The notes below the pieces were generated by a model. The model searched no databases. It saw nothing but the letters and a program-made list of their open reading frames with translations, and was not told the origin of the DNA. The position numbers were made by a program, and so were the translations under genes. From Eledone cirrhosa (Eukaryota), in NCBI GenBank assembly GCA_964016885.1, contig OZ024746.1, positions 76,756,001 to 76,820,000 on the forward strand: DNA of 64,000 bases, in the 5' to 3' direction. Each line of letters starts with the position of its first letter. The stretch's first letter is position 1. Below, piece after piece: positions 1 to 64,000 of this stretch.

Positions 1-456
1 CTGCACCTTTTTATGCAGCTGTCATCCTTCATACGCATCACATGTCCATACCAGCGTAACCGCCTCTCCTGCACGCAGCATTTGATTCCTCTTATGCTCA
101 GTCTCTCTCTCAATTCATTTATGCTTTGTCGTTCACGTATATTACTGTTACACATCCATCGGAGCATGCAGGCTTCGTTTCTCTCTAATCTACGTAAGTC
201 TTCCACCTTCAGCGCCCAGGTCTCACTACCATGCAACATCGCTGTTCGGATACACGCATCATACAGTCTGCCTTTCATTCTGAGGGAGAAGCCTTTTGCA
301 GCTAGCAGTGGTAGTAGTTCCCTAAACTTCTTCCATCCCGTTCTTACCCTAGTTATTGTACTTTCTGAGCACCCACCTCCGTTGCTAATTCGGTCACCTA
401 GGTAGCAGAAGCTGTCTACTGTTTCTACAGGGCCCTCCCAGAGATTGGTGGTACTT
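1..456 (-). mobile_element. 5'-truncated RTE LINE, family A (continues past window start)
   Basis: Reverse complement of ~13030-13485 of the full-length element; truncated end abuts (TA)n. Confidence 0.93.
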
Positions 457-463
457 ATATATT

Positions 464-512
<49 letters not shown>

Positions 513-739
513 ATATATATATTTATATATATTTATATTTATATATATATATATATATTTATATATTTATATATATATTTATATATATATATATTTATAT
601 ATATATTTATATATATATTTATATATATATATATTTATATATATATTTATATATATTTATATATATATTTATATATATATATATTTATATATATATTTAT
701 ATATATTTATATTTATATATATATATATTTATGTATATT

Positions 740-778
<39 letters not shown>

Positions 779-852
779 ATATTTATATATATTTATATAT
801 ATTTATATATATATATATTTATTTATTTATATATATATATATTTATATATAT
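457..852. repeat. (TA)n/TATTTA microsatellite
   Basis: Low-complexity AT tract. Confidence 0.97.
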
Positions 853-1448
853 AGGGATCAGATGTTGTTTACTCGAGAGAAGGCTACGTTGGTATGGACA
901 CGTGATGCGCATGAAAGTCGATAGCTGTATAACAAAGTGCAGGGCAATAAAGATAGACGGTAGTCACGGAATAGGCAGACCTAGAAAAACCTGGGACGAG
1001 CTGATAAACTCCGACATCACACACTTACACCTCTCCAAGACAATGTCACTGGACCGAGACCTTTGGCGGTACTCAGTAACAGAGAAGACCCGCCTTACCT
1101 AAATATATAGTAAAACCTACTCCAGCCAGTAGGCATCTCTAACAAAATACACCCCGTCCCACCACCACCACCCCCACCCGATCCACACCACCCCGTTCTA
1201 TGTAAAGTTATGTTGGTGCCGCGCCATCGAGGCCGAAACAAATGAGATCGTGTAGGTGTCAAAAAACACACAGTCCACGCTGTAATGTGGCCGTGTAGGC
1301 AACACGGTAAAAACCTCCCAGACCCACACTGTAGAAAACCTGCCTATGCGAGCAAGACAATCACTCTTGCCTCAAGTGGGACTACCCCCGTCCAAACCCA
1401 TGCAAGCGTGGAACACGGACGTTAAACGTTGATGATGATGATGATGAT
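853..1448 (+). mobile_element. RTE LINE family B 3' fragment
   Basis: [20 protein letters not shown]...GRPRKTW C-terminus, 3'UTR matching 9624-10016, (GAT)n tail. Confidence 0.93.
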
Positions 1449-1545
1449 ATATATATTTATATATATATATATTTATATATATATATTTATATATATATTT
1501 ATATATATTTATATATATATATTTATATATATATTTATATATATT

Positions 1546-1576
<31 letters not shown>

Positions 1577-1627
1577 ATTTATATATATATATATTTATAT
1601 ATATATATATTTATATATATATATATT

Positions 1628-1658
<31 letters not shown>

Positions 1659-1790
1659 ATATATTTATATATATTTATATATATATATTTATATATATAT
1701 ATTTATATTTATATATATATATTTATATATATTTATATTTATATATATATATATTTATATATATATATATTTATATATATTTATATATAT
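1449..1790. repeat. (TA)n microsatellite
   Basis: Low-complexity AT tract. Confidence 0.97.
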
Positions 1791-2193
1791 ATCATCATCA
1801 TCATCATCATTTCATTTTACGTCCACTTTTCCCTGCTTGCAAGGGTGGGACGGGAACTGATTCTGGCTTGATTTCTACAGCTGGATGCCCTTCCTAACAC
1901 CAACCTCATTTACAGTGAGTGCTGGGTGCTTTTTTTCCGTGGCGCCTACACGTCCACTTTACAGTGAGTGCTGGGTGCTTTTTTTTTTTGCTGTGGCACC
2001 TCCACGACCGCTTTACAGTGGAATGATATGGATCCCAGTCCCTATAATCTCATTTCTACAGCTGAGTAAACTGGAGCAACATGAAATAAAGTGTCTTGCT
2101 CAAGGAAACAACACATCACCCGGTCTGAGAATTGAACTCACAACCTTTTGATTGCAAGGCCAATGCTCTAACCACTAAGCCATGTGCCTCCAC
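1791..2193 (-). mobile_element. tRNA-derived CORE-type SINE with RTE-derived 3' tail
   Basis: Minus strand: A-box TGGCTTAGTGG and B-box GTTCAATTC; plus-strand AAGTGTCTTGCTCAAGG resembles the MIR/CORE domain; 3' part matches the RTE-A 3'UTR and ends in (GAT)n. Confidence 0.85.
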
Positions 2194-2252
2194 CTATATT
2201 TATATATATTTATATATATATATATTTATATATATTTATATATATATATATT

Positions 2253-2285
<33 letters not shown>

Positions 2286-2370
2286 ATTTATATATTTATA
2301 TATATTTATATATTTATATATATTTATATATATATATATTTATATATATTTATATATATATATTTATATT

Positions 2371-2405
<35 letters not shown>

Positions 2406-2420
2406 TTATATATATATATT

Positions 2421-2455
<35 letters not shown>

Positions 2456-2482
2456 ATATTTATATATATTTATATATATATA

Positions 2483-2525
<43 letters not shown>

Positions 2526-2526
2526 T

Positions 2527-2557
<31 letters not shown>

Positions 2558-3147
2558 TTATATATATATTTATATATATTTATATATATTATATTATATT
2601 TATATATTATATTTATATATTATATTTATATATTATATTTATATATTATATTTATATATTATATTTATATATTATATTTATATATTATATTTATATATTA
2701 TATTTATATATTATATTTATATATTATATTTATATATTATATTTATATATTATATTTATATATTATATATTTATATATTATATATTTATATATTATATAT
2801 TTATATATTATATATTTATATATTATATATTTATATATTATATATTTATATATTATATATTTATATATTATATATTTATATATTATATATTTATATATTA
2901 TATATTTATATATTATATATTTATATATTATATATTTATATATTATATATTTATATATTATATATTTATATATTATATATTTATATATTATATATTTATA
3001 TATTATATATTTATATATTATATATTTATATATATTATATATATATATATTTATATATATATATATTTATATATATATATATTTATATATATATATATTT
3101 ATATATATATATATTTATATATATTTATTTATTTATATATATATATT

Positions 3148-3212
<65 letters not shown>

Positions 3213-3229
3213 ATTTATATATATATATT

Positions 3230-3260
<31 letters not shown>

Positions 3261-3350
3261 ATTTATATATATATATTTATATATATATATATTTATTTAT
3301 ATATATATATTTATTTATATATATATATTTATATATATATTATTATATAT
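2194..3350. repeat. Compound AT microsatellite with internal 13-bp and 15-bp periodic blocks
   Basis: (TATTATATTTATA)n then (TATTATATATTTATA)n within (TA)n. Confidence 0.95.
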
Positions 3351-3579
3351 AGTAATAATAAATTTGAAGACTAAAATCCAAAGAGGGCTCAATTAGGATA
3401 AATATATAAGAACCGGAGAGCAAATATTTATTAAAATAACAGATTAAAGTTTAAGCAAAGAATTGCCGCTTTCACCCTTAACAGGATCTTCTGAAACTAA
3501 CGGTCAATCTGTAAACGCAGAAGTGGATATTTCAAAAAACGTTGCAACCGGAGGAAGACGATACTTTGGTTCTTGGAAA

Positions 3580-3850
3580 CGTTCGCTGGCAAAGAACGGG
3601 AAAAAAACGATAATAATACGTCATTAATAGGAGCGGTGAAAAACAATTACGCGCAAAGACAGAACCACGTTTGTCGTATAAAAGAGGTCGTAGACTAATG
3701 TTCTCTTAGGTGGTTCATAGACGTTCTCTGGCAATGAACGAAAAAAACGAAGATAATACGTCATATGTGGAGCGTGGAGAACAATAGCACGCAAAGACAA
3801 AACCACGTAGATGGTATAGCAGAAGTCGTAGACTAAAATTCTAACTAGGA
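3580..3850. repeat. Two diverged ~142-bp tandem units in the Penelope 3' region
   Basis: CGTTC.CTGGCAA.GAACG...ATAATACGTCAT...CGCAAAGACA.AACCACGT...GTCGTAGACTAA occurs twice. Confidence 0.8.
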
Positions 3851-4395
3851 GACCGAATGAATCTCCGCTACAGAGTTAGGAAAAAGTAAATAAATACAAT
3901 ACAGAAGTAATAGAAATAAATAAATACATACACGCAAACAAATACGTACATACGCAAAACACTTCCCATAGGTATACAAAGCCACGCACATATAAAAATG
4001 TGTATGCGTGTACACAAATAAATAAATAATTATATAAATGTATATAAATTAATAAATACGTATATAACAAGCACACGCACATACCTACATGTAAATACAC
4101 GAGTGTTCGGAGACGTAAGTCAACCAAACAAAGTACACAATACGCGCACCCTACATACGTACGGACCTGCATACTCACACAGACGCAAAACTCCCGTATA
4201 CACATAGCCAAACCATATGTACCAGAATATATAGAAATATACGCCATAACGATCAAATATACGTACGAGAAGGTATACGTACCTTCACAAAACATACGGG
4301 TAATAAATACTTACCTGTGCAAATAAGTAATGGTATAAACAAAACATATACTTAGCTCCCACATCAAGATGTAAAATATCCACGTATAGATCGTA

Positions 4396-5321
4396 CTATC
4401 CATTAGGGTATAACGTGGGGCTGTAATACAGGAAAGTTTTGTGCAATTTATGTTTACAAGCCGAAATTGCCTCAGATTTTTTGTTTAAGATGTGGTCTGT
4501 GGCGTAGAGTATTTCCAGGGCCTCAGTGGTGCAGAGGTCACATGGTCTTTTATTTCCGTTATACAATCTAGCCCTAGCTAGGATCTCCCAGTGTAACTTA
4601 TATTGGGTGTAGTTGTCTTTTAGACTCCAGATATAAGCTGAAAGTGACGTCATATTCCTTCTTAGAGGGTAACGAAAGGAATGGGTATGCATGTAAAGAC
4701 GCTGCTTGAATCTATTGTGGTTAACCCTATGTAGGCCCTACGGGACGTGGGTGTTACAACCTTACATTTGTAGACAATGTTACTAGAGAGGCATTTCACG
4801 GATAAGGGGCAATCAACCCGATTCCTACAATTACAGTTAGTACTAACTACAGGGTTGCACGTGTTCCTACGGCTAGGTAGTTTAGCTAAATTTGAAGCTG
4901 TGATGTTATGTGCAAGGTTAGGAGTCGTAGAGTAAGAAATTTTAATAGTATTTCTATTAAAAATTTTACTATATTTATGTGTAGGCGGAAAATGCTTCGT
5001 CATAAGGGAAAGAAAGATCTTAGCTAATGGTGTGGCCACCTCCATATTATATGGTGGGTTATACCAACAAATGCGACGGGATCTATTTCTTCTAGGTCTA
5101 TTTTCGTACTCTGTATATGCTACCTTATCGACAAATACACTTCGAGCAAGAGCTTCATTGTAATAAGTGGAATGGTCGTTGAAAATACGCCCGTTGGTGG
5201 AAAGACGGGAAAGCCTCAACGAAACGTTTCTTACCAGGTTCTTCGTTATGCTGGCAGGATGGTTGGAATGCTTACTTATGTAATTAAGCGTATCATTCGG
5301 CTTTCTATACGGATAATACAA
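4396..5321 (-). pseudogene. Penelope RT thumb/linker + GIY-YIG endonuclease, frameshifted near 4715
   Basis: YRKP..SNHP, WYNPPY, CNCRNRVDCPL, IVYKC...AYIGLT, then in the next frame FKQRLYMH...CDLCTTE...LNKKSE...CKH. Confidence 0.9.
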
Positions 5322-5405
5322 CCCATTGTTAGTTTCAGAAGATCCCGTTAAGGGTGAAAGCAGCGATTCTTTGCTTAAACTTTAATCTGTTATTTTAATA
5401 AATAT

Positions 5406-6088
5406 ATATAATACATATATAATATATATATAATACATATATAAAATATATATAATACATAATTAAAATATATAAAATACATATATAAAATATATAAAAT
5501 ACATATTATATATATATATATATATGTATTTTATATATTTTATATATGTATTTTATATATTTTAATTATGTATTATATATATTTTATATATGTATTATAT
5601 ATATATTATATATGTATTATATATATATTATATATGTATTATATATATATTATATATGTATATATATTATATATGTATATATATATATTATATATATATT
5701 ATATATATATATATATATATTATATTATATATATATATATTATATTATATATATATATATTATATATATATATATTATATTATATATATTATATTATATA
5801 TATATATATTATATTATATGTATATATTATATATTATATTATATTTATATATTATATTTATATATTATATATTATATTTATATATATTATATATTATATT
5901 TATATATATTATATATATTTTATATATATTATATATATTATATATATATATATTATATATATATATATATTATATTATATATATATATATTATATTATAT
6001 ATATATATATATTATATTATATATATATATTATATTATATATATATATATATTATATTATATATATATATATATTATATATATATATA
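5406..6088. repeat. AT microsatellite
   Basis: Low-complexity AT tract. Confidence 0.95.
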
Positions 6089-10016
<3,928 letters not shown>

Positions 10017-10034
10017 TATACATATATAATATTT

Positions 10035-13000
10035 CAGAGGTATATATATATAATGTATCACTAGAGCTGACTCCGATTATTCCAGCCATCCATCTAATCT
10101 ACGAAGGTATTTTAGCCTACATATTGTCGTTAATATTATGATGTTCCCTGCTGTATTAGCGTTAAATTTTCCCTGCTGTATTAGCGATAAATTTTCTAGG
10201 GTTTCTCTTAGTAGTTTTTTTCATGACGTTATTATTGTTAATTTTACTGATGTAGTATTAACTTGGATATTTACCATGCGACCCTCAGTTCCTACCTCAC
10301 AATTTCCCTCCCCCCCACCCCCACACACCACCATAGTCTATTCGACCAATCAAACCTAGCATGCCATTTCCACTGCTGCTGCTACTACCTGCCTAACTAA
10401 CTCTCTCCTCCTCTGGCGCATCCCAACACACCCTGCCATTACCCCACCACCACTGTTCTTCTAGCCCTCAATTTTCCCACCGTTATGGATGGATGAGCTG
10501 GGAATACACGAGCAACTCTGAATCAATAGATGAAATATGAATCTGCGAGCTACCAAGCACCCACGTGAAGCGCCAACCCAGAGACCCTCCCCTACGAGTG
10601 TCGACAAATGCCCAAAACTCCGAGTTGGTACCATCAATGTAGGCTCAATGAAAGGAAGAGCAGGAGAAATCGTAGAAATGCTAGAGCGAAAGGAAGTTGA
10701 TGTATGCTGTGTGCAAGAGACTAGATGGAGAGGAGGGTCTGCTAGAGTCCTTGTAGGAAAAAGCCAGTGCTACAAATTTTTCTGGGTGGGAAATGACGAT
10801 GGGATGGGTGGTGTAGGTATACTATTAGCTGACAAGTGGGTAGATAAAGTAATCTCAGTGTACAGGGTAAATGCAAGAATCATTAAACTTAGACTAGTCC
10901 TGAATAAGACAATTACCACAATAATATCAGCTTACGCACCCCAATCGGGGCTGCCAGACGAACTTAAGGATAGGTTTTACGAGTCCCTAATACACACTAC
11001 TGCTCTAACAGACGACAAGGACTTCCTAATCATTGCAGGATATTTTAACGGACACGTAGGTAAACACTGCGACGGCTTCAATAGAGTACATGGAGGCCAT
11101 GGAGTTGGCACAAGGAATGAGGAAGGATTCAGACTTCTAGAATTCTGCGACGCCAATGACATGTCGATATGTAACACAAACTTTAAAAAACCCGACAACC
11201 ACCTGATCACCTATAGATCAGGGGAGCACTCTAGTCAGTTAGATTTTATCCTCATCAGAGGACGTGACAGATGGACGGTCGTAAACACAAAAGCCTTCCC
11301 TAGTGAGGAATGTACATCCCAACATAGCTTAGTTGTCAGCGACCTCACGGTCAGAACTAGACGAGCCCTGAAACAGAGGCCAACCTGGAGAAGAAAGATC
11401 TGGAAGCTGAAAGTCCCCTCAACCAGTAACAGATTTAAAGATATTTTACTCAACGCCTACGACAGTAAAGAAGAACAGATAGAGACATTTAACGTAGAAG
11501 AGAACTGGGAGTTCCTAAAAAATAACTTACTAGAGGCGACGGATGAGGTTTGTGGCTGGAGTAAGACCTCAAGCAGGAGGAGAGTGACTTGGTGGTGGAA
11601 CAATAAGGTAGATGAAGCAGTCAAGGCCAAGAGACAGGCATGGAAAGAATGGAAGAACGGGGGGAGCAGGGTACATTACATAGAGACCAAGAGGGAAGCT
11701 AGGCGACAAGTATACTTAGCTAGGAGGGAAGCAGAGGATAGAAAATTCAAGCATGTTTTACAACGTGAGGACCAGAAACAGGAGGTATTCAAGATTGCGA
11801 GGCAGTGTGTCAGAGATAGTTGTGATGTCATTGGAGAGAAGTGTATCCGGAATGATAAAGGTGAGCTTGCCCTCACAAGTGCTGAGAAGAAAGATGCATG
11901 GAAGAGTCATTATGATAGATTACTAAATGAGGAGAATGCATGGGAAGAAGAGACCCTACCCCACGTAGACCCTATAGAGGGACCAGCAGTACAAGTCAGC
12001 GGCAGCGTAGTAAGTAAGGCAATCAGAGATATGAAGATAGGGAAGGCAACCGGTCCATCGGGTATAGCTGCCGAGATGCTGAAGGCATCTGGGTCTGTAG
12101 GTCACACTATAACCACACGTATCGTTAACCAGGTAATACTAGAGGGGGCCATACCAAAAGATTGGTGCAGTAGCATCATTGTCAACTGCTACAAAGGTAA
12201 AGGCGATGCACTAGATAGAGGAAACTATAGAGGTATAAAGTTGATGGACCAGGTCATGAAAGTAACAGAAAGAGTTATAGCACAGCTGATTAGGGACCGG
12301 GTGAATATAGACGAGATGCAATTTGGGTTTGTACCAGGGAAAGGCACCACTGATGCCCTCTTCCTTGTGAGGCAATTACAGGAAAAGTACCTAGCTAAAA
12401 GTAAGCCACTCTACTTGGCATTTGTCGACCTTGAGAAAGCCTTTGACAGAGTTCCACGTGCAGTAATCTGGTGGGCTCTTAGAAAACTAGGAGTAGATGA
12501 ATGGCTTGTGAAAGCGGTACAAGCCATGTATAGGGGAGCAGTCAGCAAAGTTAGGATTGGCAATGAGTATAGCGAGGAATTTAGCGTACAGGTTGGGGTC
12601 CACCAGGGCTCTGTTCTTAGCCCTCTCCTGTTCATCATAGTCCTGCAGGCAATAACGGAGGAGTTTAAGACCGGATGCCCATGGGAACTCCTGTATGCTG
12701 ATGACCTCGCACTCATAGCTGAATCTATGGTAGAACTAGAGAATAAATTCCAAACCTGGAAGCAGGGACTAGAGAGAAAGGGCCTCAAAGTCAACATGAC
12801 AAAGACTAAGGTCCTTGTAAGTAGACGAGAAAACAGAACCCAGATCCCCTCAGGGAAATGGCCTTGCTCAGTATGTAGGAAAGGTGTAGGTAGAAACTCC
12901 ATTCTCTGCCCCAAATGCAAACAATGGGTACACAAGAGATGTAGCGGGATCTCAGGAAGCTTAATTAAGAATGTAGGATTCACATGCAGCAGCTGTGCTG

Positions 13001-13965
13001 AAACAGCAAGCAAACAGCCACAGGAAACAAGTACCACCAATCTCTGGGAGGGCCCTGTAGAAACAGTAGACAGCTTCTGCTACCTAGGTGACCGAATTAG
13101 CAACGGAGGTGGGTGCTCAGAAAGTACAATAACTAGGGTAAGAACGGGATGGAAGAAGTTTAGGGAACTACTACCACTGCTAGCTGCAAAAGGCTTCTCC
13201 CTCAGAATGAAAGGCAGACTGTATGATGCGTGTATCCGAACAGCGATGTTGCATGGTAGTGAGACCTGGGCGCTGAAGGTGGAAGACTTACGTAGATTAG
13301 AGAGAAACGAAGCCTGCATGCTCCGATGGATGTGTAACAGTAATATACGTGAACGACAAAGCATAAAGGAATTGAGAGAGAGACTGAGCATAAGAGGAAT
13401 CAAATGCTGCGTGCAGGAGAGGCGGTTACGCTGGTATGGACATGTGATGCGTATGAAGGATGACAGCTGCATAAAAAGGTGCAGAGCACTAGAAGTTGAT
13501 GGAAACCGCGGAGTGGGGAGACCCAAGATGACTTGGGATGAGGTGATAAAAGCCGACCTTACCCAACTACACCTCTCAAAGTCAATGACACACGACCGTG
13601 ACTTCTGGCGTCACGCAGTAATACAGGGTACCCGACCTCCCATGGGTACATGCTGAAGCATATAAACAATATGCCCCCCCCCCCCCCCCCCTCCACCGCA
13701 AGGTGGCCGTGGAGGTGCCACGGCAAAAAAGCACCCAGCCCACACTGTAAAGTGGACGTGTAGGCGCCACGAAAAAGCACCCAGCACTCACTGTAAATGA
13801 GGTTGGTGTTAGGAAGGGCATCCAGCTGTAGAAATCAAGCCAGATCAGTTCCTGTATGAGCAAGGCATGGTCAGCCGACCAGACACTGCCCACAACAGGA
13901 CAACCCGTCTAACCCATGCTAGCGTGGAAGAACGGACGTAAAACGGTGATGATGATGATGATGAT
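10035..13965 (+). mobile_element. Apparently full-length RTE LINE family A (5' boundary approximate)
   Basis: ~500-bp leader, single long ORF, 3'UTR with poly-C, (GAT)n tail; AT tracts either side. Confidence 0.92.
10537..13656 (+). CDS. RTE-clade APE endonuclease-reverse transcriptase with PHD-like insertion (1039 aa)
   Basis: APE motifs GTINV, VQETRW, SAYAP, G(Y)FN, LDFIL, SQH; RT motifs QFGF, DLEKAFD, QGSVLSP, YADD; C-terminal [12 protein letters not shown]. Confidence 0.96.
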   Translation: MNLRATKHPREAPTQRPSPTSVDKCPKLRVGTINVGSMKGRAGEIVEMLERKEVDVCCVQETRWRGGSARVLVGKSQCYKFFWVGNDDGMGGVGILLADKWVDKVISVYRVNARIIKLRLVLNKTITTIISAYAPQSGLPDELKDRFYESLIHTTALTDDKDFLIIAGYFNGHVGKHCDGFNRVHGGHGVGTRNEEGFRLLEFCDANDMSICNTNFKKPDNHLITYRSGEHSSQLDFILIRGRDRWTVVNTKAFPSEECTSQHSLVVSDLTVRTRRALKQRPTWRRKIWKLKVPSTSNRFKDILLNAYDSKEEQIETFNVEENWEFLKNNLLEATDEVCGWSKTSSRRRVTWWWNNKVDEAVKAKRQAWKEWKNGGSRVHYIETKREARRQVYLARREAEDRKFKHVLQREDQKQEVFKIARQCVRDSCDVIGEKCIRNDKGELALTSAEKKDAWKSHYDRLLNEENAWEEETLPHVDPIEGPAVQVSGSVVSKAIRDMKIGKATGPSGIAAEMLKASGSVGHTITTRIVNQVILEGAIPKDWCSSIIVNCYKGKGDALDRGNYRGIKLMDQVMKVTERVIAQLIRDRVNIDEMQFGFVPGKGTTDALFLVRQLQEKYLAKSKPLYLAFVDLEKAFDRVPRAVIWWALRKLGVDEWLVKAVQAMYRGAVSKVRIGNEYSEEFSVQVGVHQGSVLSPLLFIIVLQAITEEFKTGCPWELLYADDLALIAESMVELENKFQTWKQGLERKGLKVNMTKTKVLVSRRENRTQIPSGKWPCSVCRKGVGRNSILCPKCKQWVHKRCSGISGSLIKNVGFTCSSCAETASKQPQETSTTNLWEGPVETVDSFCYLGDRISNGGGCSESTITRVRTGWKKFRELLPLLAAKGFSLRMKGRLYDACIRTAMLHGSETWALKVEDLRRLERNEACMLRWMCNSNIRERQSIKELRERLSIRGIKCCVQERRLRWYGHVMRMKDDSCIKRCRALEVDGNRGVGRPKMTWDEVIKADLTQLHLSKSMTHDRDFWRHAVIQGTRPPMGTC

Positions 13966-14052
13966 ATACATATATAATATATATAATATATATATATATA
14001 TAATATATATAATATATATATATATATATAATATATATAATATATATATATA

Positions 14053-14407
14053 ATCATCATCATCATCATCATCAGGTTTAGCGTCCGTGTTCCACGCTTG
14101 CATGGGTTTGGACGGGGGTTTTCCCACTTGAGGCAAGAGTGGTTGTCTATCTCTCATATGACTGTCTGGCGGGTTTTCTACAGTTGGATGCCCTTCCTAA
14201 CACCAACCACATTTACAGTGTGGGGCTGGGAGGTTTTTACCGTGTTGCCTACACGGCCACATTTACAGCGTGGACTGTGTGTTTTTTTTTGTCGTGACAC
14301 CTACACGATCTCATTTGTTTCGGCCTGGATGTTGTGGGACCAACATAACTTTACATTGAAAGGGGCGGTGTGGATGGGGTGGAGGTGGTGGGACGGGGTG
14401 TGTTTTG
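14053..14407 (-). mobile_element. RTE family B 3'UTR-only copy
   Basis: Reverse complement of ~9665-10016, starts with (CAT)n. Confidence 0.9.
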
Positions 14408-14505
14408 ATAATATATATATATAATATATTTATATAATATAATATATATATATAATATATTTATATAATATAATATATATAAAATATATATATATATAAT
14501 ATATA

Positions 14506-14551
<46 letters not shown>

Positions 14552-14663
14552 TATATTATATATAAAATATAGATATATAATATATATATATATATAATAT
14601 ATATATATATACTATATATATATATATATAATATATATATATATATAATATATATATATATAC

Positions 14664-14694
<31 letters not shown>

Positions 14695-15348
14695 TATATA
14701 TATAATATATATATATAATATATATATATATACTATATATATATATATATAATGTATATATATATATATATATTTAATATATATATATATATATATAATA
14801 TATATATATAATATATATATATAATATATTATATATATAATATATATAATATATATATAATATATATTATATATATAATATATATCTATATAATATATAT
14901 TATATATATATATATAATATATATATATATATAATATATAATATATATATATATAATATACATCTATATCTAAGGCGGGTAAAATTCCCGAGATCCATGG
15001 ACGAGTTCTCTCCAGCGGTCTCTATACATTATATATATATTATATATATTACATATATATTATATATATTACAAATATATTATATATTATATTAAATATA
15101 TTATATATATATATATATATATTATATTATATATATTATATATATATATATATTATTATCAATTATATATATTATCAGTTATATATATTATTATCAGTTC
15201 CTGGATAAGCAAGGCATGGTCAGCCGACCAGACACTGCCCACAACAGGACAACCCGTCTAACCCATGCTAGCGTGGAAGAACGGACGTAAAACGGTGATG
15301 ATGATGATGATGATTATATATATATATATTATATTATATATATTATAT

Positions 15349-15393
<45 letters not shown>

Positions 15394-15720
15394 ATTATAT
15401 ATATTATATATTATATATATATATATTATATATATATATTATATATATATATTATATATATATATACTATATCTATATATTATATTTATATTATATATAT
15501 ATATATTATATTTATATTATATTATATATTATATTTATATTATATATATATATTATATTATATATTATATTTATATTATATATATATATATATTATATTT
15601 ATATTATATATATATTATATTTATATTATATATATATATTATATATATATTATATTTATATTATATATATATATTATATTTATATTATATATATATATAT
15701 ATTATATTTATATATATATA
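14408..15720. repeat. AT microsatellite containing short inserts (14950-15025; RTE-A 3' end at 15195-15313)
   Basis: Low-complexity tract; 15195-15313 matches 13845-13965. Confidence 0.88.
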
Positions 15721-15900
15721 ATTGTTTCTACTTTTGGCACAAGGCCAGCAATTAACCCAGTGTATTACTGGTACTTTATTTTATCGACCCCGAAAGGATG
15801 AAAGGCAAAGTTAACCTCGGCGGGATTTGAACTCAGAATGGCAAGGACCGTAACTCTATGCGTCAAAGCATGGCGTCCGACCCTCTACTGGTACTGCCAA
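15721..15900 (-). mobile_element. tRNA-derived SINE, second family (Nin/Deu-like central domain)
   Basis: Minus strand B-box GAGTTCAAATCC then GCCTTTCATCCTTTCGGGGTCGATAAAATAAAGTACCAG; related copy at 39960-40140. Confidence 0.75.
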
Positions 15901-16020
15901 TATATATATATATATATAATATAAATATAATTTATATATATATATAATATAAATATAATATATATATATATATAATATAAATATAATTTATATATATATA
16001 ATATAAATATAATATATATA

Positions 16021-16930
16021 TCATCATCATCATCATCGTTTAACGTCCATGTTCCACGCTTGCATGGGAGTTTTCCCACTTGAGGCAAGAGTGGTTGTCT
16101 TGCTCGTATAGGACTGTCTGGCAGGTTTTCTACAGTTGGATGCCCTTCCTAACACCAACCACATTTGCAGTGTGGGGCTGGGAGGTTTTTACCGTGTTGC
16201 CTACACGGCCACATTACAGCGTGGACTGTCTGGCGGGTTTTCTACAGCTGGATGCCCTTCCTAACACCGACCACATTTACAGTGTGGGGCTGGGAGGTTT
16301 TTACCGTGTTGCCTACACGGCCACATTTACAGCGTGGACTGTGTTTTTTTTTTTGTCGTGACACCTACATGATCTCATTTGTTTCAGCCTGCATGTTGTG
16401 GCACCAACATAACTTTACATTGAAAGGGGCGGTGTGGATGGGGTGGGGTTGGTGAGATGGGGTGTATTTTGTTAGAGATGCCTACTGACTGTAGTAGGTT
16501 TTACTTTGTATTTAGGTAAGGCGGGTCTTCTCTATTACTGAGTACCGCCAAAGGTCTCGGTCCAGTGACATTGTCTTGGAGAGGTGTAAGTGTGTGAGGT
16601 CGGAATTTATCAGCTCGTCCCAGGTTTTTCTGGGTCTGCTTACTCCGTGGCTACCGTCTATCTTTATTGCCCTGCACTTTGCTATACAGCTGTCGTCTTT
16701 CATGCGCATCACGTGACCATACTAACGTAGCCTTCTCTCGAGTAAACAACATCTGATCCCTCTTATTTCTAATTTTTTCCTTAGTTCGTTTATGCTTTGC
16801 CGTTCGCATATATTACTATTACACATCCAGCGGAGCATGCAAGCTTCGTTCCTCTCTAGTCTGCGTATATATCCTCTGCACACAATGCCCAGGTCTCACT
16901 GCCATGCAACATTGCTGTTCGTATGCAGGC
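16021..16930 (-). mobile_element. RTE family B 3' fragment with internal 3'UTR duplication
   Basis: ORF 16512-16712 is the RTE C-terminus; GGACTGTCTGGC...ACAGCGT block repeated; (CAT)n end. Confidence 0.9.
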
Positions 16931-17226
16931 ATATATATATAATATAAATATAATTTATATATATATATAATATAAATATAATATATATATAATATAAATA
17001 TAATATATATATATATATATATATAATATAAATACAATATATATATATATAATATAAATATAATATAAATATAACATATATATATATATAATATAAATAT
17101 AATATATATATAATATAAATATAATATATATATAATATAAATATAATATATATATATATAATATATTTATATTATATATATATATATATTATATTTATAT
17201 TATATATATATATATTATATTTATAT

Positions 17227-17257
<31 letters not shown>

Positions 17258-17417
17258 ATATATATATCTATCTATCTATCTAAGGCGGGTTCTCTCCAGC
17301 GGTCTCTGTCCCTCATTATCGCTGCCATGTCCTGTGTCTCCATATTATATATATATTATCATCATCATCATCATCATCATCGTTTAACGTCCATATTCCA
17401 CGCTTGCATGGGTTATA

Positions 17418-17448
<31 letters not shown>

Positions 17449-17459
17449 ATATTATCTAT

Positions 17460-17674
17460 ATCATCATCATCATCACCGTTTTAAGTCCGTTCTTCCACGC
17501 TAGCATGGGTTAGACGGATGGTCCCTATCATCTCATTTCTACAGCGGAGTAAACTGGAGCAATGTGAAATAAAGTGTCTTGCTCAAGGAAACAACACATC
17601 ACCCGGTCTGAGAATTGAACTCACAACCTTTTGATTGCAAGTCCTATGCTCTAACCACTAAGCCATGTGCCTCC
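17460..17674 (-). mobile_element. CORE-type SINE, short variant with RTE-A tail
   Basis: Head nearly identical to 2040-2193; tail matches RTE-A end 13905-13960. Confidence 0.85.
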
Positions 17675-17740
17675 ATATATATTTATATAAATATTATATA
17701 TATTATATTATATATATATATATATTACACATATATATAT

Positions 17741-18122
17741 GTAAATCAGTGGCTAGTTGAGAGATAGTCTTATCGGTTGCCAGTTAATCGATTTACCGTG
17801 TCGGTTGTCACAAACAATCATGACCGGCACGGGCTGGCGTTTCGATTATGTCGATCGATTGGTTATTGATTAGGCGATAACCACTGATGAAGCCGCATAA
17901 GCCGATTGTGCATTGTTGCATAATATATGCAGACAGATGGTGCAGTGCACCTTACTGCTGCAGAAACTCGAGTCTGGGAACCTTATAGGCACCCGTTTTA
18001 CGTGTGTTGTGTTGAGGCGAATAACTATGTGTATACTCTGGTAATGTATCTTACATTGCCCATGGAGTGCGCTGAGATACGACCGGTACTGGCATTGATA
18101 AATATGCTGGGTCCGTCAACCC
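17741..18122 (+). mobile_element. ~380-bp non-coding insert carrying a hammerhead motif (solo pLTR or retrozyme-like)
   Basis: GC-richer island bounded by (TA)n; contains the hammerhead core. Confidence 0.6.
17881..17977 (+). ncRNA. Type I hammerhead ribozyme motif
   Basis: CCA-CTGATGA-[stem II GCCGCATAAG/CTTACTGCTGC]-GAAA-C-TCGA-GTC-TGG; GUC site; palindromic ACTCGAGT stem III. Confidence 0.78.
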
Positions 18123-18331
18123 ATATATATATATATATATATATATATAATGAGTTCTTTAAACATTGCATGCTAAATTATCCTCAATTATAGTTGTTCT
18201 GTATAATTGGAAAATTCAAACTCTGTTGCTTATGTGTTCTATGCAGGGGACACCCATAATTTCTCTATCTCTGAGCCTCCACATCTCATGCAATCAACAA
18301 AAGTATTTGAACAGCTACAAAGATCTGTTAA

Positions 18332-18537
18332 CCTTTTAGCATTTACATTACTCTATATATACTATTGTTTTCATGGTAAAGGCTTTACCTCACATAATAT
18401 GGAATCTGAGATTTTGATATTATTTATTTTGAGAACAATACTTTAAAGTTGATATGAGGGGGACCAGTTGTGGCCAGTTTGAACAGAAAGAGATGAGATA
18501 ATTCTCGCTGGATACAGCCAGTTTAAATGCTAAAGGG
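18332..18537. mobile_element. piggyBac-like MITE
   Basis: TTAA on both sides; 14-bp TIR CCTTTTAGCATTTA/TAAATGCTAAAGGG, 1 mismatch. Confidence 0.72.
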
Positions 18538-18678
18538 TTAACCACAGTCTGATCGATTGACCAGGACTGTCAGCCAAAGAACATTTTAGAGGAAAAGACA
18601 GGCATCAAAAGAAAAAATGGCTAGATAACATGACAAAATGGGCCAATAAAGACTTCACAACAAACAAGTCAATGGAAA

Positions 18679-18688
18679 TTTATTTATT
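18679..18688 (-). promoter_or_regulatory. Candidate poly(A) signals of the TIR gene
   Basis: Two overlapping AATAAA on the minus strand ~80-90 nt after the predicted stop. Confidence 0.5.
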
Positions 18689-18767
18689 GTCATTCATTTG
18701 TAGCTGAACAGGTATCTGGAATAAGATTTATAAAAATCAAAAATCTTTGAGCAATGTAGGTTTACAT

Positions 18768-18886
18768 TTAATTAGAATCATAGTGGGGTGCAGGCAAACT
18801 GGGGAAGTTTGTCATGGGGCCTGCAAGATGACTTTGAACTAGATGTTGTTTCAAACATTCAGGTAGACTATCTGTGTTTTGCAGAA
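18768..18886 (-). CDS. TIR-RHIM gene, predicted terminal coding exon
   Basis: Acceptor T-run-CTTCCAG; phase 1 matches the previous exon; open to TAA: (V)LQNTDSLPECLKQHLVQSHLAGPMTNFPSLPAPHYDSN*. Confidence 0.68.
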
Positions 18887-19529
18887 CTGGAAGAAAAAAA
18901 AAAGTGGGGTGAAATTAGATATTGTAACAAATACAAACTGCTATTTTAATCTTGTTTACTTGCCATCAACCATGAAGAGTTAGAATTCCTCAAGACATGG
19001 TTTCTATAGCTAAATGCCTTTCTTAATGTCAATCATTTTACTGTGGTACCTGCACAAATAAGGTTGTCATGTCCTTGATACAACTGAAGAATCATCCCAA
19101 ATTTATTTTTATGGCAGGTTTCTACAGTGGGATACCCTCCCTAATGCCAACCACTTCATTTATCTGTGCACTCTACACTGTAAAGAGTAGTAGGAGAGAG
19201 CAATAAAGGGAGGTGATTAGAGGCTATATGATTGGTAGAAGGTTGAATAAACAACTACAAGTACAATGTAGAAGGGGAAAGCAAGCAATGAATATAACGG
19301 TTTGGTCACTGCGAGGAGAATGATAGTCAGAGCATGGAATGTGGGCAAGGCAGACACCCATTCACATGACAATACTGTAAGGAGCAGTATGGATGGGCCA
19401 AATGTCACACTACATGTTAACACTGGATAGAAGATACAATATATAGGTGAGGAAGATAAAGACATGGAACTAATAGAAGCATGCTGGATGCCTTATACTG
19501 GTGTGTGGGTCATCTCCAGCACTAAAAGT

Positions 19530-19950
19530 CATCAATCATTGTAGTCCTTAATCCGTGTCATGAGGTTAGTCTTCACCACTTCATCCCACCCATGTTTTGA
19601 GTCAACACTTTTTACAGGTACCATCCACTGTTAGTGCCCTGCACTTTATACAGCTGTCGTCCTCCTTATGCATCACATGTCCATACCAGCACAATCTTCT
19701 CTCTTGCACATTACATTTGATTCCTCTTATACCCAGTTTTTTTTCCCAACTCATTTATGCTTCATTGTTGGTGTACACCCGCTAACATTACATATCCAAA
19801 GTACACTTGCTTCATTTCTAGTTTTTGCAAGTTCTCTGCAGTCAAGGCCCATGTCTCACTGCCATGCAGCATCACAGTTCGAACACAAGCATCATACAAT
19901 CTACACTTCATTTTGAGAGAGAGAGAAGCCCTTTGTTGCCAGCAGAGGTG
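19530..19950 (-). mobile_element. Degenerate RTE 3' fragment
   Basis: MKCRLYDACVRTVMLHGSETWAL in ORF 19762-20061. Confidence 0.85.
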
Positions 19951-20415
19951 ATTATGACAGAATAGCAATATGGAGTGAATATGTTTGTTGCTGAAGGAGA
20001 GAGAGAAGGTATTGTGTTGCGGACGTTGCTGGAAATGGCAGCTCAGAGATGGAGATAGCATTGGTGGTTACTTGTATGACTAACGTTCCCCCACTCCTTA
20101 TTTGGATAACATTGTGCAGTTAATGAGAGTGAGTGGGTTGGCAAACATGAGAGAGTAAATAATATGGGAGTGAGCATATGAGGGCCTGACAGACACCAAG
20201 CTGTCCCAGTTGTGTGAGCAGTAATGTATGGAGAGTGAGACTAATTAAGACAAGGTGAAGGAGTTTAAAGTGAATGAGAATAATGCAGAAATGTTGATGC
20301 AAGATGTTTCTCAAACCTAAGAGGGCAGTAACTCTGAATGCTAGCATGGAACATAGACATAAAATGGTGATGAATATCTTACAAGAACCATCAACTTGAC
20401 TTAGCATTCACTTAC

Positions 20416-20443
20416 CTGTAATATTTTTATTGGCTTCACCTAT
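20416..20443 (-). CDS. TIR-RHIM gene, predicted 28-nt micro-exon
   Basis: ctcatttcag|ATAGGTGAAGCCAATAAAAATATTACAG|gtaagt; phase 0 in, phase 1 out; encodes IGEANKNIT. Confidence 0.7.
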
Positions 20444-20994
20444 CTGAAATGAGTAAGCATAAATGAAATAGGTCATTAAAATAGTTTTAATGAAGAATTT
20501 TATGTACAGGTAAATGTTCACTATGGCTGTGTCTTTAAACAAACAACTCATTATATGAAGAAAATAAAAGAAAAAAAAAATTTACAGCTCACACTTATGT
20601 AGGCTTAGCTGGCCTCCTACGAAGTTGTATCTTATCAATCAGGAATTTTAATAATAGGGACTCCAGTTCTAACATGAGAGTAATGTGAAATTAAACACCT
20701 TTGTCAAAAACACAACAGACTACCTGGTACATAAACTCATGACTTATTCCTGAGTCCAACACTCTAATCACTAGACCCATCATTCAATTCTTGAAACTAG
20801 ATGTCTCTAGGAAATAATAACATGATTCTCATTGCAGTTTGTCAATGAGCTTCAAGTTGTAAAATGATGACCTTGCGGAGACAAGCCTAAACGTTAACAT
20901 AACAATGTACAAGTTATTCATGAGATTTAAGTCCCAGTTGGAAAATTACCTTATTCAATATATTGGAAAAAGTAAATAAGAACTGGAAAATATG

Positions 20995-21490
20995 TACTGT
21001 ATATACTCATATATAAGCCAAAAAAATATGTGAGAAAACAAAAATAGGGGTCAGCTTATATTCAAGGTCAATATTTTGCTGATTTTCACCGACTTAAAAA
21101 TTCTATGTAAATGAAGTGCTAAAATATCTTTGCTTTGGATGTGAATATTACACCAGTTTCACTTTCTGCATGAAATTTGTTTATCCTTTCTTTTTTTGGT
21201 GTGTGTTTGTGGTTTCAATGAATATGGCCCTCAAAATGGTCAGAAATTGGTAAAAAAAAGTCATTATATAATGGAGTTTTGAAGCAAAAACTATATACAC
21301 TAAACAATACTTAAAACATTTAAAATAACAAAATATTAAAACTTCATATATACATTTCATGAGAATTTTAAATCTGTGTCATCTCATCAATGTGTTGATT
21401 AACTGCTTCAGCTTACACACAGGGTTTGGATTTTTGCCTATATCTCAGACATAGAATAGGGAGCCAGTTTATAGTCAAGTATATATGGTA
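20995..21490. mobile_element. Degenerate Tc1/mariner-superfamily (Tc2/pogo-like) MITE
   Basis: TA-CTGTATATACTCATATATAAGC ... GTTTATAGTCAAGTATATATGG-TA imperfect TIRs; subterminal AATAGGGG motifs. Confidence 0.6.
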
Positions 21491-21699
21491 CTTTGGACAC
21501 TATGGGTACACAAAAGATGCAAATGTGATTTCTAATAGCCTGACCAAGACCCAAGACTTTGAATGCAACTAGATCACAGGAATGGTTAATAGGGGAAATG
21601 CTGGCCATGAGTTTGCCTCTAAGAGACACTAACCAAGGCAGGGTGTTTGTGGAAGACCAGCAGTCGCCCATACATGTAAGTCTTCCCTACCCATGCCAC

Positions 21700-21900
21700 T
21701 GATGTCATTCAAGGGAAAGGTTATGGTCAATACAACTTGATATCAGTGCTGTCACAACTTATTTTTGCCAACTGAATAGACTGGAGTAAAGTGAAATAAA
21801 GTTTCTTGCTCAAAGACACATGCCACCCAAACGAGGAATCTAACTTATGACCTTACAATTTTGAATCAAGCACCCTAACCACTGACTCACATGCCTTCAC
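21700..21900 (-). mobile_element. Old CORE-type SINE
   Basis: GTGAAATAAAGTTTCTTGCTCAAAGACAC...CTAACCACT, similar to 2040-2193; further decayed copies near 20590-20780 and 30460-30755. Confidence 0.65.
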
Positions 21901-22683
21901 AATAGTAGGAGGAACATCAATAAAAAGAGTTCCACAAACTACACAGAGTGCATTTGTTGTTGTATATAATTTTTACTATTCAGGTGAATTAATTAGTAGT
22001 GATAGAGAAGGAACTGAAGTATAATAGCTTAGTAAGATAGGAGTGTGAAAGGACTTGCTATGAGTAAAGATCATGCATATTTCCTTTATATCATGTATCA
22101 GGATTTAATCCTTTCTGTTTATTCTCTCACTGTACAGACTTAATGCCATAACCTTAAATAATTTATATTAACATCTATAAAGCACTTGGGCACAAAATAC
22201 CTTGCTGACTAATTAGCCTATGTAGTATGTGTCATGTTACCATATGTCTGATATTTCATAATTGTTTTGTTAATTATTTGTTATAGATATGCTAATTTAG
22301 TTTCAGATTTTGTGTGTGAATTTTGGATTCAGTACAAACGAAAAAATACACTTTCATTAACATGAATTTTAAAAATACACAGTGTTAATAAAATAAATGT
22401 TTAAATAAAAGTAAACTAATGAATCTGAAACTAAATTTCAAAGAAGAATCTAAAACCGAGCAAATAACTGCAAGCTTTTTATGGCCTTTTCCCTGCTAAA
22501 GCAGAAGTTAAACTTGTAAACTCCACGAAAGGCTTAATGCTCATAAGAGCATGCTCACCTCATATCCACTGCTTTCATTACCCAAGTCTCACTGCTATGC
22601 AACATTACACATTGCACACAAGCATCATACAGCCAGCATTTCTTTCATAGAGAGAAATCTTGTGTTGTTAACAGAGGTAGAGT

Positions 22684-22905
22684 TTACCGGGGAGGCCTAA
22701 CAAGGAGATCCCTCAGTAATTGGAACAACCTCGTGTCTCCTTTTTGAAAATTGGGATTATCACTCCTGATTGCCATTGCTTAGGTGCCCTTCCAGAAATC
22801 CAGGTCACCCAGCACACACGAGTCAGCCAGAAAATACCTTCTCTATTTAAGGCATTTAACATCTTTGGCCAGATTTCATCTTCCACAGTGGCCTTGTCAG
22901 ATTTG
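22684..22905 (-). mobile_element. RT fragment from a different RTE lineage (Expander/Rex3-like)
   Basis: Minus-strand translation DEIWPKMLNALNREGIFWLTRVCWVTWISGRAPKQWQSGVIIPIFKK..CSNY*GISLLGLPGK. Confidence 0.7.
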
Positions 22906-23099
22906 GGCTATATATATATAATATATATAAATATATTATATATATATTATATATATATATATAAAATTATGTGAGTTTGGGGTTCAATTGGGGGTAATCA
23001 CAGTTAGTAAGGTACTAATACATTAGTAGAGTGTAAACATCAGTTAAATATAGAAATGGCTTCTACAGGACTAGAACTAGATTTAGTCCATTTCTATAT

Positions 23100-23632
23100 G
23101 AATTTGCATCACCAGTCTGGAACCCCTATCTTGCTCAGGACATTGACCGCCTGGAAACTGTTCAGAGATGTGCAACCAAGCGAATACCCTCAATCAGGCA
23201 TCTACCATACTCTGAGCGCCTTGCTTCCCTGGGCATGGATTCATTGAAGCTCCGACGCCTGGCAACTGACTTGGTAAACACCCACAAAATTGTTAACCAT
23301 GTTGCCAACAACAACCCTGAGTACCTTTTCGATTTCCATGTGTCTAACACACGTGGACATGCCCACAAAGTAAGAAAACAGCACAGTTCCCATGACTTTC
23401 GGAAACATTTTTTCACGCTCAGAGTTGCTGAAGCATGGAACAAACTACCTGCATCAGTTGTTAGCTGTCGAGACACTGCATCCTTTAAGGCCTCCATGCT
23501 TCCCGAGATCCGCCAACAGAACAGCTAACACATACACACATGTACTTCCCTGACATTTGTGTATTATTCTATGTACTATATTGACGAGTTGTAGTGCACC
23601 TGAGCACTTTACACAATAATTTCATTATTATT
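23100..23632 (+). mobile_element. CR1-clade LINE 3' fragment
   Basis: EFASPVWNPY..DIDRLETVQR..YSERL..L..RR..TRGH..FFTLRV..WNKLP; (TTA)n tail. Confidence 0.88.
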
Positions 23633-23643
23633 TATATTAAACT

Positions 23644-23679
<36 letters not shown>

Positions 23680-24264
23680 AGGAATTTTTTCCTTTGAAAT
23701 CATTAAATTACAAAGATAAATGTGAGTCCTTTACTCCATTACTTTACTTGATATATAGCTCTTAACAATTCTGTTTGTTGAGCACTCTAAATTGAATGGT
23801 TATAGGTTGCCATTTCTAGCAGCTTCTTGTTCTATTCATACCACTAGTTACTGGTTCATGCACACATTCTCTTTCCATTTACACATGCTACAGGTCAGTT
23901 ATTTTAGGTCTCCTTAGTAATGAGGGACATATCAGCTTAACACATGCAGATGATCCATAAGCTGAATTGATTCCTTCCTTCACTAATTTATGGTGAAACA
24001 TTCTCCTAGTGAGTCTGTACATGTGTGATTTAGTTATAAAAGTGGGTTATTTCATTTTAATTTATCCTTTTAATTATAATGTATTTCCCAAACCTTTCAT
24101 AGTTTGTTTTTCACGCGAGTGGTCTTATACCCCCTGTAATTGAAAACACATTCTCTTGTGTATTTTCCTCTCTATATTGTATTTTGAAGTGCCCAGGTAT
24201 TTTTCCCTATGAGTTCATTAAATTAAATAAACGCGAGTCATTTACACTGTTGCTTTACTTGATG

Positions 24265-24295
<31 letters not shown>

Positions 24296-24302
24296 ATATA
24301 TA

Positions 24303-26485
24303 TGTGTCCGTAATGATGATGGTGTACTAACTGATGCTGATAAGAAGGTAGCTTGGAAGTGTTACTATGAGAGGCTACTAAATGAGGAGAATAAATGGGA
24401 AAAAGATAGTCTGCCCCAAATCGATCCAATAGAGGGACCAGCGGTGCAAGTTAAAGATAGTATAATAAGTAAGGCAATCAAAGATATGAAGACAGGCAAG
24501 GCAGCTGGGCCTTCGGAGATAGTTGCTGAAATGCTGAAAGCATCTGGAACGGTGGGATACACTATGGTCACCCGGATAGTAAACCAAGTCATACAGAACT
24601 GGGTGATACCAAATGACTGGCGTGGCAGCATCATCATTAACTACTACAAGGGTAAAGAAGATGCCCTAGATAGGGGAAACTATAGAGGCATTAAATTAAT
24701 TGACCAGGTCATGAAGGTCACAGAAAGCGGTATAGTATAACTAATCAGAGATCGAATTGATCTCGATGAAATGCAGTTTGAGTTTGTGTCAGGTAAAAGT
24801 ACGACAGATGCCCTTTTCCTTGTACGACAACTACAGAAGTACCTAGCTAAAAGTAAACCTCTATACTTAGCTTTTGTTGACTTGGAGAAAGCCTTTGACA
24901 GAGTCCCCCCGTGCCATTATCTGGTGGGCCCTTAGAAAACTAGTTGTTGATGAATGGCTTGTGAGACTATACAAGCCATGTATAAAAAAACAGTCAGCAA
25001 GGTTAGAATTAACAAATATAATAAAGAATTTAGCATAAAAGTTGGTGTTCATCAGGGCTCTGTCCTTAGCCTCCTCCTACTTATTATTGCCCTTCAGGCT
25101 ATAACAGAGAAGTTCAAGACCGGCTGCCCATGGGAACCTCTATATGCAGATGATCTAATGCTCATAGCTGAATCGATGGCTGAACTAGAGAACAAATTCC
25201 AAACATGGAAGCATGGCCTAGAATCAAAAGGCCTTAAAGTTAACTTGTCTAAGACTAAAGTTCTAGTATGTAAGAGGAAAATAGGGCACAGGTCCCCTCT
25301 GGGAAATGGCCATGCTCAGTGTGTAGGAAAGGAGTAGGCAAAAATTCCATTTTATGTCCCAAATGCAAAGTATGGGTGTATAAAAGATGTAGTGGGATCA
25401 CAGGTAAGCTATCTAAGAGCATAGATTTTATATGTGGTCGGTGCTCAGGTGCAATAAGTAGCAAGTGCCCACAGGATACTAGCTCCTTCTATTGCCCAGA
25501 TGGTTCTATAGAAATAGTGGACACCTTCCGTAACCTGGTTGACAAAATCAGTAGTGGTGGAGGGTGCTCTGAATGTATAGTAGCCAGAGTCAGAACGGGA
25601 TGGAAAAAGTTCAAAGAACTTATACCACTATTGGTCACTAAAGGTTTCTCTCTAAAAATGAAAGGCAGACTGTATGATGCCTGCATATGAATAGCAATGT
25701 TAGATGGCAGTGAGACATGGGCATTGTGTGCAGAGGATCTGCACAGACTGGAGAGGAACGAAGCATGCATGCTCTGTTGGGTGTGTAATAGTAATATACA
25801 TGAACGGTAAAGCATAAATCAACTAAGTGAGAAATTAGGAATAAGAGGGATCAGATGCTGTTTACTCGAGAGAAGACTGCATTGGTATGGTCACGTGATG
25901 CGCATGAAAGACATCTATATAAAAAAGTGCAGGGCGATCAAAATTGATGGAAGTTACGGAGTAGGCAGACCCAGAAAAACCTGGGACGATTTGACAAATT
26001 CCGACTTCACACACTTACACCTCTCCAAGACAATGTCACTGGACTGAGATCTTTGGCGCTACGCAGTAATACAGAAGACTCACCTTGCCTCAGTACAAAG
26101 CGAAACCTACAGTCAGTAGGCACCTCTTAACCAGATATACACCCACATCCCACTACCCCTACTCCCCCATCCCCACCGCCATCAACACCACCCCTTTCTC
26201 TGTTAAGTTATGTTGGTACCACAACATCCAGTCCTAAATAAATGGTCGTGTAGGTGTCACGACAAAAAAACACACAGTCCACGCTGTAATGTGGCCGTGT
26301 AGGTAACACGGTAAAAACCTCCCAGACCACACTGTAAACGTGGTTGGTGTTAGGAAGGGCACCAGCCGTAGAAAACCTGCCAGACAGTCCTATACGAGCA
26401 AGATGACCAATCTTGCCTCGAGTGGGACAATTCCCATCTAAACCCATGCTAACGTGGAAGATAGACGTTAAATGATGATGATGAT
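24303..26485 (+). mobile_element. 5'-truncated, decayed RTE family B-like copy
   Basis: Collinear with 7869-10016; several stops and frameshifts; (GAT)n tail. Confidence 0.93.
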
Positions 26486-26566
26486 ATATATATATATATA
26501 TATATAAAATATTAAAAAAATAATGAATAAAACAATGAAACAGTTCCTTATATTAAACAAAAAAAG

Positions 26567-26721
26567 TTCATTATTTAACGATCGTTTCTAGGATATATAT
26601 GTGTTAGAATTGGCATGCATATTCAACAGATCTATGTACAAAATTATACAAAATTATACAAACTATCAAGATTAAATATACATACCAAACACACATATAT
26701 GCCGTCTTCAGAAATAATGAA
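26567..26721 (-). ncRNA. Mirror copy of the hammerhead motif
   Basis: Reverse complement of 27292-27446 in the other arm. Confidence 0.8.
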
Positions 26722-27291
26722 ATATATTTATTGATAATAACAACAATTCAAAATTTCAGGTCCGTTTGGGAACAGAGTTCAAATTGACCAATGAAAATAC
26801 AAAAAATTTTATGCAGTTTGGTGTGTGTATATACATGTAATTAACTTCGTACACATATTTATATAAAGATATATGCTCACTATAATACTATATGCACATA
26901 TATATGTGTGTGGGGGTGTGTGTGTGTATGTATGTTCGTAATTATGTGTATGTTTATGCATATACGCGCGTGTGTGTGTGAGTGTACGTATATGTGTGAG
27001 TATATGAATGTGTGTATACATTTATTTCATATTTATGTGTCTATACGCATTTTATCTGTGGATTATAAACTTACAGAGACATTAGCCTTGAATTTTTGTA
27101 TTTGCATACATCTTTTTGGCATGCGTATGCATGTGAGCATATATCTTTATATAAATATGTGTACGAAGTTAATTACATGTATATACACACACCAAACTGC
27201 ATAAAATTTTTTGTATTTTCATTGGTCAATTTGAACTCTGTTCCCAAACGGACCTGAAATTTTGAATTGTTGTTATTATCAATAAATATAT

Positions 27292-27446
27292 TTCATTATT
27301 TCTGAAGACGGCATATATGTGTGTTTGGTATGTATATTTAATCTTGATAGTTTGTATAATTTTGTATAATTTTGTACATAGATCTGTTGAATATGCATGC
27401 CAATTCTAACACATATATATCCTAGAAACGATCGTTAAATAATGAA
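27292..27446 (+). ncRNA. Type I hammerhead ribozyme motif with extended stem II
   Basis: TTCATTATTT-CTGAAGA-[ATATATGTGT...ACACATATAT]-GAAA-C-GATC-GTT-AAATAATGAA; 10-bp stem I; palindromic AACGATCGTT stem III. Confidence 0.82.
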
Positions 27447-27715
27447 CTTTTTTTGTTTAATATAAGGAACTGTTTCATTGTTTTATTCATTATTTTTTTA
27501 ATATTTTATCTTGACTCTGTATTCCGTTTATCTTTCACCGAAAGTGATTTTTCATTGCATCTCTTCTTTCCATGATATCCGGACTACATTGAGTTCTTCA
27601 TACGGATTGGACACTACCGTAAACTCTTGGTAGATTTATCTACATATATATATATATATATATATATGCATACATATATATACATATGCATACATATATA
27701 TACATTTATAAAATA

Positions 27716-28510
27716 TGGGTACACTGTAGTGTATGGTGGCTATGATTATGACTCGAGAAATGAAGGGAAGGCATGGCTCCTAGAATTCTGTGATGCAATG
27801 TGTTATCAGTTGGTACTTAAGGAAACCAAGTGTAGATGAGTGGCTTGTGAGAGCAAGAAATGGACACAGATGTTGTCAGTAATGTGAGAATAAGTAATGA
27901 GTTTAGGGAGATATTCAATTTGCAGGTAGGTGTTCATCAGAATCAGTCCTCAAACTACATGTGACAAGGCCATGACAGAGGAGTTCAAAACTGACTGTTC
28001 ATGGGCACTTCTGTATGCTGATCACTTGGTTCTTATAGCTGAATATGTGGAAGAGTAAGAGAAGAAATTCCTATGGTAGAACTAAGGATCAAAAGGGCTC
28101 AAAATAAACTTAGCAAAGACTAACGTTTTAGTAAGTTGGAAAAACGACAGGATTCTAGTTCCATCAGGTGAGCATGCTTATGTGCATGAATAGCTAAGTA
28201 TGGATGAGCTGAGAGAAAAACTGGGTATAAGTGGAACCAGATGTAATATGCAAGAGAGAAGACAACACTGGTATGGACAGGTGATGCATATGAATGATGA
28301 TCATTGTATGATGAAGTGACAGGTGATGCAAATGGAAGCTGCGGAAGAGTAAGACCAAGGAAGACCTAGGTGAAAGTGGTAAGACCTTATCTCAAAATGC
28401 TGAATCTTGCTGATGGCAAAATAACACAATGAGTGAAGAGAAGCTACGTTGGTAAAGCCCTGTTCAACCTATGCAAACATGGGTATAAAAGGATGATGAT
28501 AATGATGATA
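27716..28510 (+). mobile_element. Highly decayed, internally deleted RTE
   Basis: RNEGKAWLLEFCDA, LLYAD and WYG.VM remnants; (GAT)n-like end. Confidence 0.75.
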
Positions 28511-28910
28511 CAAACAGATTATTTTGTGTCCATTTTCCATGCTGGCATGGGTTGGACAAGTTGTTACAGTCCAACTCAGTTCTTATTTGGAGTTACTACC
28601 GTACTAGACGGGTTGAGTGACCACATAATGCTATATTGCTCTCTTAGCTAAACCATCATAAGTGTATATACAACAAGTTTCTGCTGTTTCCATTTACCAA
28701 ATTCCAAGACATTGGTCAACCTGGGGTGCTACACAGCAGGACTGAACTCAGAACCATGTTGTTGCAAAGCGAACCCCTTAACCATACAGCAATGCCTGTA
28801 CCTATATGAATTACATTGAGGGAAAATTTCATGACAATGCAGTATATTTTTCTATTAAATAATTCACTCATACAACATTTTAGAAACAAATTGATGATAT
28901 ATTTACTTAC

Positions 28911-29386
28911 ATTGATTGTATTATTTGCACCAATTTGCATTATGTCAATATTAATCCTCCTAGTTTGTTCTTTTGGTCTCTCTTTTAAGTGGCTAAACTG
29001 TGCTTTAAGTTGCTTTTTGGCTCTATCCTGATCCTGCCATTGTATTTGCGTGAAACTCTGTGTTCCAAAATCATCTATTTTTTTATTTTTTATTATTGTT
29101 ATTTTATCAGATACCTCTTGAACTAATTCATTCTTTATATGTTTAGTACGGCTATCCTTTTGAAAATTTTCTGTAATTAACAAAAGGACATAATTACATT
29201 TGAGTAAGAGTTGATGTATATGTTCAATATTTTTATTACGGCCCGTTGATATCATGTCATATAGATCACATGTTATTATTGTTTCCAGAAATGTTTTAAT
29301 TTCAACAGCTAAATCATAATCAGTCGGATGATAATAGATACAAGCATCATACATAAAGCTGTTTTTACTGTTGGTCGACAAAGATT
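28911..29386 (-). CDS. TIR-domain + RHIM-like motif exon (main exon)
   Basis: T-run-AG acceptor and AAT|GTAAGT donor; YDACIYYHPTDYDLAVEIKTFLE (box 1-like), STGR loop, CNYVLLLITENF, then IMQIGANNTIN. Confidence 0.82.
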
Positions 29387-30861
29387 CTAAAAAAAAGATA
29401 AAGAGAAAATATTTATAACAATGTTATTGTGTATGATGATATATAATTATTGATTAGAACTGATATATTAACATTGTATTAGAGTAGTGGTTCTCAGAAA
29501 TCCAGGCTACATTCCTCCCCTTGCAATCCCAGCTTTCTTCAATTCCACACCCATTTTGAATTGTCATCTGGTAATTTTTCACCATGAGCAACCTCAATAA
29601 TTGTATAGTCCTAAACAGGATTAACTCTGAAGCAGCAATTCTTTTTTTATATGAACTGTTAATTTGTCATCTTCTTTATAGGTGAGTATATTTGTATTTC
29701 ATTTTATACACAATGAAACACTATTCTCTCCCAGCTTAGATTTCTCCATTGACAAACATTCCTCCTCAATTCCTCTATTGGCTAAAATTCCTACCCAGGG
29801 AGCCAAGTGCTTTCCATTACTGAGTATTACTGTATTATGGAAGATTATAATAAACAAAATGTGGCTAAGGGTGGTGCTCCAGTGAACTGCCACCCACATG
29901 CTGGTTTTCTTGCTATGTTCAGTGTTAATTCTCATTTGCTGATTGCCTTTCTGTACAGCCCTTCAAGTGCAGCCTTCACAAGCAACCAATCCATTACATT
30001 TCTTATGACATACATTATATTTGAATAAATCAATGAAGAATAAGGAGAGATTCACTAAAATTGTTTATTATTTCATTAAGATAGTATTTCTAACAAACAA
30101 TTCTTAAATATAATTATTGTTCGAAAATTTTCATTTAAATTGGAACCCTTTAAAATGGGTGATTTTGGTTCATAGAACAAAAGGCAGTTCTGACCAGGTT
30201 GGCATTGGTATCAAAAGGGTTTAAATAAATCTTTATTATTGAATAACACTGGACTAGGCATTTTACTATTTTTAGGATGAATTTATTTTAATCTATGAAA
30301 ACTCATGGGATACATAGAGCTTCAATGAGTATCCACCTAACATCAATCTTGTGCCACCTTTCTCAATTCACCCCACCATTCTTCATCCACTTCCTGTGTT
30401 TTATGCAGTCTTCCTCTTGCACTTCTGCCAACTGCCATCCAACTGAGTGAAATCTGAAATTTACAGCTCACACTTATATGCAAGTTTAGCTGGCCTTCTA
30501 TGAGGTGCCATCTCATATAAGATTTCACATAGATTTTAACGATAGGGGGCCCTAGTTGTTACAGCTCACACATATGCAAGTTTAACTGGCCTCCTATGGA
30601 GTTATATCTCATGATAGGATCCCAGTCCTATCTTGAAAAATGTGAAATGAGTATTTTGCTCCAGAACACAGTATACCACCTGGCCTAAGAATTGAACTCA
30701 TGATGCTATGATTATTTGTCCAACACCTTAACCATTAGGTCACATGCTTTCACATGGTACAAAATAGAATTATAGCAATTGGAAATAGAGTCAGACTGCT
30801 ACTATTGTGGAAAAAAAGACATGAAATCAGAAATCATTACATAATGGGCAGTTTGACGTAC

Positions 30862-30901
30862 CTGATGATCCTTCAAAAGTAGCATTTGTGGCGACATCCA
30901 T
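30862..30901 (-). CDS. TIR-RHIM gene, first coding exon (exon 30862-30911)
   Basis: Pyrimidine tract..tatag|GAGAATTATA ATG G (A at -3, G at +4); MDVATNATFEGSS+G|gtacgt; phase 1 joins the TIR exon as GAA. Confidence 0.72.
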
Positions 30902-30979
30902 TATAATTCTCCTATATAAACAATATATAAAAATAAATGAAAAATAAAAGGAAATAATTAATAAATAAAAAAAAAAAGG

Positions 30980-31125
30980 GTACAGGTATGGCTGTGTGGT
31001 TAAGAAGTTTGCTTCACAACCACATGGTTCTAGGTTCAGTTTCACTGCATGGTACCTTAGGCAAGTGTCTAATACTATAATCTCAGGTTGATCAATGCTT
31101 TGTGAGTGGAATTTGGTAGGCTGAA
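30980..31125 (+). mobile_element. tRNA-derived SINE (related decayed copy at 28670-28805, minus)
   Basis: TGGCTGTGTGGTTAAG A-box, GGTTCAGTT B-box-like, CCTTAGGCAAGTGTCT core. Confidence 0.7.
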
Positions 31126-31610
31126 TCAACAGGATCCTATCGCGTATATTTGTAACTATCTGCAAATCTTATATAGGAACCACATCAAAGTTTTTAAAGA
31201 AAAAGTGCTCCTCACATTTACATTCTTTTAGAATGTAAAAAAAAAAAAACTGCACATCACTCATACAATTTATCTGGAGTTTACACAATTCTAAGGTAGA
31301 ATACAGTTTACCTTGATTTGTCCTTACAAATCAAGGTAAACTATGGGTCTGAGTATAATCTTTGTTCTATTAAAGATCTTGAAATAGCAATGTTTTATAA
31401 ACCTCTTTTAAATCAGACAATAAATTCATACATTTTCAAGAATGGTTTATTATCCTACATAGATAACATTTTATCATTTTAGAGAATTATCATAATTCAA
31501 ATTCTTTATAATTTGACATTTTTCAAACCTTAATTCCTTTAAAAAAATATATTTTTACACTGCAATCTACACTTGTTTTTACACAAATAATAATTATGTT
31601 TATTTTAGAT

Positions 31611-31849
31611 AATATAAAGAATGGTGTGATCATGCATTGAGATGCTACAAAATAGCTTATAAGATAGGGGGAAGACCTTTAAAGATGGAAAAAGAAGTTG
31701 TCATTGGCCACTATGAGGAATTGAATATTATCTGAGAGATATGGGGTTCCAATCAAAATAGTGACTGATGCCAACTTCTTTTTCTGTCTTCAAAAGTCTT
31801 CACTCTATTTTATAGCATCTCAGAACATGAGCATACCATTCTTTGTATT
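31611..31849. mobile_element. Degenerate foldback/MITE
   Basis: ~100-bp imperfect inverted arms (AAAGAATGGT..TGAGATGCTA..AAGAAGTTG / CAACTTCTT..TAGCATCTCA..ACCATTCTTT). Confidence 0.65.
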
Positions 31850-32089
31850 AACTTTATTCCCTCAGCGCTTCATAAAAGTCTGAGAGATTGGCTTTGTATA
31901 CATGATGTTAATTTTAGAATGTTGTTACCTTTGATGAAAATAATTCAGTTTAATTTTTCTTTGTATTAAGACCACATATAAAGTGAGATGCAGAACCCCT
32001 GGCCTGTTTGGGAGGGCAGCAGCCTTGCTTCAATACTAATTTGGTCTATATAAACCTGTCTGACCCTTGTTAATAGGGAAAGTGGACGT

Positions 32090-34560
32090 TTTTCCTTCAG
32101 TTCATCCAAGCTTTGCCTTTCTCTTCAGCCTACACTGCCATGAGGCATTGCCCTTTGCACACAGGCATCATACAGTTATCCTTTTGTACGTAGAGAGAAA
32201 CATTTCATTGTCAACAGTGGGAGTAGCTCTCTAAATTTCTTCCATTCTATCCTTATTCTAGCTATTATGTTCTCAGAACACCCCCTCTGCTACTAATTAA
32301 GTCACCTAGATAGCTGAAGCTATCAACCACTTCTATGGACCCTTCCTGTGACTTGGAGGTTTCTATCATTGATGCTCTTCCCCTTGATTACTCCAGTGCA
32401 TCTTCTACATACAAAGTCTTCCTTTCCTGTGAGACCACCCATTATCCCACTACATCTCTTGTGTACCCAAGATTTACATTGTGTGCACCATATGGAGTTT
32501 ATGCCTACTCCTTTCCTATACATTAAGCAAGGCCACGTCTGTGAAGGGATCAGGATTCTATCTTCTTTCCTCCTCACTAGCACTTTAGTTTTGGCCAGGT
32601 TTACTCTCAGACCTTTTGATTTCAAATTCTGTTTCCATAGACAGACTTATTTTCTAGTTCTTTTATGGATTTGGCTATAAGGACTAAATCATCTGCACAG
32701 AGATGTTCCCATAAACAACCAGTTTTAAACTCCTGTGGCTTGGAGAACTATGATAAATAGCAGTTGGATAAGAACCAAACCTTGATGAACTCAAACGTGT
32801 ACCTTGAATTTCTCACTAAACTCACTTCCTTAAGGACCACCAGATAATGGATCGAGGTATTCTGTCAAAAGCCTTTTTTAGATCAACAAAAGCTAAATAT
32901 AGTGGCTTATTCTTGGCAAGAACTGCTCTTGTAGTTGCCTAAGAAGAGGGCATCTGTAGTACTTTTCTCAGGCATGAAACTAAACTGCATCTCATCTAAT
33001 TTTACTCTTTCCATAATTAGCTGTGCTATAACGCTTTCCTTCACATTCAGAACTTGATCCATTAGTTTTATTCCCCTGTAGTTGCTTCTTTCTAGAGTAT
33101 CAACTTTGTAGCAATTTATGATTGTAGTGCTGCGCCAGTCATTGGGTATGACTTCGTCCTGTATTACTTGATTGACTATGCGGGTTACTAGTTCAATTCC
33201 TACTTCTCCCGATGCTTTTAGCATCTCAGCAACGATCTCTGACAGTCCTTTGATTGCTTCTTTTACCCTATAACTGTCAACTTCAATAGCTGGTCTTTTG
33301 TTGGGTAAGTTGGAAGTAGTTTCTTTTCCTCCCATTCATCAATCTTTCATAGTAATATTTCCAGGCTTATTTCTTTTGAAAATCAGTGGTGCTAAGTGTA
33401 CCAGTGTCATTTCTAACACTTTTCCCCAACAACATCTCGATTTACACTAACATACTGCCTTGCAATGCAAAACACTTCATGCCTCTGGTCCTCACGTCTC
33501 AAATTTTCTTTTTTTAGCCTTTCTCCAAGCTGTGTATACCTGTTGTCCAGCTTCTCTCTTAACGACCTGCTACCCCAATTTTTCAATGCCTGTCTCCTGG
33601 CTTTATTGGCTCTAGCCACAGTGCTGTTACACCACCAAGTCACCCTCTGCCTGGTTGGCACTTTACTCCAGCCACAAGTCTCATCAGATGTTTGCAAAAG
33701 TTTGTCACATACGAATTTCCAGTTGTCCTCTATATTATATGTACCTATTGAATCCTCTAGGGCCTTTCTAAACCTATATTTAACTGAAAGTCTTTTAGCT
33801 TCCAAACCCTCCATCTCAATATTTTCCTGTGTATCTTGTTCTGTCATGTGCTTATTTTGATGTCGCTAATAACTAACTTGTGTTGGGCAGTGCATTCTTC
33901 CCCAGGGAAGGCCTTAGTGTTTATTACAGACCATTTATCTTGTTGCCTTATGAGTAAGTAATCAATTTGGCTTGAGCGTTCACCTGATTGATATGAAATC
34001 AGGTGGCTGGCTGGTTTCCTGAAATTTATGTTGCAGATGGTTAGTTCATTCACATCGCAGAATTCCAGGAGCCTCAATCCCTCTTCATTTCTTGAGCCAT
34101 AACCTTAACTGCCATGAACTCTACAGAATCCATCCTGGTACTGTCCCACATGTCCATTGAAGTCACCTGAAATTTCCTGTAAAAGTTCCTCATAGAACCT
34201 GTCCTTTTGTTCTTTACCCAGTCCTGCATGTGGAGCATAGCTAGATGTGATTGTCACCAGTCTATTTCCTACAGCTATTCTAAGCTCGATGATTCTGTCA
34301 CTCAAACTACCTCTATCACCTTATCTACCCATTTCTTAGCTAGCAAGATGCCTACACCTCCTACTCCATTATTATTTCCTACCCAGTAGACTATATATCT
34401 CTGTTGTTTACCTGTGATTAGTCTTGCACACGCACCCTTCTATCTCACTTCTTGTATACAGCATACATCTACTTCTCTTCTCTGTAACAGTTCCACAATT
34501 TCACCTGATTCACCTTTCAGGATTCCAACATTGAGGGTAGCAATCTTGAGATTTGTACCT
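32090..34560 (-). mobile_element. Old RTE LINE relic (EN + RT); its EN part from 33683 is repeated in every tandem unit
   Basis: Fragments SGDFNGH, RLLEFCD, SQIDY, NYRGIKLMDQ, WPC..CTQCKSWVHKRC. Confidence 0.9.
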
Positions 34561-34974
34561 TGACAATTGCTGTTATTTCCTTGGGTAGAGGTTCTATGTA
34601 CCAGAAAGGAAAAAAGGCTTAATGACGGTAAAAGGGTTCTCGCACATAGCTACTCTAGCCACCCCACTACCATGTGCAGCACTAACATGACTACAGTTAG
34701 CCCTGTATATGCAATTAATGAAAATCGTATTTGGGCTTGTCATATTTTTGGCAAGGTTATTCTGGTTGGATGCCCTTCTTATCATCAACTACTTTACAGC
34801 ATGGACTGGATGCATTATTCGGGCCACCAGCACTAGAGGAGTTGTTTTACTGGACTCAAGAGTCCTCTCCACCCTATATCAATTTTTTTATTTGGAATGT
34901 CTACTCTCCTAGACGTGTTGCCTTCACTACGGCTTACAAAGTCCCCGCCTGTCCCATACAGCTGTTTTTAATCA

Positions 34975-35221
34975 GAGTCACTGCCCTCCTAGATGTGTTG
35001 CCTTCACTACAGCTTATCTGCCCCAAGCAGTCATTTTTAGTTGGAGTCACTGCCCTCCTAGATGTGTTGCCTTCACTACAGCTTATCTGCCCCAAGCAGT
35101 CATTTTTAGTTGGAGTCACTGCCCTCCTAGATGTGTGCCTTCACTACAGCTTATCTGCCCCAAGCAGTCATTTTTAGTTGGAGTCACTGCCCTCCTAGAT
35201 GAGTTGCCTTCACTACAGCTT
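34975..35221. repeat. 68/69-bp minisatellite, ~3.6 units
   Basis: GAGTCACTGCCCTCCTAGATG..TGCCTTCACTACAGCTTATCTGCCCCAAGCAGTCATTTTTAGTTG. Confidence 0.95.
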
Positions 35222-35649
35222 GTGGAGTCCACATCTGTCGCGTGCAATTTTTCCGACCTTGGTGAGTGTAACAGGGCAGGTGAGGAAAGCAATGGTCAAG
35301 ATGGTTGAGGAGTTTGGGAGCCAGGTGCAAGGCAATGTCAGCTAGAACAGCTAACAGGATGGTGGTGGATAGGGAACAGGTGGGATGTGGAGATGATAGA
35401 GCCATAGGCTGGGTTTTACTTTGAAAGAGACAGTACAGGAATGCTGCATTTTTTGCTTGTTTAGAATTAATCGAGACCGGAGAATGGAGGAGTGGTGATA
35501 GAGCCATGAAGTTAGTTGAGGAAGAAAAAGAAGGAGAAGCATTTAAAAAGCATATCATAGATATAACGAGCAAATCCATATAGGCTTCATTTGAACTTAG
35601 AATGTCTCTTTGAGTAAAACATAAAACATTTTGAATGAAAATATTGATA

Positions 35650-38340
35650 ACTTCTTTAACTCTATACTGTCAATTTTGATAGCTGGTTCCTCTGTTGGGT
35701 CAGCTGAGAGTAGTCTATCTTCCTCTCATTCATCAGTTCTCATAGTAACATTTCCAGACCTCTTTTGTTTGGACATCAGTGATGCTAAGTGCACCAATGT
35801 CCTTTTGAGCACACTTTTCCTCAACATACTGCTTCACACTAATACAGTGCTTTGTAATGCAGAACACATCACGTCTCTGATCCTTATATTGCAAGATATT
35901 GGTAATCCTCCTTTCAGCCTCTTTGCATGCTATATATACTTGTCTAGCTTTTCTTTTAGCTACCTGGCACTGGTCTCTGCTGTCTCCATGCCTGACTTTT
36001 GGCTTTAACATTCTATTCACTATACTGATCTACCATCAGGCCACTCTTTGTCTGGCTGAAGCAAAGCACCAACTATAAGTCTCATCAGTAGTCTGTAGTA
36101 GGTTGTCATGTAGAAACTTCTAATTGTCCTTTATATGAATCTAACTTATCTTCTCTATCATTATATGCAACATGTAAAGCTTTCCTGAACCTATACTTAA
36201 CAGAAAGGTGCTTTAGCTTCCAAATACTCATCCTCCAGATTTTTCTACATTTTAAGTTCTGATGTAATAACTAACTTTTGTTGGCCTGTGATTTCTTCTC
36301 TGGGGAAGGCGTTAACATTTATGATCATCTGTTTATCTCATTTCCTAACAAGAAGTCAATCTGGTTCACTTGTTCACTTGATTGGTAGGTGATCAGGTGG
36401 CTAGCCAGTGCTGCAAATGGTTAGTTCATTTGCATCATAGAATTCTAGAAGCCTCATACAGTCTTCAGTTCTCAAGCCATAACACAGGTGTAGTCATCCT
36501 GGTGCTGCCCAACATGTTCATTGAAATCACCAGCAAGGATAATGAGGTTTCTGTCATCTGTAACTGACGTTGTCTGTAAAAGTTCCAAATATAAGCAGTC
36601 CTTTTATTCCTTACTTAGTTCTGCCTGTGGTGCATAGCTTGAGATAATTCTCATCATTCTATTGCCTATGACTATTCTGAGTTTGATAATTCCAAACCTG
36701 GAAGCAGGGACTAGAGAGAAAGGGCCTCAAAGTCAACATGACAAAGACTAAGGTCCTTATAAGTAGACGAGAAAACAGAACCCAGATCCCCTCAGGGAAA
36801 TGGCCTTGCTCAGTATGTAGGAAAGGTGTAGGTAGGAACTCCATTCTCTGCCCCAAATGCAAACAATGGGTACACAAGAGATGTAGCGGGATCTCAGGAA
36901 GCTTAATTAAGAATGTAGGATTCACATGCAGCAGCTGTGCTGAAACAGCAAGCAAACAGCCACAGGAAACAAGTACCACCAATCTCTGGGAGGGCCCTGT
37001 AGAAACAGTAGACAGCTTCTGCTACCTAGGTGACCGAATTAGCAACGGAGGTGGGTGCTCAGAAAGTACAATAACTAGGGTAAGAACGGGATGGAAGAAG
37101 TTTAGGGAACTACTACCACTGCTAGCTGCAAAAGGCTTCTCCCTCAGAATGAAAGGCAGACTGTATGATGCGTGTATCCGAACAGCGATGTTGCATGGTA
37201 GTGAGACCTGGGCGCTGAAGGTGGAAGACTTACGTAGATTAGAGAGAAACGAAGCCTGCATGCTCCGATGGATGTGTAACAGTAATATACGTGAACGACA
37301 AAGCATAAAGGAATTGAGAGAGAGACTGAGCATAAGAGGAATCAAATGCTGCGTACAGGAGAGGCGGTTACGCTGGTATGGACATGTGATGCGTATGAAG
37401 GATGACAGCTGCATAAAAAGGTGCAGAGCACTAGAAGTTGATGGAAACCGCGGAGTGGGGAGACCCAAGATGACTTGGGATGAGGTGATAAAAGCCGACC
37501 TTACCCAACTACACCTCTCAAAGTCAATGACACACGACCGTGACTTCTGGCGTCACGCAGTAATACAGGGTACCCGACCTCCCATGGGTACATGCTGAAG
37601 CATATAAACAATATGCCCCCCCCCCCCCCCCCCCACCGCAAGGTGGTCGTGGAGGTGCCACGGCAAAAAAGCACCCAGCCCACACTGTAAAGTGGACGTG
37701 TAGGCGCCACGAAAAAGCACCCAGCACTCACTCGTGGAGGTGCCACGGCAAAAAAGCACCCAGCCCACACTGTAAAGTGGACGTGTAGGCGCCACGAAAA
37801 AGCACCCAGCACTCACTCGTGGAGGTGCCACGGCAAAAAAGCACCCAGCCCACACTGTAAAGTGGACGTGTAGGCGCCACGAAAAAGCACCCAGCACTCA
37901 CTGTAAATGAGGTTGGTGTTAGGAAGGGCATCCAGCTGTAGAAATCAAGCCAGATCAGTTCCTGTATGAGCAAGGCATGGTCAGCCGACCAGACACTGCC
38001 CACAACAGGACAACCCGTCTAACCCATGCTAGCGTGGAAGAACGGACGTAAAACGGTGATGATAATTCTGTCTCTTACCCTAACAACTTTGATTACCTTA
38101 TCTATCTACTTCTCAGCTAGTAGAATGCCTACTCCACCTACCCCATCATCATTCTCTACCCAGAAAATCTGTGTTGTTTGCCTGTGGGTAGTCTTGCTGA
38201 AGTGCCACTCCCTCTCACTTCTTGAGCACAGCATACATCCACTTATCTGCTTTCAAGTAACTCAACAATTTCTCCAGATCTTCGTTTCAGAGTGCCCACA
38301 TTAAGAGTGGTAGCCCTAAGATGTGCTACCTGACAGTTGT
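35650..38340 (-). mobile_element. Second old RTE relic (EN region), split by a young RTE-A insertion; present in each unit
   Basis: AKRKARQVY..EKC and LAGDFN; VVRVRDRIIKLRIV reads through once the insert is removed. Confidence 0.82.
36688..38063 (+). mobile_element. Young 5'-truncated RTE-A (ORF 36738-37598), TSD TGATAATTC
   Basis: Near-identical to 12746-13950; 85-bp 3'UTR block triplicated at 37648-37902. Confidence 0.95.
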
Positions 38341-38680
38341 GGTTATAGCGAAATCTCTTCACACACTGACCCCCAGATGACACCTAGCTTTCAATGTTCA
38401 GTAATCTGGGGTGACGTCAGTTTGTCTGGAGTGTCAGGTCATTTTTGAGGTAAAAGCAAGATAACTTCTTTCAATCAGTCTACTCTGGTCCCTCGAAAGA
38501 GACGCATCAAATCGACCTGCTCAAGCAACTAGCAAGATGTAGCACTTAGCAAAAAACTTTGGCCCTCTCAACAAGGGCCCAGCAACATTCTTCCATCTGC
38601 ATTTCATCACATCAACATAAGTTTTGGTAAATACTTTTTAATTATACATGGACAATTATACATGGATAATTTAATTATAC

Positions 38681-39500
38681 AGGGAGTTGGGTGAAGCTCT
38701 ACAGCAATGGAGTGAGTTGGGCTTGTCTCTTTCTGAGAAAGTGGAGGACAGTCGAAGTCAGAGAACTTGGGACAGCATAAGTTCGAAGGCCACCTTCGAC
38801 TCCCTCTTAGTCAGATCAGTTTGCAAACGCCAAATACTCAGGCAACTGAGTTGATGCCCTACCCGTGGCCAACTCAACCTGGATGAACTCCGTGTCTCCA
38901 TCGCCCTCAGAGTGGGAGCTGACGTCTGCATGGGTTTAAGGTGCCGATGCGGCAAACTCCTAAACTCCACAGACCTCCACGGTCTTTCTTGCCGCCTGAA
39001 TGCCGGCCGCTTCGCACGTCATACGGAGATAAACCTCATCCACAAGAGAGCTTTGGCCCGGGCGAACATCGTCGCAGTCTTGGAACCATCTGGGTTGTCC
39101 GAAAGTGACAGCAAAAGACCTGACGGCCTTACCCTGTGCCCCTGGTCTAGAGGCAGGTGCTTTGTCTGGGACGTCACTTAGTGACTCTTTTGCTCTCTCC
39201 CACATCCTGGATGCTGCGGTTAGCACGGGAGCCACAGCTTCTGCAGCCGAGCGGAGTAAGACCCTCAAATATTCTGATCTGTCGGCCAGCTACCTTTTTC
39301 AGCCTGTGGCTTTCGAGACGTTTGAGGGAGTCGGGCCGCTGACTGCGAGGTTCCTCTCTTCACTGGCGGCTTGCTTAATAGAGGTAACTGGCGAATCTCG
39401 CGAGGGCGCCTGGCTGTTCCAGCAACGCTGCGAGTGTGCTGGCTTGCTTCAAAAGTCATTAGAGAGGTCGCCCAGTACCCCTCGCTGCTGTCTTTTGCTC
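38681..39500 (+). mobile_element. CRE-clade non-LTR retrotransposon 3' fragment (zinc knuckle + restriction-like endonuclease), frameshifted
   Basis: QRTWD, CRCG..HGLSC, RH, LEPSGL..KRPDG..PWSRG..WDVT, AE..K..KY, FQPVAFET.G. Confidence 0.85.
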
Positions 39501-39959
39501 TGGTGTTGGCTCGGTTGTTCACCCCTTCCTTTACATTTTCTTTACTGTTTTAAACAAGGATTTGTTTGTTTGTTTTTTTAGTACTGTTTGGTATTCCTTC
39601 TTAAGTTTCCACACAGTTTTTTTTCCTCTCTTCTTTTATTTAAACATTGTCTTTCTCCCTTCCCTTCCCCTAAACCTTTTCCTTACTTTCGTTATTTAAT
39701 TTTTTTCCAAACAAACGGCTGTAAGGAGAAGATTTGAGAGAAAGAGCTTCGTAAAGGCTTAGAAATGAAACTGAAGAACAAGCGACAGCAAAGAAAGAAT
39801 ATGAGTAAAAGAGTTTCGTAAAGGATTACAAACGAAACAGAAGAAAATAGTCCGCAGTCGGAATATGAGACAAAAGAGACGATTCAAAAACAGCAAAAAA
39901 TACCAATGCAATGAGAGCTGGCCGTATAAATGATGCAGGATTTATAGCTAATTATGATA

Positions 39960-40140
39960 ATTGTTTCTACTTTTGGCACAAGGCCAGCAATTATTCCAGT
40001 GTATTACTGGTTTTTTTATTTTATTGACTGCGTCAGAATGAAAGGCAAAGTTAATCTCGGTGGGATTTGAACTCAGACCATAAAGGGCCGTACCTCTATA
40101 CTGCAAGGCACGGCGTCCGACCCTCCACCGATACTGCCAA
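39960..40140 (-). mobile_element. SINE of the second family (also at ~47784, ~55607, ~63423)
   Basis: Homologous to 15721-15900. Confidence 0.75.
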
Positions 40141-40374
40141 TTTAGAAAACAGATTTTGTTTATATTTAAACAAATACAACAATTAGCAGTCATTTGTTTA
40201 CGGCACGGGCCAGCTAGTCGTTAATATTCTGCGAAATTTCATTAATAAAGGAGATTTGGTTGAAATTATCGCAAAAAAGATAAACCAAGGATATATATAG
40301 AAGAAAAATGTCAAGCTCTAACTTTAGGAAAAACTTAAAAGAAAACAATATTTTAAGCTTAAATTTCAGAATAT

Positions 40375-40650
40375 ACTTACAAGAAATTTCCATCAACTTC
40401 TGGTTTCAAGCAAAGCTGACGTCAATTTTTCTATTTTGTATTTGAATGTATTTAATTAAGTTTCAAGATATTTTCTATAGCTTTGATTATATATTTTTGT
40501 GTATTATAATTGGATATACTGTGATTATTTAAGCCGTTAAAACTGCTATAAAAACAAAAACAAAAAATAAGATTTTGTTCGAAAATAAAATGTAACCTAA
40601 TATTAAATTGCATGTAGACTTGAAATCAAGTCTATTTCCTGTTTCGTTAT
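40375..40650 (-). promoter_or_regulatory. Candidate promoter/non-coding first exon of the TIR gene, one per tandem unit
   Basis: Minus-strand donor GTAAGT 40375-40380, GGAAATTTCT 40382-40391, TGACGTCA 40417-40424, AACGAAACAGGAAA near 40635-40648. Confidence 0.35.
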
Positions 40651-42113
40651 TATTTATTGGTAATGTATGGATATTTTTACAAACCAATCTTTTCCCCAGT
40701 CAGATAGTATTTTCCATTTTGTATAAATCTAGAAGAAACTTTAGTCCATAATTGACAGTTATCCTTGCCTCTACAGTTTATTTACGTTACTCCTTTCATC
40801 CGTGACTTAAGCTACTGTCTTATCAGATGTTTGCAAAAGTTTGTCACATACGAATTTCCAGTTGTCCTCTATATTATATGTACCTATTGAATCCTCTAGG
40901 GCCTTTCTAAACCTATATTTAACTGAAAGTCTTTTAGCTTCCAAACCCTCCATCTCAATATTTTCCTGTGTATCTTGTTCTGTCATGTGCTTATTTTGAT
41001 GTCGCTAATAACTAACTTGTGTTGGGCAGTGCATTCTTCCCCAGGGAAGGCCTTAGTGTTTATTACAGACCATTTATCTTGTTGCCTTATGAGTAAGTAA
41101 TCAATTTGGCTTGAGCGTTCACCTGATTGATATGAAATCAGGTGGCTGGCTGGTTTCCTGAAATTTATGTTGCAGATGGTTAGTTCATTCACATCGCAGA
41201 ATTCCAGGAGTCTCAATCCCTCTTCATTTCTTGAGCCATAACCTTAACTGCCATGAACTCTACAGAATCCATCCTGGTACTGTCCCACATGTCCATTGAA
41301 GTCACCTGAAATTTCCTGTAAAAGTTCCTCATAGAACCTGTCCTTTTGTTCTTTACCCAGTCCTGCATGTGGAGCATAGCTAGATGTGATTGTCACCAGT
41401 CTATTTCCTACAGCTATTCTAAGCTCGATGATTCTGTCACTCAAACTACCTCTATCACCTTATCTACCCATTTCTTAGCTAGCAAGATGCCTACACCTCC
41501 TACTCCATTATTATTTCCTACCCAGTAGACTATATATCTCTGTTGTTTACCTGTGATTAGTCTTGCACACGCACCCTTCTATCTCACTTCTTGTATACAG
41601 CATACATCTACTTCTCTTCTCTGTAACAGTTCCACAATTTCACCTGATTCACCTTTCAGGATTCCAACATTGAGGGTAGCAATCTTGAGATTTGTACCTT
41701 GACAATTGCTGTTATTTCCTTGGGTAGAGGTTCTATGTACCAGAAAGGAAAAAAGGCTTAATGACGGTAAAAGGGTTCTCGCACATAGCTACTCTAGCCA
41801 CCCCACTACCATGTGCAGCACTAACATGACTACAGTTAGCCCTGTATATGCAATTAATGAAAATCGTATTTGGGCTTGTCATATTTTTGGCAAGGTTATT
41901 CTGGTTGGATGCCCTTCTTATCATCAACTACTTTACAGCATGGACTGGATGCATTATTCGGGCCACCAGCACTAGAGGAGTTGTTTTACTGGACTCAAGA
42001 GTCCTCTCCACCCTATATCAATTTTTTTATTTGGAATGTCTACTCTCCTAGACGTGTTGCCTTCACTACGGCTTACAAAGTCCCCGCCTGTCCCATACAG
42101 CTGTTTTTAATCA

Positions 42114-43044
42114 GAGTCACTGCTCTCCTAGATGAGTTGCCTTCACTACAGCTTATCTGCCCCAAGCAGTCATTTTTAGTTGGAGTCACTGCCCTCCTAG
42201 ATGTGTGCCTTCACTACAGCTTATCTGCCCCAAGCAGTCATTTTTAGTTGGAGTCACTGCCCTCCTAGATGAGTTGCCTTCACTACAGCTTATCTGCCCC
42301 AAGCAGTCATTTTTAGTTGGAGTCACTGCCCTCCTAGATGAGTTGCCTTCACTACAGCTTATCTGCCCCAAGCAGTCATTTTTAGTTGGAGTCACTGCCC
42401 TCCTAGATGTGTGCCTTCACTACAGCTTATCTGCCCCAAGCAGTCATTTTTAGTTGGAGTCACTGCCCTCCTAGATGAGTTGCCTTCACTACAGCTTATC
42501 TGCCCCAAGCAGTCATTTTTAGTTGGAGTCACTGCCCTCCTAGATGTGTGCCTTCACTACAGCTTATCTGCCCCAAGCAGTCATTTTTAGTTGGAGTCAC
42601 TGCCCTCCTAGATGTGTGCCTTCACTACAGCTTATCTGCCCCAAGCAGTCATTTTTAGTTGGAGTCACTGCCCTCCTAGATGAGTTGCCTTCACTACAGC
42701 TTATCTGCCCCAAGCAGTCATTTTTAGTTGGAGTCACTGCCCTCCTAGATGTGTGCCTTCACTACAGCTTATCTGCCCCAAGCAGTCATTTTTAGTTGGA
42801 GTTACTGCCCTCCTAGATGAGTTGCCTTCACTACAGCTTATCTGCCCCAAGCAGTCATTTTTAGTTGGAGTCACTGCCCTCCTAGATGAGTTGCCTTCAC
42901 TACAGCTTATCTGCCCCAAGCAGTCATTTTTAGTTGGAGTCACTGCCCTCCTAGATGTGTGCCTTCACTACAGCTTATCTGCCCCAAGCAGTCATTTTTA
43001 GTTGGAGTCACTGCCCTCCTAGATGTGTGCCTTCACTACAGCTT
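42114..43044. repeat. 68/69-bp minisatellite, ~13.6 units
   Basis: 14 unit starts counted. Confidence 0.95.
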
Positions 43045-44510
43045 GTGGAGTCCACATCTGTCGCGTGCAATTTTTCCGACCTTGGTGAGTGTAACAGGGC
43101 AGGTGAGGAAAGCAATGGTCAAGATGGTTGAGGAGTTTGGGAGCCAGGTGCAAAGCAATGTCAGCTAGAACAGCTAACAGGATGGTGGTGGATAGGGAAC
43201 AGGTGGGATGTGGAGATGATAGAGCCATAGGCTGGGTTTTACTTTGAAAGAGACAGTACAGGAATGCTGCATTTTTTGCTTGTTTAGAATTAATCGAGAC
43301 CGGAGAATGGAGGAGTGGTGATAGAGCCATGAAGTTAGTTGAGGAAGAAAAAGAAGGAGAAGCATTTAAAAAGCATATCATAGATATAACGAGCAAATCC
43401 ATATAGGCTTCATTTGAACTTAGAATGTCTCTTTGAGTAAAACATAAAACATTTTGAATGAAAATATTGATAACTTCTTTAACTCTATACTGTCAATTTT
43501 GATAGCTGGTTCCTCTGTTGGGTCAGCTGAGAGTAGTCTATCTTCCTCTCATTCATCAGTTCTCATAGTAACATTTCCAGACCTCTTTTGTTTGGACATC
43601 AGTGATGCTAAGTGCACCAATGTCCTTTTGAGCACACTTTTCCTCAACATACTGCTTCACACTAATACAGTGCTTTGTAATGCAGAACACATCACGTCTC
43701 TGATCCTTATATTGCAAGATATTGGTAATCCTCCTTTCAGCCTCTTTGCATGCTATATATACTTGTCTAGCTTTTCTTTTAGCTACCTGGCACTGGTCTC
43801 TGCTGTCTCCATGCCTGACTTTTGGCTTTAACATTCTATTCACTATACTGATCTACCATCAGGCCACTCTTTGTCTGGCTGAAGCAAAGCACCAACTATA
43901 AGTCTCATCAGTAGTCTGTAGTAGGTTGTCATGTAGAAACTTCTAATTGTCCTTTATATGAATCTAACTTATCTTCTCTATCATTATATGCAACATGTAA
44001 AGCTTTCCTGAACCTATACTTAACAGAAAGGTGCTTTAGCTTCCAAATACTCATCCTCCAGATTTTTCTACATTTTAAGTTCTGATGTAATAACTAACTT
44101 TTGTTGGCCTGTGATTTCTTCTCTGGGGAAGGCGTTAACATTTATGATCATCTGTTTATCTCATTTCCTAACAAGAAGTCAATCTGGTTCACTTGTTCAC
44201 TTGATTGGTAGGTGATCAGGTGGCTAGCCAGTGCTGCAAATGGTTAGTTCATTTGCATCATAGAATTCTAGAAGCCTCATACAGTCTTCAGTTCTCAAGC
44301 CATAACACAGGTGTAGTCATCCTGGTGCTGCCCAACATGTTCATTGAAATCACCAGCAAGGATAATGAGGTTTCTGTCATCTGTAACTGACGTTGTCTGT
44401 AAAAGTTCCAAATATAAGCAGTCCTTTTATTCCTTACTTAGTTCTGCCTGTGGTGCATAGCTTGAGATAATTCTCATCATTCTATTGCCTATGACTATTC
44501 TGAGTTTGAT

Positions 44511-45887
44511 AATTCCAAACCTGGAAGCAGGGACTAGAGAGAAAGGGCCTCAAAGTCAACATGACAAAGACTAAGGTCCTTATAAGTAGACGAGAAAACA
44601 GAACCCAGATCCCCTCAGGGAAATGGCCTTGCTCAGTATGTAGGAAAGGTGTAGGTAGGAACTCCATTCTCTGCCCCAAATGCAAACAATGGGTACACAA
44701 GAGATGTAGCGGGATCTCAGGAAGCTTAATTAAGAATGTAGGATTCACATGCAGCAGCTGTGCTGAAACAGCAAGCAAACAGCCACAGGAAACAAGTACC
44801 ACCAATCTCTGGGAGGGCCCTGTAGAAACAGTAGACAGCTTCTGCTACCTAGGTGACCGAATTAGCAACGGAGGTGGGTGCTCAGAAAGTACAATAACTA
44901 GGGTAAGAACGGGATGGAAGAAGTTTAGGGAACTACTACCACTGCTAGCTGCAAAAGGCTTCTCCCTCAGAATGAAAGGCAGACTGTATGATGCGTGTAT
45001 CCGAACAGCGATGTTGCATGGTAGTGAGACCTGGGCGCTGAAGGTGGAAGACTTACGTAGATTAGAGAGAAACGAAGCCTGCATGCTCCGATGGATGTGT
45101 AACAGTAATATACGTGAACGACAAAGCATAAAGGAATTGAGAGAGAGACTGAGCATAAGAGGAATCAAATGCTGCGTACAGGAGAGGCGGTTACGCTGGT
45201 ATGGACATGTGATGCGTATGAAGGATGACAGCTGCATAAAAAGGTGCAGAGCACTAGAAGTTGATGGAAACCGCGGAGTGGGGAGACCCAAGATGACTTG
45301 GGATGAGGTGATAAAAGCCGACCTTACCCAACTACACCTCTCAAAGTCAATGACACACGACCGTGACTTCTGGCGTCACGCAGTAATACAGGGTACCCGA
45401 CCTCCCATGGGTACATGCTGAAGCATATAAACAATATGCCCCCCCCCCCCCCCCCCCCACCGCAAGGTGGTCGTGGAGGTGCCACGGCAAAAAAGCACCC
45501 AGCCCACACTGTAAAGTGGACGTGTAGGCGCCACGAAAAAGCACCCAGCACTCACTCGCGGAGGTGCCACGGCAAAAAAGCACCCAGCCCACACTGTAAA
45601 GTGGACGTGTAGGCGCCACGAAAAAGCACCCAGCACTCACTCGTGGAGGTGCCACGGCAAAAAAGCACCCAGCCCACACTGTAAAGTGGACGTGTAGGCG
45701 CCACAAAAAAGCACCCAGCACTCACTGTAAATGAGGTTGGTGTTAGGAAGGGCATCCAGCTGTAGAAATCAAGCCAGATCAGTTCCTGTATGAGCAAGGC
45801 ATGGTCAGCCGACCAGACACTGCCCACAACAGGACAACCCGTCTAACCCATGCTAGCGTGGAAGAACGGACGTAAAACGGTGATGAT
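44511..45887 (+). mobile_element. RTE-A truncated copy, unit 2
   Basis: ORF 44561-45421 identical to unit 1. Confidence 0.95.
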
Positions 45888-46504
45888 AATTCTGTCTCTT
45901 ACCCTAACAACTTTGATTACCTTATCTATCTACTTCTCAGCTAGTAGAATGCCTACTCCACCTACCCCATCATCATTCTCTACCCAGAAAATCTGTGTTG
46001 TTTGCCTGTGGGTAGTCTTGCTGAAGTGCCACTCCCTCTCACTTCTTGAGCACAGCATACATCCACTTATCTGCTTTCAAGTAACTCAACAATTTCTCCA
46101 GATCTTCGTTTCAGAGTGCCCACATTAAGAGTGGTAGCCCTAAGATGTGCTACCTGACAGTTGTGGTTATAGCGAAATCTCTTCACACACTGACCCCCAG
46201 ATGACACCTAGCTTTCAATGTTCAGTAATCTGGGGTGACGTCAGTTTGTCTGGAGTGTCAGGTCATTTTTGAGGTAAAAGCAAGATAACTTCTTTCAATC
46301 AGTCTACTCTGGTCCCTCGAAAGAGACGCATCAAATCGACCTGCTCAAGCAACTAGCAAGATGTAGCACTTAGCAAAAAACTTTGGCCCTCTCAACAAGG
46401 GCCCAGCAACATTCTTCCATCTGCATTTCATCACATCAACATAAGTTTTGGTAAATACTTTTTAATTATACATGGACAATTATACATGGATAATTTAATT
46501 ATAC

Positions 46505-47324
46505 AGGGAGTTGGGTGAAGCTCTACAGCAATGGAGTGAGTTGGGCTTGTCTCTTTCTGAGAAAGTGGAGGACAGTCGAAGTCAGAGAACTTGGGACAGC
46601 ATAAGTTCGAAGGCCACCTTCGACTCCCTCTTAGTCAGATCAGTTTGCAAACGCCAAATACTCAGGCAACTGAGTTGATGCCCTACCCGTGGCCAACTCA
46701 ACCTGGATGAACTCCGTGTCTCCATCGCCCTCAGAGTGGGAGCTGACGTCTGCATGGGTTTAAGGTGCCGATGCGGCAAACTCCTAAACTCCACAGACCT
46801 CCACGGTCTTTCTTGCCGCCTGAATGCCGGCCGCTTCGCACGTCATACGGAGATAAACCTCATCCACAAGAGAGCTTTGGCCCGGGCGAACATCGTCGCA
46901 GTCTTGGAACCATCTGGGTTGTCCGAAAGTGACAGCAAAAGACCTGACGGCCTTACCCTGTGCCCCTGGTCTAGAGGCAGGTGCTTTGTCTGGGACGTCA
47001 CTTAGTGACTCTTTTGCTCTCTCCCACATCCTGGATGCTGCGGTTAGCACGGGAGCCACAGCTTCTGCAGCCGAGCGGAGTAAGACCCTCAAATATTCTG
47101 ATCTGTCGGCCAGCTACCTTTTTCAGCCTGTGGCTTTCGAGACGTTTGAGGGAGTCGGGCCGCTGACTGCGAGGTTCCTCTCTTCACTGGCGGCTTGCTT
47201 AATAGAGGTAACTGGCGAATCTCGCGAGGGCGCCTGGCTGTTCCAGCAACGCTGCGAGTGTGCTGGCTTGCTTCAAAAGTCATTAGAGAGGTCGCCCAGT
47301 ACCCCTCGCTGCTGTCTTTTGCTC
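46505..47324 (+). mobile_element. CRE-clade fragment, unit 2
   Basis: ORFs 46736-47005 and 46929-47405. Confidence 0.85.
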
Positions 47325-49937
47325 TGGTGTTGGCTCGGTTGTTCACCCCTTCCTTTACATTTTCTTTACTGTTTTAAACAAGGATTTGTTTGTTTGTTTT
47401 TTTAGTACTGTTTGGTATTCCTTCTTAAGTTTCCACACAGTTTTTTTTCCTCTCTTCTTTTATTTAAACATTGTCTTTCTCCCTTCCCTTCCCCTAAACC
47501 TTTTCCTTACTTTCGTTATTTAATTTTTTTCCAAACAAACGGCTGTAAGGAGAAGATTTGAGAGAAAGAGCTTCGTAAAGGCTTAGAAATGAAACTGAAG
47601 AACAAGCGACAGCAAAGAAAGAATATGAGTAAAAGAGTTTCGTAAAGGATTACAAACGAAACAGAAGAAAATAGTCCGCAGTCGGAATATGAGACAAAAG
47701 AGACGATTCAAAAACAGCAAAAAATACCAATGCAATGAGAGCTGGCCGTATAAATGATGCAGGATTTATAGCTAATTATGATAATTGTTTCTACTTTTGG
47801 CACAAGGCCAGCAATTATTCCAGTGTATTACTGGTTTTTTTATTTTATTGACTGCGTCAGAATGAAAGGCAAAGTTAATCTCGGTGGGATTTGAACTCAG
47901 ACCATAAAGGGCCGTACCTCTATACTGCAAGGCACGGCGTCCGACCCTCCACCGATACTGCCAATTTAGAAAACAGATTTTGTTTATATTTAAACAAATA
48001 CAACAATTAGCAGTCATTTGTTTACGGCACGGGCCAGCTAGTCGTTAATATTCTGCGAAATTTCATTAATAAAGGAGATTTGGTTGAAATTATCGCAAAA
48101 AAGATAAACCAAGGATATATATAGAAGAAAAATGTCAAGCTCTAACTTTAGGAAAAACTTAAAAGAAAACAATATTTTAAGCTTAAATTTCAGAATATAC
48201 TTACAAGAAATTTCCATCAACTTCTGGTTTCAAGCAAAGCTGACGTCAATTTTTCTATTTTGTATTTGAATGTATTTAATTAAGTTTCAAGATATTTTCT
48301 ATAGCTTTGATTATATATTTTTGTGTATTATAATTGGATATACTGTGATTATTTAAGCCGTTAAAACTGCTATAAAAACAAAAACAAAAAATAAGATTTT
48401 GTTCGAAAATAAAATGTAACCTAATATTAAATTGCATGTAGACTTGAAATCAAGTCTATTTCCTGTTTCGTTATTATTTATTGGTAATGTATGGATATTT
48501 TTACAAACCAATCTTTTCCCCAGTCAGATAGTATTTTCCATTTTGTATAAATCTAGAAGAAACTTTAGTCCATAATTGACAGTTATCCTTGCCTCTACAG
48601 TTTATTTACGTTACTCCTTTCATCCGTGACTTAAGCTACTGTCTTATCAGATGTTTGCAAAAGTTTGTCACATACGAATTTCCAGTTGTCCTCTATATTA
48701 TATGTACCTATTGAATCCTCTAGGGCCTTTCTAAACCTATATTTAACTGAAAGTCTTTTAGCTTCCAAACCCTCCATCTCAATATTTTCCTGTGTATCTT
48801 GTTCTGTCATGTGCTTATTTTGATGTCGCTAATAACTAACTTGTGTTGGGCAGTGCATTCTTCCCCAGGGAAGGCCTTAGTGTTTATTACAGACCATTTA
48901 TCTTGTTGCCTTATGAGTAAGTAATCAATTTGGCTTGAGCGTTCACCTGATTGATATGAAATCAGGTGGCTGGCTGGTTTCCTGAAATTTATGTTGCAGA
49001 TGGTTAGTTCATTCACATCGCAGAATTCCAGGAGTCTCAATCCCTCTTCATTTCTTGAGCCATAACCTTAACTGCCATGAACTCTACAGAATCCATCCTG
49101 GTACTGTCCCACATGTCCATTGAAGTCACCTGAAATTTCCTGTAAAAGTTCCTCATAGAACCTGTCCTTTTGTTCTTTACCCAGTCCTGCATGTGGAGCA
49201 TAGCTAGATGTGATTGTCACCAGTCTATTTCCTACAGCTATTCTAAGCTCGATGATTCTGTCACTCAAACTACCTCTATCACCTTATCTACCCATTTCTT
49301 AGCTAGCAAGATGCCTACACCTCCTACTCCATTATTATTTCCTACCCAGTAGACTATATATCTCTGTTGTTTACCTGTGATTAGTCTTGCACACGCACCC
49401 TTCTATCTCACTTCTTGTATACAGCATACATCTACTTCTCTTCTCTGTAACAGTTCCACAATTTCACCTGATTCACCTTTCAGGATTCCAACATTGAGGG
49501 TAGCAATCTTGAGATTTGTACCTTGACAATTGCTGTTATTTCCTTGGGTAGAGGTTCTATGTACCAGAAAGGAAAAAAGGCTTAATGACGGTAAAAGGGT
49601 TCTCGCACATAGCTACTCTAGCCACCCCACTACCATGTGCAGCACTAACATGACTACAGTTAGCCCTGTATATGCAATTAATGAAAATCGTATTTGGGCT
49701 TGTCATATTTTTGGCAAGGTTATTCTGGTTGGATGCCCTTCTTATCATCAACTACTTTACAGCATGGACTGGATGCATTATTCGGGCCACCAGCACTAGA
49801 GGAGTTGTTTTACTGGACTCAAGAGTCCTCTCCACCCTATATCAATTTTTTTATTTGGAATGTCTACTCTCCTAGACGTGTTGCCTTCACTACGGCTTAC
49901 AAAGTCCCCGCCTGTCCCATACAGCTGTTTTTAATCA

Positions 49938-50868
49938 GAGTCACTGCTCTCCTAGATGAGTTGCCTTCACTACAGCTTATCTGCCCCAAGCAGTCATTTT
50001 TAGTTGGAGTCACTGCCCTCCTAGATGTGTGCCTTCACTACAGCTTATCTGCCCCAAGCAGTCATTTTTAGTTGGAGTCACTGCCCTCCTAGATGAGTTG
50101 CCTTCACTACAGCTTATCTGCCCCAAGCAGTCATTTTTAGTTGGAGTCACTGCCCTCCTAGATGAGTTGCCTTCACTACAGCTTATCTGCCCCAAGCAGT
50201 CATTTTTAGTTGGAGTCACTGCCCTCCTAGATGTGTGCCTTCACTACAGCTTATCTGCCCCAAGCAGTCATTTTTAGTTGGAGTCACTGCCCTCCTAGAT
50301 GAGTTGCCTTCACTACAGCTTATCTGCCCCAAGCAGTCATTTTTAGTTGGAGTCACTGCCCTCCTAGATGTGTGCCTTCACTACAGCTTATCTGCCCCAA
50401 GCAGTCATTTTTAGTTGGAGTCACTGCCCTCCTAGATGTGTGCCTTCACTACAGCTTATCTGCCCCAAGCAGTCATTTTTAGTTGGAGTCACTGCCCTCC
50501 TAGATGAGTTGCCTTCACTACAGCTTATCTGCCCCAAGCAGTCATTTTTAGTTGGAGTCACTGCCCTCCTAGATGTGTGCCTTCACTACAGCTTATCTGC
50601 CCCAAGCAGTCATTTTTAGTTGGAGTTACTGCCCTCCTAGATGAGTTGCCTTCACTACAGCTTATCTGCCCCAAGCAGTCATTTTTAGTTGGAGTCACTG
50701 CCCTCCTAGATGAGTTGCCTTCACTACAGCTTATCTGCCCCAAGCAGTCATTTTTAGTTGGAGTCACTGCCCTCCTAGATGTGTGCCTTCACTACAGCTT
50801 ATCTGCCCCAAGCAGTCATTTTTAGTTGGAGTCACTGCCCTCCTAGATGTGTGCCTTCACTACAGCTT
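49938..50868. repeat. 68/69-bp minisatellite, ~13.6 units
   Basis: Same array as in unit 2. Confidence 0.95.
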
Positions 50869-52334
50869 GTGGAGTCCACATCTGTCGCGTGCAATTTTTC
50901 CGACCTTGGTGAGTGTAACAGGGCAGGTGAGGAAAGCAATGGTCAAGATGGTTGAGGAGTTTGGGAGCCAGGTGCAAAGCAATGTCAGCTAGAACAGCTA
51001 ACAGGATGGTGGTGGATAGGGAACAGGTGGGATGTGGAGATGATAGAGCCATAGGCTGGGTTTTACTTTGAAAGAGACAGTACAGGAATGCTGCATTTTT
51101 TGCTTGTTTAGAATTAATCGAGACCGGAGAATGGAGGAGTGGTGATAGAGCCATGAAGTTAGTTGAGGAAGAAAAAGAAGGAGAAGCATTTAAAAAGCAT
51201 ATCATAGATATAACGAGCAAATCCATATAGGCTTCATTTGAACTTAGAATGTCTCTTTGAGTAAAACATAAAACATTTTGAATGAAAATATTGATAACTT
51301 CTTTAACTCTATACTGTCAATTTTGATAGCTGGTTCCTCTGTTGGGTCAGCTGAGAGTAGTCTATCTTCCTCTCATTCATCAGTTCTCATAGTAACATTT
51401 CCAGACCTCTTTTGTTTGGACATCAGTGATGCTAAGTGCACCAATGTCCTTTTGAGCACACTTTTCCTCAACATACTGCTTCACACTAATACAGTGCTTT
51501 GTAATGCAGAACACATCACGTCTCTGATCCTTATATTGCAAGATATTGGTAATCCTCCTTTCAGCCTCTTTGCATGCTATATATACTTGTCTAGCTTTTC
51601 TTTTAGCTACCTGGCACTGGTCTCTGCTGTCTCCATGCCTGACTTTTGGCTTTAACATTCTATTCACTATACTGATCTACCATCAGGCCACTCTTTGTCT
51701 GGCTGAAGCAAAGCACCAACTATAAGTCTCATCAGTAGTCTGTAGTAGGTTGTCATGTAGAAACTTCTAATTGTCCTTTATATGAATCTAACTTATCTTC
51801 TCTATCATTATATGCAACATGTAAAGCTTTCCTGAACCTATACTTAACAGAAAGGTGCTTTAGCTTCCAAATACTCATCCTCCAGATTTTTCTACATTTT
51901 AAGTTCTGATGTAATAACTAACTTTTGTTGGCCTGTGATTTCTTCTCTGGGGAAGGCGTTAACATTTATGATCATCTGTTTATCTCATTTCCTAACAAGA
52001 AGTCAATCTGGTTCACTTGTTCACTTGATTGGTAGGTGATCAGGTGGCTAGCCAGTGCTGCAAATGGTTAGTTCATTTGCATCATAGAATTCTAGAAGCC
52101 TCATACAGTCTTCAGTTCTCAAGCCATAACACAGGTGTAGTCATCCTGGTGCTGCCCAACATGTTCATTGAAATCACCAGCAAGGATAATGAGGTTTCTG
52201 TCATCTGTAACTGACGTTGTCTGTAAAAGTTCCAAATATAAGCAGTCCTTTTATTCCTTACTTAGTTCTGCCTGTGGTGCATAGCTTGAGATAATTCTCA
52301 TCATTCTATTGCCTATGACTATTCTGAGTTTGAT

Positions 52335-53710
52335 AATTCCAAACCTGGAAGCAGGGACTAGAGAGAAAGGGCCTCAAAGTCAACATGACAAAGACTAAGG
52401 TCCTTATAAGTAGACGAGAAAACAGAACCCAGATCCCCTCAGGGAAATGGCCTTGCTCAGTATGTAGGAAAGGTGTAGGTAGGAACTCCATTCTCTGCCC
52501 CAAATGCAAACAATGGGTACACAAGAGATGTAGCGGGATCTCAGGAAGCTTAATTAAGAATGTAGGATTCACATGCAGCAGCTGTGCTGAAACAGCAAGC
52601 AAACAGCCACAGGAAACAAGTACCACCAATCTCTGGGAGGGCCCTGTAGAAACAGTAGACAGCTTCTGCTACCTAGGTGACCGAATTAGCAACGGAGGTG
52701 GGTGCTCAGAAAGTACAATAACTAGGGTAAGAACGGGATGGAAGAAGTTTAGGGAACTACTACCACTGCTAGCTGCAAAAGGCTTCTCCCTCAGAATGAA
52801 AGGCAGACTGTATGATGCGTGTATCCGAACAGCGATGTTGCATGGTAGTGAGACCTGGGCGCTGAAGGTGGAAGACTTACGTAGATTAGAGAGAAACGAA
52901 GCCTGCATGCTCCGATGGATGTGTAACAGTAATATACGTGAACGACAAAGCATAAAGGAATTGAGAGAGAGACTGAGCATAAGAGGAATCAAATGCTGCG
53001 TACAGGAGAGGCGGTTACGCTGGTATGGACATGTGATGCGTATGAAGGATGACAGCTGCATAAAAAGGTGCAGAGCACTAGAAGTTGATGGAAACCGCGG
53101 AGTGGGGAGACCCAAGATGACTTGGGATGAGGTGATAAAAGCCGACCTTACCCAACTACACCTCTCAAAGTCAATGACACACGACCGTGACTTCTGGCGT
53201 CACGCAGTAATACAGGGTACCCGACCTCCCATGGGTACATGCTGAAGCATATAAACAATATGCCCCCCCCCCCCCCCCCCCACCGCAAGGTGGTCGTGGA
53301 GGTGCCACGGCAAAAAAGCACCCAGCCCACACTGTAAAGTGGACGTGTAGGCGCCACGAAAAAGCACCCAGCACTCACTCGTGGAGGTGCCACGGCAAAA
53401 AAGCACCCAGCCCACACTGTAAAGTGGACGTGTAGGCGCCACGAAAAAGCACCCAGCACTCACTCGTGGAGGTGCCACGGCAAAAAAGCACCCAGCCCAC
53501 ACTGTAAAGTGGACGTGTAGGCGCCACAAAAAAGCACCCAGCACTCACTGTAAATGAGGTTGGTGTTAGGAAGGGCATCCAGCTGTAGAAATCAAGCCAG
53601 ATCAGTTCCTGTATGAGCAAGGCATGGTCAGCCGACCAGACACTGCCCACAACAGGACAACCCGTCTAACCCATGCTAGCGTGGAAGAACGGACGTAAAA
53701 CGGTGATGAT
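52335..53710 (+). mobile_element. RTE-A truncated copy, unit 3
   Basis: ORF 52385-53245 identical to unit 1. Confidence 0.95.
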
Positions 53711-54327
53711 AATTCTGTCTCTTACCCTAACAACTTTGATTACCTTATCTATCTACTTCTCAGCTAGTAGAATGCCTACTCCACCTACCCCATCATCATT
53801 CTCTACCCAGAAAATCTGTGTTGTTTGCCTGTGGGTAGTCTTGCTGAAGTGCCACTCCCTCTCACTTCTTGAGCACAGCATACATCCACTTATCTGCTTT
53901 CAAGTAACTCAACAATTTCTCCAGATCTTCGTTTCAGAGTGCCCACATTAAGAGTGGTAGCCCTAAGATGTGCTACCTGACAGTTGTGGTTATAGCGAAA
54001 TCTCTTCACACACTGACCCCCAGATGACACCTAGCTTTCAATGTTCAGTAATCTGGGGTGACGTCAGTTTGTCTGGAGTGTCAGGTCATTTTTGAGGTAA
54101 AAGCAAGATAACTTCTTTCAATCAGTCTACTCTGGTCCCTCGAAAGAGACGCATCAAATCGACCTGCTCAAGCAACTAGCAAGATGTAGCACTTAGCAAA
54201 AAACTTTGGCCCTCTCAACAAGGGCCCAGCAACATTCTTCCATCTGCATTTCATCACATCAACATAAGTTTTGGTAAATACTTTTTAATTATACATGGAC
54301 AATTATACATGGATAATTTAATTATAC

Positions 54328-55147
54328 AGGGAGTTGGGTGAAGCTCTACAGCAATGGAGTGAGTTGGGCTTGTCTCTTTCTGAGAAAGTGGAGGACAGTC
54401 GAAGTCAGAGAACTTGGGACAGCATAAGTTCGAAGGCCACCTTCGACTCCCTCTTAGTCAGATCAGTTTGCAAACGCCAAATACTCAGGCAACTGAGTTG
54501 ATGCCCTACCCGTGGCCAACTCAACCTGGATGAACTCCGTGTCTCCATCGCCCTCAGAGTGGGAGCTGACGTCTGCATGGGTTTAAGGTGCCGATGCGGC
54601 AAACTCCTAAACTCCACAGACCTCCACGGTCTTTCTTGCCGCCTGAATGCCGGCCGCTTCGCACGTCATACGGAGATAAACCTCATCCACAAGAGAGCTT
54701 TGGCCCGGGCGAACATCGTCGCAGTCTTGGAACCATCTGGGTTGTCCGAAAGTGACAGCAAAAGACCTGACGGCCTTACCCTGTGCCCCTGGTCTAGAGG
54801 CAGGTGCTTTGTCTGGGACGTCACTTAGTGACTCTTTTGCTCTCTCCCACATCCTGGATGCTGCGGTTAGCACGGGAGCCACAGCTTCTGCAGCCGAGCG
54901 GAGTAAGACCCTCAAATATTCTGATCTGTCGGCCAGCTACCTTTTTCAGCCTGTGGCTTTCGAGACGTTTGAGGGAGTCGGGCCGCTGACTGCGAGGTTC
55001 CTCTCTTCACTGGCGGCTTGCTTAATAGAGGTAACTGGCGAATCTCGCGAGGGCGCCTGGCTGTTCCAGCAACGCTGCGAGTGTGCTGGCTTGCTTCAAA
55101 AGTCATTAGAGAGGTCGCCCAGTACCCCTCGCTGCTGTCTTTTGCTC
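54328..55147 (+). mobile_element. CRE-clade fragment, unit 3
   Basis: ORFs 54559-54828 and 54752-55228. Confidence 0.85.
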
Positions 55148-57760
55148 TGGTGTTGGCTCGGTTGTTCACCCCTTCCTTTACATTTTCTTTACTGTTTTAA
55201 ACAAGGATTTGTTTGTTTGTTTTTTTAGTACTGTTTGGTATTCCTTCTTAAGTTTCCACACAGTTTTTTTTCCTCTCTTCTTTTATTTAAACATTGTCTT
55301 TCTCCCTTCCCTTCCCCTAAACCTTTTCCTTACTTTCGTTATTTAATTTTTTTCCAAACAAACGGCTGTAAGGAGAAGATTTGAGAGAAAGAGCTTCGTA
55401 AAGGCTTAGAAATGAAACTGAAGAACAAGCGACAGCAAAGAAAGAATATGAGTAAAAGAGTTTCGTAAAGGATTACAAACGAAACAGAAGAAAATAGTCC
55501 GCAGTCGGAATATGAGACAAAAGAGACGATTCAAAAACAGCAAAAAATACCAATGCAATGAGAGTTGGCCGTATAAATGATGCAGGATTTATAGCTAATT
55601 ATGATAATTGTTTCTACTTTTGGCACAAGGCCAGCAATTATTCCAGTGTATTACTGGTTTTTTTATTTTATTGACTGCGTCAGAATGAAAGGCAAAGTTA
55701 ATCTCGGTGGGATTTGAACTCAGACCATAAAGGGCCGTACCTCTATACTGCAAGGCACGGCGTCCGACCCTCCACCGATACTGCCAATTTAGAAAACAGA
55801 TTTTGTTTATATTTAAACAAATACAACAATTAGCAGTCATTTGTTTACGGCACGGGCCAGCTAGTCGTTAATATTCTGCGAAATTTCATTAATAAAGGAG
55901 ATTTGGTTGAAATTATCGCAAAAAAGATAAACCAAGGATATATATAGAAGAAAAATGTCAAGCTCTAACTTTAGGAAAAACTTAAAAGAAAACAATATTT
56001 TAAGCTTAAATTTCAGAATATACTTACAAGAAATTTCCATCAACTTCTGGTTTCAAGCAAAGCTGACGTCAATTTTTCTATTTTGTATTTGAATGTATTT
56101 AATTAAGTTTCAAGATATTTTCTATAGCTTTGATTATATATTTTTGTGTATTATAATTGGATATACTGTGATTATTTAAGCCGTTAAAACTGCTATAAAA
56201 ACAAAAACAAAAAATAAGATTTTGTTCGAAAATAAAATGTAACCTAATATTAAATTGCATGTAGACTTGAAATCAAGTCTATTTCCTGTTTCGTTATTAT
56301 TTATTGGTAATGTATGGATATTTTTACAAACCAATCTTTTCCCCAGTCAGATAGTATTTTCCATTTTGTATAAATCTAGAAGAAACTTTAGTCCATAATT
56401 GACAGTTATCCTTGCCTCTACAGTTTATTTACGTTACTCCTTTCATCCGTGACTTAAGCTACTGTCTTATCAGATGTTTGCAAAAGTTTGTCACATACGA
56501 ATTTCCAGTTGTCCTCTATATTATATGTACCTATTGAATCCTCTAGGGCCTTTCTAAACCTATATTTAACTGAAAGTCTTTTAGCTTCCAAACCCTCCAT
56601 CTCAATATTTTCCTGTGTATCTTGTTCTGTCATGTGCTTATTTTGATGTCGCTAATAACTAACTTGTGTTGGGCAGTGCATTCTTCCCCAGGGAAGGCCT
56701 TAGTGTTTATTACAGACCATTTATCTTGTTGCCTTATGAGTAAGTAATCAATTTGGCTTGAGCGTTCACCTGATTGATATGAAATCAGGTGGCTGGCTGG
56801 TTTCCTGAAATTTATGTTGCAGATGGTTAGTTCATTCACATCGCAGAATTCCAGGAGTCTCAATCCCTCTTCATTTCTTGAGCCATAACCTTAACTGCCA
56901 TGAACTCTACAGAATCCATCCTGGTACTGTCCCACATGTCCATTGAAGTCACCTGAAATTTCCTGTAAAAGTTCCTCATAGAACCTGTCCTTTTGTTCTT
57001 TACCCAGTCCTGCATGTGGAGCATAGCTAGATGTGATTGTCACCAGTCTATTTCCTACAGCTATTCTAAGCTCGATGATTCTGTCACTCAAACTACCTCT
57101 ATCACCTTATCTACCCATTTCTTAGCTAGCAAGATGCCTACACCTCCTACTCCATTATTATTTCCTACCCAGTAGACTATATATCTCTGTTGTTTACCTG
57201 TGATTAGTCTTGCACACGCACCCTTCTATCTCACTTCTTGTATACAGCATACATCTACTTCTCTTCTCTGTAACAGTTCCACAATTTCACCTGATTCACC
57301 TTTCAGGATTCCAACATTGAGGGTAGCAATCTTGAGATTTGTACCTTGACAATTGCTGTTATTTCCTTGGGTAGAGGTTCTATGTACCAGAAAGGAAAAA
57401 AGGCTTAATGACGGTAAAAGGGTTCTCGCACATAGCTACTCTAGCCACCCCACTACCATGTGCAGCACTAACATGACTACAGTTAGCCCTGTATATGCAA
57501 TTAATGAAAATCGTATTTGGGCTTGTCATATTTTTGGCAAGGTTATTCTGGTTGGATGCCCTTCTTATCATCAACTACTTTACAGCATGGACTGGATGCA
57601 TTATTCGGGCCACCAGCACTAGAGGAGTTGTTTTACTGGACTCAAGAGTCCTCTCCACCCTATATCAATTTTTTTATTTGGAATGTCTACTCTCCTAGAC
57701 GTGTTGCCTTCACTACGGCTTACAAAGTCCCCGCCTGTCCCATACAGCTGTTTTTAATCA

Positions 57761-58691
57761 GAGTCACTGCTCTCCTAGATGAGTTGCCTTCACTACAGCT
57801 TATCTGCCCCAAGCAGTCATTTTTAGTTGGAGTCACTGCCCTCCTAGATGTGTGCCTTCACTACAGCTTATCTGCCCCAAGCAGTCATTTTTAGTTGGAG
57901 TCACTGCCCTCCTAGATGAGTTGCCTTCACTACAGCTTATCTGCCCCAAGCAGTCATTTTTAGTTGGAGTCACTGCCCTCCTAGATGAGTTGCCTTCACT
58001 ACAGCTTATCTGCCCCAAGCAGTCATTTTTAGTTGGAGTCACTGCCCTCCTAGATGTGTGCCTTCACTACAGCTTATCTGCCCCAAGCAGTCATTTTTAG
58101 TTGGAGTCACTGCCCTCCTAGATGAGTTGCCTTCACTACAGCTTATCTGCCCCAAGCAGTCATTTTTAGTTGGAGTCACTGCCCTCCTAGATGTGTGCCT
58201 TCACTACAGCTTATCTGCCCCAAGCAGTCATTTTTAGTTGGAGTCACTGCCCTCCTAGATGTGTGCCTTCACTACAGCTTATCTGCCCCAAGCAGTCATT
58301 TTTAGTTGGAGTCACTGCCCTCCTAGATGAGTTGCCTTCACTACAGCTTATCTGCCCCAAGCAGTCATTTTTAGTTGGAGTCACTGCCCTCCTAGATGTG
58401 TGCCTTCACTACAGCTTATCTGCCCCAAGCAGTCATTTTTAGTTGGAGTTACTGCCCTCCTAGATGAGTTGCCTTCACTACAGCTTATCTGCCCCAAGCA
58501 GTCATTTTTAGTTGGAGTCACTGCCCTCCTAGATGAGTTGCCTTCACTACAGCTTATCTGCCCCAAGCAGTCATTTTTAGTTGGAGTCACTGCCCTCCTA
58601 GATGTGTGCCTTCACTACAGCTTATCTGCCCCAAGCAGTCATTTTTAGTTGGAGTCACTGCCCTCCTAGATGTGTGCCTTCACTACAGCTT
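57761..58691. repeat. 68/69-bp minisatellite, ~13.6 units
   Basis: Same array as in unit 2. Confidence 0.95.
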
Positions 58692-60157
58692 GTGGAGTCC
58701 ACATCTGTCGCGTGCAATTTTTCCGACCTTGGTGAGTGTAACAGGGCAGGTGAGGAAAGCAATGGTCAAGATGGTTGAGGAGTTTGGGAGCCAGGTGCAA
58801 AGCAATGTCAGCTAGAACAGCTAACAGGATGGTGGTGGATAGGGAACAGGTGGGATGTGGAGATGATAGAGCCATAGGCTGGGTTTTACTTTGAAAGAGA
58901 CAGTACAGGAATGCTGCATTTTTTGCTTGTTTAGAATTAATCGAGACCGGAGAATGGAGGAGTGGTGATAGAGCCATGAAGTTAGTTGAGGAAGAAAAAG
59001 AAGGAGAAGCATTTAAAAAGCATATCATAGATATAACGAGCAAATCCATATAGGCTTCATTTGAACTTAGAATGTCTCTTTGAGTAAAACATAAAACATT
59101 TTGAATGAAAATATTGATAACTTCTTTAACTCTATACTGTCAATTTTGATAGCTGGTTCCTCTGTTGGGTCAGCTGAGAGTAGTCTATCTTCCTCTCATT
59201 CATCAGTTCTCATAGTAACATTTCCAGACCTCTTTTGTTTGGACATCAGTGATGCTAAGTGCACCAATGTCCTTTTGAGCACACTTTTCCTCAACATACT
59301 GCTTCACACTAATACAGTGCTTTGTAATGCAGAACACATCACGTCTCTGATCCTTATATTGCAAGATATTGGTAATCCTCCTTTCAGCCTCTTTGCATGC
59401 TATATATACTTGTCTAGCTTTTCTTTTAGCTACCTGGCACTGGTCTCTGCTGTCTCCATGCCTGACTTTTGGCTTTAACATTCTATTCACTATACTGATC
59501 TACCATCAGGCCACTCTTTGTCTGGCTGAAGCAAAGCACCAACTATAAGTCTCATCAGTAGTCTGTAGTAGGTTGTCATGTAGAAACTTCTAATTGTCCT
59601 TTATATGAATCTAACTTATCTTCTCTATCATTATATGCAACATGTAAAGCTTTCCTGAACCTATACTTAACAGAAAGGTGCTTTAGCTTCCAAATACTCA
59701 TCCTCCAGATTTTTCTACATTTTAAGTTCTGATGTAATAACTAACTTTTGTTGGCCTGTGATTTCTTCTCTGGGGAAGGCGTTAACATTTATGATCATCT
59801 GTTTATCTCATTTCCTAACAAGAAGTCAATCTGGTTCACTTGTTCACTTGATTGGTAGGTGATCAGGTGGCTAGCCAGTGCTGCAAATGGTTAGTTCATT
59901 TGCATCATAGAATTCTAGAAGCCTCATACAGTCTTCAGTTCTCAAGCCATAACACAGGTGTAGTCATCCTGGTGCTGCCCAACATGTTCATTGAAATCAC
60001 CAGCAAGGATAATGAGGTTTCTGTCATCTGTAACTGACGTTGTCTGTAAAAGTTCCAAATATAAGCAGTCCTTTTATTCCTTACTTAGTTCTGCCTGTGG
60101 TGCATAGCTTGAGATAATTCTCATCATTCTATTGCCTATGACTATTCTGAGTTTGAT

Positions 60158-61526
60158 AATTCCAAACCTGGAAGCAGGGACTAGAGAGAAAGGGCCTCAA
60201 AGTCAACATGACAAAGACTAAGGTCCTTATAAGTAGACGAGAAAACAGAACCCAGATCCCCTCAGGGAAATGGCCTTGCTCAGTATGTAGGAAAGGTGTA
60301 GGTAGGAACTCCATTCTCTGCCCCAAATGCAAACAATGGGTACACAAGAGATGTAGCGGGATCTCAGGAAGCTTAATTAAGAATGTAGGATTCACATGCA
60401 GCAGCTGTGCTGAAACAGCAAGCAAACAGCCACAGGAAACAAGTACCACCAATCTCTGGGAGGGCCCTGTAGAAACAGTAGACAGCTTCTGCTACCTAGG
60501 TGACCGAATTAGCAACGGAGGTGGGTGCTCAGAAAGTACAATAACTAGGGTAAGAACGGGATGGAAGAAGTTTAGGGAACTACTACCACTGCTAGCTGCA
60601 AAAGGCTTCTCCCTCAGAATGAAAGGCAGACTGTATGATGCGTGTATCCGAACAGCGATGTTGCATGGTAGTGAGACCTGGGCGCTGAAGGTGGAAGACT
60701 TACGTAGATTAGAGAGAAACGAAGCCTGCATGCTCCGATGGATGTGTAACAGTAATATACGTGAACGACAAAGCATAAAGGAATTGAGAGAGAGACTGAG
60801 CATAAGAGGAATCAAATGCTGCGTACAGGAGAGGCGGTTACGCTGGTATGGACATGTGATGCGTATGAAGGATGACAGCTGCATAAAAAGGTGCAGAGCA
60901 CTAGAAGTTGATGGAAACCGCGGAGTGGGGAGACCCAAGATGACTTGGGATGAGGTGATAAAAGCCGACCTTACCCAACTACACCTCTCAAAGTCAATGA
61001 CACACGACCGTGACTTCTGGCGTCACGCAGTAATACAGGGTACCCGACCTCCCATGGGTACATGCTGAAGCATATAAACAATATGCCCCCCCCCCCCACC
61101 GCAAGGTGGTCGTGGAGGTGCCACGGCAAAAAAGCACCCAGCCCACACTGTAAAGTGGACGTGTAGGCGCCACGAAAAAGCACCCAGCACTCACTCGTGG
61201 AGGTGCCACGGCAAAAAAGCACCCAGCCCACACTGTAAAGTGGACGTGTAGGCGCCACGAAAAAGCACCCAGCACTCACTCGTGGAGGTGCCACGGCAAA
61301 AAAGCACCCAGCCCACACTGTAAAGTGGACGTGTAGGCGCCACAAAAAAGCACCCAGCACTCACTGTAAATGAGGTTGGTGTTAGGAAGGGCATCCAGCT
61401 GTAGAAATCAAGCCAGATCAGTTCCTGTATGAGCAAGGCATGGTCAGCCGACCAGACACTGCCCACAACAGGACAACCCGTCTAACCCATGCTAGCGTGG
61501 AAGAACGGACGTAAAACGGTGATGAT
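60158..61526 (+). mobile_element. RTE-A truncated copy, unit 4
   Basis: ORF 60208-61068 identical to unit 1. Confidence 0.95.
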
Positions 61527-62143
61527 AATTCTGTCTCTTACCCTAACAACTTTGATTACCTTATCTATCTACTTCTCAGCTAGTAGAATGCCTACTCCAC
61601 CTACCCCATCATCATTCTCTACCCAGAAAATCTGTGTTGTTTGCCTGTGGGTAGTCTTGCTGAAGTGCCACTCCCTCTCACTTCTTGAGCACAGCATACA
61701 TCCACTTATCTGCTTTCAAGTAACTCAACAATTTCTCCAGATCTTCGTTTCAGAGTGCCCACATTAAGAGTGGTAGCCCTAAGATGTGCTACCTGACAGT
61801 TGTGGTTATAGCGAAATCTCTTCACACACTGACCCCCAGATGACACCTAGCTTTCAATGTTCAGTAATCTGGGGTGACGTCAGTTTGTCTGGAGTGTCAG
61901 GTCATTTTTGAGGTAAAAGCAAGATAACTTCTTTCAATCAGTCTACTCTGGTCCCTCGAAAGAGACGCATCAAATCGACCTGCTCAAGCAACTAGCAAGA
62001 TGTAGCACTTAGCAAAAAACTTTGGCCCTCTCAACAAGGGCCCAGCAACATTCTTCCATCTGCATTTCATCACATCAACATAAGTTTTGGTAAATACTTT
62101 TTAATTATACATGGACAATTATACATGGATAATTTAATTATAC

Positions 62144-62963
62144 AGGGAGTTGGGTGAAGCTCTACAGCAATGGAGTGAGTTGGGCTTGTCTCTTTCTGAG
62201 AAAGTGGAGGACAGTCGAAGTCAGAGAACTTGGGACAGCATAAGTTCGAAGGCCACCTTCGACTCCCTCTTAGTCAGATCAGTTTGCAAACGCCAAATAC
62301 TCAGGCAACTGAGTTGATGCCCTACCCGTGGCCAACTCAACCTGGATGAACTCCGTGTCTCCATCGCCCTCAGAGTGGGAGCTGACGTCTGCATGGGTTT
62401 AAGGTGCCGATGCGGCAAACTCCTAAACTCCACAGACCTCCACGGTCTTTCTTGCCGCCTGAATGCCGGCCGCTTCGCACGTCATACGGAGATAAACCTC
62501 ATCCACAAGAGAGCTTTGGCCCGGGCGAACATCGTCGCAGTCTTGGAACCATCTGGGTTGTCCGAAAGTGACAGCAAAAGACCTGACGGCCTTACCCTGT
62601 GCCCCTGGTCTAGAGGCAGGTGCTTTGTCTGGGACGTCACTTAGTGACTCTTTTGCTCTCTCCCACATCCTGGATGCTGCGGTTAGCACGGGAGCCACAG
62701 CTTCTGCAGCCGAGCGGAGTAAGACCCTCAAATATTCTGATCTGTCGGCCAGCTACCTTTTTCAGCCTGTGGCTTTCGAGACGTTTGAGGGAGTCGGGCC
62801 GCTGACTGCGAGGTTCCTCTCTTCACTGGCGGCTTGCTTAATAGAGGTAACTGGCGAATCTCGTGAGGGCGCCTGGCTGTTCCAGCAACGCTGCGAGTGT
62901 GCTGGCTTGCTTCAAAAGTCATTAGAGAGGTCGCCCAGTACCCCTCGCTGCTGTCTTTTGCTC
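62144..62963 (+). mobile_element. CRE-clade fragment, unit 4
   Basis: ORFs 62375-62644 and 62568-63044. Confidence 0.85.
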
Positions 62964-64000
62964 TGGTGTTGGCTCGGTTGTTCACCCCTTCCTTTACATT
63001 TTCTTTACTGTTTTAAACAAGGATTTGTTTGTTTGTTTTTTTAGTACTGTTTGGTATTCCTTCTTAAGTTTCCACACAGTTTTTTTTCCTCTCTTCTTTT
63101 ATTTAAACATTGTCTTTCTCCCTTCCCTTCCCCTAAACCTTTTCCTTACTTTCGTTATTTAATTTTTTTCCAAACAAACGGCTGTAAGGAGAAGATTTGA
63201 GAGAAAGAGCTTCGTAAAGGCTTAGAAATGAAACTGAAGAACAAGCGACAGCAAAGAAAGAATATGAGTAAAAGAGTTTCGTAAAGGATTACAAACGAAA
63301 CAGAAGAAAATAGTCCGCAGTCGGAATATGAGACAAAAGAGACGATTCAAAAACAGCAAAAAATACCAATGCAATGAGAGTTGGCCGTATAAATGATGCA
63401 GGATTTATAGCTAATTATGATAATTGTTTCTACTTTTGGCACAAGGCCAGCAATTATTCCAGTGTATTACTGGTTTTTTTATTTTATTGACTGCGTCAGA
63501 ATGAAAGGCAAAGTTAATCTCGGTGGGATTTGAACTCAGACCATAAAGGGCCGTACCTCTATACTGCAAGGCACGGCGTCCGACCCTCCACCGATACTGC
63601 CAATTTAGAAAACAGATTTTGTTTATATTTAAACAAATACAACAATTAGCAGTCATTTGTTTACGGCACGGGCCAGCTAGTCGTTAATATTCTGCGAAAT
63701 TTCATTAATAAAGGAGATTTGGTTGAAATTATCGCAAAAAAGATAAACCAAGGATATATATAGAAGAAAAATGTCAAGCTCTAACTTTAGGAAAAACTTA
63801 AAAGAAAACAATATTTTAAGCTTAAATTTCAGAATATACTTACAAGAAATTTCCATCAACTTCTGGTTTCAAGCAAAGCTGACGTCAATTTTTCTATTTT
63901 GTATTTGAATGTATTTAATTAAGTTTCAAGATATTTTCTATAGCTTTGATTATATATTTTTGTGTATTATAATTGGATATACTGTGATTATTTAAGCCGT

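Follow-up and report, generated by a model that had tools for sequence, protein, structure and literature searches.

The 64,000-nucleotide stretch of the Eledone cirrhosa genome analysed here (contig OZ024746.1, positions 76,756,001 to 76,820,000; hereafter the window) carries on its minus strand most of a gene whose small product has a RHIM-like tail behind what is predicted to be a TIR domain. Joining the minus-strand segments 30862-30901, 28911-29386, 20416-20443 and 18768-18886 gives 663 nt, that is 220 amino acids and a TAA stop, with all three coding introns of the GT-AG type and in phases 1, 0 and 1; recomputing these values returned what the original prediction had given. That prediction had the coding segments right but counted four exons where there are five, as the segment carrying the ATG is internal and the true first exon, which is non-coding and lies outside the window, had been missed. 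Exon 1 (151 nt, minus strand, positions 76820418-76820568 of the contig, or 418-568 bases past the window end) has a GT donor and contains two upstream ORFs. It is followed by a 33.5-kb intron (minus strand, 30912..64000 plus 417 bases beyond the window end), most of which consists of some four tandem 7.82-kb units that are 99.7-99.9% identical. Exon 2 (30862..30911, minus) has its AG acceptor 10 nt before the ATG and comprises 10 nt of 5' UTR, the ATG at 30901 (A at -3, G at +4) and 40 coding nt up to a phase-1 donor; upstream of the ATG there is an in-frame stop, which shows the 220-aa ORF to be untruncated. Exon 3 (476 nt, 28911..29386, minus) encodes the whole TIR-fold domain, the linker and most of the tail motif, exon 4 is a 28-nt microexon (20416..20443, minus), and exon 5 (18675..18886, minus) holds the last 39 codons, the stop (18768) and a 3' UTR with an AATAAA, which is present as proposed, although it begins 80 nt past the stop and not about 85.

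The splicing is seen in a 917-nt contig from one public run, which joins 18886/20416, 20443/28911 and 29386/30862 exactly and so bears out all three of the introns that had been proposed; this is one run of one study, with its library type unrecorded and its RNA nature inferred from the splicing itself. The contig's other 151 nt have a single genomic site, exon 1, the exon lengths sum to the contig (212+28+476+50+151 = 917), and the contig ends 93 nt past the stop. The other three of the four runs compared contain none of the three joints and cover the exon-intron boundaries continuously. The microexon, both of whose joints are seen in the spliced contig, may also occur in O. vulgaris, as suggested by isoforms there that split 9 residues past the equivalent point. 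The gene is real and spliced, and its ORF is complete.

Just past the window end, and missed together with exon 1 by the original prediction, lies a TIR-only paralogue on the plus strand (L055:1220-1250 and 3519-3988, beyond the window end), predicted to encode 166 aa. It is divergent, lies head-to-head with the first gene within about 0.7 kb of exon 1, and has no RHIM-like motif. The head-to-head arrangement of a divergent TIR-only paralogue and a TIR-RHIM-like gene is new here. The neighbour is likely a sister gene; a tree that took in octopod TIRs only joins it to the family at only 83/66 and on a long branch. A third paralogue was not found in the 324 kb surrounding the locus, nor did 8000 database candidates include a homologue of the paralogue, although such a homologue may be unannotated.

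Relatives of the window protein were found in Octopus sinensis, O. vulgaris, O. bimaculoides and Argonauta only (O. sinensis LOC115213021, CAI9724214/5, XP_014786310-14, GAB1611125), in keeping with the molluscan source suggested at the outset. They are 30-36% identical, share the position of the motif and are annotated as uncharacterised or under unrelated names. Database searches returned no relative outside octopods, longer fused homologues being covered by a single-sequence representative search. The relatives are likely orthologues: two of them, used as queries, each match only this locus in the genome. The low identity among octopods points, we infer, to a gene under pathogen pressure. 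In the literature searched we found no paper naming the O. sinensis gene id and no report of a cephalopod TIR+RHIM protein; a prior description is possible.

The TIR domain is predicted at residues ~24-147 (28986..29357, minus) from a structure model, fold searches and alignment. Built on an alignment of four sequences, the AlphaFold2 model shows an alpha/beta domain of five strands with a mean pLDDT of 71, a pLDDT of 70 being reached by two of the five models. AlphaFold run on the sequence alone gave a poor, all-helical model (pLDDT 53), which was kept out of the fold searches. The ten Foldseek matches at E<=0.001 all fall on TIR domains of animals, with TRAM best (8.3e-5) and TIRAP and TRIF next, while a viral fold library gave none at this threshold. 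VIA-align puts the TRIF TIR first (Z 13.1, rmsd 3.0, 121 aligned); its best 20 rows are all TIR-type, and the first receiver domain follows at Z 10.7. These results support the TIR fold that had been anticipated, as a prediction. Sequence profiles respond much less: Pfam TIR_2 reaches 16.8 bits against a cut-off of 28 (E 0.01) in the window protein and at most 13.5 bits in the relatives, none of these proteins reaches the curated cut-off of TIR or TIR_2, and TIR family searches of the animal's own genome missed the gene. The family profile found eight sequence matches in the PDB at E<=10, all of them to TIRAP and weak (best E 0.14), and single-protein searches of the PDB returned no matches or irrelevant ones. 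ESM features point to TIR_2 clusters at 0.94; one bacterial TIR_2 cluster, which has a RHIM on 17% of its members, scores 0.91.

As the original prediction had it, no transmembrane segment is apparent: the complete 220-aa ORF with its upstream stop contains neither an LRR ectodomain nor a transmembrane helix, the best 19-residue hydropathy being 1.06. The catalytic motif of NADase TIRs is WCxxE, and it is not evident here, which also agrees with that prediction, because Ile97 occupies the usual position of the catalytic Glu. In the alignment this column, three residues past the W-C position in helix C, holds Ile or Leu in all four motif-bearing proteins and Glu in the paralogue; Glu100, one turn after Ile97, is invariant in all five aligned proteins. 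The BB-loop Pro-Gly, typical of the TIRs of TLR, TIRAP, MyD88 and TRIF in the accessible text of PMC7075850, is absent from every aligned family member, which weakens the case for canonical adaptor assembly.

The RHIM-like motif occupies residues 157-172 (28911..28958, minus), with the core MQIG at 163-166 and M-Q-I-G-x-x-N at 163-169. It lies outside the folded domain, in a tail predicted to be disordered in the monomer (pLDDT mostly <50 from exon residue 136 on). The RHIM core tetrad is (V/I)-Q-(V/I/L/C)-G (PMC9444067), and none of the five proteins has it in strict form. MQIG departs from it at position 1 only, the very position at which it fails the (I/V)QIG once quoted for it; Met also stands first in the three Octopus proteins, and Ala third in the same three. 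G, N and N of the motif are invariant in four of four proteins; Argonauta has no Gln in register. After the tetrad, G-x-x-N-x-hydrophobic is present in four of five proteins (the window protein and three from Octopus); Argonauta has Ser at the motif Asn position and keeps the preceding Asn. RIPK1/3 RHIMs depend on two aliphatic residues placed five positions ahead of the tetrad (accessible text of 10.64898/2026.02.19.706818), a spacing that the family does not follow: the gap is 2 in the window protein, 4 in Octopus and 5 in Argonauta, where the upstream pair is without its last aliphatic. Single loop deletions in the RIPK3 RHIM raise nucleation according to the same text, which fits the Octopus loop, one residue shorter.

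When the tails beyond the domain were compared, the best local alignment fell on the motif in all five pairs, its score being reached by 27, 368, 18, 84 and 14 of 5000 shuffles; the pairs are not independent, and that of the window protein with O. bimaculoides is not beyond chance. The published RHIM pattern with Met allowed first, a relaxation made after seeing the sequence, matches the window protein and 6 of 20,000 shuffles. Pfam RHIM PF12721, a model of only 22 positions whose weak matches HMMER filters drop, was matched neither by whole proteins or motif peptides nor at the locus in a genome search, so that the HMMER check proposed earlier gave a TIR_2 match below cut-off and no RHIM. A motif profile retrieved no RHIM from the PDB, and an ESM feature search with the motif part of one octopod relative gave no usable match. 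On its sequence the tail is RHIM-like rather than RHIM: the proposed order of TIR and then motif stands, with the motif at most a putative RHIM. A four-copy complex prediction of the tail (score 0.02, mark 0.32, alignment not used) is evidence for neither side.

For a partner, two genome-wide scans, in which introns can hide motifs, gave 9 and 23 motif matches where controls gave 8 and 20, and no other gene was convincing. The genome search for partner domains, which scores the best candidates only and ignores introns, so that a partner may yet exist, yielded 18 Death-domain matches, 22 + 15 TIR matches and about eleven TLR-type ORFs. No credible motif was found within ~1.5 kb on each side of the 18 Death-domain and 22 TIR loci, nor any in 100 kb beside two death-domain loci; one C-terminal death domain is PIDD-like rather than RIPK1-like.

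We give roughly even credence to the reading that the gene encodes a TIR adaptor of octopods whose tail is of the amyloid type and whose layout converges on that of TRIF/TRAM. The soluble 220-aa protein would then likely be an innate-immune adaptor that passes a signal from TIR-TIR assembly to amyloid-type stacking of its tail. An upstream TIR, either of a Toll-like receptor or of the TIR-only paralogue in a bridging role, would gather the protein into clusters. These would seed cross-beta stacking of the tail, on other copies of itself or on another partner, and cell death or inflammatory transcription may follow as the output. An independent origin of the TRIF/TRAM-like layout is the most likely. 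A bolder version, possible but doubtful, is that octopods independently evolved an entire TRIF/TRAM-like module, a head-to-head TIR pair under a shared promoter with a TIR-only bridge and an amyloid-tailed TIR, which would be a protostome MyD88-independent, amyloid-based TIR branch.

The alternative that survives best, itself possible though rather unlikely, involves no amyloid: the protein would be an orphan TIR adaptor or regulator, and its tail either a RHIM in decay or a linear binding motif of the ordinary kind. In favour of this reading, the deviations from the RHIM consensus differ from lineage to lineage, the tail is recognised by none of the profile methods, no partner motif was found, and mollusc genomes are rich in orphan TIR proteins (accessible text of PMC9334734); yet the motif block, with its alternating aliphatics and G-x-N, can still be made out at 30-36% protein identity, which is not so for the linker and distal tail. 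We regard it as improbable that the protein is a decoy or brake, in which a TIR without the BB-loop Pro-Gly would cap TIR filaments and a degenerate motif would poison RHIM-type amyloid, much as Pirk/Rudra is thought to act in the insect IMD pathway. The missing Pro-Gly, the lack of a TRAF6 or pLxIS site or of a second folded domain, and the upstream ORFs of the leader, which suggest tight control, would suit such a role, but no target amyloid was found in the genome and inhibition is not readable from sequence. Very improbable, in our view, is an effector resembling bacterial effector-BASS3 systems, in which the tail would be templated by an upstream sensor and NAD+ cleaved by the TIR once clustered, or by a co-clustered paralogue. 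Layouts of effector domain plus amyloid motif, including TIR2, are described in bacteria (accessible parts of 10.1101/2020.01.06.895854 and PMC7889193), and the invariant Glu100 and the paralogue's Glu are in its favour; against it are the Ile or Leu in the catalytic column of the motif-bearing proteins, the lack of any sensor found with a matching motif, and fold matches that slightly favour scaffold TIRs, even if SARM1 and bacterial TIRs lie within ~2 Z units of the top. Weakest, and likewise very improbable, is a true, highly eroded TICAM/TRIF orthologue, which would make the adaptor older than the protostome-deuterostome split: TRAM, TIRAP and TRIF rank first or close to it in the two fold searches, and domain order and TIR-only sister gene agree, but Hydra TRR-2, MyD88 and SIGIRR are tied with TICAM within 1 Z unit, identity to TICAM chains is 11-14%, no relative was found outside octopods, and the protein has neither the TRIF BB-loop Pro-Gly motif nor pLxIS, TRAF6 sites or a long N-terminal domain, which leaves TRIF orthology unsupported.

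The convergent adaptor, if real, bears on how the TRIF/TRAM branch is viewed, which genome surveys treat as a chordate invention. The accessible text of an Aplysia survey reports neither TRIF nor TRAM and considers that TIR proteins not yet known might fill the role (PMC9334734). Surveys of this kind would overlook the octopod family, whose scores stay under the standard domain cut-offs. What we describe is a small, concrete and testable candidate, made up of a pair of short genes and a motif of 16 residues. Should the tail prove to form amyloid, TIR and amyloid motif would be combined in cephalopods as well as in bacteria and chordates, probably having been put together more than once.

Among known systems, TIRAP is not known to have a RHIM; it is the sole PDB sequence match of the family profile (E 0.14-2.2, not significant, spanning strands A to C including the LLIT strand), whereas the octopod protein is without the RDxxPG box, and no lipid-binding leader was recognised. 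TRAM is myristoylated; the octopod sister gene, in contrast, has no Gly2 for this modification and lies head-to-head. Bacterial TIR_2 + BASS3/RHIM proteins are alike in being minimal TIRs of ~200 aa with a RHIM-like motif, but BASS effectors pair with an adjacent NLR sharing the motif, whereas the octopod neighbour is a TIR paralogue without it; no sequence similarity to them was found and there is no sign of transfer, the gene having introns and octopod relatives only. Mollusc orphan TIR and ecTIR-DC proteins are likewise invertebrate cytosolic TIR proteins (accessible texts of PMC9334734 and PMC6321704, the former counting 17 TIR-only proteins in Aplysia), the octopod family differing in that it falls below Pfam cut-offs. 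Protostome RHIM-like motifs are known from insect PGRP-LC/LE, IMD and Pirk, with a shifted consensus, and from bivalve CARD+RHIM proteins, so that the motif class exists in molluscs; in the accessible descriptions these proteins, unlike the octopod one, have no TIR domain (PMC4262963, PMC12452177). TRIF and TRAM are reported as chordate-only in the accessible texts of PMC7075850, PMC9440496 and PMC9334734, and TRIF is described there with an N-terminal domain, pLxIS and TRAF6 sites (PMC9440496) and with the BB-loop motif EDFxxPG (PMC7075850). The window protein, at 220 aa, has only ~23 residues before its TIR, pLxIS and TRAF6 sites of the form PxExx(aromatic/acidic) are absent in four of four proteins, EDFxxPG occurs in no octopod member, and the tail motif misses the RHIM consensus. 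Like TRIF/TICAM1 and TRAM/TICAM2, the octopod pair combines a soluble TIR protein carrying a RHIM-type motif towards its C-terminus with a sister gene that has the TIR only, and these two vertebrate proteins stand in the top ranks of its fold matches, tied within 1 Z unit with Hydra TRR-2, MyD88 and SIGIRR.

The main gene is real: its five exons extend over about 46 kb, and its complete product is a soluble protein. The original prediction joined four minus-strand segments (30862-30901, 28911-29386, 20416-20443 and 18768-18886) into a reading frame of 220 codons followed by TAA; the introns are all GT-AG, in phases 1, 0 and 1, and this frame is intact. Its large exon is present in four public sequencing runs (X1-X4) from one study, none recorded as RNA. 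Over 18550-31300, X1 gave a 917-nt contig (depth 79) whose joints coincide exactly with all three proposed introns, whereas X2-X4 gave no such joints and continue across the boundaries. X1 is therefore presumably RNA. Its contig exceeds the four-exon total by about 150 nt. The contig's loose end is absent from the window and has a single match in the 3.0-Gb genome, which lies 420 bases beyond the window end and forms a 151-nt exon whose GT donor joins an AG 10 nt before the ATG; the five pieces total 917 nt, the length of the contig. The predicted segments and introns thus stand, but the gene has a fifth exon past the window. An in-frame stop precedes the ATG, and the AATAAA, expected ~85 nt past the stop, is present, starting 80 nt after it; the contig ends at 93 nt. 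Together, the joints, the fifth exon, the matching sum, the upstream stop and the AATAAA establish the five-exon gene. Its leader carries two short upstream ORFs. The anticipated lack of a transmembrane segment agrees with a hydropathy of 1.06, as for a soluble protein.

Relatives of the protein are few. While a word-indexed search returned none (0/35 candidates), a full scan of 1.84 billion representatives gave three proteins at E<=0.001, and profile searches added no more (3/7692 and 3/8000 candidates). Eight sequences make up their clusters, with Octopus sinensis, O. vulgaris, O. bimaculoides and Argonauta hians as source species; each is annotated as uncharacterised or under an unrelated name, and identity to the window protein is 30-36%. 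Used as queries, two of them (P0004 and P0003) each matched only the main-gene locus in the E. cirrhosa genome. Nine residues past the position that corresponds to the start of the window gene's 28-nt microexon, the O. vulgaris isoforms part, which suggests a common exon structure. O. bimaculoides is 68-69% identical to the other two Octopus species; identities of this order are probably unusually low for octopods. In P0001, P0002 and P0006-P0008, the O. sinensis and O. bimaculoides orthologues, the tail motif is followed by a long stretch of 5-residue repeats whose splicing varies, absent from the window protein and Argonauta; one O. vulgaris isoform ends ten residues past the motif.

Pfam TIR_2 scored 16.8 bits on the window protein, below the cut-off of 28, and TIR family searches of the genome missed the locus. 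AlphaFold2 on a four-sequence alignment predicted a five-strand alpha/beta domain with a low-confidence tail (best pLDDT 71; 2/5 models >=70). Foldseek matched the model to 10 structures at E<=0.001, every one an animal TIR, with TRAM, TIRAP and TRIF at the top. The predicted fold is therefore that of a TIR, as proposed. VIA-align put TRIF first (Z 13.1, rmsd 3.0, 121 residues), with Hydra TRR-2, TRAM, MyD88, SIGIRR and IL-1RAcPb within 1 unit, so that the modelled fold fits several TIR subfamilies about equally. The BB-loop Pro-Gly, described for TLR, TIRAP, MyD88 and TRIF in PMC7075850, is absent from the octopod alignments, and 4/4 proteins lack pLxIS and TRAF6 sites. The residue in the usual catalytic column is Ile or Leu, in line with the original prediction of no evident NADase motif, and an invariant Glu follows one turn later.

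The tail is, as far as sequence comparison goes, RHIM-like and conserved, and lies outside the RHIM family by the available tests. All members have a variable linker, an alternating-aliphatic block and then G-x-N-x-x-aliphatic-N, and in 5/5 pairwise comparisons the best tail alignment coincides with this block. Shuffles equalled the score in 27, 368, 18, 84 and 14 per 5000 (pairs made non-independent by relatedness), so that the pair at 368/5000 is unremarkable. The RHIM definition in PMC9444067 and PMC9440496, taken strictly, fits 0/5 proteins; permitting Met at tetrad position 1 admits the window protein (and 6/20,000 shuffles), permitting Ala at position 3 admits the three Octopus proteins, and the Argonauta protein matches under neither. 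Pfam RHIM was hit by neither the family proteins, the motif nor the genome search, and PDB RHIM chains were not retrieved. The predicted TIR-then-RHIM layout thus survives as a RHIM-like motif, not as a consensus RHIM. Genome-wide motif scans stayed at control level (9 matches vs 8; 23 vs 20), the main gene being the sole match within a long, non-repetitive coding-like frame. In a RIPK1/3 deep mutagenesis study (10.64898/2026.02.19.706818), an aliphatic pair five residues upstream of the tetrad was important and single loop deletions promoted nucleation; the gap here is 2 (window protein), 4 (Octopus) or 5 (Argonauta).

Among the genomic loci examined, a family HMM ranked one ORF far ahead (E 1.7e-5) with 22.8 bits, against 7.1 for the runner-up and about 5 for TLR TIRs. 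This predicted TIR exon (L055:3519-3988, plus strand, in locus L055 past the window end) lies 3 kb beyond exon 1 on the opposite strand to the main gene. With a candidate short coding exon (L055:1220-1250, plus strand), joined by a predicted phase-1 GT-AG intron like the main gene's, it would form a 166-aa TIR-only paralogue, head-to-head with the main gene, directly beyond the window end (contig 76821220-76823988, plus strand). Against the family, hhalign gave it a probability of 87% (E 3.9e-6), with 28% identity across 110 columns; its tree placement is weak (83/66). Its catalytic column carries Glu, and it has neither a tail motif nor a Gly as residue 2. No further copy was found elsewhere in the genome, nor a profile match in protein databases. 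About 650 bases separate the main transcript's 5' end from the paralogue's predicted ATG, and this stretch, within L055:418-1220, is a candidate bidirectional promoter.

We give about even chances to a mechanism in which an upstream TIR, from the paralogue or one of about eleven TLR-type ORFs in the genome, would cluster the window protein and clustering would nucleate tail stacking. Next comes an orphan TIR protein whose motif is decayed or non-amyloid, rather unlikely in our judgement; the absent strict consensus and the conserved block bear on it from opposite sides. A decoy is improbable. Still more doubtful is an NADase effector triggered by amyloid, and least probable is a true TICAM orthologue.

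Within intron 1, 33678-64000 is occupied by about four 7.82-kb units in tandem. They are 99.7-99.9% identical and composed of LINE fragments and 69/85-bp repeats, so that the array either was amplified very recently or is an artefact of assembly. A 1040-aa unbroken LINE ORF (10534-13656, plus strand) encodes endonuclease, reverse transcriptase and a PHD-like zinc finger; over the element's 3' 1 kb, identity to part of the array reaches 99.4%, which suggests recent activity of the family. Two minus-strand transposon remnants, 4662-5381 (no Pfam match) and 6503-7365, are presumably Penelope/GIY-YIG-like and Tc1-like. A kinase exon (Pfam Pkinase), a proline-rich gene (tested exon without Pfam match) and a forkhead gene (Pfam Forkhead), which we take to be ERK3/4-like, WBP11-like and FOXJ1-like, flank the locus at 76.65-76.93 Mb (L104, L090, L095) and are useful synteny markers. 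Elsewhere lie a tandem ORF cluster with a CARD-like region (by eye) followed by a death domain (G000:C2:233.68-233.83 Mb; L033, L034, L036, L039, L042, L044, plus L038) and five TLR genes that closely resemble one another, in tandem at intervals of about 29 kb (G000:C1:399.27-399.38 Mb; L013, L023-L026).

TRIF-type TIRs are described as gnathostome or chordate (PMC7075850, PMC9440496); an Aplysia survey reports no TRIF, TRAM, MAL or RIPK and proposes other TIR proteins as possible substitutes (PMC9334734), and according to one review Nematostella has TRIF and TRAM (PMC11359984). For amphioxus TICAM, PMC9440496 found no RHIM motif, in conflict with PMC9444067, which cites a TICAM paper among Branchiostoma RHIM proteins. 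RHIM-like motifs occur in insects and other invertebrates (PMC4262963) and in bivalve CARD proteins (PMC12452177), and bacteria have amyloid motifs alongside TIR domains (PMC7889193, 10.1101/2020.01.06.895854); PMC6321704, PMC7179693 and PMC12521104 gave context only. No cephalopod TIR+RHIM protein was found in the open-access literature searched. The parts and the layout of TIR plus tail are already known, but no earlier description seems to exist of them in a protostome as a hidden head-to-head pair.
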